In this document: piece after piece, positions 1 to 64,000 of the stretch
How positions within the stretch are numbered: position 1 is the stretch's first letter
Layout: each line of letters starts with the position of its first letter
Source of the DNA: an uncultured Gammaproteobacteria bacterium
GTDB lineage: Bacteria > Patescibacteriota > Patescibacteriia > Patescibacteriales > UBA12465
Length of the DNA stretch: 64,000 nucleotides
NCBI GenBank assembly: GCA_964470695.1
Contig: CAYYDR010000001.1
Coordinates: 75,405-139,404 of the forward strand
Direction: 5' to 3'
Translations under genes and position numbers: made by a program
The notes under the pieces: generated by a model
Databases searched by the model: none
Seen by the model: the letters and a program-made list of their open reading frames with translations, nothing else
What the model was told of the DNA's origin: nothing

Positions 1-172
1 GTCATTTCCTATACTATAATCACTAATTTAATAATCACTTTTAATAAAAACCCGCGGATTTTATAGCTTTCTACTCAAGATTGCTAAAGGTGGCCGAGGG
101 ACTCGATCTAAAAAAATCGGGTTAAGGAAGCTTTTTTTATTTTTTACAATAAAATTGGCAGCCTAAATATAT

Positions 173-1444
173 ATGGAAGACAAAAATCAGGAGCTAAGCG
201 GTGAATTTGCTAAGCTCTTAGAACAGGACAATATTAAAATCCCACAAGTCGGCGATATTGTTAAAGGCCGAGTAGTAGCCGCCTCTAAGTCGGAAGTTAA
301 ACTAGACGTAGACGGTATTTTGATGGGAATTATCAGGGGTCCAGAACTTTATAATGAAGTTGAAGAGTTTGCTAATTTAAAGCCGGGCGATGAAATAGAA
401 GCCGCGGTTATCAGTGCTGAGAACGAAAACGGAGAATTAGAATTATCTTTCCGTTTAGTTGGTCAGGAAAAAGCTTGGAACAAATTACGCCAGGCTCTTA
501 AAGATAAGAGCACGGTTAAAGTTAAAATTGTTGATGCTAATAAGGGCGGTTTACTCAGCCGTTATTGCCAGATTGATGGCTTCTTGCCAGTTTCTCAGTT
601 AGCCCCAGACAACTATCCTCGTATTTCTGGCGGTGATAAGAGTAAAATTTTAGAAAAATTAAAATCTTTTGTCGGTTCGGAATTTGAAGTAACCATTATT
701 ACTTTGAGTGAGGAAGATAATAAGATTATTTTCAGTGAAAAGGATGTTTGGAATAAGAGACAGAAGCCAGCCTTAGATAAATATACTATTGGTATGCCAG
801 TTGATGGCCGCATTACCGCGATTACTAACTTTGGCGTCTTCGTTTCTTTCGGTGAAAATATTGAAGGTTTAATCCATATTTCGGAATTAGCTTGGCAGAG
901 AATTGATTCTCCAAGCGAGATGTATAAGGTCGGCGATAAGATCAAAGCGGAAATAATTTCTATTGATGGCACTAAAGTTTTCTTAAGCGCTAAGAAATTA
1001 TTAAAAGATCCTTGGCTTGAAGCCAGCGCTAAATATAAGATTGGCCAGGTTGTTTCCGGTATTATTTTAAAGGTTAATCCCTTCGGATTATTTGTTAAGC
1101 TTGATGATGAAATCCATGGTTTAGCTCATGTCAGCCAACTTAATTTTGGGGCGGCGGAAAAAATTACTGATTTATTCCAGCCTAATGAAGTTAAGGATTT
1201 TGAAGTGGTCAGCATTTCTCCGAGTGAGCATCGTCTCGGTTTGAAATTAGCCGGTGATAAGACTACTAAGTCTGCTAAGGCCAAGTCAGCTGAGGTAGCC
1301 GATGAAGCTAAAGCTGAGGAGACCGAAGCGGTTAAGACTGAGACAGCTAAGGAGAAGCCAGCTAAGGCTAAAAAGACTGAATCAGCTGAAGTCGGTGAGG
1401 AGAAGAAAGAAAAGAAAGCCAAGACTGTAAAAAAGACTAAATAA
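173..1444 (+). CDS. rpsA: Ribosomal protein S1-like RNA-binding protein with tandem S1 domains and a Lys/Ala/Glu-rich C-terminal tail
   Basis: 423-aa ORF with repeated S1/OB-fold motifs (GDIVKGRV, GLIHISEL, GLAHVSQL). The last ~70 aa are low-complexity K/A/E. Confidence 0.8.
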   Translation: MEDKNQELSGEFAKLLEQDNIKIPQVGDIVKGRVVAASKSEVKLDVDGILMGIIRGPELYNEVEEFANLKPGDEIEAAVISAENENGELELSFRLVGQEKAWNKLRQALKDKSTVKVKIVDANKGGLLSRYCQIDGFLPVSQLAPDNYPRISGGDKSKILEKLKSFVGSEFEVTIITLSEEDNKIIFSEKDVWNKRQKPALDKYTIGMPVDGRITAITNFGVFVSFGENIEGLIHISELAWQRIDSPSEMYKVGDKIKAEIISIDGTKVFLSAKKLLKDPWLEASAKYKIGQVVSGIILKVNPFGLFVKLDDEIHGLAHVSQLNFGAAEKITDLFQPNEVKDFEVVSISPSEHRLGLKLAGDKTTKSAKAKSAEVADEAKAEETEAVKTETAKEKPAKAKKTESAEVGEEKKEKKAKTVKKTK

Positions 1445-1460
1445 TCAAAATACGCCAATA

Positions 1461-1487
1461 AAAATGCCCGTTACGCGGGCATTTTTA
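1461..1487 (+). terminator. Intrinsic terminator after rpsA
   Basis: Hairpin ATGCCCG-TTACG-CGGGCAT followed by a T-run. Confidence 0.7.
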
Positions 1488-1490
1488 TAA

Positions 1491-1519
1491 TTGCTAATTT
1501 GTGATTTTTGTCTTATAAT
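1491..1519 (+). promoter_or_regulatory. Sigma70-like promoter for ftsH
   Basis: TTGCTA (1491-1496), 17-nt spacer, TATAAT (1514-1519). Confidence 0.5.
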
Positions 1520-1544
1520 TAAGACAAGAATTAATCATAAACAC

Positions 1545-3371
1545 ATGAAAAAATTAATTAAAAATTTTCTTTTATTTTTTATCGTCTTCTTAATGATAGC
1601 CGCCTTGTTTAGCTTATGGGCCGGAGAATCGGTTAAGCGGGAGACGGTCGGCCTAGAGACTTTTATTAGTCAAATGAAGTCTGACCAGGTCAGCGAGGTG
1701 GTTGTTATTGGCAATAAGATGAACGTAACCTTAAAAGATGGTCGCCAACAATTAGTCCAGAAAGAATCGGCCCAGCCTTTATCCGCTCTCTTGGAAAATT
1801 TTCAGGTTGATCCTAATAAAATTTCGGCGGTTAAAATTTCGGTAGCTGATGAAAGCGGTTGGGATTACTGGTTAACTAATATTATTCCGATTGTTTTGCC
1901 ATTCTTGTTAATCGGTGTGTTTTTATTTTTCATGATGCGAGGGCTTCAAGGCGCTAATTCTCGCGCTATGAGTTTTGGCCAATCAACTGCTAAAGACTTT
2001 AAGCCGGATGAAAAGAATAGAACAACTTTTAAAGACGTGGCTGGAGCTAAGGAGGCTAAAGAAGAATTAAAAGAAGTAGTAGAATTTTTACGTTTTCCGA
2101 AAAAATTTCATGAGCTCGGTGCTAAAATTCCGCGAGGCGTTTTATTATTAGGTGCGCCTGGTACTGGCAAAACGCTTTTAGCTCGTTCAGTAGCCGGAGA
2201 AGCGCAAGTGCCCTTCTTTCATATGTCGGGCTCGGAATTTGTAGAAATGTTTGTCGGCGTTGGCGCTTCCCGAGTTCGTTCTTTATTTGATAAAGCGAAA
2301 AAGAATGCGCCTTGCATTTTATTCATTGATGAAATTGACGCGGTCGGCCGCCGGCGCGGTTCTGGTTTAGGCGGCAGCCATGATGAAAGAGAACAGACTT
2401 TAAATCAGATATTAGTAGAGATGGACGGCTTTGAACCGACTCAAAATATTATTGTTATTGCCGCGACTAATAGACCAGACGTTTTAGACCCGGCGTTGCT
2501 TAGGCCGGGGCGCTTTGATCGCCGCGTGACTATTGATTTACCGGACTTAAAAGATAGAGAAGAAATATTGCTAGTTCATGCTCGCACTAAACCCTTAGCT
2601 AAGACGGCTGATTTAAGAATCATTGCCGAACGCACGGCTGGTTTTTCCGGAGCGGATTTAGCTAATATATTGAATGAGGCTGCCATACTAGCTGCCCGCA
2701 ACAATAAGAAGGAAATTGTTAATGAGGATTTATTTGAATCAATTGAAAAAGTGATGATAGGGCCAGAGCGGCGCAGCCGGGTTATTACTGACCATGAAAA
2801 GAAGGTTACTGCTTATCATGAAGCGGGTCATGCTTTAGTCGCCCATTTTTTGCCAGGGACTGATCCGGTCCATAAAATTTCTATTATTTCCCGCGGTAAT
2901 GCTGGTGGCTATACCCTGAAAGTTCCGGCCGAAGACCGTCATATGCACGCTAAGTCAGAATTTATTTCTGAAATTGCCGTTCTACTCGCCGGTCATTTAG
3001 TAGAAAAAGAAATATTTGGTGAGGTTACGACCGGGGCGACTTCTGACTTGCGCCGAGCGACGGCCGTGGCTCGCAGTTTAGTGACTGATTATGGTATGAG
3101 TGATAATCTGGGCCCGCGGACTTATGGTGAAAAAGAAGAAATGATCTTTTTAGGTAGAGAAATTCATGAGCAGCGTGATTATAGTGAAAAGGTAGCCGAG
3201 AAAATTGACGAGGAGATTGCCGGTTTTATTAAGCAGGGTGGTCATAAGGCTTCAGAAATAATTAGCTCGCAAAAAGACAGTCTGGAAAAAATAGTCGCGG
3301 CTCTCTTAGTTAAAGAGACGATTGAAAAAACAGAATTTGAAGCTATTGTCGGGCCTAAACCGCTTGCCTAA
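1545..3371 (+). CDS. ftsH: ATP-dependent zinc metalloprotease FtsH
   Basis: N-terminal TM segments, Walker [12 protein letters not shown] second region of homology, zinc motif HEAGHA. Start moved to the ATG at 1545 (MKKLIKN); the upstream part of the tracked ORF overlaps the promoter. Confidence 0.95.
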
Positions 3372-3436
3372 TTTGACTAATACTGGTTTTAAGTTATACT
3401 GGAAATGTAATAATTTATCTTAATTAATAAATTAAT

Positions 3437-3637
3437 ATGGCTAATCCTAAGAAAAGAAAGACCCATGCTGCTACCCATAAAGGGCGCGCTCATTTAGCTT
3501 TGAAAAAAGTTGTTTTGAACAAATGTCCGAAATGCGGTAAAGCGGTTAAACCTCATACAGCTTGTGCTATTTGTGGTACTTATAAAGGCAAAGAGGTTCG
3601 CAAAATCAAAATAAAAGCAGTAGCTAAGAAAAAATAA
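3437..3637 (+). CDS. rpmF: 50S ribosomal protein L32
   Basis: 66 aa with a basic N-terminus (PKKRKT) and CPxCG...CxxCG zinc-ribbon pattern. Confidence 0.8.
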   Translation: MANPKKRKTHAATHKGRAHLALKKVVLNKCPKCGKAVKPHTACAICGTYKGKEVRKIKIKAVAKKK

Positions 3638-3640
3638 TTT

Positions 3641-4153
3641 ATGTCGAATCGGCATTTAGCGCGCACTATCGCCCTGCAAACCCTGTTTGCTTGGGATTTT
3701 AATGGTCAAAAAGATGGCGATATTGAGCATCTAATCGCTGATAATTTTTCTAATTTTGCTCCTAATTTTGATGACGGCGGTTTTGTTAAAGATTTGGTAG
3801 TCGGCGTCAGGGATAATTTATCTGTTATTGATAAGTATATTATTAAGTACGCGACTGAATGGCCTCTTGATCAAATTACGACTATTGACCGCAATATTTT
3901 ACGTTTAGGAATTTACGAATTAGTCTATACTGTTATCCCGCCTCGCGTAGCTATTAACGAAGCGATTGAAGTGGCTAAGAGTTTTGGCGGCGATGCCTCT
4001 GGTAAATTTGTTAATGGTGTTTTAGGTGCTTTATATAATGATGAGCCAGAAATCCAAAAGAGAGACAATAAAGAAGAAGTAGAAGCGGCTAAAAAAGATG
4101 TTTCTCCTGCCGGCGTAGAAGATAGCCAGCCGGCGGTAAATGACGGCGCCTAG
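3641..4153 (+). CDS. nusB: Transcription antitermination factor NusB
   Basis: N-terminal RHLAR..ALQ.LF pattern and DRNILRLGIYEL typical of NusB. Extra acidic C-terminal tail. Confidence 0.85.
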   Translation: MSNRHLARTIALQTLFAWDFNGQKDGDIEHLIADNFSNFAPNFDDGGFVKDLVVGVRDNLSVIDKYIIKYATEWPLDQITTIDRNILRLGIYELVYTVIPPRVAINEAIEVAKSFGGDASGKFVNGVLGALYNDEPEIQKRDNKEEVEAAKKDVSPAGVEDSQPAVNDGA

Positions 4154-4172
4154 TTGAGGCGCCGTGTTTTAT

Positions 4173-4871
4173 ATGAATACTAATGATTTAACAAAACTTC
4201 AGAAACGATTAGGCGTTAAGTTTCAAGACGATAGTCTTTTAAAACAAGCCCTAGTCCACCGATCTTATTTAAATGAGCATCCGGATTTTGGCGTTGGCCA
4301 TAATGAACGCTTAGAATTTTTAGGCGATGCCGTGCTAGAAATCGTCGTGACGGAATTTTTATATCTTAACTTCGTAGATACTCCTGAAGGGGACTTAACT
4401 AACTGGCGCGCCTCTTTAGTTAATGCCAAAATGCTTTACGAGGTTGCTAAAGAATTAAATATAGAAGAGTGCTTATATCTTTCTAAAGGCGAATCGCGCG
4501 ATAAAAATAAAAAATCGCGGCAGTTTATTTTAGCTAATGCCGTGGAGGCAATTATCGGTGCTATTTATTTAAGCGAGGGGCTGGAAGCGGCCAAAAAGTT
4601 TATTTTGAAAAATGTTGTTTCTAAGCTTGATGATATATTGCGCAATCAGACCTACCTTGACCCTAAATCACATTTTCAGGAAAAGGCTCAGGAAACCAGA
4701 GGAATTACCCCTCATTATCAAATTATTGATGAGCGCGGACCGGATCATGCTAAAATTTTTACCGTCGGCTTATATTTAGATGAAGAGCAGATTACTCTCG
4801 GCGAAGGCTCGTCTAAGCAGGAGGCCCAGGTTGACGCGGCCGCTAAAGGCATTAAAAAAATGGGTTGGTAA
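4173..4871 (+). CDS. rnc: Ribonuclease III
   Basis: Signature NERLEFLGDAVLE plus a C-terminal dsRBD (GxGxSKQEAQ). ATG at 4173 preferred over GTG at 4164. Confidence 0.95.
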   Translation: MNTNDLTKLQKRLGVKFQDDSLLKQALVHRSYLNEHPDFGVGHNERLEFLGDAVLEIVVTEFLYLNFVDTPEGDLTNWRASLVNAKMLYEVAKELNIEECLYLSKGESRDKNKKSRQFILANAVEAIIGAIYLSEGLEAAKKFILKNVVSKLDDILRNQTYLDPKSHFQEKAQETRGITPHYQIIDERGPDHAKIFTVGLYLDEEQITLGEGSSKQEAQVDAAAKGIKKMGW

Positions 4872-4922
4872 AAAAATAAATTGGTAGAATAAAAAATAGG
4901 CTGGTAATTTTATTTTGTCTAT

Positions 4923-5981
4923 ATGGACATCAATAATCTCTTTAAATTAGCCGCGGAAAAGAAAGCTTCGGATATTCATCTTTTATTCGGGCACACGCCA
5001 ATGCTTAGGATAGATGGCTGCCTCTGGGACATTAATCAGATAGTAGTTAACGGGAATTTTACTAAATTGACGGCCAATAATTTAGCCTCTTTTGTTGACG
5101 CGATGCTTAATATTGAGCAGAAGTCGCGGCTGTTTGATAAGAGGGATTTAGACTTAGGCTATCAGGTAGAAAATTATCGTTATCGCGTTAATTTTTCTTA
5201 TGAGAGAAATAACTTAGCGATTGTTGCCCGCATTGTAAATGATGTCGTCCCTACTCTAGAACAGATTGGCATGCCGGAGGTAGTAGAAAAATTATTAGAT
5301 TTGCCTCAGGGTTTTATTTTGGTGACCGGTCCGACTGGCTGTGGTAAATCTACGACCCTGGCTTCTATGATTAATCATATTAACGCGACTCGCAGCGTTA
5401 ATATTATAACTTTAGAGGATCCGATTGAATATATTTTTTCCTCTGATAAAAGTATTATTGCTCAGCGCCAGCTCGGTTCTGATATGCTGACTTTCAGTAG
5501 CGGTCTTAAACATGTTTTGCGCCAGGACCCTAATGTTATCATGTTGGGGGAAATGAGAGATTTGGAGACCATCTCTACGGCCGTTACTTTAGCGGAAACC
5601 GGACACTTAGTCTTAGCAACTTTGCATACTTATAGCGCCGCCCAGACCATTGATCGTATTATTGATATTTTTCCGCCCTTCCAGCAGGCTCAAATTAAGT
5701 CGCAATTATCCAACGTTCTATCAGCGGTTATTTCACAGCGCTTACTACCGAGAAAAAGTGGCGGCCGCATTGCCGCTCGGGAGATTTTAGTTAACAATTC
5801 GGCGGTTGCTAATTTAATTAGAGAAGGGAAGGTTGCTCAGATTAAGAGCACTATAGAAACTGGTTCGTCTATTGGCATGGTTACTTTAGATAGACATATT
5901 AAACAGCTTTATCAGGCTGGCGAGATAGAGAGGGATGTTGCCTTAGCTCAAATGAGTGATCCACAGATGCTAGATAGTTAA
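4923..5981 (+). CDS. pilT: Type IV pilus retraction ATPase PilT (twitching motility protein)
   Basis: 352 aa, Walker A GPTGCGKSTT, Asp/His boxes (MLGEMRD, LVLATLHT). Size fits PilT rather than PilB. Confidence 0.85.
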   Translation: MDINNLFKLAAEKKASDIHLLFGHTPMLRIDGCLWDINQIVVNGNFTKLTANNLASFVDAMLNIEQKSRLFDKRDLDLGYQVENYRYRVNFSYERNNLAIVARIVNDVVPTLEQIGMPEVVEKLLDLPQGFILVTGPTGCGKSTTLASMINHINATRSVNIITLEDPIEYIFSSDKSIIAQRQLGSDMLTFSSGLKHVLRQDPNVIMLGEMRDLETISTAVTLAETGHLVLATLHTYSAAQTIDRIIDIFPPFQQAQIKSQLSNVLSAVISQRLLPRKSGGRIAAREILVNNSAVANLIREGKVAQIKSTIETGSSIGMVTLDRHIKQLYQAGEIERDVALAQMSDPQMLDS

Positions 5982-6005
5982 ATTTTACCCAATTTTACTT
6001 TTGCT

Positions 6006-6034
6006 AAAAATGGCCAAAATTAGGCCATTTTTTA
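6006..6034 (+). terminator. Intrinsic terminator after pilT
   Basis: Hairpin AATGGCC-AAAATTA-GGCCATT followed by TTTTT. Confidence 0.7.
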
Positions 6035-6049
6035 TATGTTTAAGGCCTC

Positions 6050-6077
6050 TTGACATAATTTTTAAAACAGCTATAAT
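6050..6077 (+). promoter_or_regulatory. Near-consensus sigma70-like promoter upstream of the 23S rRNA leader
   Basis: TTGACA (6050-6055), 16-nt spacer, TATAAT (6072-6077). Confidence 0.6.
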
Positions 6078-6186
6078 TGTTGTTAGTTTTAACAGGGCTG
6101 TAAAAGCTATAAAACATTATGCAAAAAGTGTGTTTAAACCATATTGATAAGCGATTCTAATTGATCAGCTATTTTGCGATTACTTA

Positions 6187-6210
6187 GAACCGCTAATAAG
6201 CGGTTTTTTT
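6187..6210 (+). terminator. Terminator-like hairpin inside the rRNA leader
   Basis: AACCGC-TAATAA-GCGGTT followed by TTTTTTT, about 130 nt after the 6050 promoter and about 160 nt before the 23S. Confidence 0.5.
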
Positions 6211-6369
6211 GCGCCCTGGGTACGTTAACAATCCATGTTAGAGTAAAGACATCAAATATATAAAGTAAATCTTGATATTTTATCCTTTGCATCTCAATTT
6301 TTCGTCCGAGAGCAGGGGGCTGTAGTAAAATATCAAAAAACACGCTTTTGTAGCTTTAAAAATAAAAGC

Positions 6370-9385
<3,016 letters not shown>

Positions 9386-9523
9386 TTTATTTTTAAGTAT
9401 TGCTGATTCTTTTTCTAACATAAATATTTTACAATGGTACCCATTAGTGGCTACGGCTGTTTCTGGGGTCTATATACTTATTAGATAATTATATATTTAG
9501 TAAGAGGAAAAAAGACACCATTG

Positions 9524-9640
9524 TTCTGGTGGTTTGAGCGGAGGGGTCATACCTGATCCCATCCCGAACTCAGAAGTCAAGCCCTCCAGCGCCGATGATA
9601 CTTGGGCCCGAGCCCTGGGAAAGTAGGTCGCCGCCAGAAC
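9524..9640 (+). rRNA. rrf: 5S ribosomal RNA
   Basis: CCTGATCCCATCCCGAACTCAGAAGTCAAGC and GGGAAAGTAGGTCGCCGCCAG motifs. An extended closing stem CACCATTGTTCTGGTGG / CCGCCAGAACAATGGTG is followed by TTTTTT. Confidence 0.95.
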
Positions 9641-9678
9641 AATGGTGTTTTTTAATTGGGGAAGTTATAATATTATCT

Positions 9679-11109
9679 ATGCCTCTTATTAAATCAATAT
9701 CCGGCATCCGCGGGACTATCGGCGGACAGCCGGGAGACAACTTTACCCCGATTGATATAATGAATAGCCTCTATGGCTATGGGGCTTTTATTAAACAAAA
9801 ATACCCTAACCAAAAAATAAAGATAATCATTGGTCGCGATAGTAGAATATCGGGGGAAATGGTTAAGAATTTAGTGGTCGGAGCTTTGATGAGCCAAGGA
9901 TTAGACGTTATTGATTTAGGTATGGCGACTAGTCCGACTGTAGAAATATCTGTCCTTAATCAAAAGGCTCAAGGCGGAATAATCATTACCGCCTCTCATA
10001 ATCCCCAGGGCTGGAATGCTTTGAAATTACTAAATGATCAAAGTGAAATTATTTCGGCTACTGATGGAAAAATAATTAATAATTTAATTGCTAAACAAGA
10101 ATTTGATTTCGTAACCGAGGATAAATTAGGAGTTTATATTTTTAATCCCTTTATAGCTCAAGAACATCTTGAGGCGGTAAAAAATTTTCCTTTAGTTGAC
10201 TCGGCTTTAGTTAAAACTAAAAATTTTAAAGTTGTTTTAGATGGGATAAATTCAGTTGGTGGCATGATTATTCCGGAATTATTGAAAGAGCTAGGAGTTT
10301 TAAATATTGTAGAATTAAATTGCGAACCAAATGGCCAGTTCGCTCATAAACCTGAGCCACTGGCAGGAAATTTAACCCAAATTTGCCAAGCCGTCTTAAA
10401 TAATAAGGCTGATTTAGGCATAGTTGTTGATCCAGACGTTGATCGTCTGGCTTTTATTGATGAAAATGGCCAGATGATTAGTGAAGAATATACTTTAGTA
10501 GCCGCTGCTGATTATGTTTTGAAAAATTATGATATTATAGAGGCGGCTTACCCCGGACAATATACTAAATCAACCGTTTCCAATCTTTCCTCTTCCCGTG
10601 CTTTAGCCGAAGTCGCTAAAAAATATAACGCGACATACGAGCCTTCAGCGGTTGGAGAAATTAATGTGGTTGAAAAGATGAAAAGCCTTAAATCGGTTAT
10701 TGGCGGAGAGGGCAGTGGCGGGATTATCTGTCCTCAGCTACACTATGGCCGTGATTCTTTAATTGGCATTGCTTTAGTTTTGAGCGCTTTAGCTAAAAGC
10801 AATCAGTCCACATCAGATTTTTTTAGGTCTCTGCCCCAATATTATATGGTAAAAGATAAAATTGAGTTGCCTTTAGGAATTGATATGCCCGGCTTATTAA
10901 CTAAATTACGACAAGACTATAAAGATAATGAAGGAGTGAGAATAACCGATATTGATGGTTTAAGGGTGGACTGGCCGGATTTTTGGGTCCATTTCCGGGC
11001 CTCTAATACGGAGCCAATTATCAGAATTTATGTGGAAGCTGATACCCGAAACAAAGCCGAAACTATCAACAGGGAAAGTAAATCTAAAATTTTGGCTTAT
11101 ATTAAATAA
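9679..11109 (+). CDS. glmM: Phosphoglucosamine mutase / phosphohexomutase family
   Basis: SGIRG N-terminal motif, active-site TASHNP, Mg-binding DPDVDR. The tracked ORF start at 9595 lies inside the 5S rRNA, so the start was moved to the ATG at 9679 (MPLIKSISGIRG). Confidence 0.85.
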   Translation: MPLIKSISGIRGTIGGQPGDNFTPIDIMNSLYGYGAFIKQKYPNQKIKIIIGRDSRISGEMVKNLVVGALMSQGLDVIDLGMATSPTVEISVLNQKAQGGIIITASHNPQGWNALKLLNDQSEIISATDGKIINNLIAKQEFDFVTEDKLGVYIFNPFIAQEHLEAVKNFPLVDSALVKTKNFKVVLDGINSVGGMIIPELLKELGVLNIVELNCEPNGQFAHKPEPLAGNLTQICQAVLNNKADLGIVVDPDVDRLAFIDENGQMISEEYTLVAAADYVLKNYDIIEAAYPGQYTKSTVSNLSSSRALAEVAKKYNATYEPSAVGEINVVEKMKSLKSVIGGEGSGGIICPQLHYGRDSLIGIALVLSALAKSNQSTSDFFRSLPQYYMVKDKIELPLGIDMPGLLTKLRQDYKDNEGVRITDIDGLRVDWPDFWVHFRASNTEPIIRIYVEADTRNKAETINRESKSKILAYIK

Positions 11110-11226
11110 TATAATCTAGTAAGACTAGTTTGCCCCCGAGCTTAAAAAATGCTAAAATATAAAGGAAATTTATCTAAGTTTCCTTTTTTTGTTAGTCTTT
11201 ATCTAATTATAGCCTAGCTTATTGTT

Positions 11227-11964
11227 ATGACTCGCATTGTTATTTTAGCGGCCGGTAAAGGGACGCGCATGGATTCGGAATTACCAAAGGTTCTCGTCCC
11301 GCTTAAGGGTCGGTCAATGATTAAGTATTTAATGGATTCTATTCTGGCCACTGGCATTGATACTCGTCCGATCATGGTTGTGTCTCCTGATAATAAAGAT
11401 CTTATCAGCCAGGAGTTAAGAGAATATCAGATTGATTATGTAATTCAAGACAAGCAACTAGGGACAGGACACGCCGTTAGCTGCGCGCGCGAAAAAATAG
11501 GCGCGGATGTTAAGAATGTTTTAGTTTTGTATGGCGACCACCCCTTTTTTAAAAGTGACTCCATCAAATATTGTTCGGCTGCTTGCCCTAAGGCCCTGCT
11601 CATGTTGACAACTAAACTCCCGGACTTTGCTGATTGGCGCCATAATTTTTATCATTGGGGCAGGATAGTGCGCGATGAGCTTGGTGAAATTATTAAGATA
11701 ACGGAATTTAAAGATGCGAGCGATGAAGAAAGAAAAATTACCGAAGTAAATCCCGCTGTGATGTGTTTTAATAAGGATTGGTTATTGAATAATTTAGATA
11801 GTCTTAACAATGATAATAAATCTCAGGAATATTATCTGACCGATTTAGTAAATATTGCTTTTGCCGCTGGATTACCGATAGAATCATTTAGCATAGAGGC
11901 CCACGAAGCCATGGGGGTTAATAGTTTGGATGAATTGCATATTGCCGAGAGTTTGTTAAATTAG
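11227..11964 (+). CDS. Sugar-phosphate nucleotidyltransferase, GlmU N-terminal-domain-like, without the acetyltransferase LbH domain
   Basis: ILAAGKGTRM...LPKVL signature. 245 aa, so only the pyrophosphorylase domain is present. Adjacent to glmM. Confidence 0.7.
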   Translation: MTRIVILAAGKGTRMDSELPKVLVPLKGRSMIKYLMDSILATGIDTRPIMVVSPDNKDLISQELREYQIDYVIQDKQLGTGHAVSCAREKIGADVKNVLVLYGDHPFFKSDSIKYCSAACPKALLMLTTKLPDFADWRHNFYHWGRIVRDELGEIIKITEFKDASDEERKITEVNPAVMCFNKDWLLNNLDSLNNDNKSQEYYLTDLVNIAFAAGLPIESFSIEAHEAMGVNSLDELHIAESLLN

Positions 11965-11976
11965 CAGAAGTTAGAT

Positions 11977-13230
11977 ATGTTGCAGATTTTAGATCTCCAT
12001 ATTCATTCCCGTTATTCACGAGCCTGCTCGCCCCGCTTAACTCTGGTTAATATTGACGCTGCTTGCCGTCAAAAGGGAATTGATATCATCGCGACTGGTG
12101 ATTTTACTCATCCCGCCTGGTTTGAATCTATTAGTAAAGAATTGGTTGAAACATTTTCTGGATCTGGCCTTTATAAATTAAAAATAGCTCCGGATGACAA
12201 GGTAAAATTTATTCTTAGTACGGAATTATCTTTAGTTTATAAAGATGGTGATAAGGTTAGGCGGTTGCATTTAGTTCTCCATGCCCCTAGTATAGAGGCG
12301 GTTAAAGAGCTTAATAGGCAGTTAGGAGATAAATTCAATATTCGCTCTGATGGCCGGCCGATACTAGGAATTAAGGCGCCTGATTTAGTAAAATTAGTTT
12401 TAAAAATAAATCCGCACTTTTTAATTTACCCCGCCCATATTTGGACTCCCTGGTTTTCGGTTTTTGGCTCTAAGTCCGGCTTTGATTCTTTGGAAGAATG
12501 TTTTAAAGATCAGACCAAATATATTTACGCTATTGAAACCGGCCTGTCCAGCGACCCAGCCATGAATTGGCGCTTATCAGCCTTAGATAAGCTAACCGTA
12601 TTATCTAATTCTGACGCCCATAGCCCAGATAACATCGGCCGAGAAGCTAATGTGATGGATTTAAGCGAGCCGGTTCGCTATGAGGAAATTTACAATCATA
12701 TTAAGAACAAAACCGGCCTTAAGATGACCATAGAATTTTATCCGGAAGAAGGAATGTATCATTTTGACGGTCATCGGGATTGCGATTTTAGCTGCGCCCC
12801 GGAAGAGAGCCGGCGTCAGAAAAATATTTGTCCAGTTTGTCATAAGCCTTTAATTATTGGCGTTTTGAATAGAGTAGAGGAGCTCGCCGATAGGCCAGAT
12901 GGTTATCAGCCTCAGAAACTAGTCCCCTTTAAAAAATTAGTGGAATTGGATAAGATTATAGCAGAGGCCTTTAATATTAAGAGCCGCAGTTCGCAAAAAG
13001 TTAAACGGGAGTACAATAGATTAATATCAGAATTCGGTTCAGAAATGCATATTTTACTGGAGTTGGATTTATCTAGTATTAAAAAAGATATTGATTCTAG
13101 AATTATTGAAGGGATACGTCGCGTCCGCAGCGGCCAGTTGCTTATAAAGCCTGGTTTTGATGGTAGATATGGCGAAATAAAGATTTTTTCGGCGGACAGC
13201 GAGGCAATTAGTCAAAATCAATTATTTTAA
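11977..13230 (+). CDS. PHP-domain protein resembling endonuclease Q (EndoQ / TIGR00375 family)
   Basis: N-terminal DLHIHSRYSRACS and ATGDFTHPAW PHP motifs, internal CPVCHKPL...GVLNRVEELA zinc-finger-like segment, ~417 aa as in EndoQ. Confidence 0.55.
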   Translation: MLQILDLHIHSRYSRACSPRLTLVNIDAACRQKGIDIIATGDFTHPAWFESISKELVETFSGSGLYKLKIAPDDKVKFILSTELSLVYKDGDKVRRLHLVLHAPSIEAVKELNRQLGDKFNIRSDGRPILGIKAPDLVKLVLKINPHFLIYPAHIWTPWFSVFGSKSGFDSLEECFKDQTKYIYAIETGLSSDPAMNWRLSALDKLTVLSNSDAHSPDNIGREANVMDLSEPVRYEEIYNHIKNKTGLKMTIEFYPEEGMYHFDGHRDCDFSCAPEESRRQKNICPVCHKPLIIGVLNRVEELADRPDGYQPQKLVPFKKLVELDKIIAEAFNIKSRSSQKVKREYNRLISEFGSEMHILLELDLSSIKKDIDSRIIEGIRRVRSGQLLIKPGFDGRYGEIKIFSADSEAISQNQLF

Positions 13231-13239
13231 TAATTTTTT

Positions 13240-13746
13240 ATGTCCCAAATTCGCCAGTCAGCCATGAGTTTAGTAACTATCGTTATATTTTTAGTTTTAA
13301 TGGTTATTGCCTTAGTTTTATACGGCGGAAATGCTGAGCAGAAGGCTAAAATGGAGAAAAATATCTGGTGGCAGAAAGCCAGATTCGCGGTTGATTATAT
13401 TTTGCTAGCGGGGTCTAATTTAATTGGGACTAGTTCGGTAAAAAATACTGATGAAGAGACTTTATTTCATAATATTAATAAGCAGATGGCTGATATAGAG
13501 TCGGCTAAAGGCATGGAGGGGCGCGGTGAAGAAGGAGCTTGGTCTGATTTGGCTAATAAAATAAGAAGTGAATGGGAAAAAGATACCGCGACTACGGAAG
13601 TTGGCTTAGGAATGGCCGAAGAAAATGCTAAATCGTTAATTAATTTTGCTTGGCAAAAAACTGAGTCTGGGGCGGAAATAATTTTTAGTACCAGAAACGG
13701 GTCAGAACATAAATTCCCTCTGCCGTTTAAGTTTTTAAGTAAATAG
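13240..13746 (+). CDS. Hypothetical protein with an N-terminal TM anchor
   Basis: 168-aa ORF with a single hydrophobic helix near the N-terminus. No recognisable motif. Confidence 0.5.
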   Translation: MSQIRQSAMSLVTIVIFLVLMVIALVLYGGNAEQKAKMEKNIWWQKARFAVDYILLAGSNLIGTSSVKNTDEETLFHNINKQMADIESAKGMEGRGEEGAWSDLANKIRSEWEKDTATTEVGLGMAEENAKSLINFAWQKTESGAEIIFSTRNGSEHKFPLPFKFLSK

Positions 13747-13910
13747 GAGAGTCATTTGGTAATTTTTAGTTATTTTTGAGGATTATTTTTAACTGATAGG
13801 TTAAAATATAATTTATAATTTTTTAAAATATAGCTTAGCTTTTGTTTAAATTGCCATCACGGCGCTTATGCTATACTAAATTTGTTAATAAAAAAGTAAT
13901 ATATAAATTT

Positions 13911-14963
13911 ATGCCTAAAGAAAAAGAGAAAAAGAGTGTGGGCGAAAGAGGCGAGGATAAGGGCAAGCGCGGCGATGCGGCCTTAAACGCCATTGAGCAG
14001 ATTAGAAGTCGTTTCGGCGAAGGAGCGATTATGAAATTTGGCGATGTTCCGCGCACTAATGTAGACGCTATTTCTACCGGTTGTTTATCATTAGATATAG
14101 CTACTGGTGTCGGCGGAGTCCCTCGTGGCCGCATTATTGAAATATATGGTCCAGAATCATCGGGTAAAACTACCTTAGCTCAGCATATCGTCGCTGAAGT
14201 CCAAAAGGCGGGCGGAATTGCTGCTTTTGTTGACGCTGAACATGCTTTAGATCCGGAATATGCCGCTAAAATCGGTGTTAATATTAAAGAGATGCTTTTG
14301 TCCCAGCCTGATAGCGGCGAACAGGCCTTAGAAATAGTAGAGACTTTAGTCCGTTCTAACGCGGTTGATGTAATCGTGGTTGATAGCGTGGCCGCCCTTG
14401 TCCCGCAAAAAGAAATTGAGGGGGAAATGGGCGATCAGCACATGGGCTTACAGGCTCGCTTGATGAGCCAGGCTTTGCGAAAATTAACAGCCGTAATTGC
14501 TAAGACTAAAACTGTAGTTATTTTTATTAATCAGATTAGAAATAAGATTGGCGTTTTCTTCGGTAATCCGGAGACTACGACCGGCGGCAATGCTTTAAAA
14601 TTTTATTGCTCAGTTCGAGTAGAAGTCCGCAAAGCGGCCCAGATTAAGCAGGGCGAAAAGATTATTGGTAACCGCGTTAAGGTAAAAATAGTTAAAAATA
14701 AAGTAGCCGCCCCATTTAGAACTTGTGAGTTTGATATTATGTATAATGAGGGCATCTCTGTTTCCGGCGATTTAGTTGATTTAGGTGTAGAATATAATGT
14801 TATTAAGAAAAACGGTAATACCTATTCTTTCGGTGAGGTTAAATTAGGGACAGGACGGGAGACGGCCAAAAAAATGATTAAAGATGAAAAGAAATTAGCC
14901 TCGGAGATTAGGAAAGCTATTTTAGCGGAAGTAAAAAGTAAGGAAATAGAAGAAAATAAATAA
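13911..14963 (+). CDS. recA: Recombinase RecA
   Basis: Walker [11 protein letters not shown]1/L2 regions, [14 protein letters not shown]. Start moved to the ATG at 13911. Confidence 0.97.
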
Positions 14964-14974
14964 TTATAATTGAA

Positions 14975-15008
14975 TCGCCTCTCGGTTAGAAGCCGGGGGG
15001 CGATTTTT
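14975..15008 (+). terminator. Intrinsic terminator after recA
   Basis: GC-rich hairpin AATCGCCTCTCGG...CCGGGGGGCGATT followed by TTTTT. Confidence 0.7.
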
Positions 15009-15025
15009 TAAGGACATTAAATCTT

Positions 15026-15709
15026 ATGCCAAAAACTTACGTTCTTTCAGTCGGGGGATCGCTTATCGTAACTAAAGAGGGTGTTAATATTAAATTTTTG
15101 AAGAGGCTGCGCGCCTTTATTTTAAGCCAGATTAAAAAGGGTAATAAATTTTATTTAGTCGTCGGCGGCGGTTATACCGCCCGTGTTTATATTAAAGCCG
15201 CTTTAGCCACTGGCCATATTAGCCATTTTGACAGAGATTTGGTGGGCATTAGGGCGACCAGGCTCAACGCCGAACTGTTAAAGGTAATACTCGGCTCGTC
15301 AGCTTATCCGGAGATTATTACTGATCCGACAGAAGCCTTAAAAACTAAGAAGAGTATTATTTTGGCGGGCGGGTACAAGCCAGGATGGTCAACTGATTAT
15401 GTAGCGGTATTGTTAGCTAAGAATAATAAAGTTGATACGGTTATTAATTTGACTAATATTGATTATGCCTATGATCGCGATCCGAGGAAATTTCCTCAAG
15501 CTAGTAGACTGGAAAAAGTGACTTGGCCGGAATTCAGAAAGATAGTCGGCAATAAATGGCAGCCTGGCCTAAATGTGCCTTTTGACCCGGTGGCTTCACG
15601 AGAGGCGGCTCGGAACAGGATGAAAGTTGTTATTTTAAATGGTGAGAAGTTGGCTAATCTAGGGGCCTGTTTGGAGGGGGGTAAATTTAAGGGGACAACA
15701 ATTAATTAG
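15026..15709 (+). CDS. pyrH: UMP kinase, archaeal-type short form (amino-acid kinase fold)
   Basis: 227 aa with SVGGSLI and VVGGGYTAR motifs typical of the archaeal/short PyrH group. Confidence 0.7.
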   Translation: MPKTYVLSVGGSLIVTKEGVNIKFLKRLRAFILSQIKKGNKFYLVVGGGYTARVYIKAALATGHISHFDRDLVGIRATRLNAELLKVILGSSAYPEIITDPTEALKTKKSIILAGGYKPGWSTDYVAVLLAKNNKVDTVINLTNIDYAYDRDPRKFPQASRLEKVTWPEFRKIVGNKWQPGLNVPFDPVASREAARNRMKVVILNGEKLANLGACLEGGKFKGTTIN

Positions 15710-15764
15710 TAATTATCCCCAGGTTATTGTTGACTAAATTTGATTATTTGTTATTATAGTTATC

Positions 15765-15866
15765 ATGATTAATAAGTATTTACAAACAAAGCGTTTCAGT
15801 CTCATTATTTCCTTAGCCTGGTTTATTATTACCGGGCCGGTTTTTGTTTGTAGATTGAATACTTAA
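15765..15866 (+). CDS. Candidate 33-codon small hydrophobic protein (below the ORF-track length cutoff)
   Basis: Translates to MINKYLQTKRFSLIISLAWFIITGPVFVCRLNT. TTGACT (15730) and TATTAT (15752) promoter, with the ATG 7 nt after the -10. Terminator at 15899. Confidence 0.3.
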   Translation: MINKYLQTKRFSLIISLAWFIITGPVFVCRLNT

Positions 15867-15898
15867 GCGGATAAAATAAGTATCAACAGAGCAAATAG

Positions 15899-15930
15899 AA
15901 ACCGGGCCAAAAAATGGCTCGGTTTTATTT
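15899..15930 (+). terminator. Intrinsic terminator after the small ORF
   Basis: 9-bp stem AACCGGGCC / GGCTCGGTT followed by a T-rich run. Confidence 0.6.
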
Positions 15931-15982
15931 TATAAGTTCTTTTTAAACATAATAAAATTAATCACCAAAAAAGGGAGTTTCT

Positions 15983-16831
15983 ATGCGTACCAGTATTTCT
16001 TCTTCATTGTCATCTTCTTATGAGGTCAATCGCTTTAATTTTTCTGCCCAGCAGAATGTTGTTCTTCCTCACTCGGTAGTAAAATCTGCTTCGGCGGCCG
16101 TTAAAACTTGGCGTCGTAAATCCGGGCTTAATGAAATGCCTAGGGTAATCGCTTTAGACTGTGTAGTCAATGCCCAAAATGAATTAAAGGTTTTAAGCGT
16201 TGAGAAAAGTCCTCTAGGGATACAGCTGCTAAAAATTCATAAGCCTAGTTTTGCTAAAGCGCTTAGCGAATTTAGTTCTTTTACCAGCCGTCATGATCAT
16301 AATGTTTGTTTTCCAGACCACCCAGGCAGCATATTTGAGGAACAGATGGGAGAATTTGTCCTATTACCAGAAGAACCAAGCTATGATCCTGAGGTAATAT
16401 CACCCAATCAATCACCTAGAGCTAGCTATAATAATTATGGTGAAGGCTGGCTCTGGAATACCGTTGATTATCGTAATTGCGAGGAAGCGGTAGATTTTGA
16501 TTCCGGTTTTTGCCTTAAGGCAATCGGCCAGAGAAGGGTTTATATCTGCCCGCCTATAGAGAAACGGCGGGAACTAAGGAAGAAAAATATTGGTGGACGC
16601 AGAACAGTCAGTCAGATGCTCAGAGTTTTAAGAGAGCATGAACCAATGTATGTTCAACCCTTTATTGAGCCCATGCTTTCGCCAGCCGGGAACCCTATGA
16701 TTTATAGCCTCTACTTTATTTATAACTATAGAACGGGCGGCTATATTTATTCCGGCGGCCTATCCATTGCTCGTAAGCACTTAAATATTGTTCTATATGG
16801 AGACGGAGTAACTCTCGGGGTGATTGATTAG
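15983..16831 (+). CDS. Hypothetical protein, possibly a circularly permuted ATP-grasp-like fold
   Basis: 282-aa ORF with SD AAGGGAG. N-terminal VIALDCVV..ELKVLSVEKSPLG resembles the C-terminal ATP-grasp Mg-binding strand. C-terminal YVQPFIEP...Y..R resembles the central-domain motifs. Confidence 0.5.
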   Translation: MRTSISSSLSSSYEVNRFNFSAQQNVVLPHSVVKSASAAVKTWRRKSGLNEMPRVIALDCVVNAQNELKVLSVEKSPLGIQLLKIHKPSFAKALSEFSSFTSRHDHNVCFPDHPGSIFEEQMGEFVLLPEEPSYDPEVISPNQSPRASYNNYGEGWLWNTVDYRNCEEAVDFDSGFCLKAIGQRRVYICPPIEKRRELRKKNIGGRRTVSQMLRVLREHEPMYVQPFIEPMLSPAGNPMIYSLYFIYNYRTGGYIYSGGLSIARKHLNIVLYGDGVTLGVID

Positions 16832-16837
16832 CATTAA

Positions 16838-16868
16838 CAAAAGAGGAGCTTTTATACTCCTCTTTTTC
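16838..16868. terminator. Bidirectional terminator between the hypothetical gene and adk
   Basis: AAAAGAGGAG-loop-CTCCTCTTTT, flanked by an A-run and a T-run. Confidence 0.7.
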
Positions 16869-16879
16869 ATTTTATTTTT

Positions 16880-17455
16880 TTATTTTTTGGATAGAGACTT
16901 GATTACGGCGTTTATTTCTTTAAATATTATTTTGATAGAGGGCAGGCCGTCAATATCGGTTACTTTATTCATCTTTTGGTAATATTTTAGAATCGGCTCG
17001 GTTTCTTTATGGTAGACAGTAAATCTTTTTTTAATAGTTTCCAGATTATCGTCTGATCGCCCGGATGTTTTGGCTCGGAGCAGTATGCGTTCCGCCGCTT
17101 TTTTTTCGTCCAGCTTCATGTTAAGGACGGTATCAAGATTAATTTTATTATCTTTAAAAAATTTATTGAGTGATTTAGCTTGCTTAATATTGCGAGGGTA
17201 GCCGTCAAAAATAAAGCCCGCCCCTTTAATCATCTTTTTAGCCGCTGCCTCCACTATTTTGATTGTTAAGCTATCGGGCACTAATTTTCCAGAATCGTAA
17301 TATTTTTTAATTTTTGGCCCTAATTTACCGTTTTTTAATTCTTGTCTAAATATCTCCCCGCTGGATATGGGGGTTAAATTATATTTCTTAGAAATGAGGG
17401 AAGCCTGAGTGCCTTTGCCAGCCCCAGGTGAACCAAAAATTATTAGGTTGAGCAT
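16880..17455 (-). CDS. adk: Adenylate kinase (short lid form)
   Basis: P-loop GSPGAGKGTQ, 191 aa, no Cys4 lid. Confidence 0.9.
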   Translation of the reverse strand: MLNLIIFGSPGAGKGTQASLISKKYNLTPISSGEIFRQELKNGKLGPKIKKYYDSGKLVPDSLTIKIVEAAAKKMIKGAGFIFDGYPRNIKQAKSLNKFFKDNKINLDTVLNMKLDEKKAAERILLRAKTSGRSDDNLETIKKRFTVYHKETEPILKYYQKMNKVTDIDGLPSIKIIFKEINAVIKSLSKK

Positions 17456-17466
17456 TGTTTTTTAAT

Positions 17467-17542
17467 TGGTGCGCCCAGCAGGATTCGAACCTGCGACCGT
17501 TTGCTTAAGAGGCAACTGCTCTACCAGCTGAGCTATAGGCGC
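17467..17542 (-). tRNA. tRNA-Lys(CTT), CCA encoded
   Basis: Cloverleaf read by hand: GCGCCTA acceptor, anticodon loop CTCTTAA, T arm GCAGG-TTCGAAT-CCTGC. Confidence 0.9.
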
Positions 17543-17583
17543 GTATGTAAATATTTTGACAACGTAAAAATTATTAATTTTTG

Positions 17584-17657
17584 TGGCGGGGGCGGGGATC
17601 GAACCCGCGACCTTAGCGTTATGAGTGCTACGCTCTAACCAGCTGAGCTACCCAGCC
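17584..17657 (-). tRNA. tRNA with CAT anticodon (elongator Met or Ile2)
   Basis: GGCTGGG acceptor, anticodon loop CTCATAA, T arm GCGGG-TTCGATC-CCCGC. One U4:C69 mismatch in the acceptor stem. Confidence 0.8.
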
Positions 17658-17688
17658 TTAGGGCTAAATTAAAACAATTTAGCCAATG

Positions 17689-17762
17689 TGCGCCCGGCAG
17701 GATTCGAACCTACAACCCCTTGGTCCGAAGCCAAGTACTCTATCCAGTTGAGCTACGGGCGC
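17689..17762 (-). tRNA. tRNA-Arg(TCG)
   Basis: GCGCCCG acceptor, anticodon stem-loop CTTGG-CTTCGGA-CCAAG, T loop TTCGAAT. Confidence 0.9.
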
Positions 17763-17816
17763 TAACAACACGCCCTTAAGAAAGGATTACTTTAATAATC
17801 GGAATGGGCGCGTCTA

Positions 17817-18104
17817 TTATCTTTTTCCTTTCAAAGCTTGTTTCAAATGGTAGCCAGTTTTAAACTTAGCTACTTTAACAGCCGGGATGGTTATTCTCTC
17901 GTTCGGCTTTTGGGGGTTTACGCCTCCACGGGAATAGCGGACGCGGGACAGGAAAGTGCCGAAACCAGCGATAGTAACCTCGCGGTCATTCTTTAACTCT
18001 TCAATGACGGTGTCGGTTAAGACATCGATCATCTTTTCGGCCTGCTTCTTATTCAGGCCCTCGACATCATGATAGATTTTGTCGATGAGTTGTGCCTTGT
18101 TCAT
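17817..18104 (-). CDS. hup: DNA-binding protein HU
   Basis: 95 aa, MNKAQLIDKI start, GFGTF and the arm motif R.GRNP-like (SRGGVNPQKP). Confidence 0.9.
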   Translation of the reverse strand: MNKAQLIDKIYHDVEGLNKKQAEKMIDVLTDTVIEELKNDREVTIAGFGTFLSRVRYSRGGVNPQKPNERITIPAVKVAKFKTGYHLKQALKGKR

Positions 18105-18167
18105 ATTTTTGAATATTAGCTTATTAAAGCTTTTTAGACAAGTTGGTTTTTATTGGGCTTTTTAGGC

Positions 18168-19691
18168 TTATCTGGCGTATTCAGTCGCCCGCATTTCTCT
18201 AATAACATTAATCTTTATCTCTCCTGGATATTTTAACTCATTTTCTATCTTTTTTGCAATATCTCTAGCCAAATTATGTGCCTTGAAGTCATCTATCATT
18301 TCTGGCTGGACAAAGACCCTTACTTCACGGCCGGCCTGGATGGCATAGACTTTTTCTATCCCCTCGAAGGTTAAAGCAATCTTTTCCAGCTCTTCTAGGC
18401 GGTGTAAATAGTTCTCATAGTTATCGCTACGAGCTCCTGGACGGGCCGAGGAGATGGCATCGGCCACCTTTACTATAACTGAGATAAGGGAAGCCGGTTT
18501 ATCTTCATGGTGGCTTTCAATTGGCATGATTATTTCCGCCGGCAGGTTGAATTTCTTAGCTATATCGCGCCCAATTTCGGTATGATTGCCTTGGACCTCA
18601 TGATCAACGGCCTTGCCAATATCATGCAGTAGGCCGCCTTTTTTAGCGATAGTGACATCAGCGCCTAATTCTTCAGCTAACATTCCGGCTAGATGAGCCA
18701 CTTCTACTGAATGGCGCAAAGCGTTCTGGCCATAGCTGGTTCGGTATTTTAATCGTCCTAAAATCTGTACTAATTTAGGGTCAAAGCCGGTAACGCCAAC
18801 TTCATACATGGCTTCTTCGCCAGCTTTCTTAATATCTAATGATATTTCTTTTTTAGCATTTTCAACCGCGTCTTCTATTTTAGTCGGATGAATACGACCG
18901 TCTTTAATTAAGTAATCTAGAACTTTCTTGGCAATATGGCGGCGAATAAGAGAAAAGCCGGAGACGGTAATAGCATTAGGAGTATCATCAACAATGATTT
19001 CTACGCCAGTCATATTTTCAATGGCTTTAATATTGCGGCCTTCGCGTCCGATAATGCGGCCTTTCATTTCATCGTTAGGCAAATCAATGGTAGTCGTGGT
19101 TAATTCAACTGTATAAGCCGACACCATTCTTTGCATGGCTAGGGCAAGCAGATCTCTAGCTTTTTCATTGATAGTGTCTTCGGCGTAATTAGCCATTTTA
19201 TTGACTCGGACCATTAAATCTTCGGTACTTTTTTCTTCAACGCTCTTGAGCAAGATTTCCTTAGCTTCGGCCTGGCTGAGTCCGGACATTTTCTCTAATT
19301 TCGCTTCCTGCTCTTCTTTAATGGTTTTAATTTTTTCCTTTATTTCTTGGACTTCGTTTACCTTGTCGTAGAGTTTTTGTTGTTTTTCTTGCAGGTCTAA
19401 TAATTTTTGCGAAAAAGAAGTCTCCCTTTGTTCTAATCTCTTCTGCAAATTATTAATTTCGTTGCGTCGGCTAATTTCTTCTTTTTTTGACTCCTCAATA
19501 ATTTTTAAAGCCTTGTCTTGGGCTTTGAGAAGCAGATCTTTTTCTTTAAGCTTAGCTTCGTTAATAAGCTTCTCGGCTTTTTCAGCGGCATTGCTGATTT
19601 TAGAGCTGGCTGAGTTCTTATAAAATAAGTAGCCAACAAAAAAACCACCAACGGTCAAAACAGCGTACAGGACATAGTTTAGGTATTCCAT
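18168..19691 (-). CDS. rny: Ribonuclease Y
   Basis: N-terminal TM helix, coiled-coil, KH domain (GRIIGREGRNI), HD domain (LLHDIGKA). Confidence 0.95.
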   Translation of the reverse strand: MEYLNYVLYAVLTVGGFFVGYLFYKNSASSKISNAAEKAEKLINEAKLKEKDLLLKAQDKALKIIEESKKEEISRRNEINNLQKRLEQRETSFSQKLLDLQEKQQKLYDKVNEVQEIKEKIKTIKEEQEAKLEKMSGLSQAEAKEILLKSVEEKSTEDLMVRVNKMANYAEDTINEKARDLLALAMQRMVSAYTVELTTTTIDLPNDEMKGRIIGREGRNIKAIENMTGVEIIVDDTPNAITVSGFSLIRRHIAKKVLDYLIKDGRIHPTKIEDAVENAKKEISLDIKKAGEEAMYEVGVTGFDPKLVQILGRLKYRTSYGQNALRHSVEVAHLAGMLAEELGADVTIAKKGGLLHDIGKAVDHEVQGNHTEIGRDIAKKFNLPAEIIMPIESHHEDKPASLISVIVKVADAISSARPGARSDNYENYLHRLEELEKIALTFEGIEKVYAIQAGREVRVFVQPEMIDDFKAHNLARDIAKKIENELKYPGEIKINVIREMRATEYAR

Positions 19692-19990
19692 ATGAAGGTG
19701 AGCTGTCTGGAGGAATTAAGGTGGCAGTTTATGCTATTAAATTTTGAAAAATATAACCAGTCGCCATAGGCGACATTTATTTTAGAGATTTTGAGATTTT
19801 TGTGCTAATTTTAGAGTAAAAATCAGAGAAAACATAAGGAGTTGATCTACAAAAATAAATTTTTTACAACTTACTGGGGATAATGGCCAATTCTTCTAAT
19901 TCCTAGAAACAGTCTTGATTAATAAATTATAAATTTACATTTTTACTTTAGCATTTAGTCCCAAGTTTGTAAAGGCCTAATAACAGCCAA

Positions 19991-20030
19991 AAAATAAAAA
20001 AAATCTCGAGCGTTTGGTTAAGCTCGAGAT
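19991..20030 (-). terminator. Intrinsic terminator of the sorting-domain gene
   Basis: Hairpin ATCTCGAGC / GCTCGAGAT, followed on the minus strand by a long T-run. Confidence 0.7.
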
Positions 20031-20054
20031 TGTGTTTGCTATAAATATAGATGA

Positions 20055-21527
20055 TTATTTTATCAAAATCATCTTTTTTACTTCATGTAGACCGTTGGCG
20101 CTAAGTCTATAGGTGTAAATTCCGCTAGATAAGCCTTGGCCGTTAAAATTAACCTGATAGTTTCCAGCCGCCTTTGTTTCGCTAACTAATTCAGCCACCT
20201 CTTTCCCTAGAGCGTCATAAACTTTTAGGGTGACAAAAGTGGTTTTGGGAAGGCTGAAACTAATGGTCGTCGTTGGGTTGAAGGGATTGGGGTAATTTTG
20301 GTTAATTGATAATGAAGCGGGGATGGCAATATCTAACGATATCTCATCGCTATACTCATAGCTACCGTCATTATCAATAATTTTTAGCCGATAGTAATTT
20401 ATTCCTGAACTCGGGTTAATATCGGTAAAGGAATAAAATTTTGGCGAGTTGCTATTACCAGACCCAGGGACAGAACCTATTTTGATCCAATTTTGATCCA
20501 GGAATTTTTTTTCTATTTGGAACATGTAACTATTTACTTCTGTTGCCGTTTGCCAGTTTAAAATTGTCTGGTTATTAACTGAGCTAGCAGTGAAATTTTG
20601 CAATTCAACCGGCAGAGGAGCATCGGTAGCCGTAATATTGTAAACAGTTCCGGCTGTCATGGCTGTGGTATTTAACCCTGATGGCCAAATACCATCGGCG
20701 TCAGTAGCAAAACCGTAGCTAGTGCCGTCAGAATTAAAGGTTTCAATTCTGCGGATGCCGTTTGGATTTTCAACTGGCGCTACTAGCCCATATTTGCCAG
20801 CCACGTTATTAACTGTTGCATAGAAAGCTGGATAAGAATATGCGCCGCTATTTTCATTAATAGTGTTGCTTTCTACAATATAGCCATGTAAGGGCCTATC
20901 GGTGGGGCTAGGATTTTCCTGGCTATAGATAAAAATGAATTTTCCGTCAGGAGCTAGCGACGTGCCGCTAATGAAAGCACATTCATTATTCCAGGGCGAA
21001 GTAAATTCCCCAGAAGTTAGCGAAGTTGAGTTGCTGATAATTCTGCTGGAGCGAGAAACCGTGCCTGATCCATCGCCATTATCATGGATAAGACAGAGAT
21101 GAGCGCTGGCATACTGGAAGCGGTAGTTGCTTATAGGTACTATTACTACCCAAGTAGTTATTTCTCCAGCAGCGTTGGCAGTTATATCAGTAGAGCTAAG
21201 CATAGTTAGGTCAGATGCGGGAGTGTTATCCTGCCCGCTGGCTACTTTTAAGACCCCTCCATTATCGTATTCGGGGAAGTAGTAATAACCCACCCCGTAT
21301 TGGTTAAAGGAAGCTTCCGTAATATCATCAGCGCTAATCATGCCCGCCGCGAATTTATACGTGGCTGACGCGGTTAGTCCGCTTATTTTTACTCTGTAAG
21401 CAGTCGCCATACTGTTGGCACTGCTATAACTGTTGCCTCCGACATAGAGCGGAAATACTAATTCGGTCATTGTCGGTTGCGCCATAATTTTTATGGCTAA
21501 AAATAGCAAAAAAATCATTTTTTTCAT
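20055..21527 (-). CDS. Secreted protein with an FCB-type (T9SS/Por-like) C-terminal sorting domain
   Basis: Signal peptide MKKMIFLLFLAIKIMA-QP. Fn3-like module (VELQNFTA...NWQTATEVNSYMFQIEKK...YYRLK..D.DG). C-terminal ~80 aa NYPNPFNPTTTISFSLP...LKVYDALGKEV...GIYTYRL...KKMILIK. Confidence 0.7.
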   Translation of the reverse strand: MKKMIFLLFLAIKIMAQPTMTELVFPLYVGGNSYSSANSMATAYRVKISGLTASATYKFAAGMISADDITEASFNQYGVGYYYFPEYDNGGVLKVASGQDNTPASDLTMLSSTDITANAAGEITTWVVIVPISNYRFQYASAHLCLIHDNGDGSGTVSRSSRIISNSTSLTSGEFTSPWNNECAFISGTSLAPDGKFIFIYSQENPSPTDRPLHGYIVESNTINENSGAYSYPAFYATVNNVAGKYGLVAPVENPNGIRRIETFNSDGTSYGFATDADGIWPSGLNTTAMTAGTVYNITATDAPLPVELQNFTASSVNNQTILNWQTATEVNSYMFQIEKKFLDQNWIKIGSVPGSGNSNSPKFYSFTDINPSSGINYYRLKIIDNDGSYEYSDEISLDIAIPASLSINQNYPNPFNPTTTISFSLPKTTFVTLKVYDALGKEVAELVSETKAAGNYQVNFNGQGLSSGIYTYRLSANGLHEVKKMILIK

Positions 21528-21679
21528 GAAGTCCTCGTCCTTTTTTAGTGATTTGATGTATTTACGGTTTTAAACTAATTTTTAAAGTACTTAGCTAATC
21601 TTAAATAATTTCTGTTAACATTATATAATAGTATGTTATTTGATAAAAAGCAACCGTTCAACAGATGTCAAAATGCTCG

Positions 21680-21708
21680 TTGACTAAAGGGTAAAAATGA
21701 AGTAATAT
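21680..21708 (+). promoter_or_regulatory. Sigma70-like promoter for infB
   Basis: TTGACT (21680-21685), 17-nt spacer, TAATAT (21703-21708). Confidence 0.5.
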
Positions 21709-21808
21709 TAAAAAACAAGCAGGGTTATTATAAGCTTAATTTAAGCTTTTTATTTTACTAATATTAGATAGCTTTTTTCGGTTAAACCGTGATTAGCTAA
21801 CAAACAAC

Positions 21809-23782
21809 ATGAACATTACCGAGCTAGCCCGTATTCTAAGAATCTCTCCGCAAGAACTGCATGATCTATTGCCGCAGCTTGGTTTTGCTATTGGTCAGAA
21901 AGCGATTAAAGTAGATAATAACACGGCTAAGAAAATTATTAAGGATTGGCCATTTTTAAGACGTCAGTGGGAGCAGAAGAAGATGGCGGCCGCTATTAAG
22001 AAGCAGGACGAGGTTCTACCTAAGGAAAAAAAGACAGTTATGGTTCCTAAGGTTATTACCGTTCGTGCCTATGCCGAACTGGCCGGCATTCCAGTTAACC
22101 GAGTTTTAATGGAACTAATGAAAAATGGCGTTTTTACTTCTATCAATGAAAAGATTGATTTTGACACCGCGACTATTATTGGCGAAAATCTTAACTTAGA
22201 TATACAGTTAGCTGAAGCTAAGATTGAAGATAATGAGCACGAAGATAAAAAATTAGAGGCCATTTTAGCCAATGAAGACGTTAAGGACATGAAGGAGCGT
22301 CCGCCGGTTATTGTTGTAATGGGCCACGTTGATCATGGTAAGACCAGATTATTAGATTCTATTCGTAGCACTAACGTTGTAGCTGGTGAAGCGGGCGGCA
22401 TTACTCAGCATATTGGCGCTTATCAGATTGTTCGTAACGGTCGCGTGCTAACCTTTATTGATACGCCTGGCCACGAAGCGTTTACTGCTATGCGTAGCCG
22501 TGGCGCTAAAGTGGCGGACATTGCTATCTTGGTAGTAGCGGCTGATGACGGCGTAAAACCTCAGACCGTTGAAGCTTTCCGTATTATTGAAGCGGCTAAG
22601 ATACCTTATTTGGTCGCCATGAATAAAATTGATAAGCCGGCGGCTGATATAAACCGCACTAAACAGGAATTATCTACTCAACTTAATATTACTCCGGAAG
22701 ATTGGGGCGGCAAAACTATTTGCGCGCCTATCTCCGCTAAAGACGGAACGGGTATTGAAGAACTATTAGATATGGTTCTCTTAGTTGCCGAAACAGAAAG
22801 TAATGGTTTGCAGGCTAACCCTGAAGCTGATGCCGCTGGAACAGTTGTGGAGTCTAATGTTGATAAAGGAGCCGGGCCGGTAGCGACTATTTTAGTTCAA
22901 AATGGGACTCTGAGAGTCGGCGATCAGCTTTGTTTTAATGAGGTGGTTTATGGCAAGGTAAAATCTTTAAAAAATTATAAAGGTGAAGAAGTAGAATCAG
23001 CCGGGCCGTCCACGCCGGTAAAAATTTTAGGTTTAAAAATTTCTCCCGCCGTCGGTGATATTTTAAATGTTGGCGAAGGAGAAAAAGTTAGAGCCAAAAA
23101 AATTAAGGTCAGTTCGCAGGCGGCTGATGTCATGCCAGTCACTAGCGATGATAATCCTGAGGATAAAACGCCACGCGTTAAAGTTATTATTAAAACTGAC
23201 TTCCTTGGTTCAGCCGAAGCGATTGAAGAATCATTATTGAAATTAAATAACGAAAAAGTAAAAGTGCGCGTCATTAGCAAAGGCCTGGGTTATATAACGG
23301 AAGGCGATGTTAAGAGAGCGGAAGACACCGGCGCTAAAATTTTAGGTTTTAATGTCCGCATTTCACCGGCTATAGAAACTCTGGTTAGAGAAAAACAGGT
23401 AACCGTTAAAGTATTCTCAGTTATTTATGATTTAATTAGATTTATTAAGGAGGAGATGCAGCTGCTTGTTAAGCCAGAAATAAACCGGGTTGATTTAGGC
23501 CGTTTAAAAGTTTTAGCCGTATTTAGAACCGAAAATAACAGCCAGATTATTGGTGGTAAAGTTTTAGATGGCGCCATTAAAAATAATAGTTTAATTGATG
23601 TAAAGCGCGGCGATGATTTTATTGTCTCCGGCCGCTTGACTCGCCTACAGTCTGGCAAGCAGGATGTAGAATCGGTTAATAAGGATGAAGAGGCTGGACT
23701 AAAATATGAGGGCAAGCCGGTTATTGCCGTCGGCGATATTCTTAACATCTATCAGGAGGAAAGAATAGTTGATAAAATTTAA
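21809..23782 (+). CDS. infB: Translation initiation factor IF-2
   Basis: G domain [18 protein letters not shown]-terminal IF2 domains. Confidence 0.97.
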
Positions 23783-23787
23783 ACTTT

Positions 23788-23816
23788 GATTCCCGCGACT
23801 CGCGGGAATCTTTATT
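23788..23816 (+). terminator. Hairpin between infB and rbfA (terminator or attenuator)
   Basis: Perfect 10-bp stem GATTCCCGCG-ACT-CGCGGGAATC, then TTTATT. It ends 3 nt before the rbfA ATG. Confidence 0.5.
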
Positions 23817-23818
23817 AT

Positions 23819-24163
23819 ATGTCCAAAGTGCCCCGTATTAATGAATTGATTTTAGAAGAGTTAGCCCTAGCTGTTAACAGAGAAGTGGGAGTAGAAAATG
23901 CTCTTATTACTATTACCTATGTAGAATGCAGCGAAGACTTAAAGCAGGCTAAAATTGGCTTTTCCGTTTTGCCTGATAATTTAGCCGGGACGGCTTTAAG
24001 AAAGCTAACGGCCGCGACCAGCCAGCTAGTCGGTATTTTAAGGAGTCGTTTGAAATTGCGCCGTATGCCGCGTTTTATTTGGGAATTTGATTCTACCGAG
24101 CGCGAAGCCAGTAAAATTGAGCAATTAATCGCTGAGGCTAATAGAGAGGCTAGCCAAGAATAA
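23819..24163 (+). CDS. rbfA: Ribosome-binding factor A
   Basis: RINELILEELA N-terminal pattern, ~115 aa, conserved infB-rbfA synteny. Start moved to the ATG at 23819. Confidence 0.85.
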   Translation: MSKVPRINELILEELALAVNREVGVENALITITYVECSEDLKQAKIGFSVLPDNLAGTALRKLTAATSQLVGILRSRLKLRRMPRFIWEFDSTEREASKIEQLIAEANREASQE

Positions 24164-24187
24164 TAGATATTTAGAGTTATTGGGAAG

Positions 24188-24216
24188 AAGTCCAGCGGGT
24201 CTGGACTTTTTTGTTT
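24188..24216 (+). terminator. Intrinsic terminator after rbfA
   Basis: AAGTCCAG-CGGG-TCTGGACTT followed by TTTTT. Confidence 0.7.
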
Positions 24217-24238
24217 ATTTCCTTTAGAATAACGGGTT

Positions 24239-25249
24239 ATGAATTTACATGATAAATTACAATTAGCCTACTCTAAAATAGCCGCGGCGGAAAGAGTTTT
24301 GATAGTCGGTCATACTTCTCCTGATGCTGATGCTATTGCTTCTATTGGCGCTATGATTGAAATAGCTCAGTCTTTAGGTTTGGGATTTTACGCTTTTGCT
24401 GACAAGAAAGTTGATGGCGCCTATTCTTTTATTCCTCATGAGGATTTAATTAGATCTGAGGAGCCAGACGATTTGAGAGTTTTTGATGTAATACTAGTCT
24501 TAGATTGTGGTTCTATTTCCCGGACTGGCCTAGAAGTTCGTTTGCGTAATCTTATTAAGGCTAATGGCGATGGTCGCCTAGAAACTAGGCCTTATATAAT
24601 TGAGCTTGATCATCATCAGCCCTCAGAAAGTTATGCCGACTTAGAGCTCCGTCTGCCAGACAAGGCCTCTACTACCGAAATAATTTATCATTTACTGAAA
24701 GCTAATAATATTGAAGTTAATAGAACCTTGGCTAATTGTATTTTAATTGGCCTAATGACGGATACCGGCCATTTTTTACATGCCAATTCTTCACGTGAGG
24801 CACTAGCTGTTTCTTCGGAAATGTTATTGCGCGGTGCTTCACTGCCACGCATTATTGATCATACCGTTAATAATAAAAGTTTCGCCTCGCTTAAAGTTTG
24901 GGGTCGAGCCATAGATAATATGCATCTTGATTCTGAGACTGGGTTTGCCTTTTCGGCTTTAACAGCCCAGGAACTAGATGAACTTATGCCAGAGGAATAT
25001 TCCAGTTCGGGAGCTGATCTATTCGGTGATATTGTTTCCTTCCTCAGCACTTTAAGTGGCGTTAAGGTTGCCTTGCTACTTCGTGAAGAAAAGGGTAGGG
25101 TAAAAGGAAGTCTAAGAACTAATGATGATATTATTGATGTAGCGTCTATTGCTCAGCATTGGGGTGGCGGCGGGCACAAGAAAGCAGCCGGATTTTCTGT
25201 AAGCGGTAGATTATTAAAAAAAGATAAAGGATGGGGTATAATAAAGTAG
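24239..25249 (+). CDS. nrnA: DHH/DHHA1 phosphoesterase (NrnA-like nanoRNase / pAp phosphatase)
   Basis: GHTSPDADAIAS, LDHHQP (DHH motif), DHHA1 GGGGH. Confidence 0.8.
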   Translation: MNLHDKLQLAYSKIAAAERVLIVGHTSPDADAIASIGAMIEIAQSLGLGFYAFADKKVDGAYSFIPHEDLIRSEEPDDLRVFDVILVLDCGSISRTGLEVRLRNLIKANGDGRLETRPYIIELDHHQPSESYADLELRLPDKASTTEIIYHLLKANNIEVNRTLANCILIGLMTDTGHFLHANSSREALAVSSEMLLRGASLPRIIDHTVNNKSFASLKVWGRAIDNMHLDSETGFAFSALTAQELDELMPEEYSSSGADLFGDIVSFLSTLSGVKVALLLREEKGRVKGSLRTNDDIIDVASIAQHWGGGGHKKAAGFSVSGRLLKKDKGWGIIK

Positions 25250-25308
25250 TTAATAGATATTGGTTTTTTGTTCTTTTGAATTAGATAAATAATTGCTAGG
25301 AGGAGGAA

Positions 25309-25563
25309 ATGAAAAGATCGTTGCTTTGTTTGTTGTCCTGGGTTTCTATCGGGGTATTGGCTTATTCGATCGGCAGAGGAGCAGATTATATTATTGAGGC
25401 TTATCATTATATGATGCTTCATTACATCTGGTCCATCGTTTTGAGCGGATTATTAATTTTTGTAATAATCTTTGTAAAGGTTGGTTGGGCCGGCAAATTA
25501 ATAAAAAAGTATAAGGAAAGGAATGTTGTTTATCTCAATTTAGATGATGACAACCGTCTGTGA
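25309..25563 (+). CDS. Hypothetical small membrane protein (2 TM)
   Basis: 84 aa, strong SD AGGAGGAGGA, two hydrophobic helices. Confidence 0.5.
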   Translation: MKRSLLCLLSWVSIGVLAYSIGRGADYIIEAYHYMMLHYIWSIVLSGLLIFVIIFVKVGWAGKLIKKYKERNVVYLNLDDDNRL

Positions 25564-25595
25564 TGTTCACAGACTCTCCTTATTAGGTAAAAGTT

Positions 25596-25631
25596 TCAAA
25601 AACCCGAGCTGTGCTTAAGCCCGGGTTTTTA
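25596..25631. terminator. Terminator (AAAAACCCGAG...CCCGGGTTTTT type)
   Basis: Stem AAACCCG / CGGGTTT with flanking A- and T-runs. The same motif recurs at 26776 and 46285. Confidence 0.65.
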
Positions 25632-25644
25632 ATTTACTTATGTA

Positions 25645-25673
25645 TTGACAGTTATCTAAATATATTGTATAAT
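25645..25673 (+). promoter_or_regulatory. Consensus sigma70-like promoter for the 303-aa membrane protein
   Basis: TTGACA (25645-25650), 17-nt spacer, TATAAT (25668-25673). About 110-nt AT-rich leader. Confidence 0.6.
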
Positions 25674-25785
25674 TATTAATTACATTAAATATTGCTATTA
25701 ATAGCATAAAAAAAGATCTTTTAAAAATAATTTAATTTTTTAAATTCATAAATAACTGTATTATCATTAATTTGGGAGAATAACA

Positions 25786-26697
25786 ATGAAAGTAGCTATT
25801 TCCGAGCTTTTTGGTTATAAGAAGGATAATTATATTGCCTATCTTATAATTTTTGTATTTTTATCAGCCTGCCTTCTATTGGCAGTGAACATGATTGAAA
25901 TATTGAGTTTTCTGGGAGTATCTTTTGTTAATTTCGGCTCTTGGCTAGCTAGCAATATTATCATTCTAGCCATGATGGATATAGCCATGGGTCTATCAGT
26001 TTGGCTTTTAAAGAGTCGAATAGGATTCTTTTATGACTTACGCCAAGGTTTTCGTGGCTGGTGGAGTTGTAATTATAAGGCCTTTTTCCGGTGGTCCATT
26101 GGCATTATATCTGTGTTACTAGTTTCCGGCTTGGCAATCCGTTGGTGGGATTATCTGGTTAGTTTCTTGGCCGGAGCCTGGGGCGTCATATCTTGGCCGT
26201 TTATTCAGTTATGGGCTATTAAGTTTTGGGCCCTTGGCTTAGTCGCTATTGTTATTATATTCTCAGTCAGCGCCTCTGTAATTGGGAAAATAAAACAAAG
26301 AAAAATAAAAGGAGCTGAACTCGAGGCCAACAAAATAGAAGAAAGCAACCGACTGGCCGAAGAAGAAAGAATGTTAACTTTGATAAAAAGAGGGGAAGCG
26401 AGCAGCTTTTTACTTCAATCTTATCATCCCGTTAAGTTAATTTATCGCCCTGGCCACATTACTAGAACGTTAAATCTCGTTAAGAAGGCCTGGGACGAAG
26501 AAAATGATCCGACTGTATTGGCTCATATCACTAAGTTTATGGAAGATTGGTTTGCCGGTTTTCCTCAGACGATTAATCGTGGGGATTTATTGACCATGAT
26601 GATAGATATACTGGAAGAGGGAATTAGTAAGAACATTCTTCCGCGCGATCAATACAGCCATTTATGTTTCTACCTTAAACTAAAAAATAGTAGGTAG
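25786..26697 (+). CDS. Hypothetical polytopic membrane protein with a soluble C-terminal domain
   Basis: 303 aa, SD GGGAG, about 5-6 hydrophobic helices, then a ~130-aa charged/soluble region. Confidence 0.55.
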   Translation: MKVAISELFGYKKDNYIAYLIIFVFLSACLLLAVNMIEILSFLGVSFVNFGSWLASNIIILAMMDIAMGLSVWLLKSRIGFFYDLRQGFRGWWSCNYKAFFRWSIGIISVLLVSGLAIRWWDYLVSFLAGAWGVISWPFIQLWAIKFWALGLVAIVIIFSVSASVIGKIKQRKIKGAELEANKIEESNRLAEEERMLTLIKRGEASSFLLQSYHPVKLIYRPGHITRTLNLVKKAWDEENDPTVLAHITKFMEDWFAGFPQTINRGDLLTMMIDILEEGISKNILPRDQYSHLCFYLKLKNSR

Positions 26698-26775
26698 TAA
26701 AAATCAACTCAGTTTTAAAAGGCTCAAGAATAACTTGAGCCTTTTCCATTTATATCAGATAATTAATTAGAATTC

Positions 26776-26812
26776 CAAAAACCCGAGTTTTTTAAGCCCG
26801 GGTTTTTATTTT
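26776..26812. terminator. Bidirectional terminator (same motif family)
   Basis: AAAAACCCGAG-TTTTTTAAG-CCCGGGTTTTT. Confidence 0.65.
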
Positions 26813-27488
26813 ATTTTTTAATATTTTTTTGCTGTTTTTTCTGCCATTCTTTAATTTTTTTATGGTCACCAGACAGGAGGATCTTTGGCACCGGATATTT
26901 TTTATTTCCCGCCTTAAATACTTCTGGTCTAGTGTACTGCGGATATTCGGCAATACCATTTTCAGAATGAGTTTCCTCAATTATGCTGTCAGCGTTGCCT
27001 AAAACTCCAGGCAAAAGGCGGGTAATAGAATCAATAATAGTTAGAGCCGGCAGTTCTCCGCCCGTTAAGACATAATCGCCGACCGAAATTTCTTCATCAA
27101 TGAATTCTTTAATTCTGGCGTCAACTCCTTCATAGCGTCCGCAGATTAAAATTAGTTCTTCCAACTTAGAATATTTTTGGGCTAAATCTTGCGACCACTT
27201 CTTTCCCGAGGCGGAGAGAAGAATGATCTTTTTCTTTTTGGCAGGAACCTTTTTGCTTATTTTTTTTATATCACTCAGAGCTTTATATAGAGGCTCTATC
27301 TTCATGAGCATGCCCGCCCCGCCACCATACGGCGCGTCGTCAACGCTGCGGTGCCTATCCGTCGTCCAATCGCGTAAGTTATGGATTTTGAATTGGACTA
27401 TTTTTTTAGCTTGGGCTCTTTTTAAGATAGCCTCGTTTAAGTAAGAATCAAAGATTTTAGGGAAAATAGTTAACAGTTGGAATTTCAT
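26811..27488 (-). CDS. trmD: tRNA (guanine37-N1)-methyltransferase TrmD
   Basis: MKFQLLTIFP, YGGGAGM, CGRYEGVDAR motifs. Confidence 0.95.
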   Translation of the reverse strand: MKFQLLTIFPKIFDSYLNEAILKRAQAKKIVQFKIHNLRDWTTDRHRSVDDAPYGGGAGMLMKIEPLYKALSDIKKISKKVPAKKKKIILLSASGKKWSQDLAQKYSKLEELILICGRYEGVDARIKEFIDEEISVGDYVLTGGELPALTIIDSITRLLPGVLGNADSIIEETHSENGIAEYPQYTRPEVFKAGNKKYPVPKILLSGDHKKIKEWQKKQQKNIKK

Positions 27489-27534
27489 AATTATTATTTC
27501 TGACTAATAAAATAGTTATATGCTTATTATAACA

Positions 27535-27567
27535 AAAATCCCCTAATTTTGAGAGGGGATTTTTGTT
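27535..27567. terminator. Bidirectional terminator
   Basis: AAAAATCCCCT-loop-AGGGGATTTTT. Confidence 0.65.
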
Positions 27568-27587
27568 TATGTGATTTTTTCTTTGAT

Positions 27588-27920
27588 TTAGATTTTTAAA
27601 TCATCAATCGCGGAAGTATCAATGTCATCATGGCGAGACTCATGGCGAGCTTCACTGCGATGACTGCCACCTTCTGGATCATAGATCTTCAGGTTCACGC
27701 GAGAGTTATTTTTAGCACCAATTATTTTTAATAAGGTGCGGATTGACTGCGCGGTTTGACCCTTGCGGCCAATAACATAACCCATGTCGGCCGGGTTGGT
27801 CTTGAGGGTCAATAAGACACCTCTCTCATCAATCGTCCGGTCTACGACTACATCGTTCGGGTTAGCGACGATGGCTTTTACTACCATTTCCAGGAACTGT
27901 TTGTCTTCCATAGTTTTCAT
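27588..27920 (-). CDS. KH-domain RNA-binding protein (YlqC/UPF0109-like)
   Basis: GYVIGRKGQTAQSIR KH motif. Sits in the conserved position between rpsP and trmD. Extra charged C-terminal tail. Confidence 0.8.
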   Translation of the reverse strand: MKTMEDKQFLEMVVKAIVANPNDVVVDRTIDERGVLLTLKTNPADMGYVIGRKGQTAQSIRTLLKIIGAKNNSRVNLKIYDPEGGSHRSEARHESRHDDIDTSAIDDLKI

Positions 27921-28060
27921 TCGTCTTTCCTATTGAACGTATTTAAATCCGATCAAAGGGAAAAGAAATTTATTAATGAGCTGCCACTGCAGCAACTTTA
28001 TGTTAATAATGATAACTCTTTACGGGGAATTGTCAATGTTTCTTCAATTATTTTGCTAAC

Positions 28061-28453
28061 TTAAGCGTTAGTTTCTGCCGGAGCTTCTTCCTTAACTTCA
28101 GGAGCAGCTTCAACAACCGGCGCCTCTACTTTAACAGCTTTTTTATCAGCTTTAACTTTAAGTTGGGCTAAACGCTTTTCGCTTGGTTTGCCTTTCTTAG
28201 AGGCTGTGGCCTTAGAGCCGTCAATAATTTTTTGGCCGACCAATAGGTTATTAACCGTAGCGGTCATCTGTGCTCCTTTAGAAATCCAATACTTAACTCT
28301 ATCCGCTTTCGCGACTAAAGCTTTAGAATGAGGATTGTAGGAACCTAAAATCTCTAAGACATCACCGTATGGATCGCGGCCTTTCTCAGAAATTACTAAC
28401 CGGAACATTTTTTTGTTGGTTTTACCGGTTTGGGACAGTTTGATTGCTAGCAT
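28061..28453 (-). CDS. rpsP: 30S ribosomal protein S16 with an Ala/Lys/Glu-rich C-terminal extension
   Basis: MLAIKLSQTGKTNKKMFRLV N-terminus is typical of S16. Confidence 0.9.
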   Translation of the reverse strand: MLAIKLSQTGKTNKKMFRLVISEKGRDPYGDVLEILGSYNPHSKALVAKADRVKYWISKGAQMTATVNNLLVGQKIIDGSKATASKKGKPSEKRLAQLKVKADKKAVKVEAPVVEAAPEVKEEAPAETNA

Positions 28454-28525
28454 AATTTTGTTTATCAGTATTATTTTATATTGGAAAATAATAGCTTAAT
28501 TTTAGATAAAAGTCAATGGTTTAAT

Positions 28526-30781
28526 TTATCTCCGGTCGCCGAAACGGCTGGGTCTAGATGGCCCATTACCACGAGAACCGAAGCTTGGGCGGCTACCGAA
28601 AGACGAGCCGTTAGACTTGCCTTTCTCATCTTTCCATAGGTCGGCATTCTCGGTTAGGCCTTTCATGGTTAGGTTAACTCGGCCTTGATCATCAATTTCT
28701 TTAATTTTAACGGTAACTATATCGCCGATGTTTAAGAAGTCGCCTGGCTTCTCAATGCGGTAAGGAGCTAGTTCACTGACATGAACCATGCCGTCCTGGT
28801 TAGCATTAAGAGAAACGAAAGCGCCGAAATCTAACATTCTCACCACCTTGCCTTTAACGATTTCGCCGGCTTCAAAGACATGAACGATTTCTTTGACTTG
28901 TTTAACAGCCTCATTAACCATCTCAGCGTTATTGCCACAGATGATTACTAAGCCTGTATCTTCAATATCAATACTAACTCCAGTTTCATCAATAATACGA
29001 TTGATTACTTTGCCGCCCGGCCCAATGATAGCGCCGATTTTTTCTGGATCAACGTTAAAGCTGATAAGGCGTGGTGCGTATTTTGATAACTCAGTGCGCG
29101 GGGCAGGAATAGCCGCCGTGATAACGCCGAGAATCTGGTTTAAAGCAGCGCGACCTTGAGTTAAAGTTTTGGTAATTATTTCTTTAGTTAAGCCATCAGT
29201 CTTAGTATCTAACTGAATAGCGGTTAAGCCAGCATCAGTTCCGGTGATTTTGAAGTCCATGCCGCCTTCGCCGTCTTCTAAATCTTGAATGTCAGTTAGA
29301 ACTTCCCAACGGCTCATATCATGGTTAGAAGCTAAGCCCATAGCGATGCCGACCACTGGTTTTTTAATCGGTACGCCAGCATCCATTAAAGCTAAGGTAG
29401 AGGCGCAAGTTGAAGCCATAGAGGAAGAACCATTAGAACCTAAAGTTTCACTAACGATGCGAACGGTATAAGGGAATTCTTCTTTATTAGGAATCATTGG
29501 CATTAAAGCTTTTTCAGCCAGTGCGCCGTGACCGATTTCGCGTCGGCCAGTTCCTCGCAGTGGTGAAGCTTCGCCGACTGAGTAAGGCGGGAAGTTATAA
29601 TGATGCATGTAACGTTTTTTGCTTTGACCTTCAATTCCTTCTAGTGATTGTTCCATGCCTGGAGCGCCTAGAGTAACAATGGACATCACTTGAGTCTCGC
29701 CGCGAGAGAAAAGGGAAGTGCCATGGTCGCGAGGGAGAACGGCTACCTCAGCTGATAGAGCGCGTATTTCATCTAAGGCTCTTCCATCAACGCGGCGCTT
29801 ATCTTCTAAAATAGAACGAGTTACTTCGGCGTCAATGGCGTTCTCGGCCAATTTTTTAATAATGAAGTCGCGCTTATCTCCAGTTAAACCTTGAGAAGCT
29901 AAATAAGCCTCTAACTGGCTCTTAATAGCGCTGACGGCCGCTTTACGCTCGCCTTTAGTGTAATATACTTTATCAAATAAAATATTTTTAACATTATTTG
30001 CTAACCAGGCTTCGCCGATTTTGAGTAGCTCAGCTTTGTCAGCTTTAGCTTTAACTTCGTCTTCGGTTTCAATTTTTTTAACTTCCTGGTGATCTTTTTT
30101 AGGAGCAACATTTTTCTTGAGCTCGTTAATCAAGTCAATTGCTGGTTGCATTTTTTCCTGACCAATCGTAATGGCCTCCAACATTGTGTTCTCCGGAATT
30201 TCCTGAGCGCCAGCTTCAATCATAATAGTCTTTTGAGCCGTGCCAGCGACAATCAAATCCAAAGTGCTCTTAGCCTGTTCTTCATAGGTAGGATTGAAAA
30301 TAAATTGACCTTCAATTAAACCAACGCGGATTCCGCCAATTGGTCCGTTCCATTTAAGTCCAGAAATAGCTAAGGCAGCAGAAGCAGCCACTAGAGAAAC
30401 GATGTCGTAATCATTTTCTTGGTCAACGGCTAAAACAGTAATGATTACCTGGACATCGCGATTATCGCCTGGAGCGAATAATGGTCTAATGGAGCGATCA
30501 ATCATGCGGCCAGTTAAAATAGACTGGTCAGTTGGGCGACCTTCGCGCTTCACCCAACGGGAACCCTTAATTATGCCAGCGGCATAAAGTTTTTCTTCAA
30601 ATTCAACCATGAGCGGGAAGAAATCAATTCCTTGTCGCTCATATTTAGATTGGACAACTGTTGCCTGAACAACAGTTTCTCCGTACTGAACCCAGACGGC
30701 TGCGTCAGCCTGTAAGGCGACTTTTCCCGTCTTGATAGTGAGGGGGCGGCCCAGCCATTCCCCGGTAAATACTTTTTCCAT
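28526..30781 (-). CDS. pnp: Polyribonucleotide nucleotidyltransferase (PNPase)
   Basis: Two RNase PH domains, a KH domain (IGPGGKVIN) and an S1 domain. RG/S-rich tail. Confidence 0.97.
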   Translation of the reverse strand: MEKVFTGEWLGRPLTIKTGKVALQADAAVWVQYGETVVQATVVQSKYERQGIDFFPLMVEFEEKLYAAGIIKGSRWVKREGRPTDQSILTGRMIDRSIRPLFAPGDNRDVQVIITVLAVDQENDYDIVSLVAASAALAISGLKWNGPIGGIRVGLIEGQFIFNPTYEEQAKSTLDLIVAGTAQKTIMIEAGAQEIPENTMLEAITIGQEKMQPAIDLINELKKNVAPKKDHQEVKKIETEDEVKAKADKAELLKIGEAWLANNVKNILFDKVYYTKGERKAAVSAIKSQLEAYLASQGLTGDKRDFIIKKLAENAIDAEVTRSILEDKRRVDGRALDEIRALSAEVAVLPRDHGTSLFSRGETQVMSIVTLGAPGMEQSLEGIEGQSKKRYMHHYNFPPYSVGEASPLRGTGRREIGHGALAEKALMPMIPNKEEFPYTVRIVSETLGSNGSSSMASTCASTLALMDAGVPIKKPVVGIAMGLASNHDMSRWEVLTDIQDLEDGEGGMDFKITGTDAGLTAIQLDTKTDGLTKEIITKTLTQGRAALNQILGVITAAIPAPRTELSKYAPRLISFNVDPEKIGAIIGPGGKVINRIIDETGVSIDIEDTGLVIICGNNAEMVNEAVKQVKEIVHVFEAGEIVKGKVVRMLDFGAFVSLNANQDGMVHVSELAPYRIEKPGDFLNIGDIVTVKIKEIDDQGRVNLTMKGLTENADLWKDEKGKSNGSSFGSRPSFGSRGNGPSRPSRFGDRR

Positions 30782-30863
30782 AGTTTTGTCGGCTGGCCGT
30801 CAAATTAAAGGACTGTATTGAATATACAGTGCTATCTATTTGCCGGTCAGTCCGTGTTATTTA

Positions 30864-31373
30864 TTATTTTCTATAATTATTAATTAAAAATTTTTTATCA
30901 GATCCAAGATCAATAAAGTCATCCGCTTCTTCTATTAATTTGGAAGAGCAGGTTTTGCGGAAAGCCATTATTTCTACTAGACAGCCCTTATTGTTCTGTA
31001 AATAGGAAACCAGCGGGATGTAATCGCCATCCCCGGAAACAATAATAATGACATCTAGTTTATCGCCTAATTTGATGGCGTCAATCGTTATGCCAACATC
31101 CCAATCACCTTTTTTAGCTCCGCCAGCGAAGATTTGTAAGTCCTTCATTTTAACCTCAAAACCTTGTTGGCTCAGAGCCTCTATAAAAGGCGCTTCATCC
31201 TGGTTTTCGGTCCGGATAGCATAAGCAGTGGCCCGGATAAGTTTCCGGCCGGCCACTGCTTTAGCTAAAATCTCTTTGAAGTTTACTTTCTTGTTATACA
31301 GATTCTTCGCCGAGTGGTACATGTTTGAGACATCTACTAGTATTCCCACTCTTTGTTCTCCGTGTTTTATCAT
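30864..31373 (-). CDS. NYN-domain (LabA/DUF88-like) putative RNase
   Basis: VGILVDVSNMY and IIVSGDGDYIPLV motifs of the NYN/PIN-like fold. Confidence 0.7.
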   Translation of the reverse strand: MIKHGEQRVGILVDVSNMYHSAKNLYNKKVNFKEILAKAVAGRKLIRATAYAIRTENQDEAPFIEALSQQGFEVKMKDLQIFAGGAKKGDWDVGITIDAIKLGDKLDVIIIVSGDGDYIPLVSYLQNNKGCLVEIMAFRKTCSSKLIEEADDFIDLGSDKKFLINNYRK

Positions 31374-31381
31374 AGTTAATA

Positions 31382-31756
31382 TTATTTTTCGTCCTCAACC
31401 GCGCCATCCTTAAGCTCGCCTTCTTCCTCAGGATCAATATATTTCTTTTCTTTCTTCTTTTCCTCTTCTTCCTCTTCCTGTAATTTTTGGGCAATCTTTA
31501 ATTTTAACTTGTCAGCTAATTCTTTAAATTGCTCAGCATTTTCTTTCTGTAAGTATTTTAAGAGTTTGCGTCTTTCACTAACTTTTTTTAACAAACCGCG
31601 GCGGGAAGAGAAGTCGTGCTTGTGCTTCTTTAAGTGGTCGGTTAATTCTTTGATTTCCTCAGTTAAGATAGCAATCTGCACTTGAGGAGAACCGGTGTCA
31701 GTGTCATGGACACGGAATTTTTTAATGATTTTTTCCTTGTTTTTTTTGTCTAACAT
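31382..31756 (-). CDS. rpsO: 30S ribosomal protein S15 with a Glu/Lys-rich C-terminal extension
   Basis: DTGSPQVQIAILTEEI..L..HLKKHKHD..SRRGLLK core. Confidence 0.92.
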   Translation of the reverse strand: MLDKKNKEKIIKKFRVHDTDTGSPQVQIAILTEEIKELTDHLKKHKHDFSSRRGLLKKVSERRKLLKYLQKENAEQFKELADKLKLKIAQKLQEEEEEEKKKEKKYIDPEEEGELKDGAVEDEK

Positions 31757-31847
31757 TGTTTTGGCGCTTATCCGAGAAGCGGCTCAGCCCTTGGTTTTAG
31801 GGTTTCCGTCTCCGCATCCAAGATAAGTACATTAATTATTAAGATGC

Positions 31848-32108
31848 TTATTTCAAAGCATTAATTTTTTTCATCAGTCTTGATTTCTTGCGGGAAGCGG
31901 TATTTTTCTTAATTACCCCTTTTTTAGCCGCTTTATCAATGGCTTTAATAGTTTTTGTGTAATCTTCCTTAACTTTTTTATCGCCAGCCTTAATTTGTTT
32001 TAGGCTAGACTTAACAGAATTCTTAAGTTTATCAGACACTTTTTTGTTGGCAGCGTTCCTTTTGACCGCCTTGCGCAGTTCCTTGGCTGCCGACTTCTTA
32101 TTTGGCAT
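31848..32108 (-). CDS. rpsT: 30S ribosomal protein S20
   Basis: 86 aa, highly basic, N-terminus MPNKKSAAKELRKAVKRN. Confidence 0.85.
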   Translation of the reverse strand: MPNKKSAAKELRKAVKRNAANKKVSDKLKNSVKSSLKQIKAGDKKVKEDYTKTIKAIDKAAKKGVIKKNTASRKKSRLMKKINALK

Positions 32109-32319
32109 ACAGTATTTTCTAAAATTAGTTAATTAAAGTATCTCAATATTAACAGAATACTAAATAAAAATCAAGTGTTTATTAGATTATACTTATATTA
32201 TTGAGTTATTAATTATTTTGTTTAATATTAGTTATTTTGTTGTTTATAATTGACATATTTATTATTTTATTGTATTATATCAAAATTAGTATTTTTTAAA
32301 AAAAGTAGGAGACTCAAGC

Positions 32320-32955
32320 ATGGAAAGGTTCGCCAGATCTTTATTTTGGCTGCAAATCGTTCTAGCTTGGGCCTATTCAGTACCCCAAGCTTGGCGACTC
32401 ATCGGAAACACGCAGAGTATCACGGTAACTTTTTATCTGCTCATGTTTCTGTTTATACTATTCAATTTGTCTTTATCAATTAACGCGTTTCTGGTTGATC
32501 ATAAAGAATCTTCAAAGAGAATAGTCTGGATTTATGCTAATTGGACTTTGTTGGTCGGTTTACTTCTGGCTATCGTTTCCTGGAAAGGCGTTTGGAAAAA
32601 TACCGATAACATCGTTTTAATATTAGCATTTGTGGCCACAATCAGTGTGCTTGTTATAGGTTATAAGATGAATCTCTCTTATCGGGATTCAATAATCCGC
32701 GGCATTCTCGCTTGTATTTATAAGGGCGGTCCGCAGCTATATTTAGCCTATTGTATTATTCAGAATCACGGTGCCTCGGATTTAGCGCCACTAGCGGTTT
32801 GGGTGGCCAACTCAACCGCCTTACTGCGTATATATCAGATTAGTTTTTCTATTAGACAATCTGGTTGGACGCGTGATTTACTGGGGTTAGTAATTAGCGA
32901 ATCGGGGAATGAAATAACCTGGATGCTAGTTACTGTTATTTGGCTTTTAGTTTGA
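32320..32955 (+). CDS. Seven-TM membrane protein with two PQ motifs (PQ-loop/SWEET-like, 3+1+3 layout)
   Basis: 211 aa with about 7 hydrophobic helices. P22-Q23 in helix 1 and P138-Q139 in helix 5. SD AGGAG. Confidence 0.45.
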   Translation: MERFARSLFWLQIVLAWAYSVPQAWRLIGNTQSITVTFYLLMFLFILFNLSLSINAFLVDHKESSKRIVWIYANWTLLVGLLLAIVSWKGVWKNTDNIVLILAFVATISVLVIGYKMNLSYRDSIIRGILACIYKGGPQLYLAYCIIQNHGASDLAPLAVWVANSTALLRIYQISFSIRQSGWTRDLLGLVISESGNEITWMLVTVIWLLV

Positions 32956-33041
32956 TAAAGACTGCGATTATGTTTAACATTTTCGGAGTCTTTTTTATTT
33001 TTAATGCACAATTTTTGATTTTATTATATACTATCTTATAT

Positions 33042-33803
33042 ATGGGAAATAATAGAAAAAAGATTTGGCTAGTTGTCGGGTTAATTATCGGGCTGGTGAT
33101 TATTATCTATCTTAATCGCGCTTACGCTAATATTTATAATACCATTGGCGCCGCCAATCTTGAGCCAGTTAATTTAGCTGGTTCGTATTTAGTTTCTAAT
33201 AATATGCCAGACACTACGGAAATAACTTATGTCGCTCTCGGTGATAGCCTGATGGCCGGAGCCGGAGTTGACGCCCCAGAGGAATCTCTGCCTTATTTGT
33301 TAGCGCAAAAAATGTCAGAAACAGGGAAGACGATAGACTTAAAAAATTTCTCTGTCCCGGGCTTTAAGTCATCAGATTTGATAATTGACCTTTTACCAAA
33401 GGCGGTTGCCGCTAATCCGACAGTAGTTACTCTTTTAATCGGGGCGAATGATATTCATAATCAGGTTTCAGAAGAAGATTTTCGTAAAAATTATAGTCAT
33501 ATTCTAGATCGTTTAACTAAGGAAACTCAGGCAAAGATTTATGTCATTAATATCCCTTTTATTGGAGCTGATATAATGATGCTCCCCCCTTACGGCGCTT
33601 ATTTTAAACATCAGACCGAGAAGTTTAATAAAATTATTAAGGAGCTAGCCAGCGAGCGTTCGCTTAGTTATATAGATTTATATTCGCCTTCTTTATCTTT
33701 ATTTCAGAAGCCAGGCGATCATTATAGTTCAGATTTATTTCATCCTTCGGCCCGTGGCTATAAAATATGGGCTGACATAATTTATGATAGTATCAGTAAA
33801 TAA
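33042..33803 (+). CDS. SGNH/GDSL hydrolase with an N-terminal TM anchor
   Basis: Block I ALGDSLMAG, block III GANDI, block V DLFHPS. Start moved to the ATG at 33042 (MGNNRKK). Confidence 0.8.
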   Translation: MGNNRKKIWLVVGLIIGLVIIIYLNRAYANIYNTIGAANLEPVNLAGSYLVSNNMPDTTEITYVALGDSLMAGAGVDAPEESLPYLLAQKMSETGKTIDLKNFSVPGFKSSDLIIDLLPKAVAANPTVVTLLIGANDIHNQVSEEDFRKNYSHILDRLTKETQAKIYVINIPFIGADIMMLPPYGAYFKHQTEKFNKIIKELASERSLSYIDLYSPSLSLFQKPGDHYSSDLFHPSARGYKIWADIIYDSISK

Positions 33804-34881
33804 TCCTATCCAGGCCACCTGGATTTTTTCAATAATTTTAGCCCTAGTTCTTCTGGCGTCTGTTAGGCCGCGCCAAATTAAAGATTGGTTGCCGACGTCT
33901 TTAACTGCCGAACTTAAGGGGTTATCTATTTTGATGATAATTCTTTCCCATGTCGGCTATTTTTTAGTTAGCGATACCCGTTTTCTCTGGCCCCTATCAA
34001 TTATGGCCGGAGTGGGAGTTAATTTGTTTTTATTTTTATCCGGATTCGGCCTAACAGCCAGCCAAATTAAAAAAGATTTGCCGGCCTGGCAATTCTATAA
34101 ACGGCGTTTACTGAAATTATTTATACCATTCTGGCTGATGTTAGGAACATTCTTGGCTCTAGATTATCTATTGCTGAAAATAAGTTACTCCTGGAGTTTT
34201 ATTTGGTCCGCTTTGATTGGTTTATTTAGTCGCGCGGATTTGTATCAAGATTTTAATTCTCCTCTTTGGTATTTTACTTTTATTCTTTTATACTATTTGT
34301 TGTTTCCTTTAGTCTTTTCCCGACGCTGGCCTTGGTTATCAGCTATAATTTTATATTTAGCCGGTTGGGCCCTAGTTAATTGGCCGCCCCAATTTTTTGA
34401 TTATGTTATCCATTTATACAAAGTTCATATTATCGCTTTTCCCTTGGGGGTCTTCTTTGCTTGGGCCATTTCTAAATTTAAACAGCCAAATCTTTTAGCG
34501 GAAACTTGGCTGCGTCGTATCGGACGCTATGTGATAATAGTTTTTTTGTCCCTTATTTTTGTTTGGTCAAATATTAATTCTGGAATCGGTCAAAGCGTTA
34601 ATGCTGAACAGCTGGCGAGCATCTTGGCGGTCGTGTCAATCGTAGGCATATTTATTTTTAAAAGAATAGAAATAAAAAGCCTGTCGCTTTTGGGGATATA
34701 TTCGTACGAAGCTTATCTTTGGCATTGGCCGCTTATGTATAGGCATGATTTATTATATAAATATTGTCCTATTTGGCTGGCAACTTTTTTATATTTAGTT
34801 TTATTGGTTGTTCTGGGCTGGCTCATGTCCAAGATTGCTGACTGGCTAGCTAGGCGTTTGCCAGGAAACCAAAATGGTTAA
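33784..34881 (+). CDS. Acyltransferase family 3 (membrane O-acyltransferase)
   Basis: 365 aa, about 10 TM, LKGLSILMIILSHV motif of the acyltransferase_3 family. Overlaps the SGNH gene end. Confidence 0.75.
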   Translation: MIVSVNNPIQATWIFSIILALVLLASVRPRQIKDWLPTSLTAELKGLSILMIILSHVGYFLVSDTRFLWPLSIMAGVGVNLFLFLSGFGLTASQIKKDLPAWQFYKRRLLKLFIPFWLMLGTFLALDYLLLKISYSWSFIWSALIGLFSRADLYQDFNSPLWYFTFILLYYLLFPLVFSRRWPWLSAIILYLAGWALVNWPPQFFDYVIHLYKVHIIAFPLGVFFAWAISKFKQPNLLAETWLRRIGRYVIIVFLSLIFVWSNINSGIGQSVNAEQLASILAVVSIVGIFIFKRIEIKSLSLLGIYSYEAYLWHWPLMYRHDLLYKYCPIWLATFLYLVLLVVLGWLMSKIADWLARRLPGNQNG

Positions 34882-34929
34882 TTTAATAATCTAATTTTGA
34901 GAAGTTTGTTCGGAAAAATCCGGTTAAAA

Positions 34930-34957
34930 TAAAAAACTCGCTATTAGCGAGTTTTTT
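34930..34957. terminator. Bidirectional terminator
   Basis: AAAAAACTCGC-TATTA-GCGAGTTTTTT. Confidence 0.7.
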
Positions 34958-34958
34958 G

Positions 34959-35033
34959 TCGGGGTGGAGAGATTCGAACTCTCGATCTTCTGGTCCCAAA
35001 CCAGACGCCTTAGACCAACTGGGCCACACCCCG
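34959..35033 (-). tRNA. tRNA-Pro(TGG)
   Basis: CGGGGTG acceptor, anticodon stem-loop TCTGG-TTTGGGA-CCAGA, T arm GAGAG-TTCGAAT-CTCTC. Confidence 0.9.
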
Positions 35034-35720
35034 GTTTGTTTTAAATTTGCTCTTTAGGCCGTCAATCCAGCCAATTAAGCGGAAAAACTGATGAACATTA
35101 TTGACGCGCAGGTGTATCGTTCCATATTGTAGTTTTTTATTTTGTTTTTGTAAACTCCCCCTGCTAATCACGTAGCATGTTTTGATAAAATTCTTTTTTG
35201 GCAGGTTAGTAATTTTTTGCCAAAAATTGATTGCTAGAGCGGTATCTTTGGGGTTGTGCAACATTATTTGTATTCGTATTTCCTCTTTTTTTATATGTAA
35301 ATAGTTAATAAAAAATTTCGTCATTAACTTAATCATTTCTGGGTCAGAGTTGGCAAAGTCTATACTTTTCCACTTACTGCCCTCAGCGCCCCTTTTATAT
35401 CCCTCCGCCCAGTATAATGATATCCCGACTAAAAATAAAGGGTCGTTTAGTAGTTTTTTTGCTTCTTCCCGGGCCTCTGTTCTAGTAGCTTCATGCTTTT
35501 CTTGAGCAATTCTAGTTTGTTCCTTATTTCTTTTTATTAATTTTGCTATAGCGGTAGTATTGGTTCGGGATTTTATTTTATTGCGTGCCTGCGGGGAAAG
35601 CTTTATATCTTTTAGCCAGATACTTAGAGTGCTTTTTGGGATATTTAAAGCAGCTCCTATTTGGCTATAAGATTGACCGTTCTTTCTCAAACTTATGGCA
35701 ATGTCCTTATCAATCCTCAT
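35010..35720 (-). CDS. HTH plus LAGLIDADG-like protein (putative free-standing homing-endonuclease-like gene)
   Basis: N-terminal resolvase-type HTH (GQSYSQIGAALNIPKSTLSIWLK), single LAGLIDADG-like motif LVGISLYWAEGYK. Own promoter TTGAAC/TATACT. The last ~8 codons run into tRNA-Pro. Confidence 0.4.
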   Translation of the reverse strand: MRIDKDIAISLRKNGQSYSQIGAALNIPKSTLSIWLKDIKLSPQARNKIKSRTNTTAIAKLIKRNKEQTRIAQEKHEATRTEAREEAKKLLNDPLFLVGISLYWAEGYKRGAEGSKWKSIDFANSDPEMIKLMTKFFINYLHIKKEEIRIQIMLHNPKDTALAINFWQKITNLPKKNFIKTCYVISRGSLQKQNKKLQYGTIHLRVNNVHQFFRLIGWIDGLKSKFKTNRGVAQLV

Positions 35721-35792
35721 AAATAAAAAATTGAACTTACGGTAACAGTATAAAATAACTATAACACAAGTTCAATTTTTTATCTAATTTAG

Positions 35793-36117
35793 TGCCCCGG
35801 GTCAGAATCGAACTGACGACACAAGGATTTTCCTTGGTAATTGTCTTAAGTTTCCTTAAGGATCGGACTATCTCATCTCCGCTTAAATTATTAAGGACGG
35901 AGTCGGGCGCTCGTGGCGGGGTTATTGTTGGGCTCACCCGCTAGTCTCTACACCTTCCTCAACTCTTTATCCCAGTTGAGGCTTGGCTCGGGATTACCGT
36001 TTTTGTCTTTCTGCAAGACAAATTTAGGCTTCCCCGAATTCACCCGATTTTCATTCTAGTGTTTCCACTAGACGGACCGAAAATCAGTCCTTTGCTCTAC
36101 CACTGAGCTACCGAGGC
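35793..36117 (-). tRNA. tRNA-Phe(GAA) interrupted by a group I intron (exons 36117-36086 and 35832-35793)
   Basis: The exons join to a 72-nt cloverleaf: GCCTCGG acceptor (U4:G69), D arm GCTC-AGTGGTA-GAGC, anticodon stem AAGGA/TCCTT, loop CT|GAAAA, T arm GTCAG-TTCGATT-CTGAC. Confidence 0.85.
35833..36085 (-). mobile_element. Group I self-splicing intron (IC3-like), 253 nt, no internal ORF
   Basis: P1 GGACU/GGUCC with a U.G pair at the splice site, P10 GAAAA/UUUUC, P2 and P9 GAAA tetraloop hairpins, P3 UCGGGUG/CGCCCGA, P7 GACUA/UAGUC, core GAAGGUGUAGAGACUAG, terminal G. Confidence 0.85.
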
Positions 36118-36138
36118 TTGAAAATTTTATTACGGTGG

Positions 36139-36214
36139 TGGTTGCGGGGGTCGGACTCGAACCGACGACCTCTAGGTTATGGGCCTAGCGAGCTGCCAAC
36201 TGCTCTACCCCGCT
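36139..36214 (-). tRNA. tRNA-Met(CAT), initiator-like, CCA encoded
   Basis: A1/A72 unpaired at the top of the acceptor stem, anticodon stem CTAGG/CCTAG (G30:C40, G31:C39), loop CCCATAA, T arm GTCGG-TTCGAGT-CCGAC. Confidence 0.75.
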
Positions 36215-36248
36215 ATAAATTCAATCTACTTAAAACAGCAGATAGATG

Positions 36249-36322
36249 TGGGCAATGGAGGATTCGAACCTCCGACCTCAACATTATCAGTGTTGCGCTC
36301 TAACCAACTGAGCTAATTGCCC
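36249..36322 (-). tRNA. tRNA-Ile(GAT)
   Basis: GGGCAAT acceptor, anticodon stem-loop CAACA-CTGATAA-TGTTG, T arm GGAGG-TTCGAAT-CCTCC. Confidence 0.9.
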
Positions 36323-36373
36323 GATTTTTAACTGACACGACTATAACAAATAATAAATAAAAAGGCAATAGGA

Positions 36374-37342
36374 TTATAAGCTATAAATCATCATTACTAG
36401 CTCAGTTTTGATATCGCCTCGCCCAGTCTTATTCAAGAAGTCTAGGTTAATTAAATTATTAACATGATCGCGCAGGGAATGGCTGGTAAAATTTTTTGCC
36501 TGCATAATTCCTTTCTTCACTATATAAGGATGAAGCTTGAGCCGCGGGGCAATTTCGTCGGGATTAATTTTGTCATCTAGAGCGGTTTTGATTTGAAATA
36601 AAATTTTAAACTGTCTGAGAAGCATGGTAAGCAAGTACTCGTCGCTTAGGCCGGCCGCATATTGCTCTTCTAACAGTTTGATGGCTAATTTTTTATTTTT
36701 AGCGCTTAGGGCGTCGGTGAGGCCGAAAATATTTTCGTCGTATACTCCGCTTACCATTTCTTTAACCGCCTCGGTGGTTATTTCTGGACCATCAGCATGG
36801 TAGGCTAATTTTCTAATTTCGCTGGCTATTAGCCAGACGTCGCTGTTAGTTAAATTTATTAGCAGGGAGGCAGCGTCAACTTTAATATTCTTTTTATGAG
36901 TAGCCGCTTCTTTTTTAATGAAACTGAGTAGCTGGGGGCCGCTGAGAGTTTTGAATTCTTGCGTGTATGGCTGTTTAACTAAGAGAGCAAATAGCTTTTT
37001 AGCTTCAGCTTTAAGAGCCGATCCCTTGCCGCCAACTTCTTCGTCATGGAAAATTAAAATATTATCTTCATCGCCTGAGAATTTTTTTAGATAGACGGCT
37101 AGTTCGCCGAATACTTTCTCTTTTTTATTTTTAAAAATATTACTAATTACGACTAATCTTTTTTTAACAAATAGCGATCCGGTGTTAATTTTTTCTCCGA
37201 TTTCCTTAAGAGTGGCGGTCTGGCCATCAACCACACTTAAACTGCTCGCGTTGGGATCAAGATCGCGGGTAAATTTATTTTTTAGTTCTTGGAGGAGCCG
37301 GCGAGAGCGATAAGTATCGGCGCCATGGAGAAATATTATCAT
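36374..37342 (-). CDS. holA: DNA polymerase III delta subunit (HolA-like)
   Basis: 322 aa. N-terminal IIFLHGADTYRSRRLLQEL pattern and domain layout typical of delta subunits. Confidence 0.6.
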   Translation of the reverse strand: MIIFLHGADTYRSRRLLQELKNKFTRDLDPNASSLSVVDGQTATLKEIGEKINTGSLFVKKRLVVISNIFKNKKEKVFGELAVYLKKFSGDEDNILIFHDEEVGGKGSALKAEAKKLFALLVKQPYTQEFKTLSGPQLLSFIKKEAATHKKNIKVDAASLLINLTNSDVWLIASEIRKLAYHADGPEITTEAVKEMVSGVYDENIFGLTDALSAKNKKLAIKLLEEQYAAGLSDEYLLTMLLRQFKILFQIKTALDDKINPDEIAPRLKLHPYIVKKGIMQAKNFTSHSLRDHVNNLINLDFLNKTGRGDIKTELVMMIYSL

Positions 37343-37350
37343 ATAGCTTT

Positions 37351-38217
37351 TTATAATTCGGTAATAACGGCTTGAGTCGGATTAATAATTTTTTGACCTA
37401 AGAATTTTTCCCCTAAATTTTTAAAAGCGTCCGGGTTGTCGGTCGTGTAATATTCACAGCGGGCTTTAGATACAGGAGTTAATTTTAATTCGGGATGTTT
37501 GGTTAAATAATTTGCTAGACTAGCGGATACTATTTCTCCTGGTTGAGGCACGTCTAGGCGAGATCCTAATATTCTTTTTATATCCGGGTATAAGAAAGAG
37601 TAATGAGTACAGCCTAGGATTAAGGCGCTAATCTGTTTGGCTTTAAGAGGGCGAAGGTATTTTTTTAAAATCATTTTTGTTTCTGGCTTGGCTGCCCAGC
37701 CTTCTTCTATTAGGGGGACAAGTAAAGGAGTTTGCTGCTGCTCTACTCGTAGCTGGGGATTTAATTTTTCCAGTTCTGATTTATAGGCGTTAGAGTTAAT
37801 GGTAGCTTTGGTGCCGATGACGCCGACCGCCTTTAAGTTTTTATGATTAGCAATGTTTTCTGCCAAGGGGCGAATAACCCCCAGAATGCGCCGGTGGGGA
37901 TATTTAGCTGGGAGATATTCCTGCTGTAGGCGCCTTAATGCCTGAGCGGAAGCCGTATTACAGGCGATAATAATTAGGTTGCAGCCTTTTTGAAATAAAA
38001 ATTCTACAGCTTCGCGAGTATATTCATAAATTGTTTCAGGAGATTTTTCTCCGTAGGGCAGCCGGGCGTTATCGCCTAGGTAGATATAATTATAATTTGG
38101 CAAATTTTTAAGGAAATATTTTAAAATTGTCAGTCCGCCTAGACCAGAATCAAAAACACCGATGATATTTTGTGGCTGTTTTTCGTTAGCGACCGATTTA
38201 TTTATTCTCGCGGGCAT
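37351..38217 (-). CDS. murI: Glutamate racemase
   Basis: VFDSGLGGLT, IACNTAS and GCTHY catalytic-Cys motifs. Start probably at 38217 (MPARIN), overlapping the murD end. Confidence 0.9.
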   Translation of the reverse strand: MPARINKSVANEKQPQNIIGVFDSGLGGLTILKYFLKNLPNYNYIYLGDNARLPYGEKSPETIYEYTREAVEFLFQKGCNLIIIACNTASAQALRRLQQEYLPAKYPHRRILGVIRPLAENIANHKNLKAVGVIGTKATINSNAYKSELEKLNPQLRVEQQQTPLLVPLIEEGWAAKPETKMILKKYLRPLKAKQISALILGCTHYSFLYPDIKRILGSRLDVPQPGEIVSASLANYLTKHPELKLTPVSKARCEYYTTDNPDAFKNLGEKFLGQKIINPTQAVITEL

Positions 38218-39523
38218 ATTTCTGGAACAGGTCGCCCCGCTCTTTATAATTTTTAAATAATCCAAAGCTAGCGCAGGCCGTTGACAATAGGATAATATCC
38301 CCGCTGGCGCTATGTGCTTTTGCTAGTTTAACCGCTTCTAACATGCTGTTAACTTCTTTAAGTTTAGCGGTTGGAAATTTTATTTTTTGTAATTCATTTT
38401 TTATTCGTGGCGTGGCGTGGCCGGATAATAAAATTAAGAATTTTACCTTAGTTTTTATTGTTTTAGCTAAAGCTTGGAAGTTGGCCCCCTTGTCTGCGCC
38501 GCCCGCGATTAAAATGATTGGCGCGGAGAAAGACTTTAAATCTAAGATAGTGCTTTCGGGCGTTGTAGAAAAACTATTATCAAAGTATTTGACGCCATTT
38601 TTTATGATTACTAATTCCAAGCGATGTTCTAAATTGGTAAAATTAGCAATGGTTTTTTTGTAGTGGGACGTTTTTATTTTTAGCAGCTCGGCTACGGTTA
38701 CTGCCGCCCCGATATTCTCTTGATTAAAATCGCCGGCTAGCTTTGAGGGCAGGGAAATAGCGCCAAAATAAATTACTCGGCTTTTTAATTTGGCTGCTTT
38801 TATTTTTGATTTTAGATTTTTATTAGCTATCAGATATTGGTTAGGTTTATTTTTGGCGATATTTAATTTCGCTTGCCAGTAGTTATTGTAAGAAGAGTGA
38901 AAATTAGGATTGTTCGGATCGGCGGGAGCTAAATGTTCTTTAAATAAATTGGTGACGACGGCGATTTTAGGAGAATATTCCAGATCTTCTAGTTGGAAAC
39001 TGGATAATTCTAAAATAACAAAATCTTGCGGTTTGATTTTGGTTAAAAATGATAAGGGGGCGATGCCGATGTTGCCGCCTAGCCAGACCTTTTTATTGGC
39101 GGCGCGCAAAATTTTATAAATTAAACTGGCTGTTGTGCCTTTGCCTTTAGTGCCAGTAACGCCGATGATGTTTTTAGTCGGGCAAAGAGCCATGAAGATA
39201 TTTAAGGGGCTAGAAATCTTAGTTCGGCCCTTTTTAAGAGCTTCTTGAACGCCGGGACAGGCCATGGGCCAGCCGGGAGAGCGGAATAAAATATCAAATT
39301 TATATAAATCTTGATTAAAAGACGCTTCTAACTGGTAGTTTATTTTTAGATTTAAATTTTGCGGCAAAGGCAAATATTTTTTTGCCCGAAAATCACAGAT
39401 TGTTATTTCTGCTGGCGACTTAGCTCTATTTAGCAGGGTTAATAAAGCTTGGTTATCTAAACCGAGCCCTAAAAGAGCTATCTTTTTTTTGTCTAGTTTT
39501 TTAAGCTGTGTTTGCCAAGGCAT
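38198..39523 (-). CDS. murD: UDP-N-acetylmuramoylalanine--D-glutamate ligase
   Basis: N-terminal Rossmann-like domain (IALLGLG), P-loop GVTGTKGKGTT, Mur ligase middle and C-terminal domains. Start likely at 39523 (MPWQTQ). Confidence 0.8.
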   Translation of the reverse strand: MPWQTQLKKLDKKKIALLGLGLDNQALLTLLNRAKSPAEITICDFRAKKYLPLPQNLNLKINYQLEASFNQDLYKFDILFRSPGWPMACPGVQEALKKGRTKISSPLNIFMALCPTKNIIGVTGTKGKGTTASLIYKILRAANKKVWLGGNIGIAPLSFLTKIKPQDFVILELSSFQLEDLEYSPKIAVVTNLFKEHLAPADPNNPNFHSSYNNYWQAKLNIAKNKPNQYLIANKNLKSKIKAAKLKSRVIYFGAISLPSKLAGDFNQENIGAAVTVAELLKIKTSHYKKTIANFTNLEHRLELVIIKNGVKYFDNSFSTTPESTILDLKSFSAPIILIAGGADKGANFQALAKTIKTKVKFLILLSGHATPRIKNELQKIKFPTAKLKEVNSMLEAVKLAKAHSASGDIILLSTACASFGLFKNYKERGDLFQKYARENK

Positions 39524-39534
39524 AATTAACCGGT

Positions 39535-42309
39535 TTATTTTAATTCTTCCCAATTATCGCCAATATTTTCATCAACTATAATCGGTACTCTGAGTTTTAA
39601 CCCCTCCTGCATTATTTTTTTAATCTCTTTAACGTAGGACTCAATCTTATCGGTTTTTATTTCAAAAATCAATTCATCGTGTACTTGTAGTAATAAACGA
39701 ATATTGTCTTCGTGTCCTTTAATCAGGTCGGCTATTTTTATCATCGCCATTTTAATTAAGTCGGCTGCTGTACCCTGAATCGGGGTATTGATAGCCATGC
39801 GTTCGGCGCTTTTTTTAATCATCGGTATACTGGAGTTTATTTCAGCTAGGGGGCGGCGGCGTCCAAATAAAGTAACCGCGCAAAGGTTTTCGCGAGCCTC
39901 CTTAATGGAATTATCCATCATTTTCTTGATGCCGGGGTAGGCCTCAAAATATTTTTTAATAAATTCGCTCGCCTGCCAGTAGGGGATTCCGGCGCCCTGG
40001 CTTAAGCCGTGCGGTCCCTGTCCGTAAAGAATGCCAAAGTTAATCGCCTTAGCTTCACGCCTCATTTTCTTAGTGACTTCTTCTAGCTTTACGCCGTTGA
40101 TTTCCGCGGCCGTTGCCGTATGAATATCCTCGCCTTCATTAAAGGCTTTAATCATTTTTTTATCGCCTGACATATGGGCCGCTAGACGCAGCTCAATCTG
40201 TGAATAATCAAAACTAACTAGTTTATAACTCTCGGCCGCCACGAAGGCACTTCTAATTTTTTGTCCTTCTTCGGTTCGGGTGGGAATATTTTGTAAATTA
40301 GGTTCGGTTGAAGAAAGCCGTCCCGTCGCCGCGATAGTCTGGTTAAAGCTGGTATGAATGCGGCCGGTTTTAGGATTAATCATTTTGGGCAGGGCGTTCA
40401 AATAGGTTGTTTGGAGTTTATTCAATTCCCGGTAGCTTTGCAGTAACGGGATAATAGGATGCAGATCTTGTAGCTTAGCGAGCTCATCTTCCGCCGTAGA
40501 GAAGCCGGTTTTTGTCTTTTTTAAATTCGTGGTTGGGATAGTTAATTTTTCAAAAAGGATCTCCTTTAACTGTTTGGTAGAATTAATATTAAATTTCGTT
40601 TTAGCTAACTTATGAATCCCTTTTTCTAGCTTAGCTAATTTATCGCCGACCTCCTTATCTAATTTTTGGAGAGGAGCGCTCTCCATTTTAATGCCGTTAT
40701 TTTCCATAGCGCCCAAAACAGGGATGAGGGGCATTTCAATTTTGGTGAATAACTCAGTCAGGTTATCTTCTTTAATTCGCGGACTAAAAACTTTTACTAG
40801 GCGGTTAGTAAAATCAGCATCTTCGCACGAATAAAGGCTTAATTTAGTCGGATCCAGGCTTTTAAAGTCAATTGTTAATTGTTCGGGCTGGGTATCGGCT
40901 AGATTAGTTTTGCTAATTTTTTCAAATCCCAGTTCAGTAAAGGCCAGTGAGTCTAAATTATGTTGGCGGTTAGAAGGGTTTAATAGGTAGGAGGCAATCA
41001 TGGTGTCAAAATTCAGGCCGTTTAATTCCACGCCCTGGTTTTTTAAAACGCGCCAATCAAATTTAAGGTTATGTCCGTATTTTTTTATTTTTTTATTTTC
41101 TAAAATTGGCCGTAATTCTTCCAGCCGCTCTTTAGTAGCTAAGACAAAATAAGCTTCGCCTTCTTTCCAGGAAAAACTTAAACCCAAAATATCGGAAGTA
41201 ATAGGATCTAGCCCCGAGGTTTCGGTATCAAGGGTAAAAGACTCTTGGCCTTTTAATTTTTTTAGGAAAGCGGCAAATTTTTTATCATCGTCAACTAATT
41301 GGTAATCAAATTTTTTAAGATTGCGATTAAATTTAGTTTCGTCGGAGCTGGCCGATCCTTTTTGGCTGTCATCTGCTTCTGCACCCTCTGATTGATTATG
41401 ATCTTTATTAATTTTATCGCGTAGCTCCTTTACTTTTGTTAATAGAGATTTAAATTCAAACTCGCTGAAGAGTGTCATGACACGCTCTAAATCAAAAGAA
41501 GAGAATTCTATATTATCAAGCGTAAACTTTATGGGCGCGGCTAAGTTTATGGTAGCCAATTGTTGGCTTAAATAAGCATTATCCTTGCTAGCTTTTAGTA
41601 GCTCTAGAATGCGCGGTTTAATTTTGGAGCTATTTTTTTCAACGGCTTGGTAGACTCCATCTAAATTAGCAAATTCAATTAGTAATTCACTAGCTGTTTT
41701 TTCACCTATCCCTTTAACGCCGGGGATGTTATCACTGGGGTCGCCACGCAAGGCTTTATAATCAATAATTTGATCAGGTCTTAGGCCATAGCGCTCTTTT
41801 ACTTGGGCGGCATCGTACAAGACGCTATCTGACAAGCCGCGGCTCATGGTGTAGACTTTAGTTTTTTCATTTATTAATTGCAGAGTATCTAAATCACCGG
41901 TGATGATTACTCGGTCTAGATTTTTAATATTTTTAGTCTGGTCACAGATAGTGCCTATTAAGTCGTCCGCCTCGTAACCGTCAAGCTCAAAAATAGGGAT
42001 GTTAAAGGCGGTTGCCACCCTTTTTACTAGAGGAATTTGTTCATATAACTCATCGGGCGCCTTAACGCGAGTTGCCTTATAGTCAACATAGGCCTCATGG
42101 CGGAAAGTCGGCCCCTTTTTATCTAAAGTCAAAACAACATATTCGGGATGGAATTCATTAATGGCTTTGAGTAGAAAGGAAGTAAAGCCATAGACGGCAT
42201 TAACTAGCAGGCCATTTTTGGTTCGTAGAGTAGGCGGAAGGGCGTGAAAACTGCGATGAATAAGGGCATTTCCGTCAACAATAATTAGTTTTGGTTTAGT
42301 TTTAGACAT
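39535..42309 (-). CDS. polA: DNA polymerase I (5'-3' exo, 3'-5' exo-like and polymerase domains)
   Basis: 924 aa. FEN-like N-terminus (LIIVDGNALIHRSFHA), motif A DYSQIELR, motif B RREAKAINFGILYG, motif C QVHDEL. Confidence 0.97.
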   Translation of the reverse strand: MSKTKPKLIIVDGNALIHRSFHALPPTLRTKNGLLVNAVYGFTSFLLKAINEFHPEYVVLTLDKKGPTFRHEAYVDYKATRVKAPDELYEQIPLVKRVATAFNIPIFELDGYEADDLIGTICDQTKNIKNLDRVIITGDLDTLQLINEKTKVYTMSRGLSDSVLYDAAQVKERYGLRPDQIIDYKALRGDPSDNIPGVKGIGEKTASELLIEFANLDGVYQAVEKNSSKIKPRILELLKASKDNAYLSQQLATINLAAPIKFTLDNIEFSSFDLERVMTLFSEFEFKSLLTKVKELRDKINKDHNQSEGAEADDSQKGSASSDETKFNRNLKKFDYQLVDDDKKFAAFLKKLKGQESFTLDTETSGLDPITSDILGLSFSWKEGEAYFVLATKERLEELRPILENKKIKKYGHNLKFDWRVLKNQGVELNGLNFDTMIASYLLNPSNRQHNLDSLAFTELGFEKISKTNLADTQPEQLTIDFKSLDPTKLSLYSCEDADFTNRLVKVFSPRIKEDNLTELFTKIEMPLIPVLGAMENNGIKMESAPLQKLDKEVGDKLAKLEKGIHKLAKTKFNINSTKQLKEILFEKLTIPTTNLKKTKTGFSTAEDELAKLQDLHPIIPLLQSYRELNKLQTTYLNALPKMINPKTGRIHTSFNQTIAATGRLSSTEPNLQNIPTRTEEGQKIRSAFVAAESYKLVSFDYSQIELRLAAHMSGDKKMIKAFNEGEDIHTATAAEINGVKLEEVTKKMRREAKAINFGILYGQGPHGLSQGAGIPYWQASEFIKKYFEAYPGIKKMMDNSIKEARENLCAVTLFGRRRPLAEINSSIPMIKKSAERMAINTPIQGTAADLIKMAMIKIADLIKGHEDNIRLLLQVHDELIFEIKTDKIESYVKEIKKIMQEGLKLRVPIIVDENIGDNWEELK

Positions 42310-42666
42310 GAGTTAATTTTATCATTTTTAATAGGTAGGAGCAAAGTTAAGATAAGTATAGATGAATACCAAGAAAAAAGCAGCTCCGGTAAAGAAAGCT
42401 GCTTTTGTGTTGCTTTGAGGGGGTTGATAATTGTTAAAAAAATTGTTGATTTTAGAGTGTTACCAATAAATTGAATGAACGAATCAACCCTCTCTAACTA
42501 CTTTGTGATGCGGGCCCATCTCATTAGTCTAGTGAAAATTGAAATCTTTACTAGTAAAAATGTGATGAATCTAAATAAATTAATAATTTGTTAATTAATA
42601 ATGAATCTAGACTAGTCCTAGAGACTGGAGAAAAAATCTAGAAAGTCTCAGGAGATGAGCCCTTAG

Positions 42667-42834
42667 TTAATCAGTAGCGACACCGATTCCCGGTTCGCCA
42701 AAAGATAAATCATTTTGGCATTTCTTGGGAATTCCAGTCGCCCTGCTTGCTTGGCTTACCAAGTAGGGAGCTGGTGTGCCCTGATTAACGAAGACCATTG
42801 TTGATAAAAATGACGAAAGAACATACAAACGCAT
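42667..42834 (-). CDS. Candidate 55-codon secreted peptide (below the ORF-track length cutoff)
   Basis: SD GAGGAGAG 3 nt before the ATG. Translates to MRLYVLSSFLSTMVFVNQGTPAPYLVSQASRATGIPKKCQNDLSFGEPGIGVATD. Upstream TTGACA/TAATAT promoter-like boxes. Confidence 0.3.
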   Translation of the reverse strand: MRLYVLSSFLSTMVFVNQGTPAPYLVSQASRATGIPKKCQNDLSFGEPGIGVATD

Positions 42835-42953
42835 AATCTCTCCTCGTTAATTGGTAATATTTATATTAGCACTGCTATTTTTAATGTCAAGAGGGGTTAT
42901 TTCCTCTTTTTAATAATAAAATGATATAATAAAAATTAGCCAAAATTACAATT

Positions 42954-43694
42954 ATGATAAAAAAAGAGATTATAATTTCCGGCCTGAAAGTTAGTTATCT
43001 AATTAGCGCCGATTTCAATCCTAATCAAGCTATAGTTTTTTTGCCTGGCTGGAAATCTCCGGTTGATTTATTTTGTTCAATCATGGGCGATACCCCTAAT
43101 TTATTAGCAGTTAATCTGCCTGGTTGGGGCGGTAGCGAAAAAGCTAAGGCAACCTGGGGTCTAAAGGAATATGCCGTTTTTGTTAAGGAATTTTTGCAGA
43201 GACTAGGAATTAATAAGCCGGTTTTGATCGGCCATAGCATAGGCGGGACAATTGCGGTTGAGTATTTAAGCCAGGGCGGAGAAGCCCAGAAGCTAATTAT
43301 TATCAGCGGCGCTATTATTAGAGAAAAGTCAGTTAAGGTCAAGGCCTTAATGATGGGAGCTAAAATATTTCGTTTTTGTCTGCCCTTTATTAATAAAAAA
43401 TGGCGGGCGCGTTTAGCCGGCCAGACGCTCAGCCCTGATTATGTTCAGGCCGGCGAACTGGAAGAAGTTTACAAAAAGGTTATTGGTGAAGATAGACAAG
43501 AAGTATTTTCTAGGCTAAAATTACCTATTATTTTAATTTGGGGTCGCGATGATAAAGATACCCCTTATGCTCAGGCCGAAAAATTAAGCAGTCTCCAGCC
43601 CCTGGCTATTCTAGAGCCCATTATTGGGGCGGGCCACTATTGTTTTTTAGATCAGCCGCAAAAATTTCGGGAAGCAATTATTAAATTTTTATGA
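42954..43694 (+). CDS. Alpha/beta-fold hydrolase
   Basis: Nucleophile elbow GHSIGG, HG-like oxyanion region (FLPGW), C-terminal GAGHY. Confidence 0.75.
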   Translation: MIKKEIIISGLKVSYLISADFNPNQAIVFLPGWKSPVDLFCSIMGDTPNLLAVNLPGWGGSEKAKATWGLKEYAVFVKEFLQRLGINKPVLIGHSIGGTIAVEYLSQGGEAQKLIIISGAIIREKSVKVKALMMGAKIFRFCLPFINKKWRARLAGQTLSPDYVQAGELEEVYKKVIGEDRQEVFSRLKLPIILIWGRDDKDTPYAQAEKLSSLQPLAILEPIIGAGHYCFLDQPQKFREAIIKFL

Positions 43695-45061
43695 ATATAG
43701 TTCGTAAATTAATTTATATTTTACAGAAGGAGTCTTATGACCCCAGACGGTTCTTGTCTTTTGTTTATCATAATTGGCGCTGGTGGTCGCTGGAAAAAAG
43801 ACAGGCGATTGATTGGACGAATAAAGCGAGAGCCCTATATTTTGCTTTGTGGATATTAGTGGCAGCCCTACTTATTTTATTTGGATATTTTTGGCATTTC
43901 TGGGTGCTATTATTTTTGGTTATTTTGATTCCAGCCTTGCCTCTATTAGCTTTATTAGTTTTGTTACTATTTTATCCCTTTGATTATATTTTAAAAAAGA
44001 GGGTTATCAATAAAGCCAAGCAGACTTTAGCTAAGACTAGAGTGAAAGTTATCGGTATAACCGGCAGTTATGGTAAGACTAGCCTCAAGGAAATTTTAGC
44101 CATCGTCTTAGGCAGTGGATTCAAGGTAATAAAAACCCCCAATAATGTTAATACTGATTTAGGAGTAGCTTACTTTATTTTGTCTCATCAGGCCGAGATT
44201 GCTACGGCTGATTTTTTTATTGTGGAAATGGGCGCCTACCAAATAGGCGACATTGCTAAAGTCTGTAATCTAGTCAGTCCGGATTATTCTTTCTTAACTG
44301 GTATTAATGAATCGCATCTAGAAAGATTTGGCAGCCTGCAAAATACTATTAAAGCTAAATTTGAGCTAGGCGAAAGGACTGCCAAGAGAGTGGTTTTAAA
44401 TTTTACCGATCAGAATGTTAAAGATAACTATTCCCATTTTAAATTACCAGCCCATCTTGATGTAGATAATTCCTGGGTCAGCAATATTAAAGTTTTGCCG
44501 AATTTTACTGGCTTATCTTTTGAATATGCCGGACATATTTTCTCTACTCCCTGGTTAGCGCAGCATAATATTATTCTAATAGTTATGGCGCTCGCTTTAG
44601 CCGCAGAACTTGGCTTGGATTTATCTAGAGCCAAGGCCCCTCTAGCCTCCGCTCCTTTTATTAAGAATCGTCTGGAGCCGATTTGGAACGCCGTTTCCCG
44701 GTTAATGATTATTGATGATAGTTATAATGGTAATTTTTCCGGTTTTGTCAGCGGCCTAGAAGTTTTAGATAGAGCTCCTGGCCGAAAGCTAGTCATTACT
44801 CCGGGACTGGTAGAGCTAGGAAAAAAGAAGGAAGAACGGCACCGAGAAATTGCCCGTTTATATGCTTCAAAAAATTTAGATTTAGTGCTATTAATTAAGA
44901 ATAGCGCTACTAGTTATATTATTGATGAATTTATTAAAATAGGTTTTTCTAAATATAAAGTATACCTTGACGCTTTGTCTGCTCATCAAGATCTCGGCTC
45001 GGTATTAAAGGAGGGGGATACAATTATTTTTCAGAATGATTGGCCGGATAATTATAAATAA
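43691..45061 (+). CDS. murF: MurF-family ligase with a hydrophobic N-terminal region replacing the usual N-domain
   Basis: P-loop GITGSYGKTS, VEMGAYQIGDI, TGINESHLERFGS, DDSYNGN. The first ~110 aa contain 2-3 TM-like helices. Confidence 0.7.
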   Translation: MNIVRKLIYILQKESYDPRRFLSFVYHNWRWWSLEKRQAIDWTNKARALYFALWILVAALLILFGYFWHFWVLLFLVILIPALPLLALLVLLLFYPFDYILKKRVINKAKQTLAKTRVKVIGITGSYGKTSLKEILAIVLGSGFKVIKTPNNVNTDLGVAYFILSHQAEIATADFFIVEMGAYQIGDIAKVCNLVSPDYSFLTGINESHLERFGSLQNTIKAKFELGERTAKRVVLNFTDQNVKDNYSHFKLPAHLDVDNSWVSNIKVLPNFTGLSFEYAGHIFSTPWLAQHNIILIVMALALAAELGLDLSRAKAPLASAPFIKNRLEPIWNAVSRLMIIDDSYNGNFSGFVSGLEVLDRAPGRKLVITPGLVELGKKKEERHREIARLYASKNLDLVLLIKNSATSYIIDEFIKIGFSKYKVYLDALSAHQDLGSVLKEGDTIIFQNDWPDNYK

Positions 45062-45065
45062 ATAT

Positions 45066-46247
45066 ATGAAAGAAATAAAAAATATTGGCGTTTTTTTCGG
45101 CGGGAAAAGTCCGGAGCATGATATATCTGTTATTACCGGTCAGTTGATTATTTCCGTTTTGAAAAAAATGCCCGAGTATAATGTCATTCCGGTTTATTTA
45201 GATAAGCAAGAAAAGTTTTTTATTGCTGGCGATCTGGGCAGTTTGTCTTTTTTTAGCGTTGAAGGCTACCAGAATAAATTAACTAAGTTCGGGGCCTATA
45301 GCCTGGATTTAGATTTGTCTAAGGATTGTTTAGTATTTAGTAAGGGGAATTTATTATCTAAGAAAACAATTAAGATTGACCTAGTTTTTCCCGCCTTCCA
45401 CGGCAATTTAGGTGAGGATGGTTCTATGCAGGGGTTATTAAATATTTTTGGTGTTCCTTATGTCGGTTGCGAAGTAGCCGCTTCAGGGATTGCTATGAAT
45501 AAGATATTAACTAAGATTTTTTATCAGGGTTTAGGGGTGCCGACTACGAAATTTCTTTCCTATAACCGTTCCCAGTGGGAAGAAAAAAAGAATATTATTT
45601 TAGGAGAGATTAAAAATAATCTGAAGTGGCCGGTTTTTGTAAAACCCCCTCATTTAGGGTCATCTATTGGTATTACTAAGGTGACTAAAGAACCAGACTT
45701 AGAACAGGCCTGTGAAGTGGCCTTGCATTATGATGACGAGCTTTTGGTTGAAGAGAGCGTAGAAAATTTAGTGGATGTAACTTGCGCGGTTCGCGGTTAT
45801 AAAAATCCGCAGGCTTCCTTACTGCAGGAATCATCTTTTAACTCAGATTTGTTTAGTTATGAAGATAAATATTTAAATGACGGCGGCGCACAGTTAGGAC
45901 AAGCTGATAAAAAAATAATTATTCCGGCTAATTTAGATGAAGTTACTACTAAAAATATTCAGGAGGCTTCTTTAAAAATATTTCAGTCCCTGGGTTGCTC
46001 AGGAATTGCTCGGTTTGATTTCCTCTATAATAGTGTTACCAAGCAATATTTTGCGAATGAAATTAATCCATTTCCCGGCACGTTATATCATCATTTATGG
46101 CAGAAGAGCGGGGTAGAGATTGATCAACTGGTGCGCGGGCTAATTAATGATGCCTTGGTTCGTCAGTCCGAAAAAGAGAACTCAACTTATAGTTTTTCTT
46201 CTGAGGTTTTAGGGCGGTTAAAGGGCTTGAAATTAGCGAGGAAGTAG
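45066..46247 (+). CDS. ddl: D-alanine--D-alanine ligase
   Basis: GVFFGGKSPEHDIS, HGNLGEDGSMQGLL, ATP-grasp C-terminus (ANEINPFPG). Start at the ATG at 45066. Confidence 0.9.
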   Translation: MKEIKNIGVFFGGKSPEHDISVITGQLIISVLKKMPEYNVIPVYLDKQEKFFIAGDLGSLSFFSVEGYQNKLTKFGAYSLDLDLSKDCLVFSKGNLLSKKTIKIDLVFPAFHGNLGEDGSMQGLLNIFGVPYVGCEVAASGIAMNKILTKIFYQGLGVPTTKFLSYNRSQWEEKKNIILGEIKNNLKWPVFVKPPHLGSSIGITKVTKEPDLEQACEVALHYDDELLVEESVENLVDVTCAVRGYKNPQASLLQESSFNSDLFSYEDKYLNDGGAQLGQADKKIIIPANLDEVTTKNIQEASLKIFQSLGCSGIARFDFLYNSVTKQYFANEINPFPGTLYHHLWQKSGVEIDQLVRGLINDALVRQSEKENSTYSFSSEVLGRLKGLKLARK

Positions 46248-46284
46248 TTGTATATAATGTAGAATATAAAATTTGAATTAAATG

Positions 46285-46317
46285 AAAAACCCGACTTTTT
46301 GAAGAGCCGGGTTTTTG
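46285..46317. terminator. Bidirectional terminator (same AAAAACCCG...CGGGTTTTT family)
   Basis: AAAAACCCGAC-loop-GCCGGGTTTTT. Confidence 0.65.
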
Positions 46318-46336
46318 TTTAGCATTGTTTTGATGA

Positions 46337-46846
46337 TTATCCTTGGAGATGGTTTCTGGTTGGCTCCGCAGCTTCTATCTTTTGATTTAGAGCCAGTTCA
46401 ATTATGGGTCTTAGGTCGCCGTTTTTGTCACGATAAATAATAATATCGTGAAACAAGATGTGAATAATATATTCATTATCAACTACGGCGATATTAGAAA
46501 TCCGGCATTCTTCAGGAACAGATTTTAATATCTTTTGAGCCAGCTTTTTCCCGGTACCCCAGTAATGTAGTTTTAATACATTAATTTTTGTTGCATTTTG
46601 ATAATAAATCAAGATATCAGCGGTGAATCTTTCCAGATTAAATAGTGACAAAAGCGGCAGATCGTTTCTTTCCAGACAGAAATAAATTTCCTTACCGTCT
46701 ACTTTTTTTACCGCGTTAGAAATGATTATATTATCAGTTAATAAGTGGCGCTTATCGCCAGCCGCCAATAGGAAAGGGAACTCCTTAATAATTTTCAGGT
46801 TTTTCTCTCTTTGTTGCTCGCGCGGGCTTTGATTATTGTTTTTCAT
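46337..46846 (-). CDS. Hypothetical protein (orphan)
   Basis: 169-aa ORF with a strong SD AGGAGGTG 4 nt before the ATG. No recognisable motif. Confidence 0.5.
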   Translation of the reverse strand: MKNNNQSPREQQREKNLKIIKEFPFLLAAGDKRHLLTDNIIISNAVKKVDGKEIYFCLERNDLPLLSLFNLERFTADILIYYQNATKINVLKLHYWGTGKKLAQKILKSVPEECRISNIAVVDNEYIIHILFHDIIIYRDKNGDLRPIIELALNQKIEAAEPTRNHLQG

Positions 46847-46980
46847 TTAACACCTCCTGGACATCAGTCCATTTACCATCCGGTTAGATGGTGTTTTTTA
46901 AAATACGGTTATTTTTACTAATCTTTTATTAGATTAGTTTAAATAAATTATCATATATTTTACTTGTTGTAAATATGGAA

Positions 46981-47109
46981 TAAGGGATTCGGTCACGGTC
47001 GCTAAGCCTCGCTTGCTTGCTCCGCAAGCCGCGCTCGCTAAGCGCCCCGACCCGGCCTCGCGGTGCGTTCGCTACGCTCCGCACATCGCTCCGGCTTTCG
47101 AATCCCTTA
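46981..47109. repeat. GC-rich ~130-bp element bounded by 11-nt inverted repeats identical to part of the tRNA-Ala T-loop/acceptor
   Basis: TAAGGGATTCG (46981-46991) and CGAATCCCTTA (47099-47109). The same 11-mer occurs inside tRNA-Ala at 47171-47181. The interior is much more GC-rich than its surroundings. Confidence 0.5.
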
Positions 47110-47125
47110 GGCAAATCAACATTAA

Positions 47126-47159
47126 CTAAAATAACTCCACGCAGGTGGAGTTATTTTAG
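47126..47159 (-). terminator. Perfect 15-bp hairpin downstream of tRNA-Ala
   Basis: CTAAAATAACTCCAC-GCAG-GTGGAGTTATTTTAG. The following tract on the minus strand is T-rich. Confidence 0.45.
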
Positions 47160-47163
47160 TTAG

Positions 47164-47237
47164 TGGACCCTAAGGGATTCGAACCCTTGACCCCCTGCTT
47201 GCAAAGCAGGTGCTCTAGCCAGCTGAGCTAAGGGCCC
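47164..47237 (-). tRNA. tRNA-Ala(TGC)
   Basis: GGGCCCT acceptor with the G3:U70 identity pair, anticodon stem-loop CCTGC-TTTGCAA-GCAGG, T arm AAGGG-TTCGAAT-CCCTT. Confidence 0.92.
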
Positions 47238-47294
47238 CCAGTCAGGCTTATATCTTTCACGTAAGAGGTTAGCAATTTATTTCTAAATGGTCAA

Positions 47295-47558
47295 TTATTC
47301 TATTACCGGTGGCTGGCTTGATTTGATAAGTGGCCCTAATAACCAGCGCATAAAGTCATCGCCACTGCCGGTCATAACAATAATGCCGAAGAACAGACAT
47401 AACATGCCAATGAGTTTGTAGCCTAAACGTGAACCACCGTCTGAGCCTAATTTTTCTTCAAACCAAGCAATTCGTCCGAAATTATTTAAGATCCATTCCG
47501 TCTTAATGACTAACCCAGCCCCAGCGGCCGTGATTAAGATGCCAATAAAAATTGCCAT
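47295..47558 (-). CDS. Hypothetical small membrane protein (2 TM)
   Basis: 87 aa with two hydrophobic helices. Lies 5 nt downstream of the M23 peptidase gene. Confidence 0.5.
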   Translation of the reverse strand: MAIFIGILITAAGAGLVIKTEWILNNFGRIAWFEEKLGSDGGSRLGYKLIGMLCLFFGIIVMTGSGDDFMRWLLGPLIKSSQPPVIE

Positions 47559-47563
47559 ATGTA

Positions 47564-48862
47564 TTACCTTATATAATTAAGTGGATTATATCTCACTCCG
47601 TTAACTAGCACTTCAAAGTGCAGATGAGAGCCGGTTGATCTTCCGGTTGATCCCATGGCCGCAATATTTTCCCCCTTTTCAACTTCATCTCCTACTTTAA
47701 CAAAAAGTTTTGTCATGTGTCCATAGCGGGTTTTGCGTCCTCCGCCGTGATTAATTACAATCGTGTTACCATACCCGCCGTTGTAACCACCTCGGGCAAT
47801 TTCTACAATGCCATCATCAGCAGCATATATTGGCGTGCCTACTTTATTACCGATATCAACGCCGTTGTGGCGCCAAGAGAAATATTGGGTAATGCGATAT
47901 CCCTGGGTAGGCCAGGCCATCTTTCCGCCGCCGGCTTTGACGGTAGGAGATTTAATTAAATCGCGAATAGCGGATATTCCCGTATAGCTACTACCAGTTC
48001 GGCTGCTAGTAACTCTAGTTTGTTCAATTATTTTTTTAGCACCAGGGACTATTATTTTCTGTCCGATTTTCAGTCCGGCCTCAAGATTGTTGCAGCTTAA
48101 TATTTTATCAGCTTCTACTCCGTACTTATTAGCAATTTTGGAGACAGTGTCGCCGGATTTTACAGTATATAATATTCCGCTATAAGGTAAAATTATTAAA
48201 TTATCGCCTGGCCGGATTAAGCCATAAGAATTTAAATTATTGGCCCACAATATAGTATTAATAGTTAAACTAAACTTTCTAGCAATAGTGCTGACAGTAT
48301 CGCCATTTTGAACAGTATAGTTTATGATGGTAGTTCTTTGTTGGGCGGTAGCTCCCTCATCGTTCTTTTTTGCGGTCGTAGCTAAAGGTTTGAATATTAA
48401 ATCGCCATCCTCGTTAAAAACAAGTTGGTTATTTTGGTTGGCGTCGTTTTCGTCAATTGTATTAAGAGATTTTTCTAGAGTACAGGAGTCAGCTAGGTAT
48501 TTTTCTTTGCCGGCCGCGAGTAAACTATTTAAGGAGCGCCCCTCTTCTATTAATTCCTCGTCAAAGTTATAACCAAGATCTGACGGGATGAGATCGGCCA
48601 TGACGGTTTTTGATATTTTGGATTGCGCGTCACTGGGTTTTTGTTGGCTGATGATATTAAAAGTAATTATTGCGATAGTCAATAAAAATATAAAAAAATA
48701 GACTAGCCGGTTGCGAGATATTTCACCCACGGTTTTATTGGTCAGATCATTTTTTTTCAGACGGAAGGTGCCGTAATATATTTTAACTAATATTTTAGAA
48801 AAAAACCCTCCAAAGATTAAACGAAAAAACCCGGAACTGGCCCGGAATATGTTGGAAATCAA
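47564..48862 (-). CDS. LysM-domain M23 family metallopeptidase (peptidoglycan endopeptidase)
   Basis: Two LysM repeats (YTVQNGDTVSTIARKF, YTVKSGDTVSKIANKY), M23 motifs HNGVDI and GSHLHFEV. Start codon uncertain (TTG at 48862). Confidence 0.85.
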   Translation of the reverse strand: MISNIFRASSGFFRLIFGGFFSKILVKIYYGTFRLKKNDLTNKTVGEISRNRLVYFFIFLLTIAIITFNIISQQKPSDAQSKISKTVMADLIPSDLGYNFDEELIEEGRSLNSLLAAGKEKYLADSCTLEKSLNTIDENDANQNNQLVFNEDGDLIFKPLATTAKKNDEGATAQQRTTIINYTVQNGDTVSTIARKFSLTINTILWANNLNSYGLIRPGDNLIILPYSGILYTVKSGDTVSKIANKYGVEADKILSCNNLEAGLKIGQKIIVPGAKKIIEQTRVTSSRTGSSYTGISAIRDLIKSPTVKAGGGKMAWPTQGYRITQYFSWRHNGVDIGNKVGTPIYAADDGIVEIARGGYNGGYGNTIVINHGGGRKTRYGHMTKLFVKVGDEVEKGENIAAMGSTGRSTGSHLHFEVLVNGVRYNPLNYIR

Positions 48863-49057
48863 TCGGCCCGATAAGCTTAATAGCTTAATTGATATTAGAC
48901 CGGCCTCAATTCCTATTTTTTTGATTTGTTGCTTAATTTGTTGTCCTATATATTTAGACTAAAACCTTATTATATACTATCATCTTTAAACTTTTATCGT
49001 CAATTTGCTTTATTATGTTATAATTAATTATTATAAGTTTAAATAAATTTAAAATAT

Positions 49058-49795
49058 ATGTATAAGATTGTTTTATTGCGCCACGGAGAGAGCACTTGGA
49101 ATAAAAAAGGATTGTTTACCGGCTGGACCGATGTTAATTTAACCAAGAAGGGGGAGTTAGAGGCAAAAGAAGCTGGTCGAGAGTTAAAGAAAAATGGGTT
49201 TTATTTTGATTTAGCCTATACCTCGCTTTTGCGACGCGCTTCTCGTACTCTTAGGATATCTTTATCTGAGCTGAAAATAAAAAAAATTCCCGTTTTGTCT
49301 GATTGGCGTCTCAATGAGAGACATTATGGTAATTTGCAGGGTTTGAATAAAATTGAGATGGCTAAGAAATTTGGTGAAGAAAAAGTTCTTGTTTGGCGGC
49401 GGAGTTATGATGTCAGGCCGCCTAGAATAGACAGTCAGAATAAATATAATCAAAAATATGATTTAAAATATAGAGGCATTGAAGTGCCTGATACCGAGAG
49501 TCTAAAAGATGTCGTAGCTAGAGTAATGCCATTATGGAAGAAAGAAATTGCTCCGCAGATAAGAAGGGGGAAGCGTATTATCGTAGCTGCCAGTGGCAAT
49601 AGTTTAAGGGCGGTGGTTAAATATTTAGATAAAATTTCTCCCAAAGATATAGTTAATCTTAATATTCCGACTGGTATCCCCTTGGTTTATGAGTTAAATA
49701 AAAATTTACAACCAATAAGACATTATTACTTAGCTGACCCTAAAAAGGTCCAGGCGGCAATGGAAAAAGTTAAGAATCAGGGCAAGAGCAAATAA
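49058..49795 (+). CDS. gpmA: 2,3-bisphosphoglycerate-dependent phosphoglycerate mutase
   Basis: LLRHGESTWN catalytic-His motif, RLNERHYG, 245 aa. Confidence 0.9.
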   Translation: MYKIVLLRHGESTWNKKGLFTGWTDVNLTKKGELEAKEAGRELKKNGFYFDLAYTSLLRRASRTLRISLSELKIKKIPVLSDWRLNERHYGNLQGLNKIEMAKKFGEEKVLVWRRSYDVRPPRIDSQNKYNQKYDLKYRGIEVPDTESLKDVVARVMPLWKKEIAPQIRRGKRIIVAASGNSLRAVVKYLDKISPKDIVNLNIPTGIPLVYELNKNLQPIRHYYLADPKKVQAAMEKVKNQGKSK

Positions 49796-49819
49796 GTATA
49801 TCTATTTTTATTGAAATAT

Positions 49820-49847
49820 AAAAGCCTGGCTTCGTGCCAGGCTTTTA
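49820..49847. terminator. Bidirectional terminator
   Basis: AAAAGCCTGGC-TTCGT-GCCAGGCTTTT. Confidence 0.7.
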
Positions 49848-49868
49848 TATTTTATTAGTTTGATGAAT

Positions 49869-50822
49869 TTATTTTACTATGACGGAGAATGGTTTCTTCT
49901 GTCCGTAAGGTTTAGGCCCGGTCTTTAAACAGTAATTGGACAGGCCTTTTTTAAAATAGGCGGGACGGCTAGCTTGAATAAAGCCGATTAAGTAATAACT
50001 AACCGCTAGGGCTAGTCCGTAATTAGTTTGTTTGGGTAAATTAATATCCCAACGATTCTTTGGTTGACCAAAAAATTTATTTTTGCCGAAACTAATGACT
50101 AGCTCTTTCTCTGACGGGCAGATAAATTTAGCGTGTCGGGCGTTCCCCTCGGAATACCCACGCAAACTAGAATAGGGGCCGAATAATTCATCGTCTTTAA
50201 CATTTATCATATCAACTATAGGGCGGAAACGGTCCGGTAAAATAAAAGTAAAATATTTATAGTCTCGGAAATTTTTAGGCAGTTTGATTGCGCTTAAGAA
50301 ATTTTTGATTTTTTTAGGGTTTTCTTTCGTTAAACTCAGTATCATACCCAGATAAGTAGAAAAGTTGTATGAGTATGGCTCAGGCGATTTCTGCCAAGCT
50401 ACAAATTTATTAGCGAGCTTGGCGCCAGTTGAATTAGCATTGCAAGTTAAGAGGGTGGTTTTGAGTCCCGCCTTTTTTGCCGCCTTTATTTCCCAAATAG
50501 AATCTTTTTCACCTGAGGCTGATATGATGATAGCTTCTTTTATTGTCCCCGCTTTAATTAGGGGGCGGTATATTTTTAGTTGTTCTAAAAAATTACCTTC
50601 ATCCGCGAAAAAGACCGGTTTGTCGCCAAACAGCATTCGCCCGGTATTATAGGCATTGACGCTTCCAACTACGAAGCCTGGTTCCTGTTTTTTTAAATCA
50701 AGTTTGACCGGTTTGTTTTTAATAAAGAAATTGAGCCCATCCATGACGCTTGCGTTCAAATCTGGCAAATTATTATTTTTCATATTTTGCTTTATTTTAC
50801 TTATATTTTCATTATAATTCAT
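49869..50822 (-). CDS. Hypothetical protein, possibly with a SIS (sugar isomerase)-like domain
   Basis: VVGSVNAYNTGRM and IIISASGEKDS...AKKAGLKTTLLTCN resemble SIS-fold motifs. Confidence 0.35.
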   Translation of the reverse strand: MNYNENISKIKQNMKNNNLPDLNASVMDGLNFFIKNKPVKLDLKKQEPGFVVGSVNAYNTGRMLFGDKPVFFADEGNFLEQLKIYRPLIKAGTIKEAIIISASGEKDSIWEIKAAKKAGLKTTLLTCNANSTGAKLANKFVAWQKSPEPYSYNFSTYLGMILSLTKENPKKIKNFLSAIKLPKNFRDYKYFTFILPDRFRPIVDMINVKDDELFGPYSSLRGYSEGNARHAKFICPSEKELVISFGKNKFFGQPKNRWDINLPKQTNYGLALAVSYYLIGFIQASRPAYFKKGLSNYCLKTGPKPYGQKKPFSVIVK

Positions 50823-50880
50823 CTTGATTTTTATTTCAATTTAGGCTACAATAATTACAAATTAATGAATTAATGAAAAT

Positions 50881-51600
50881 ATGTCAGGACACTCAAAATG
50901 GGCGACTACGCATCGCCAAAAAGAATTAGTTGATGCTAAACGGGGAGCAATTTTTACTAAATTGGCTAATATAATCACGATTGCCGCTAAGAAAGGCGGC
51001 GACCCTAATACTAATCCTTCCTTGCGGGCGGCCGTTGATAGGGCGCGCGACGTCAGCATGCCTAAAGATAATATTGAGCGGGCGATTAAAAAAGGAACCG
51101 GCGAATTAGCCGGCGATCAAATTGAAGAATTATATTATGAAGGGATAGTCCCGCCTGGAGTTCAGGTAGTGGTAAAGTGTGTTACGGACAATAAAAATCG
51201 CAGCGGCGCTTCGGTTCGTCATATGTTTACTAAAAATGGCGGAGCCTTTGGCGCAGTTTTGTGGAATTTTTCCCAATTAGGCGTAATCCGCATCGCCAGT
51301 GAAGAAGTAAAGGCCAAGAAAATTAGTAATGAGGATCTGGAACTAGAATTAATTGACCAGGGCATCCATGATTTTAAAAAAGAAGAAGAGGGAATTACTA
51401 TTTATACGGAATTTAAAGACTTTCAAAAAATCCGCGAGTTTTTAGAAGCTAAAAATCTAAAGCTAGAGGCGGCGGAAATTGAATATGTGGCTAAGGAAAA
51501 ATTGGATTTAGCGGCTGGCGACCAGGAAAAAATGGATAAGTTTTTTGAGGAGTTGGATAGCAATGAAGATGTCAGTGATTATTACTCTAATATTTCTTAG
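50881..51600 (+). CDS. yebC: YebC/PmpR family DNA-binding regulator
   Basis: MSGHSKWATTHRQK N-terminus and overall family pattern. Confidence 0.9.
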   Translation: MSGHSKWATTHRQKELVDAKRGAIFTKLANIITIAAKKGGDPNTNPSLRAAVDRARDVSMPKDNIERAIKKGTGELAGDQIEELYYEGIVPPGVQVVVKCVTDNKNRSGASVRHMFTKNGGAFGAVLWNFSQLGVIRIASEEVKAKKISNEDLELELIDQGIHDFKKEEEGITIYTEFKDFQKIREFLEAKNLKLEAAEIEYVAKEKLDLAAGDQEKMDKFFEELDSNEDVSDYYSNIS

Positions 51601-51608
51601 GATTTTTT

Positions 51609-52097
51609 ATGTCTAAGATTATTTTAGGCATTGATCCGGGCATCGCCGATACTGGCTATGGCTTAATCAGAGAAGAAAGGGGCAAATTAACTTGCTTGGC
51701 CTATGGTTCAATTAAAACTCCGGCGGGGCAAGAATTAATTGAGCGTTTAGATTCTTTACATTCTCAACTAGATAAGATTATTAAAAAATATCAGCCGGAT
51801 TTTGCCGCGATTGAGCAATTATTTTTTAATAAAAATGTTCGAACCGCTCTTATTGTCGGCCAAGCCAGAGGCGTTGCTCTTTTAACGCTTAGACAGAATA
51901 AGTTGGCGGTTTTTGATTTTACCCCATCGCAAGTTAAGCAATCCGTGGCGGCTTACGGCCAAGCTTCAAAAACTCAAGTGCAAAAAATGGTTAAATTAAT
52001 TTTGAATATGGCTGAATTACCTAAGCCTGATGATGCCGCCGATGCTTTGGCGGTCGCTTTGTGCGGCTTAAATTCTCGTTTATGCTTAAAAAAATAA
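51609..52097 (+). CDS. ruvC: Holliday junction resolvase RuvC
   Basis: ILGIDPG..DTGYG, AIEQLFF, DAADALAVA catalytic-acidic motifs. Confidence 0.9.
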   Translation: MSKIILGIDPGIADTGYGLIREERGKLTCLAYGSIKTPAGQELIERLDSLHSQLDKIIKKYQPDFAAIEQLFFNKNVRTALIVGQARGVALLTLRQNKLAVFDFTPSQVKQSVAAYGQASKTQVQKMVKLILNMAELPKPDDAADALAVALCGLNSRLCLKK

Positions 52098-53548
52098 AAA
52101 TTGCCCATATTGCTTCTGAAGTCGCTCCGTATTCTAAAACGGGTGGTTTAGGCGATGTCAGTCGCAGCTTGCCTAAGGCTTTGCGCCGTTTAGGGCACGA
52201 GGTCATAATTATCACCCCTCTTTACGGCCGACTGATTGATAAGAAGGATAATAAATTAACTTTAATTTTTTCCGATATAGAACTCCGACTGAATTCCCAG
52301 GAAAGAATTAAGGTTAACTATTGGCGCGGTTATTTAATGGAAGGTTTGCCGGTTTATTTTGTAGAATGTAAAAAATATTTTTCTAAGCATCAGCGTCTTT
52401 ACGGGTCTACTCGGGAGAATGCCAGATTTCTAGTATTTAATGTAGCGGCTTTAAAACTTTTGTCGTTATTAAAATTTTCCGCCGATATTATCCATTGCCA
52501 TGATTGGCAGACCGGGCTTATTCCATATTATTTAAAGACAGATTTTCGCTATTCTAAGACTCTTAAAAAGGCTAAGACTATTTTTACTATTCATAATCTT
52601 ATTTTTCAGCTGGGTCATAACTGGTGGGAGATTGCTCCGGAAAATAAAGATTATGGCCGGGGGCGTCTGCCGCATTTAGATGATCCAAAATTGGAATATA
52701 TTAATTTTGCCAAGCGGGCCGTTTTATCCGCGGATTTTATTAATACGGTCAGTGAACAATATCGGGAAGAAATAATGACTAAAAAATTCGGGCAGAATCT
52801 GCATCGCATTTTGCAGAACCGCTCTGATCGTTTGATCGGTATTATTAACGGGATTGATTATAATACTTATAATCCGGAGAAGGATAAAGCTGTTCATAAG
52901 CGCTATTCTTTTAATACGGCGTCTTTTAAGGTGGACAATAAAAATTATTTGCAGAAAACTTTTAGTCTGCCGATTGATAAGAATATACCGATTTTCTGTA
53001 CTACTTCGCGGGTTACTTTTCAGAAAGGGTTTGAACTGTTAATTAAAATTTTCCCTCAGCTGTTCCGCCTGGAAGCGCAATTCATTATAATTGGTTCGGG
53101 AGATAAAAAATATATTAAAGAATTACAGAAACTCAGCCGCCGTTACCCGAATAAATTAGTAGTTATTCCTAGTCATGAAGCCAATCAGAAATATGAAACC
53201 CTGGTTTATGCTGGTTCGGATTTTTTCTTACTGCCGTCTAATCATGAGCCCTGCGGCATTAATCAGCTTATTGCGATGCGTTATGGCTGTGTCCCTATAG
53301 TTAGAGAGGTAGGCGGTCTGCAAGATACAGTAGAAAATTTTTCGCCGGCCTTTAAAGAAGGGACCGGATTTACTTTTAAAAATGAAGATGAGTTTGACTT
53401 GCATGGCGCCATTATTCGCGCGCTGGAAAATTATAAGAATAAGCCGGTTTTCAAGGCTTTGATTAAAAGAATAATGAAGAAATCTAATGGTTGGGAAATA
53501 CCAGCCAAGAAATATATTGAGCTTTATCGTAAAGTTATTAAACAATAG
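52082..53548 (+). CDS. glgA: Glycogen/starch synthase (GT5)
   Basis: IAHIASEVAPYSKTGGLGDV N-terminal signature, HCHDWQTG, EPCGINQL. Start at the ATG at 52082, overlapping the ruvC end. Confidence 0.9.
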   Translation: MLKKIKIAHIASEVAPYSKTGGLGDVSRSLPKALRRLGHEVIIITPLYGRLIDKKDNKLTLIFSDIELRLNSQERIKVNYWRGYLMEGLPVYFVECKKYFSKHQRLYGSTRENARFLVFNVAALKLLSLLKFSADIIHCHDWQTGLIPYYLKTDFRYSKTLKKAKTIFTIHNLIFQLGHNWWEIAPENKDYGRGRLPHLDDPKLEYINFAKRAVLSADFINTVSEQYREEIMTKKFGQNLHRILQNRSDRLIGIINGIDYNTYNPEKDKAVHKRYSFNTASFKVDNKNYLQKTFSLPIDKNIPIFCTTSRVTFQKGFELLIKIFPQLFRLEAQFIIIGSGDKKYIKELQKLSRRYPNKLVVIPSHEANQKYETLVYAGSDFFLLPSNHEPCGINQLIAMRYGCVPIVREVGGLQDTVENFSPAFKEGTGFTFKNEDEFDLHGAIIRALENYKNKPVFKALIKRIMKKSNGWEIPAKKYIELYRKVIKQ

Positions 53549-53554
53549 AAATCT

Positions 53555-54775
53555 ATGTTGTGGCTTAATTTCTTACATTTTTATCAACCGGCTAACGCGG
53601 AATTTTATAATATCCGCAAGGCGCTTGATAAAAGTTATTGGCGGTTGATACGTCTTTTGGAAGAACACCCTGATTTAAAGTTCACCATTAATATCAGTGG
53701 TTGCCTCTTAGAACGATTAGCTGATGAAAAAGAAACGGCTTTCATTGAGCGTCTGAAGTTTTTAGTTAAAAAAGGCAGAGTAGAGCTCACCGGCTCAGCT
53801 GCTTATCATGGATTTTTACCTCTATTACCAGCCGAGGAAGTTGTTAGGCAAGTTAAGGTTAATGAAAGAATATTGAGGAAATATTTCGGCGTTAGTTTTA
53901 AGCCAACAGGATTTTTTTTACCGGAAATGGCTTATACACCAGCTGTTGCCCAGATTATCAAGCGCTTAGGTTATGACTGGATTATCTTAGATGAGATTGC
54001 CTATGGCGGAAATTTGAAGCATAGGCCGGTTTGGGGAAGTTTCTATATAGATAAGGATAGCGGCCTAAAAGTAATTTTTAGAAATCGTGAATTGTCTAGC
54101 GCCTATCCGCCCGATAAGCTAAAAGTAGTTTTGAAAGAGTCTGTTACTTCTAAGTCCGCCGCATTGAATGAGCCATTGAAAGTGCCGGCAGAAATATTTG
54201 TCACCGCTACTGACGCAGAGCTTTATGGCTTGCGCCATGAGGATCCGACCGCCGAATTAGAGAAGCTGGCCAAGATAAAGGGTTTGAAAACTTTAACTTT
54301 GTCTAAACAGTTAAAAGCGGTCGGGCGAAAAAAGTTGGAAAAAATAAATATTTGGCCATCTTCCTGGGAATCTAGTCCTAATGAAGTTAAAAATAAACAA
54401 CCGTTTAATTTGTGGCATGATAAGAGCAATAAGATTCACTCTGATTTGTGGCTTTTAATTAATTTAGCGCTCGGCTTGGGCGATAGATTTAAGAAAGATA
54501 AGAATTTTTATTGGTATCGGTGGCATTTGGTGCGTGGTTTGGCGAGCTGCACTTTGTGGTGGGCTAGCGCGCGCGACTTTTCTAAAATTTTTGGGCCTTA
54601 CGCTTGGAGCCCGGATGATATTGAACGAGGTCTTGAGGATCTAATTCGTTCCGTCCGTTCTTTGAATGATACTAAAACCAAGAAGGCAAAGCTGGAAGCG
54701 GAAAAATATTATTTACGGATTAAAAAAAGGATTTGGAAAGAGCACTGGAAAAAACATTGGCAAAAGACTATATGA
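53555..54775 (+). CDS. Glycoside hydrolase family 57-like alpha-glucan enzyme
   Basis: LHFYQP, GRVELTGSAAYHGFLPLL, FFLPEMAY and TATDAELYG resemble the five GH57 regions, including the nucleophile Glu. Confidence 0.55.
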   Translation: MLWLNFLHFYQPANAEFYNIRKALDKSYWRLIRLLEEHPDLKFTINISGCLLERLADEKETAFIERLKFLVKKGRVELTGSAAYHGFLPLLPAEEVVRQVKVNERILRKYFGVSFKPTGFFLPEMAYTPAVAQIIKRLGYDWIILDEIAYGGNLKHRPVWGSFYIDKDSGLKVIFRNRELSSAYPPDKLKVVLKESVTSKSAALNEPLKVPAEIFVTATDAELYGLRHEDPTAELEKLAKIKGLKTLTLSKQLKAVGRKKLEKINIWPSSWESSPNEVKNKQPFNLWHDKSNKIHSDLWLLINLALGLGDRFKKDKNFYWYRWHLVRGLASCTLWWASARDFSKIFGPYAWSPDDIERGLEDLIRSVRSLNDTKTKKAKLEAEKYYLRIKKRIWKEHWKKHWQKTI

Positions 54776-55794
54776 ATAAAATTAGAAAATTGTTTGACGA
54801 ACAGTTTGTTTTAGATTTATTTTGTCGCGAAGTTCTGCCTCATTATTCGGCTTTTAAGTCTATTAGTCGAGTAGAAATTAGGCCTTATAAAGATTTGGTT
54901 TGGGATACCACTTATCACGTGGTAATCGGTTTTAACACTTACTTTTTAAAGCCAGATGGCACGGAAATAAAAATTCCGATTTTTTGTTCGGCGCATAGCG
55001 ATGAGCCGCGGGAAAATGTTTATAAAGCGCTTAAGTATCTATGGACGCATAATTTTCCGGGCGGCTTTGTTGATATTCCCGACCCGATATTTTACTCTGA
55101 CGATTTCCGGGGGACTTTTTATCGCGGTTTAAGAGGTGATAACATGCTTCATTATATTAAGAATCAAGATTATGAGGCGGTCCGCCATCTAGTTTCTTTA
55201 TCGGCGCGGCTTTTCGCTCGCTTGCACTCCTTGCCAACTTCGCCTGACGCTAATGTTAATCCCCATAATTCACGCATTAGGACTGTTATTCCTGGTCTAG
55301 AAAAAATATATCGGGAAATGGGAGAGCGTTACAATAATAAATATAATGCCGATTTAAAAAAGATTTATGATTATCTAACGGAGCGAGAAGATAAATTCTT
55401 TATGAGCGGACAACCTCTTACTTTAATTCATGGCGACGCTCACCCTGAGAACATTATTGTCACAGCTCTTGATCGTATCGGCTTAATTGATTTTACCGAT
55501 CTTTGCTTGGGCGATTTTGCTCGTGATTTAGGAGCTTTTTCCCAGCAGCTGGAGTATAAGATCCTTTATAAGGTCGGTGATGAAGATTTTGCCGCCGAAA
55601 TGAAGAGCCTATTTTTAACTGATTACCTCCGGGCAGCTAATAAAGAATTAACTGCAGATCTTCAGGCCAGAATTGACTTATATTATAATTGGACGGCCGT
55701 TCGAACAGCAACTTATTGGTTTTTACGCTTTGGGCATGATGAAAAGAGAGCGGAGATATTATTAGAGAAGGTAAAAAATAATCTGAAATTATAA
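54772..55794 (+). CDS. Aminoglycoside-phosphotransferase-fold kinase (possible sugar/maltose kinase)
   Basis: Brenner motif LIHGDAHPENIIV and IDFTD. Start ATG overlaps the GH57 stop (ATGA). Confidence 0.6.
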   Translation: MNKIRKLFDEQFVLDLFCREVLPHYSAFKSISRVEIRPYKDLVWDTTYHVVIGFNTYFLKPDGTEIKIPIFCSAHSDEPRENVYKALKYLWTHNFPGGFVDIPDPIFYSDDFRGTFYRGLRGDNMLHYIKNQDYEAVRHLVSLSARLFARLHSLPTSPDANVNPHNSRIRTVIPGLEKIYREMGERYNNKYNADLKKIYDYLTEREDKFFMSGQPLTLIHGDAHPENIIVTALDRIGLIDFTDLCLGDFARDLGAFSQQLEYKILYKVGDEDFAAEMKSLFLTDYLRAANKELTADLQARIDLYYNWTAVRTATYWFLRFGHDEKRAEILLEKVKNNLKL

Positions 55795-55799
55795 TTGGC

Positions 55800-56930
55800 A
55801 TGTCAAACAAAATTAAATCTAAAAAAAATCTCCGGATTGCCCATATTCATGTCTGGGATAAAAATAATAAAGGCGACCATGCCATTGTTTTAGCTGTTCA
55901 AGAATTATTAAAAGACAGATTTAAGGGCTGCCGTATTATTGATTTCTCTGTTACTATTTTGCGCGACGGGCGGGCTAGTGATATTAAGAAACTTAATGCC
56001 GCCGATCTGATTATTATTGGCGGGGGCGGTATTTTCTATTCCTATTTTTTACCGTATAATTTGCAAATTATCTCCGCCCTTACTAAGCCGATAGTAATTT
56101 TTGGGGCTGGTTATATTCGTGAAGTCGGCGCTCCAGAACTGAAAAAAGATTTTGCTTTAAGCGTCGCTGCTTTAGCTAAAAAAGCAATCTTAGTCGGCGT
56201 CAGAGATTATAATACTAAAAGATTCCTTAATAATAATGGCGTGACGTTGTCTAAAATTAAAGTAATCGGTGATCCGGCGGTTTTATTAAGAGAAGTTAAG
56301 CCGGCTAAATTTAATATTGCTCCGCCTTATAAAAAATCCGATCGCCCCCGTTCTTATCGGGCCGCAAAAATCTCTGTTCCGCCTATCCGAGTGGGATTTA
56401 ATCTAAATTATTCCGGCTGGCTTGGTTTTGGTCAGTGGCGCGACGATATTTTAACTGCTTATCAATCTGTCGCCGCTTACTTTATCAAAAAGTATGGCAG
56501 TCAGGCTGGGCCAGGAGCAGAAATTTATTATTTGAAACATCATCCCGGGGAGGCTAATATTTATCCGGCTCTGGGAATTAAAGATTTACGCGTCGTTGAT
56601 TTAAAGCCGGCTGAACAGAAATATGTTTACGGCCAGCTGGATTTAGTCGTGGGGATGATGCTGCACTCCGGCGTATTAGCTTTTGGCGCGGGAACTCCAG
56701 AAATTAGCGTTGCTTATGATTTGAGGAATTATAGTTTTGCGGAATTCATAAAAAGACCGGAGTTGGTCATTAGTTTAGACAAATTAAAAAATGGGGAATT
56801 ATTAAAGAGGGTCAAACAAGTAATGGCGAAAAAAGATTATTATCATAAATTATTTTTAAGTAAAAAAGCCCAAATAAATAAAAGCCAAATTGAGTTTTTA
56901 GATAAAATTAAAAAATATGATAGTTTCTAA
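55800..56930 (+). CDS. Polysaccharide pyruvyl transferase family protein
   Basis: NKGDHAIVLA and IIIGGGGIF motifs typical of the PS_pyruv_trans family. Confidence 0.6.
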   Translation: MSNKIKSKKNLRIAHIHVWDKNNKGDHAIVLAVQELLKDRFKGCRIIDFSVTILRDGRASDIKKLNAADLIIIGGGGIFYSYFLPYNLQIISALTKPIVIFGAGYIREVGAPELKKDFALSVAALAKKAILVGVRDYNTKRFLNNNGVTLSKIKVIGDPAVLLREVKPAKFNIAPPYKKSDRPRSYRAAKISVPPIRVGFNLNYSGWLGFGQWRDDILTAYQSVAAYFIKKYGSQAGPGAEIYYLKHHPGEANIYPALGIKDLRVVDLKPAEQKYVYGQLDLVVGMMLHSGVLAFGAGTPEISVAYDLRNYSFAEFIKRPELVISLDKLKNGELLKRVKQVMAKKDYYHKLFLSKKAQINKSQIEFLDKIKKYDSF

Positions 56931-57942
56931 ATCTGGCCATAAGCAAAGCGTCTCTGGACTATTACCGGTTATTGCCGCTTTTTCTGGTAATGCCTTTGTT
57001 TGTGCGGCTAAGTTCGGCGGTTTTGCTTTTACTGGCTCAGGCGCAATGTTTTCTGAGGCTATTCATAGCTTGGCTGACACCGCTAATCAATTTTTGCTAA
57101 TAATTGGCGTTAGGAAATCTACCAAGCAGCCGGATAATCAATATCCCTATGGCTATGGCCGGGAAAGATTTATTTGGGCGCTGATCTCCGCTTGCGGCAT
57201 TTTCTTTATTGGCTGCGGCATTACTGTTTACCATGGCGTGATGGCTCTTCTAGAAAAACCAGCTTTTCATTTTAGTGTTTGGAATTTGTATATTTTAGCC
57301 GCCGCTTTTATTATTGAATCTTTTACTCTATGGCTGGCGATTAAAGACGTTTCCAGTCATTTTCCCGAGGCGAAGCTTAGTAAGATAATGGCTGAAGCTG
57401 ATCCGACCACTTTAGCCGTAGTGTATGAAGATGGCTTAGCGGTTATTGGTGTTTTAGTGGCGGCGCTGAGTTTGGCCATTACTTATTTTACGGGGCAGAT
57501 TTATTGGGATGCTGTTGGCTCTATTGTGATCGGGGTATTGTTAGGAGTAGCGGCTATCGTCCTGATTGCTAAAAATCGCAATTATCTTATTACTCGGTCG
57601 GTTCCTAAAGAAACCGAAGAGTTAATTATAGAAATTCTCAATGCCGATCCAACGGTTGAAAAAGTTTTGGACTTTAAGTCGGCTGTTTTGGATGTTGATA
57701 AATATTTGATCAAGTGCGATATAGAATTCAATGCCTCTTCTTTATTTAAAGAAATGGCCCATCATGATTTCTTGCAGAATGAATATGAAGAGGTTAAAGA
57801 AAGCTATGAAAATTTTGTGAAATTTTCGGTTGATTATATGGATAGAGTTCCTCGTTTAGTCGGGAAGAAAATAGACGATTTGGAAAATAAGATTAGGGAA
57901 GAAGTCCCGCAGGCAATTTTCATTGATATAGAGATTAACTAG
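56917..57942 (+). CDS. Cation diffusion facilitator (CDF) family metal transporter
   Basis: Six TM, SEAIHSLADTANQ motif, C-terminal cytoplasmic domain. Confidence 0.8.
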   Translation: MIVSKSGHKQSVSGLLPVIAAFSGNAFVCAAKFGGFAFTGSGAMFSEAIHSLADTANQFLLIIGVRKSTKQPDNQYPYGYGRERFIWALISACGIFFIGCGITVYHGVMALLEKPAFHFSVWNLYILAAAFIIESFTLWLAIKDVSSHFPEAKLSKIMAEADPTTLAVVYEDGLAVIGVLVAALSLAITYFTGQIYWDAVGSIVIGVLLGVAAIVLIAKNRNYLITRSVPKETEELIIEILNADPTVEKVLDFKSAVLDVDKYLIKCDIEFNASSLFKEMAHHDFLQNEYEEVKESYENFVKFSVDYMDRVPRLVGKKIDDLENKIREEVPQAIFIDIEIN

Positions 57943-58047
57943 TAATTATTATTAAGGTGCTTTAATTGAGCGCTTTTTTAATGGTTTTCTCTATGTTATA
58001 ATGATTATATCGGTTTTTTAATTAAATCTTAGTTTTTATTTGATTTT

Positions 58048-60678
58048 ATGTCCCGTAAGAAAAAATCAAGCAATCCCCTGGATTATGTCACTTTGCCGGA
58101 ATTTGACCTAGATGAGCGGGCTAAACGCAGCATAATTATTGTTATTTTGCTGGTTTTTGGCCTGATAAGCTTACTTGGTCTTTTTAATTTGTCCGGCCAT
58201 TTTGGAGCATTTATATCCAAATGGCTGACTCTTATTTTTGGCTATGGCAAGTGGTTAGTGCCACTAATATTTCTATATTGGGCTTTGATTCTGATTCGTC
58301 AGGCTAAAAATCCTCTTAAATTTACTGATTATTTGGGGCTTGGCTTGCTGTTCGTCTCCTATCAGACCCTTTTTCATTTTTTTATTGATCCGCTTAATTG
58401 GGAAAGCGCTGTTTTAGCTGGAACAGGCGGAGGATATGTAGGATTTTATTTAAGCCAGTTGTTTAATTATATTTTTGGTTTTTGGGGCGGCGTTTTAGTA
58501 CTAGTCGCCTTTTTACTTATTTCCTTGGTTTTAGTTTTTAACACCTCTCTGTCTAGAATCATTGGGCAGGAAAGTATCCTGGCTAGAGTTTTTAGACCAT
58601 TTGTAATATTCTTTAAGAATTTATTTTCTCGCTCGGTGGAAGATGAGGAGGCCGGTCAAAAATATATTAATGAAGCTAAAGAAGAGGTTCTTAGCGCCTG
58701 GCAGAAGAAGGACATCCCCGCCCGCTTAGAAGAAATTGAGGAAATTGAAGAGGAAGTTGAACCTAGCCCGGCGGCTTTAAAGAAAGATAAGCCTAAGGTT
58801 CAGGAGAAAATAGTCTGGCCTAAACGATCCATTAGGATTGATATGCCATTAGAACTTTTAAATAATAAAATCGGCAAGGCTATCGGCGGTGATACGGAAT
58901 TAAATGCCCTGCGCATTAAAAAAACCTTGGAAAAATTTGGTATTCCGGTAGAAATGGGCGATACGAAAGTTGGTCCGACTGTTACTCAATATACTTTCCG
59001 ACCGGCCGAAGGCGTAAAATTATCTCGCATTACCACTTTAAATAATGATTTAAGCTTAGCTCTCGCGGCTCATCCAATTAGAATTGAGGCGCCAATCCCA
59101 GGCCAGTCTCTGGTTGGCGTTGAAGTTCCTAATAAAGCTAAGGCTATTGTTGGTTTAAGAGAGATTTTAGAAGATAATGCTTTTAAGGGCCGCAAGAACA
59201 ACATGTATGTAGTGCTTGGTAAAGACGTTGCTGGGACTTCCTGGCTTTATGATTTATCACGCATGCCGCATTTGCTGGTTGCGGGTGCGACTAATTCCGG
59301 TAAATCAGTTTGCCTAAATGCGATTATTGTCAGCTTGCTTTATCAAAATAATCCCGAAGATCTGCGTTTTATTATGATAGACCCTAAGCGAGTTGAACTC
59401 CCGGTTTATAACGGCATTCCTCATTTACTTACCCCGGTCATCACTGATGTTAATAAAACTATCAATGCGCTTAAATGGTGTCTAAACGAAATGGATAGGC
59501 GTTATGATGTTTTGAATAAGGCCGGCAAAAAAAATATCCAGTCATATAACGCGGTTAGCAAGGAAAAGATGCCTTTCATTGTTTTTATCATTGATGAACT
59601 GGCTGACTTCATGATGACAGCAGGCAAGGATATGGAGGCGGCGATTATTCGTTTGGCGCAGATGTCGCGAGCGATTGGTATTCATCTTATTTTAGCGACT
59701 CAGCGTCCGAGCGTTGACGTTATCACCGGTTTAATTAAAGCTAATGTCCCGACTCGTATTGCTTTTTCCGTAGCATCTCTGGTTGACTCTAAAACTATTT
59801 TAGATTCCTCGGGCGCGGAGAAATTATTAGGCCAGGGTGATATGTTATTTTCAACGGCTGAATTTGCTAAGCCGAAGCGTATTCAGGGCGCCTATTTGAG
59901 CGATAGTGAAATTAACGACGTGGTTAACTATATTAAAGACAAAAGCGGCCCCGCTGAATATTTGGAAGGTATTACCGATAGGCAGAAGGTGGGCGGTAAC
60001 GCCGGTGTTGGCCTAGACGGTAATCATGGTGATGAGGATGAATTATTTGAAGAAGCAAAGGGGATTATTGTTAAGGCCGGCAAAGCTTCAACTTCAATGT
60101 TGCAACGCCGCTTATCAATTGGTTATGGCCGCGCCGCTAAAATTTTAGATATGTTAGAGGAGGCTGGTATTATTGGCGGTTCTAACGGTTCTAAGCCACG
60201 TGAAGTTATGATTAGCCAGGCTCAGTATGAGGCAATGAGTTCTGGCCCGATTAGCGCGATGCCAGTTCATAACCGCGCTGAGTCCAGCGCGCCAGATAAT
60301 TATTTTGGTGCCGATGAAGAAAGTGAAGATGAAGCTGAGGATGAGGTATTAGTTTTTAAAAAGGACTTAAATGGTCCGGCCCATGGCGATTCAGAGGTGG
60401 ATTCTGAGGATGAGGTTGAAGACGAAGTTGATAGTGGAGAATCTATCGCCGCCGAAGAATCAGAAGAAGCGCCTGAAGAGATGCCGGAAGAAATAAGCGA
60501 TAATATAAAAGAAGATCTATCATTAACTGAATCTGAGGAGGACGAGATAATAGAAGATGAAGATGAAATACTAGCGGATATCAGAAATAGTGATTCTGGA
60601 AAAAAAGACTTAGCGGATAAGCCGGCCGTTAAAAGAACGCCTTTAGACGATGATGATGAAATGTTTTTTTCCAAGTAA
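58048..60678 (+). CDS. ftsK: DNA translocase FtsK/SpoIIIE with a long acidic C-terminal tail
   Basis: N-terminal TM domain, Walker A GATNSGKS, Walker B FIIDELAD, gamma winged helix (SMLQRRLSIGYGRAAKILD), then ~150 aa rich in D/E/S. Confidence 0.92.
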   Translation: MSRKKKSSNPLDYVTLPEFDLDERAKRSIIIVILLVFGLISLLGLFNLSGHFGAFISKWLTLIFGYGKWLVPLIFLYWALILIRQAKNPLKFTDYLGLGLLFVSYQTLFHFFIDPLNWESAVLAGTGGGYVGFYLSQLFNYIFGFWGGVLVLVAFLLISLVLVFNTSLSRIIGQESILARVFRPFVIFFKNLFSRSVEDEEAGQKYINEAKEEVLSAWQKKDIPARLEEIEEIEEEVEPSPAALKKDKPKVQEKIVWPKRSIRIDMPLELLNNKIGKAIGGDTELNALRIKKTLEKFGIPVEMGDTKVGPTVTQYTFRPAEGVKLSRITTLNNDLSLALAAHPIRIEAPIPGQSLVGVEVPNKAKAIVGLREILEDNAFKGRKNNMYVVLGKDVAGTSWLYDLSRMPHLLVAGATNSGKSVCLNAIIVSLLYQNNPEDLRFIMIDPKRVELPVYNGIPHLLTPVITDVNKTINALKWCLNEMDRRYDVLNKAGKKNIQSYNAVSKEKMPFIVFIIDELADFMMTAGKDMEAAIIRLAQMSRAIGIHLILATQRPSVDVITGLIKANVPTRIAFSVASLVDSKTILDSSGAEKLLGQGDMLFSTAEFAKPKRIQGAYLSDSEINDVVNYIKDKSGPAEYLEGITDRQKVGGNAGVGLDGNHGDEDELFEEAKGIIVKAGKASTSMLQRRLSIGYGRAAKILDMLEEAGIIGGSNGSKPREVMISQAQYEAMSSGPISAMPVHNRAESSAPDNYFGADEESEDEAEDEVLVFKKDLNGPAHGDSEVDSEDEVEDEVDSGESIAAEESEEAPEEMPEEISDNIKEDLSLTESEEDEIIEDEDEILADIRNSDSGKKDLADKPAVKRTPLDDDDEMFFSK

Positions 60679-60692
60679 TATTTAGCCATTCT

Positions 60693-62126
60693 ATGCTCAA
60701 CATATTGAAAAAGATAATCCCGGTTTGGATTTTTAGGATCTTGCAGCCAATCTATCATTTTTTATTTAGCGGATTAGCCGCTTTATTTTATCGTTTTCCT
60801 AGTCGTCGCTTAATAGTTATTGGTGTGACTGGCACGACCGGTAAGACATCGGTAGTATATTTAATTGCTAAAATGTTGAACGAGGCGGGTTTTAAGACAG
60901 GTTTTACTTCAACGGCCGTTTTCTCTAATGGCCAGCGAGAATGGCTTAATGATAAAAAGATGACTATGCCGGGCCGTTTTTTTATCCAGAAGCTGCTCAG
61001 TCAAATGGTTAAAAATAATTGCCGCTATGCTATTATAGAAACTACTTCCGAGGGGATTGAACAATTCCGGCATCGTTTTATAAATTATGATTGCGTGCTT
61101 TTTACCGGTCTTTATCCGGAACATATTGAATCGCACGGCAGTTTTGATAATTATCGGGCCGCTAAAGGCAAATTGTTTGCTCATTTAAAAAAAGGAAAAA
61201 TAAAATACATTAATAACGATCGCCAGGTAGTTAAGCCTAATAGTGAATTAAAAAAATTAGATTTATCTCGGGTTGTTAAAACTATTATTGTTAATGGAGA
61301 CGATGATAATTGCGATTATTTTTTAAATTTTTGGAGCGACGCCAAAATTGTCTACTCCTTTAATCAAGCGGCAGATCAGGATTTATATTTAAAGAAGCTT
61401 AATAGCGAATCCATGGTTAAGGACTTTAGATTAGTTATCGGCAGCCAAATTGAAGCTACGGCTAGCGGGACATCGCTAGTTATTGCCGGCCAAAAAATAA
61501 ATCTGAAGTTACTGGGAGCTTTCAATGCTAATAACGCTTTAGCTGTCGCCGCGCTTGGCTTAAGCCAGAATTTATCATTAGCTCAAATTAAAGAGGGGCT
61601 GGAATCAGTCTGGGGTTTGGCGGGTAAGCTGGAAATAATAGACACCGGGCAAGATTTCACCGCCGTGGTTGATTATTCCTTTGAGCCTAAGGCTCTAGAG
61701 AAGCTTTATCAGGTTATTGATTTATTGCCTCATAATAAAATTATCCATCTTCTGGGTTCGGCGGGGGGAGGGCGCGATAAAGCGAGGCGGCCAATTTTAG
61801 GTCGCCTAGCCGCTGAAAAGGCTGATTTTGTGGTTGTGACTAATGAAGACCCCTATGATGAGGATCCGGCCTCTATAATTAATGCCGTTGCTTCTGGGGC
61901 GGAGATGGCTGGTAAGCAAATTAATAAAGATTTATTTAAAATTTTAGATAGGCGAGATGGCATAAAAAAAGCGCTGGAATTAGCTAAAAAAGGTGATTTA
62001 GTCCTTTTTACCGGCAAGGGAGCCGAGCAGTCAATTTGCCTGGCTAACGGAGCTAAATTACCCTGGGATGAAAGGGAGGTGGTAAAGGCGGCTATTGTGG
62101 ACAAGATGTGTATTGACAAAAGTTAG
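60693..62126 (+). CDS. murE: MurE-family ligase with a truncated, hydrophobic N-terminus and a non-canonical EDPY in place of DNPR
   Basis: P-loop GVTGTTGKTS only ~45 aa from the start, ETTSEG, FTGLYPEHIESHGSFDNYRAAKGKLF, VVDYSFEP, GGGRDKARRP, VVVTNEDPYDEDP. Confidence 0.7.
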   Translation: MLNILKKIIPVWIFRILQPIYHFLFSGLAALFYRFPSRRLIVIGVTGTTGKTSVVYLIAKMLNEAGFKTGFTSTAVFSNGQREWLNDKKMTMPGRFFIQKLLSQMVKNNCRYAIIETTSEGIEQFRHRFINYDCVLFTGLYPEHIESHGSFDNYRAAKGKLFAHLKKGKIKYINNDRQVVKPNSELKKLDLSRVVKTIIVNGDDDNCDYFLNFWSDAKIVYSFNQAADQDLYLKKLNSESMVKDFRLVIGSQIEATASGTSLVIAGQKINLKLLGAFNANNALAVAALGLSQNLSLAQIKEGLESVWGLAGKLEIIDTGQDFTAVVDYSFEPKALEKLYQVIDLLPHNKIIHLLGSAGGGRDKARRPILGRLAAEKADFVVVTNEDPYDEDPASIINAVASGAEMAGKQINKDLFKILDRRDGIKKALELAKKGDLVLFTGKGAEQSICLANGAKLPWDEREVVKAAIVDKMCIDKS

Positions 62127-62302
62127 CTAATATAATACTATAAACATAGCTTTACACTTTTTTACCAAAAAAGTGATATATCAAAACAATAATTAAATTG
62201 AATATTTTCTGAAACTCAAACCGATTTGGGCTGGGGATTTTTTTGTTAAATAAATTCGCCTCTTTTTTATTTTGCTCTATTTTCTATTTAAAATAATCGC
62301 AT

Positions 62303-64000
62303 ATGTCTAAAAGAAAATCGTTCTCAGAGTTAGCTGCGCCACTTGCCATGCCGGATCTTATTGAGATCCAAACCGATTCTTATAAATGGTTTCTTAAAGA
62401 AGGCTTAGCTGAGCTTTTTGATGAAATCAATCCAGTCGTGGATTTTATTGGACGCGATTTGGAATTATATTTTGAGGATTATTATTTAGACGAACCAAAG
62501 TTTTCCGAGATGGAAAGCCGCGAAAAGAATATTACTTTTGAAGCGCCTCTGCGCGTTAAGACTCGTTTAGTTAATAAAAAGACGGGGCGGTCTTTAAACC
62601 AGGAAGTTTTCTTGGGTGATTTTCCTTTGATGACCGAGAAGGGAACCTTCATTATTAACGGTATTGAAAGAGTTATCGTCTCTCAATTAATCCGCAGCGC
62701 CGGCGTTATGTTCACGGCGGAATTTATTAAGGGCAAAAAATGTTACGGCGCGAAAATCATTCCGAACCGCGGTGCTTGGTTGGAAATTGAAACTGATTCT
62801 AATAAAGTAATTTGGGTAAGAATTGACCGCAAACGTAAGGTAGCAATTACTTCGCTGCTCAGGGTTTTTGGTTTTTCTACTGATGAAGAATTAATTAAAC
62901 TTTTTGCTGACGTTGATTTAGTTAAAAATAAAGACGAGAAGTCTTATATTGAAGCGACGATTGAAAAAGATGCTGCTAAGAATGAGGCGGAAGGTTTGCA
63001 GGAAGTATATCGTCGTATTCGCCCGGGTGATTTAGCGTCAGTTGATAATGCGCGCCAACTTATTCATTCCATGTTCTTCCGTTTTGACCGTTATGACTTC
63101 GGCCGCGTTGGGCGCTATAAATTAAATCGTCGTTTTGATTTAGATTTAGCGGCCAATAAAAAAGAGAACCGCATTTTGCGTAAAGAAGATTTAGTCTTAA
63201 TTGTTAAAGAAGTTATCCGTTTAAATATTACTAAAAAGCCGGAAGATGATATTGACCACTTAGGCAATCGCCGTGTTCGCGCCATCGGCGGCTTGATTCA
63301 GAATCGTTTCCGCGTCGGTTTGGCTAGAATGGAACGTATTATTAAAGATAGAATGTCCACTTCTGACGTCGCTTCTCTTACTCCTAGTAAATTAGTTAAT
63401 GCTCGTCCGGTTATTGGCGTAGTTAGAGAATTTTTCATGTCTTCCCAGCTGTCTCAGTTCATGGATCAAACTAATCCTTTAGCGGAATTGGAACATAAGC
63501 GCCGTTTATCAGCCATGGGCCCGGGCGGTTTAACTCGTGAACGCGCCGGCTTTGATGTCCGCGACGTACATACTACTCACTATGGCCGCATTTGTCCGAT
63601 TGCGACTCCGGAAGGTCCGAATATCGGTTTAGTCGGCCACTTGGCCAGCTATGCGCGCTTAAATAGCTATGGATTTTTAGAGACGCCATACCGCAAAGTT
63701 ATCCACGATAAAAAAGGCAGCCGCGTTACCGATGATATTGTTTATTTGGATGCCTTTGAAGAAGAAAAATATATTACCGTTGACTCAACTATACCGGTTG
63801 ATAAAGATGGTTATTTTATTGTTAATAAATTTCAGGTTAGAAAGCACGGCGAGCCAGGCATTGAAGAAGTAGCCAATATAAATTTTATCGGGTTAGCCGC
63901 CAACCAAATCATTTCTATTGCGACCAGCCTTATCCCATTCATGGAACACAACGATGGTCAGCGTTCTTTAATGGGTACGAACATGCAACGTCAGGCCGTT
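62303..64000 (+). CDS. rpoB: DNA-directed RNA polymerase beta subunit (5' part, continues beyond the window)
   Basis: Hand translation MSKRKSFSELAAPLAMPDLIEIQTDSYKWFLKEG. Open in frame to the window end (566 codons). Not in the ORF track because there is no stop. Confidence 0.92.
   Translation, partial: MSKRKSFSELAAPLAMPDLIEIQTDSYKWFLKEGLAELFDEINPVVDFIGRDLELYFEDYYLDEPKFSEMESREKNITFEAPLRVKTRLVNKKTGRSLNQEVFLGDFPLMTEKGTFIINGIERVIVSQLIRSAGVMFTAEFIKGKKCYGAKIIPNRGAWLEIETDSNKVIWVRIDRKRKVAITSLLRVFGFSTDEELIKLFADVDLVKNKDEKSYIEATIEKDAAKNEAEGLQEVYRRIRPGDLASVDNARQLIHSMFFRFDRYDFGRVGRYKLNRRFDLDLAANKKENRILRKEDLVLIVKEVIRLNITKKPEDDIDHLGNRRVRAIGGLIQNRFRVGLARMERIIKDRMSTSDVASLTPSKLVNARPVIGVVREFFMSSQLSQFMDQTNPLAELEHKRRLSAMGPGGLTRERAGFDVRDVHTTHYGRICPIATPEGPNIGLVGHLASYARLNSYGFLETPYRKVIHDKKGSRVTDDIVYLDAFEEEKYITVDSTIPVDKDGYFIVNKFQVRKHGEPGIEEVANINFIGLAANQIISIATSLIPFMEHNDGQRSLMGTNMQRQAV

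What the first reader, a model, noticed from the sequence alone, without database searches (positions are those of the whole stretch)
43691..45061. MurF-family ligase whose UDP-binding N-domain is replaced by transmembrane-like helices
The central and C-terminal Mur ligase domains are clear: GITGSYGKTS, VEMGAYQIGDI, TGINESHLERFGS, DDSYNGN. The first ~110 aa are different. They read WWSLEKRQ...ALYFALWILVAALLILFGYFWHFWVLLFLVILIPALPLLALLVLLLFYPF, which is 2-3 hydrophobic helices and not the soluble N-terminal domain that contacts the UDP-MurNAc nucleotide in canonical MurF.

The gene is translationally coupled to an upstream alpha/beta hydrolase (ATGA overlap at 43691-43694) and is followed by ddl. 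This implies a membrane-tethered D-Ala-D-Ala-adding enzyme, or a ligase acting on a different acceptor, for example a lipid-linked one.
Basis: partly seen in the sequence, partly recalled or inferred. Interest (0 to 1): 0.55.

Follow-up and report, generated by a model that had tools for sequence, protein, structure and literature searches.

The report
Membrane-anchored MurF cell-wall ligase variant
The enzyme that adds the last two amino acids to the bacterial cell-wall building block is normally soluble, but here it is built into the membrane and paired with an unexplained helper hydrolase, and several poorly studied bacterial phyla share this design, which the papers I searched do not describe.

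Summary
ORF 43691..45061 (456 aa) has MurF-type central and C-terminal Mur ligase domains. The roughly 65-100 residue MurF N-domain is absent. In its place are a strongly conserved 45-residue cytoplasmic segment and a two-helix membrane hairpin (about residues 47-97).

This is not an oddity of one gene. In 80 species-representative loci, 73 MurF-like genes carry a homologous membrane N-module with 2 to 5 helices and shared Q-x3-Y and (W/F)-T-x-K/R motifs. They come from CPR/Patescibacteria, Anaerolineae (including cultured Aggregatilinea lenta), Dormibacterota and uncultured Clostridia.

A serine alpha/beta hydrolase with an invariant Ser-Asp-His triad lies directly upstream in 62 of 69 cases, often with a 4-nt overlap. 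It is never upstream of the 7 canonical murF genes. Ddl lies directly downstream in 32 of 65 cases.

The ligase cores form a clade sister to canonical MurF. Neither Pfam nor NCBIfam has a model for the N-module, and no searched paper describes it.

Best reading: a membrane-anchored D-Ala-D-Ala-adding enzyme, most likely the organism's working MurF. Three things are undetermined: whether the acceptor is UDP-linked or lipid-linked, what the hydrolase does, and whether a second canonical MurF exists in the genome. I class it as a new variant of a known kind.

The parts
42954..43694 (+). Alpha/beta-fold serine hydrolase (246 aa), the conserved upstream partner. Its catalytic triad is Ser95 (in GHSIGG), Asp200 and His228.
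   Evidence: Pfam Abhydrolase_1 and Abhydrolase_6, E about 1e-16. The triad is invariant in 62 orthologues next to membrane-type murF genes. The hydrolase sits at position -1 in 62 of 69 such loci and in 0 of 7 canonical loci. Only generic esterase/lipase/C-C hydrolase matches turn up in PDB and NCBIfam.
43691..43694 (+). ATGA: the murF-like start codon overlaps the hydrolase stop codon, an arrangement typical of translational coupling.
   Evidence: Read directly from the sequence. The same 4-nt overlap occurs in 23 related loci, and a 1-nt overlap in 6 more.
43691..45061 (+). The whole membrane-anchored MurF-type ligase gene (456 aa).
43691..43825 (+). Residues 1-45: conserved juxtamembrane segment, inferred to be cytoplasmic. 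It has two short helices (2-13 and 18-27) carrying the motifs L-x-Y-I-L-Q-x-E-x-Y-x3-R-F and R-x4-W-T-x-K.
   Evidence: Invariant residues in A1/A2. Helices from the AF2 model. No Pfam family matches. Homologous to the N-module of Anaerolineae proteins by hhalign, probability 88.6%, E 2.6e-6. Q-x3-Y is present in 69 of 73 membrane-type proteins; among the 7 canonical ones the bare Q-x3-Y pattern matches one (L075), while the stricter pattern requiring a preceding hydrophobic residue matches none.
43829..43891 (+). Predicted transmembrane helix 1 (about residues 47-67).
   Evidence: Hydropathy. The column-average hydropathy is high for 48-65, with K45 and R47 on the flank.
43904..43981 (+). Predicted transmembrane helix 2 (about residues 72-97). 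It has invariant P84 and ends in the invariant P96-x-D98 motif at the cytoplasmic boundary.
   Evidence: The family-wide polar, indel-bearing turn at residues 66-72 separates it from helix 1. The homologous pair of helices is resolved as a hairpin in the A. lenta model.
43982..44044 (+). Basic linker helix (about residues 98-118, with K102 invariant) joining the membrane hairpin to the P-loop. It corresponds to the helix that precedes the P-loop in canonical MurF.
   Evidence: The TIGR01143 alignment starts at residue 109. The PDB profile alignments start at query position about 94-104. The AF2 helix runs 44-114.
44057..44599 (+). Mur ligase central (ATP-binding) domain, residues 123-303. It has the P-loop G125-S131, E179, H209 and K223, which aligns with the lysine of E. 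coli MurF's KAKGEI.
   Evidence: Pfam PF08245. Invariant columns. Alignment to MurF 3zl8 and 1gg4.
44669..45031 (+). Mur ligase C-terminal domain, residues 327-447, which binds the incoming substrate. It has DDSYNGN and TPG-x-VELG.
   Evidence: Pfam PF02875. Aligned to the MurF C-domain. Foldseek best hits are MurF, TM-score 0.66-0.70.
45066..46247 (+). [quoted passage not shown] An alternative upstream in-frame ATG lies at 45036.
   Evidence: Pfam Dala_Dala_lig_N and Dala_Dala_lig_C. NCBIfam NF002528 scores 286.7 bits, above its cutoff of 262. Ddl is at +1 in 32 of 65 related loci.
46285..46316 (.). GC-rich hairpin flanked by A- and T-runs, between ddl and the convergent gene 46337..46846. 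It probably marks the end of the three-gene operon.
   Evidence: Terminator-like site. The total count of such sites in the region is no higher than in shuffled sequence, so this is weak evidence.

Best explanation
The gene encodes a membrane-anchored variant of MurF, the ATP-dependent ligase that adds D-Ala-D-Ala to the muramyl-tripeptide cell-wall precursor.

Shown:
- The central and C-terminal domains are MurF-type and keep the catalytic residues.
- The soluble N-domain, which in canonical Mur ligases holds the uridine and contacts the pyrophosphate, is missing.
- It is replaced by an unrelated, conserved module: a 45-residue aromatic and basic segment followed by two hydrophobic helices.
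- The same module, sometimes with 1-3 extra helices, heads MurF-like ligases across CPR, Anaerolineae, Dormibacterota and uncultured Clostridia.
- These genes sit in peptidoglycan operons: hydrolase-murF-ddl here, murA-hydrolase-murF-ddl in Aggregatilinea lenta, hydrolase-murF-mraY in a Chloroflexota chromosome, and murC-ddl-murF-ftsQ in Dormibacterota.

Inferred:
- Both ends of the hairpin face the cytoplasm, which pins the ligase to the inner face of the membrane.
- The invariant polar and aromatic residues at that face (Q12, E14, Y16, R20, R37, W42, T43, K45, D98, K102) take over the N-domain's job of holding the diphosphate carrier end of the substrate.
- D-Ala-D-Ala comes from the co-transcribed Ddl.
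- The product is handed directly to membrane-bound MraY.
- I take this to be the organism's working MurF, with UDP-MurNAc-tripeptide as the more likely acceptor.

The co-translated Ser-Asp-His hydrolase is a genuine functional partner, but its reaction is unknown. Candidates are trimming or editing of the peptide stem, or freeing a blocked carboxylate.
For: MurF identity of the core:
- TIGR01143 is the top NCBIfam hit, 201.7 bits, E 2e-59, far ahead of murD, murC and murE.
- A profile search of PDB sequences gives MurF entries 3zl8, 1gg4, 4cvk and 4qdi at E 1e-41 to 1e-34, against 1e-12 or worse for MurD, MurE and MurT.
- The AF2 model has pLDDT 89.9 and pTM 0.85. Its best Foldseek hits are MurF, E 4e-23, TM-score 0.66-0.70.
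- The P-loop, E179, H209, K223 and DDxYNxN are invariant.

Membrane module:
- Hydropathy.
- A family-wide polar turn, positive-inside charge pattern and indels confined to the turn.
- A homologous hairpin is resolved in the A. lenta model, pLDDT 87.3.
- N-modules of CPR and Chloroflexota are homologous: hhalign probability 88.6%, E 2.6e-6.
- The module is found only at the N-terminus of MurF-like proteins. 291 clusters at 50% identity match it, and the short hits are truncated genes that still carry the P-loop.

Peptidoglycan context:
-.
- Hydrolase adjacency is 62 of 69 for membrane-type loci against 0 of 7 for canonical loci.

Housekeeping role:
- The ligase-core tree groups membrane-type proteins by taxonomy, as a clade sister to canonical MurF.
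- The window holds one MurD, one MurI, one MurE-like gene and this gene.
- The genome is small, on a 677,688-bp contig.
- NCBI and JGI already name these proteins MurF.
Against: - No biochemical data exist for any member.
- The score on TIGR01143 is below the curated cutoff (201.7 against 288.6; 228 and 232 bits for the two relatives tested).
- I could not search any whole genome for a second, canonical MurF.
- Loss of the uridine-binding domain is what is seen in MurT, which acts on lipid-linked rather than UDP-linked precursors (PMC6085368). A UDP acceptor is therefore not the only reasonable expectation.
- A near-obligate catalytic hydrolase partner has no role in the textbook MurF reaction.
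- AF2 draws residues 44-114 of the window protein as one continuous helix rather than a hairpin.
- The tree is a neighbour-joining tree without support values, with only 7 canonical sequences.
- Two Saccharimonadales loci carry two membrane-type ligases in tandem, which shows that the family can diversify in function.
Confidence: 0.62

Rival explanations
1. Same enzyme chemistry but a lipid-linked acceptor. The ligase adds D-Ala-D-Ala to undecaprenyl-pyrophosphoryl-MurNAc-tripeptide (lipid I or lipid II with a tripeptide stem) after MraY has acted. The membrane module binds the polyprenyl-pyrophosphate, and the hydrolase works on the same lipid intermediate. This would reorder the last steps of precursor synthesis in these phyla.
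For: - The uridine-binding N-domain is gone and is replaced by a membrane-embedded module with invariant polar residues at the cytoplasmic interface.
- MurT provides the precedent. It is a Mur ligase homologue that acts on lipid I and II but not on UDP precursors, and lipid II lacks the uridine that the Mur ligase N-domain binds. It works with a catalytic-triad partner, GatD (PMC6085368).
- The MurE-like gene in this window also lacks its N-domain and starts with a short hydrophobic segment.
- The hydrolase family's nearest named relatives include lipases, esterases and an ornithine-lipid O-acyltransferase.
Against: - The substrate-facing motifs of the central domain align with those of canonical MurF, for example N-x-N-T-D-L-G against N-L-N-N-D-I-G. 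These do not distinguish between carriers.
- In a Chloroflexota chromosome the gene sits immediately before mraY, the canonical order.
- If an N-domain-less MurE works on a soluble UDP substrate, loss of the N-domain would not imply a lipid substrate.
- MraY would have to accept a tripeptide precursor efficiently, which is not its known preference (my own knowledge, not tested here).
Confidence: 0.18
2. A paralogue with a different job. The genome also has a canonical MurF. This membrane ligase, together with the hydrolase, attaches D-Ala-D-Ala or another amine to some other carboxylate at the membrane, for example a stem-peptide side branch, a recycled muropeptide or a wall polymer.
For: - It forms a clade distinct from canonical MurF.
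- It scores below the family cutoff.
- It has an unexplained partner enzyme.
- Tandem membrane-type ligases occur in Saccharimonadales, L030 and L036.
- Members occur in loci labelled as Actinobacteria (L065, L067), a phylum in which canonical dcw clusters with murF are usual (my own knowledge).
Against: - The contexts are core peptidoglycan operons: murA, ddl, mraY, murC and ftsQ.
- The phylogeny follows taxonomy, as expected of an essential vertically inherited gene.
- CPR genomes under 1 Mb rarely keep paralogues (my own knowledge).
- No second MurF-like gene lies in the 64-kb window or in any of the 73 membrane-type loci within +-4 genes. The other Mur ligases found there are of MurC, MurD or MurE type, or the tandem membrane-type copy.
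Confidence: 0.15
3. Annotation artefact. The real start is internal, near the P-loop, and the hydrophobic N-terminus is untranslated read-through or a separate small membrane-protein gene fused by a sequencing error.
For: None beyond the unusual architecture.
Against: - The full-length architecture is reproduced in hundreds of independent assemblies with conserved length.
- The N-terminal 45 residues carry 11 invariant positions.
- The start codon overlaps the upstream stop in the same way in 23 loci.
Confidence: 0.01

Closest known systems
Canonical MurF (UDP-MurNAc-tripeptide:D-alanyl-D-alanine ligase; TIGR01143; structures 1GG4, 3ZL8, 4CVK, 4QF5)
   Same: - The central and C-terminal domains are of the same type.
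- The P-loop, Mg-binding Glu and His, the lysine aligned with the carbamylated Lys, and the DDxYNxN and ELG motifs are present.
- MurF is the best sequence and structure match.
- The gene is linked to ddl and other peptidoglycan genes.
   Different: - The soluble N-domain is absent. Matches start at profile position 54-65.
- A conserved membrane module takes its place.
- The score is below the curated cutoff.
- It forms a separate clade.
- It has a near-obligate alpha/beta hydrolase neighbour that canonical murF genes lack.
MurT/GatD lipid II isoglutaminyl synthase
   Same: It is a Mur ligase homologue that works at the membrane without a uridine-binding N-domain and is paired with a catalytic-triad hydrolytic partner encoded in the same operon (PMC6085368).
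   Different: - MurT is soluble or peripheral, has its own C-terminal DUF1727 domain, and amidates D-Glu.
- Its partner is a Cys-His glutaminase, not a Ser-Asp-His alpha/beta hydrolase.
- MurT sequences match the profile of this family only weakly, E 9e-7 to 3e-5, against 1e-41 for MurF.
Natural fusions that tether Mur enzymes to membrane proteins (MurD-FtsW and MraY-MurG chimeras)
   Same: These are precedents for a cytoplasmic peptidoglycan-precursor enzyme being physically joined to a membrane protein, which has been taken as support for a membrane-proximal Mur complex (PMC10214165).
   Different: - Those are fusions of two complete known enzymes. Here the membrane part is a small novel module with no other known occurrence, and it replaces a domain rather than adding to it.
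- That survey considered proteins over 600 aa from named species, so it would not have seen this family.
CapB/PgsB poly-gamma-glutamate synthetase (Mur ligase superfamily, membrane-associated complex)
   Same: It is a member of the Mur ligase superfamily that lacks a UDP-binding N-domain and works in a membrane complex (my own knowledge, not tested here).
   Different: It belongs to a different branch, nearer to folylpolyglutamate synthase according to PMC11915815. It has a different substrate and different partners. It does not appear among the matches of this protein.

Membership tests
MurF (TIGR01143 / COG0770) | Mur ligase central ATP-binding domain with P-loop, catalytic Glu and His, and the lysine that is carbamylated in MurD, MurE and MurF | tested here: met
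   PF08245 at residues 123-303, E 4e-23. G125-S131, E179, H209 and K223 are invariant in 24 homologues. K223 aligns with E. coli MurF KAKGEI.
MurF (TIGR01143 / COG0770) | Mur ligase C-terminal domain with MurF-type motifs (DDxYNANP, ELG) | tested here: met
   PF02875 at residues 327-447 scores 30.8 bits against a cutoff of 28.4. DDSYNGN and VELG align with MurF 3zl8 and 1gg4.
MurF (TIGR01143 / COG0770) | Closer to MurF than to any other Mur ligase family, by sequence and by fold | tested here: met
   NCBIfam gives murF 201.7 bits, against murD 60, murC 36 and murE 31. Foldseek ranks 1-10 are all MurF.
MurF (TIGR01143 / COG0770) | Whole-protein score at or above the curated family cutoff | tested here: not met
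   201.7 bits against a cutoff of 288.6. The relatives score 228.2 and 231.7 bits.
MurF (TIGR01143 / COG0770) | N-terminal MurF domain that binds the UDP end of the substrate | tested here: not met
   The profile match begins at position 65 of 418. Residues 1-108 have no Pfam match. That region is a conserved segment plus two hydrophobic helices.
MurF (TIGR01143 / COG0770) | Genomic association with ddl and other peptidoglycan-synthesis genes | tested here: met
   ddl lies 4 nt downstream. Related loci carry murA, mraY, murC, ftsQ and femAB.
MurF (TIGR01143 / COG0770) | [quoted passage not shown] | not testable with these tools
   This needs an enzyme assay.
MurF (TIGR01143 / COG0770) | Is the only MurF of the genome (orthologue, not paralogue) | not testable with these tools
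   Only 64 kb of a 677,688-bp contig is available. No other MurF-like gene is in the window.
MurT-type lipid II-modifying ligase | MurT-specific C-terminal domain (DUF1727) and a GatD glutaminase partner | tested here: not met
   No MurT family appears among the NCBIfam hits of this protein. MurT chains match only at E 9e-7 to 3e-5. The partner is an alpha/beta hydrolase.
Integral membrane protein (helical hairpin, N-in/C-in) | Two hydrophobic segments of at least 18 residues separated by a short turn, with positive charge on the cytoplasmic flanks | tested here: met
   Segments are 48-65 and 73-97. Position 69 is polar in 96% of sequences and an indel lies next to it. K45, R47 and K102 are conserved. 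The homologous helices 105-132 and 137-188 are separate in the A. lenta model.
Integral membrane protein (helical hairpin, N-in/C-in) | Prediction by a dedicated topology predictor, or experimental topology | not testable with these tools
   TMHMM and DeepTMHMM are not available. AF2 drew residues 44-114 of the window protein as one helix.

The most novel reading that the evidence does not exclude
In CPR bacteria, Anaerolineae, Dormibacterota and some Clostridia, the peptide stem of the wall precursor is completed at the membrane on a lipid-linked intermediate. After MraY has acted, the membrane-embedded MurF-type ligase and its obligate serine-hydrolase partner (and possibly the N-domain-less MurE as well) act on undecaprenyl-PP-MurNAc-peptide, in the way MurT/GatD acts on lipid II. 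The textbook order of steps, in which all four Mur ligases act in the cytoplasm before MraY, would then not hold in these phyla. The shared module would also be a rare genomic character linking CPR with Chloroflexota and Dormibacterota.
Probability: 0.17. Interest if true: 0.9.

Novelty: new variant of a known kind. Interest (0 to 1): 0.68.

Why it matters
MurF is a textbook soluble enzyme and an antibiotic target. Its N-domain is regarded as the part that recognises the nucleotide precursor.

Finding that whole phyla use a MurF built into the membrane, without that domain and always next to a catalytic hydrolase, has four consequences:
1. It shows that the N-domain is dispensable or replaceable.
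2. It gives direct sequence support to the old idea that the last cytoplasmic steps happen at the membrane next to MraY.
3. It raises a testable possibility that the acceptor is lipid-linked.
4. It identifies an unassigned hydrolase as a probable new player in precursor synthesis.

The questions are open to experiment. A cultured organism, Aggregatilinea lenta, carries the module as murA-hydrolase-murF-ddl (protein WP_119072387.1).

The module also shows a clear presence/absence pattern. It is shared by CPR, Chloroflexota and Dormibacterota, lineages that some phylogenomic studies place together (my own knowledge). Current family models miss the N-module and score these proteins below the MurF cutoff.

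Tried and rejected
1. Wrong start or fused ORF. Rejected: the length and the N-terminal sequence are conserved in hundreds of assemblies.
2. A known family for the N-module. Pfam finds nothing significant at E up to 1, either for the 2-helix version or for eight multi-helix versions.
3. The N-module in other architectures or as a standalone protein. An exhaustive profile search found it only at the N-terminus of MurF-like proteins. The short hits are truncated genes, and 28 of the 32 that are at least 140 aa still carry the P-loop.
4. A specific function for the hydrolase. PDB and NCBIfam profile searches return only generic alpha/beta hydrolases: esterases, PHB depolymerase, BioH/MenH-like enzymes and C-C hydrolases. 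All are far below the family cutoffs.
5. Promoter and terminator scan of the operon. Counts are no higher than in shuffled sequence, so only the hairpin after ddl is noted.
6. Literature. Six full-text searches and three papers read found no description of a membrane-anchored MurF or of the hydrolase-murF pairing.
7. Looking up the genome record. Only a 9.7-kb Logan contig was returned, so the rest of the 677,688-bp contig could not be scanned for a second MurF.
8. A dcw cluster next to murE in the window. The MurE-like gene lies between ftsK and rpoB, so it says nothing about an empty murF slot.
9. Taxon labels of some ENA co-assembly MAGs. L001 labelled 'Gammaproteobacteria' and L020 labelled 'Parasutterella' contradict the sequence and the synteny. 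I did not use them as evidence of distribution.
Full report
**The observation**

The window carries an ORF at 43691..45061 (+) of 456 aa. Pfam places a Mur ligase central domain at residues 123-303 and a Mur ligase C-terminal domain at 327-447.

NCBIfam's MurF model TIGR01143 is by far the best family match: 201.7 bits, E 2e-59. It aligns residues 109-447 to profile positions 65-403 of 418. The score is below the curated cutoff of 288.6 because the first 64 profile positions have no counterpart.

Kyte-Doolittle windows above 1.6 run without a break from residue 45 to 103. The start codon overlaps the stop of an upstream alpha/beta hydrolase gene (42954..43694) in the sequence ATGA. A D-Ala-D-Ala ligase gene follows 4 nt after the stop, if the ATG at 45066 is used.

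**Not a mis-called start**

A search of 5.8 billion proteins returned more than 120 homologues that cover 99-100% of the query at 452-458 aa, down to 48% identity. They come from Falkowbacteria, Moranbacteria, Parcubacteria and other Patescibacteria. Where named, the sources call them MurF or 'Mur ligase family protein'.

In an alignment of 24 of these, the first 45 residues are among the best conserved in the protein. L7, Y9, L11, Q12, Y16, F21, W31, R37, W42, T43 and K45 are invariant. The hydrophobic stretch varies in sequence but not in character, and it contains invariant P84 and P96, invariant D98 and invariant K102.

**Topology**

Column-averaged hydropathy splits the stretch into two segments, about 48-65 and 73-97. 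Between them is a turn in which position 69 is polar in 96% of sequences, and the family's only indels fall at the turn (next to position 69) and a few residues into the second hydrophobic segment (after position 76). Net positive charge sits on both outer flanks and none in the turn.

This is the signature of a helical hairpin with both ends in the cytoplasm, where an ATP-dependent ligase has to be.

AlphaFold2 gave a confident model, pLDDT 89.9 and pTM 0.85, but drew residues 44-114 as one continuous helix. At 54 hydrophobic residues that is too long for a single membrane crossing. I therefore treat the shape of this part of the model as unresolved.

In the model of the Aggregatilinea lenta relative (pLDDT 87.3), the homologous helices are separate, at 105-132 and 137-188.

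**Identity of the catalytic part**

A profile of the family finds MurF structures first among PDB sequences: 3zl8 at E 6.5e-41, 1gg4 at 2e-38, and 4cvk, 4qdi and 2am1. MurD, MurE and MurT are many orders of magnitude weaker.

Foldseek with the model gives MurF in ranks 1-10. The best is 3zl8, E 3.7e-23, TM-score 0.66-0.70 over about 363 aligned columns.

The P-loop, E179, H209, K223 (aligned with the lysine of E. coli MurF's KAKGEI), DDSYNGN and VELG are invariant or nearly so.

**A broad family, not a CPR curiosity**

Scanning one genome per GTDB species with the family alignment returned 80 loci. I re-derived the MurF-like ORF in each.
- 73 have hydrophobic N-termini, and 69 of those carry a Q-x3-Y motif. 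The 7 without hydrophobic N-termini are canonical murF genes, most of them sitting in an rsmH-ftsI-(murE)-murF-mraY-murD cluster.
- The Falkowbacteria and Saccharibacteria type has the 2-helix form.
- Parcubacteria-type CPR, uncultured Clostridia/Christensenellaceae, Anaerolineae, another Chloroflexota chromosome, Dormibacterota and two actinobacterial-looking loci have 3-5 helices and 500-630 aa.

All share the same ordered motifs:
- [hydrophobic]-Q-x-(E/G)-x-Y-x3-R-(F/Y/W);
- a basic patch followed by (W/F/L)-T-x-(K/R)-A just before the last two helices;
- P-x-(D/E) where the last helix leaves the membrane.

Profile-profile comparison of the CPR N-module with the Anaerolineae N-module gives probability 88.6%, E 2.6e-6. 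It aligns motif to motif, with a 46-residue insertion that corresponds to an extra helical pair.

Pfam has no family for either form.

An exhaustive HMM search of 1.84 billion representative proteins with the 2-helix module found 291 clusters at E of 1e-3 or better, 62 of them at 1e-10 or better. The module is always at the N-terminus. 96 of the 147 newly returned proteins among the 150 listed hits are 428-575 aa. The short ones are truncated genes: 28 of the 32 that are at least 140 aa still show the P-loop.

A neighbour-joining tree of ligase cores puts all membrane-type proteins in one clade, sister to the canonical MurFs. Inside that clade the groups follow taxonomy. The tree has no support values and few canonical sequences, so it is only indicative.

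**Gene context**

I clustered the neighbours of the 80 loci and checked cluster representatives against Pfam and NCBIfam.
- The alpha/beta hydrolase is immediately upstream in 62 of the 69 membrane-type loci that have an upstream gene, and in none of the 7 canonical loci.
- In 23 loci the two genes overlap by 4 nt, and in 6 by 1 nt.
- Ser95, Asp200 and His228 of the hydrolase are invariant in 62 sequences, so it is an enzyme and not a scaffold.
- Its nearest relatives in PDB and NCBIfam are generic, and none comes near a family cutoff.
- Ddl is the next gene in 32 of 65 loci.

Other arrangements:
- seryl- and lysyl-tRNA synthetase genes, then hydrolase, membrane murF, a DegT-family aminotransferase, FemAB and FtsQ, in Parcubacteria-type CPR;
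- tsaE-tsaB-rimI-hydrolase-murF-ddl in Christensenellaceae-type MAGs;
- hydrolase-murF-mraY, with ddl two genes further on, in a Chloroflexota chromosome (L040);
- murC-ddl-murF-ftsQ in Dormibacterota (L073);
- murA-hydrolase-murF-ddl in the cultured Aggregatilinea lenta. There the protein is WP_119072387.1 and MurA scores 334 bits against a cutoff of 297.

In the window itself, peptidoglycan genes are scattered. MurD and MurI lie at 37351..39553 (-), an M23 peptidase at 47564..48862 (-), and a MurE-like gene at 60693..62126. There is one gene of each ligase type and no second MurF.

**How it most likely works**

Shown:
- It is a MurF-type ligase core.
- The nucleotide-binding N-domain has been lost.
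- A conserved membrane module stands in its place.
- The gene is co-transcribed with Ddl and with a catalytic hydrolase.

Established knowledge: the N-domain of Mur ligases binds the uridine and contacts the pyrophosphate. MurT, which acts on lipid I and II and not on UDP precursors, works on a substrate that lacks the uridine (PMC6085368; PMC11915815).

Inferred:
- The hairpin pins the ligase to the inner leaflet.
- The invariant aromatic, polar and basic residues at the interface form the replacement binding site for the diphosphate end of the muramyl-tripeptide.
- D-Ala-D-Ala from Ddl is added by the usual acyl-phosphate mechanism.
- The pentapeptide product is released next to MraY.

I judge this to be the organism's working MurF, with about 0.8 probability for that point taken alone. 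A UDP-linked acceptor is more likely than a lipid-linked one, at roughly 3:1. My reasons are the canonical gene order with mraY, and the fact that a MurE-like enzyme in the same genome also lacks its N-domain while having only a short hydrophobic N-terminus.

The hydrolase's reaction is unknown. Its near-obligate presence is the strongest sign that the step differs in some way from the textbook reaction.

**Rivals**

- A lipid-linked acceptor (0.18).
- A paralogue with another acceptor, coexisting with a canonical MurF (0.15).
- An annotation artefact (0.01, refuted).

The decisive tests are whole-genome scans for a second MurF, and assays of the reconstituted enzyme on UDP-linked and lipid-linked tripeptide with and without the hydrolase.

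**Comparison with what is known, and novelty**

The protein works like MurF and is most closely related to it. It fails two defining features of the curated family: the N-domain and the cutoff score. It has two features the family lacks: the membrane module and the hydrolase partner.

It resembles MurT/GatD in design but not in sequence. Natural MurD-FtsW and MraY-MurG fusions show that tethering Mur enzymes to the membrane has precedent (PMC10214165), but those join complete known proteins.

Six full-text searches and three papers read gave no description of this architecture or of the gene pair. Databases simply label the proteins MurF.

I class it as a new variant of a known kind, and of above-average interest for three reasons. 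It concerns a textbook pathway and drug target. It spans several phyla. It can be tested in a cultured organism.

Noticed in passing
window 60693..62126 (+): The MurE-like ligase (477 aa) scores 321.9 bits on TIGR01085, above the cutoff of 257.3, but matches only from profile position 70 onwards. It therefore also lacks the canonical N-terminal domain. Its first 24 or so residues (MLNILKKIIPVWIFRILQPIYHFL) are hydrophobic or amphipathic and lead straight into the pre-P-loop helix. It lies between ftsK and rpoB, not in a dcw cluster.
   Followed up: partly
window about 35800..36125 (-): A tRNA-Phe(GAA) gene appears to be split in its anticodon loop by a group I intron (Rfam RF00028, 89 bits, at 35844..36095). 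The exons GCCTCGGTAGCTCAGTGGTAGAGCAAAGGACTGA and AAATCCTTGTGTCGTCAGTTCGATTCTGACCCGGGGCA join into a normal cloverleaf. ARAGORN did not call this tRNA.
   Followed up: partly
L030 3503..5182 and L036 2351..4030: In two Saccharimonadales genomes a second membrane-type Mur ligase (559 aa) sits directly upstream of the hydrolase and membrane-murF pair. Its N-region contains 'LKNSGYSAWRYFGW' and it is 23% identical to the window protein over about 380 aa. The family has therefore duplicated in tandem there, and the role of the second copy is unknown.
   Followed up: no
L018 2416..10729 and about 18 similar loci (e.g. L026, L032, L037, L043, L052, L054, L060, L061): In Parcubacteria-type CPR the operon reads seryl-tRNA synthetase (often preceded by lysyl-tRNA synthetase), hydrolase, membrane murF, DegT-family aminotransferase, FemAB-family transferase and FtsQ. 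Aminoacyl-tRNA synthetase genes next to a FemAB gene hint at a tRNA-dependent branch on the stem peptide.
   Followed up: no
window 43044..43046 (hydrolase residue 31): The window's hydrolase has Pro at the position of the 'HG' oxyanion-hole motif, where 90% of the 62 orthologues have His (LPGW instead of LHGW). The catalytic triad is intact.
   Followed up: no
window 60214..60675 (FtsK residues 723-876): The FtsK ORF (58048..60678) continues for about 154 residues beyond its gamma domain, with no Pfam match.
   Followed up: no
window 6373..9639: 23S rRNA (6373..9381) and 5S rRNA (9525..9639) are present. No 16S gene lies upstream; a protein-coding ORF ends at 5981. The rRNA operon therefore appears to be unlinked.
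   Followed up: no
window 32940..34881 (+): A GDSL/SGNH hydrolase gene (32940..33803) overlaps an Acyl_transf_3 membrane acyltransferase gene (33784..34881). Together they look like a split OatA-type O-acetyltransferase pair.
   Followed up: no
L001, L010, L020, L021, L050, L052 (record titles): Several ENA co-assembly MAGs are labelled 'Gammaproteobacteria' or 'Parasutterella'. Their loci are 71% identical and syntenic with Falkowbacteria, or syntenic with Christensenellaceae MAGs. The taxon labels look wrong.
   Followed up: no
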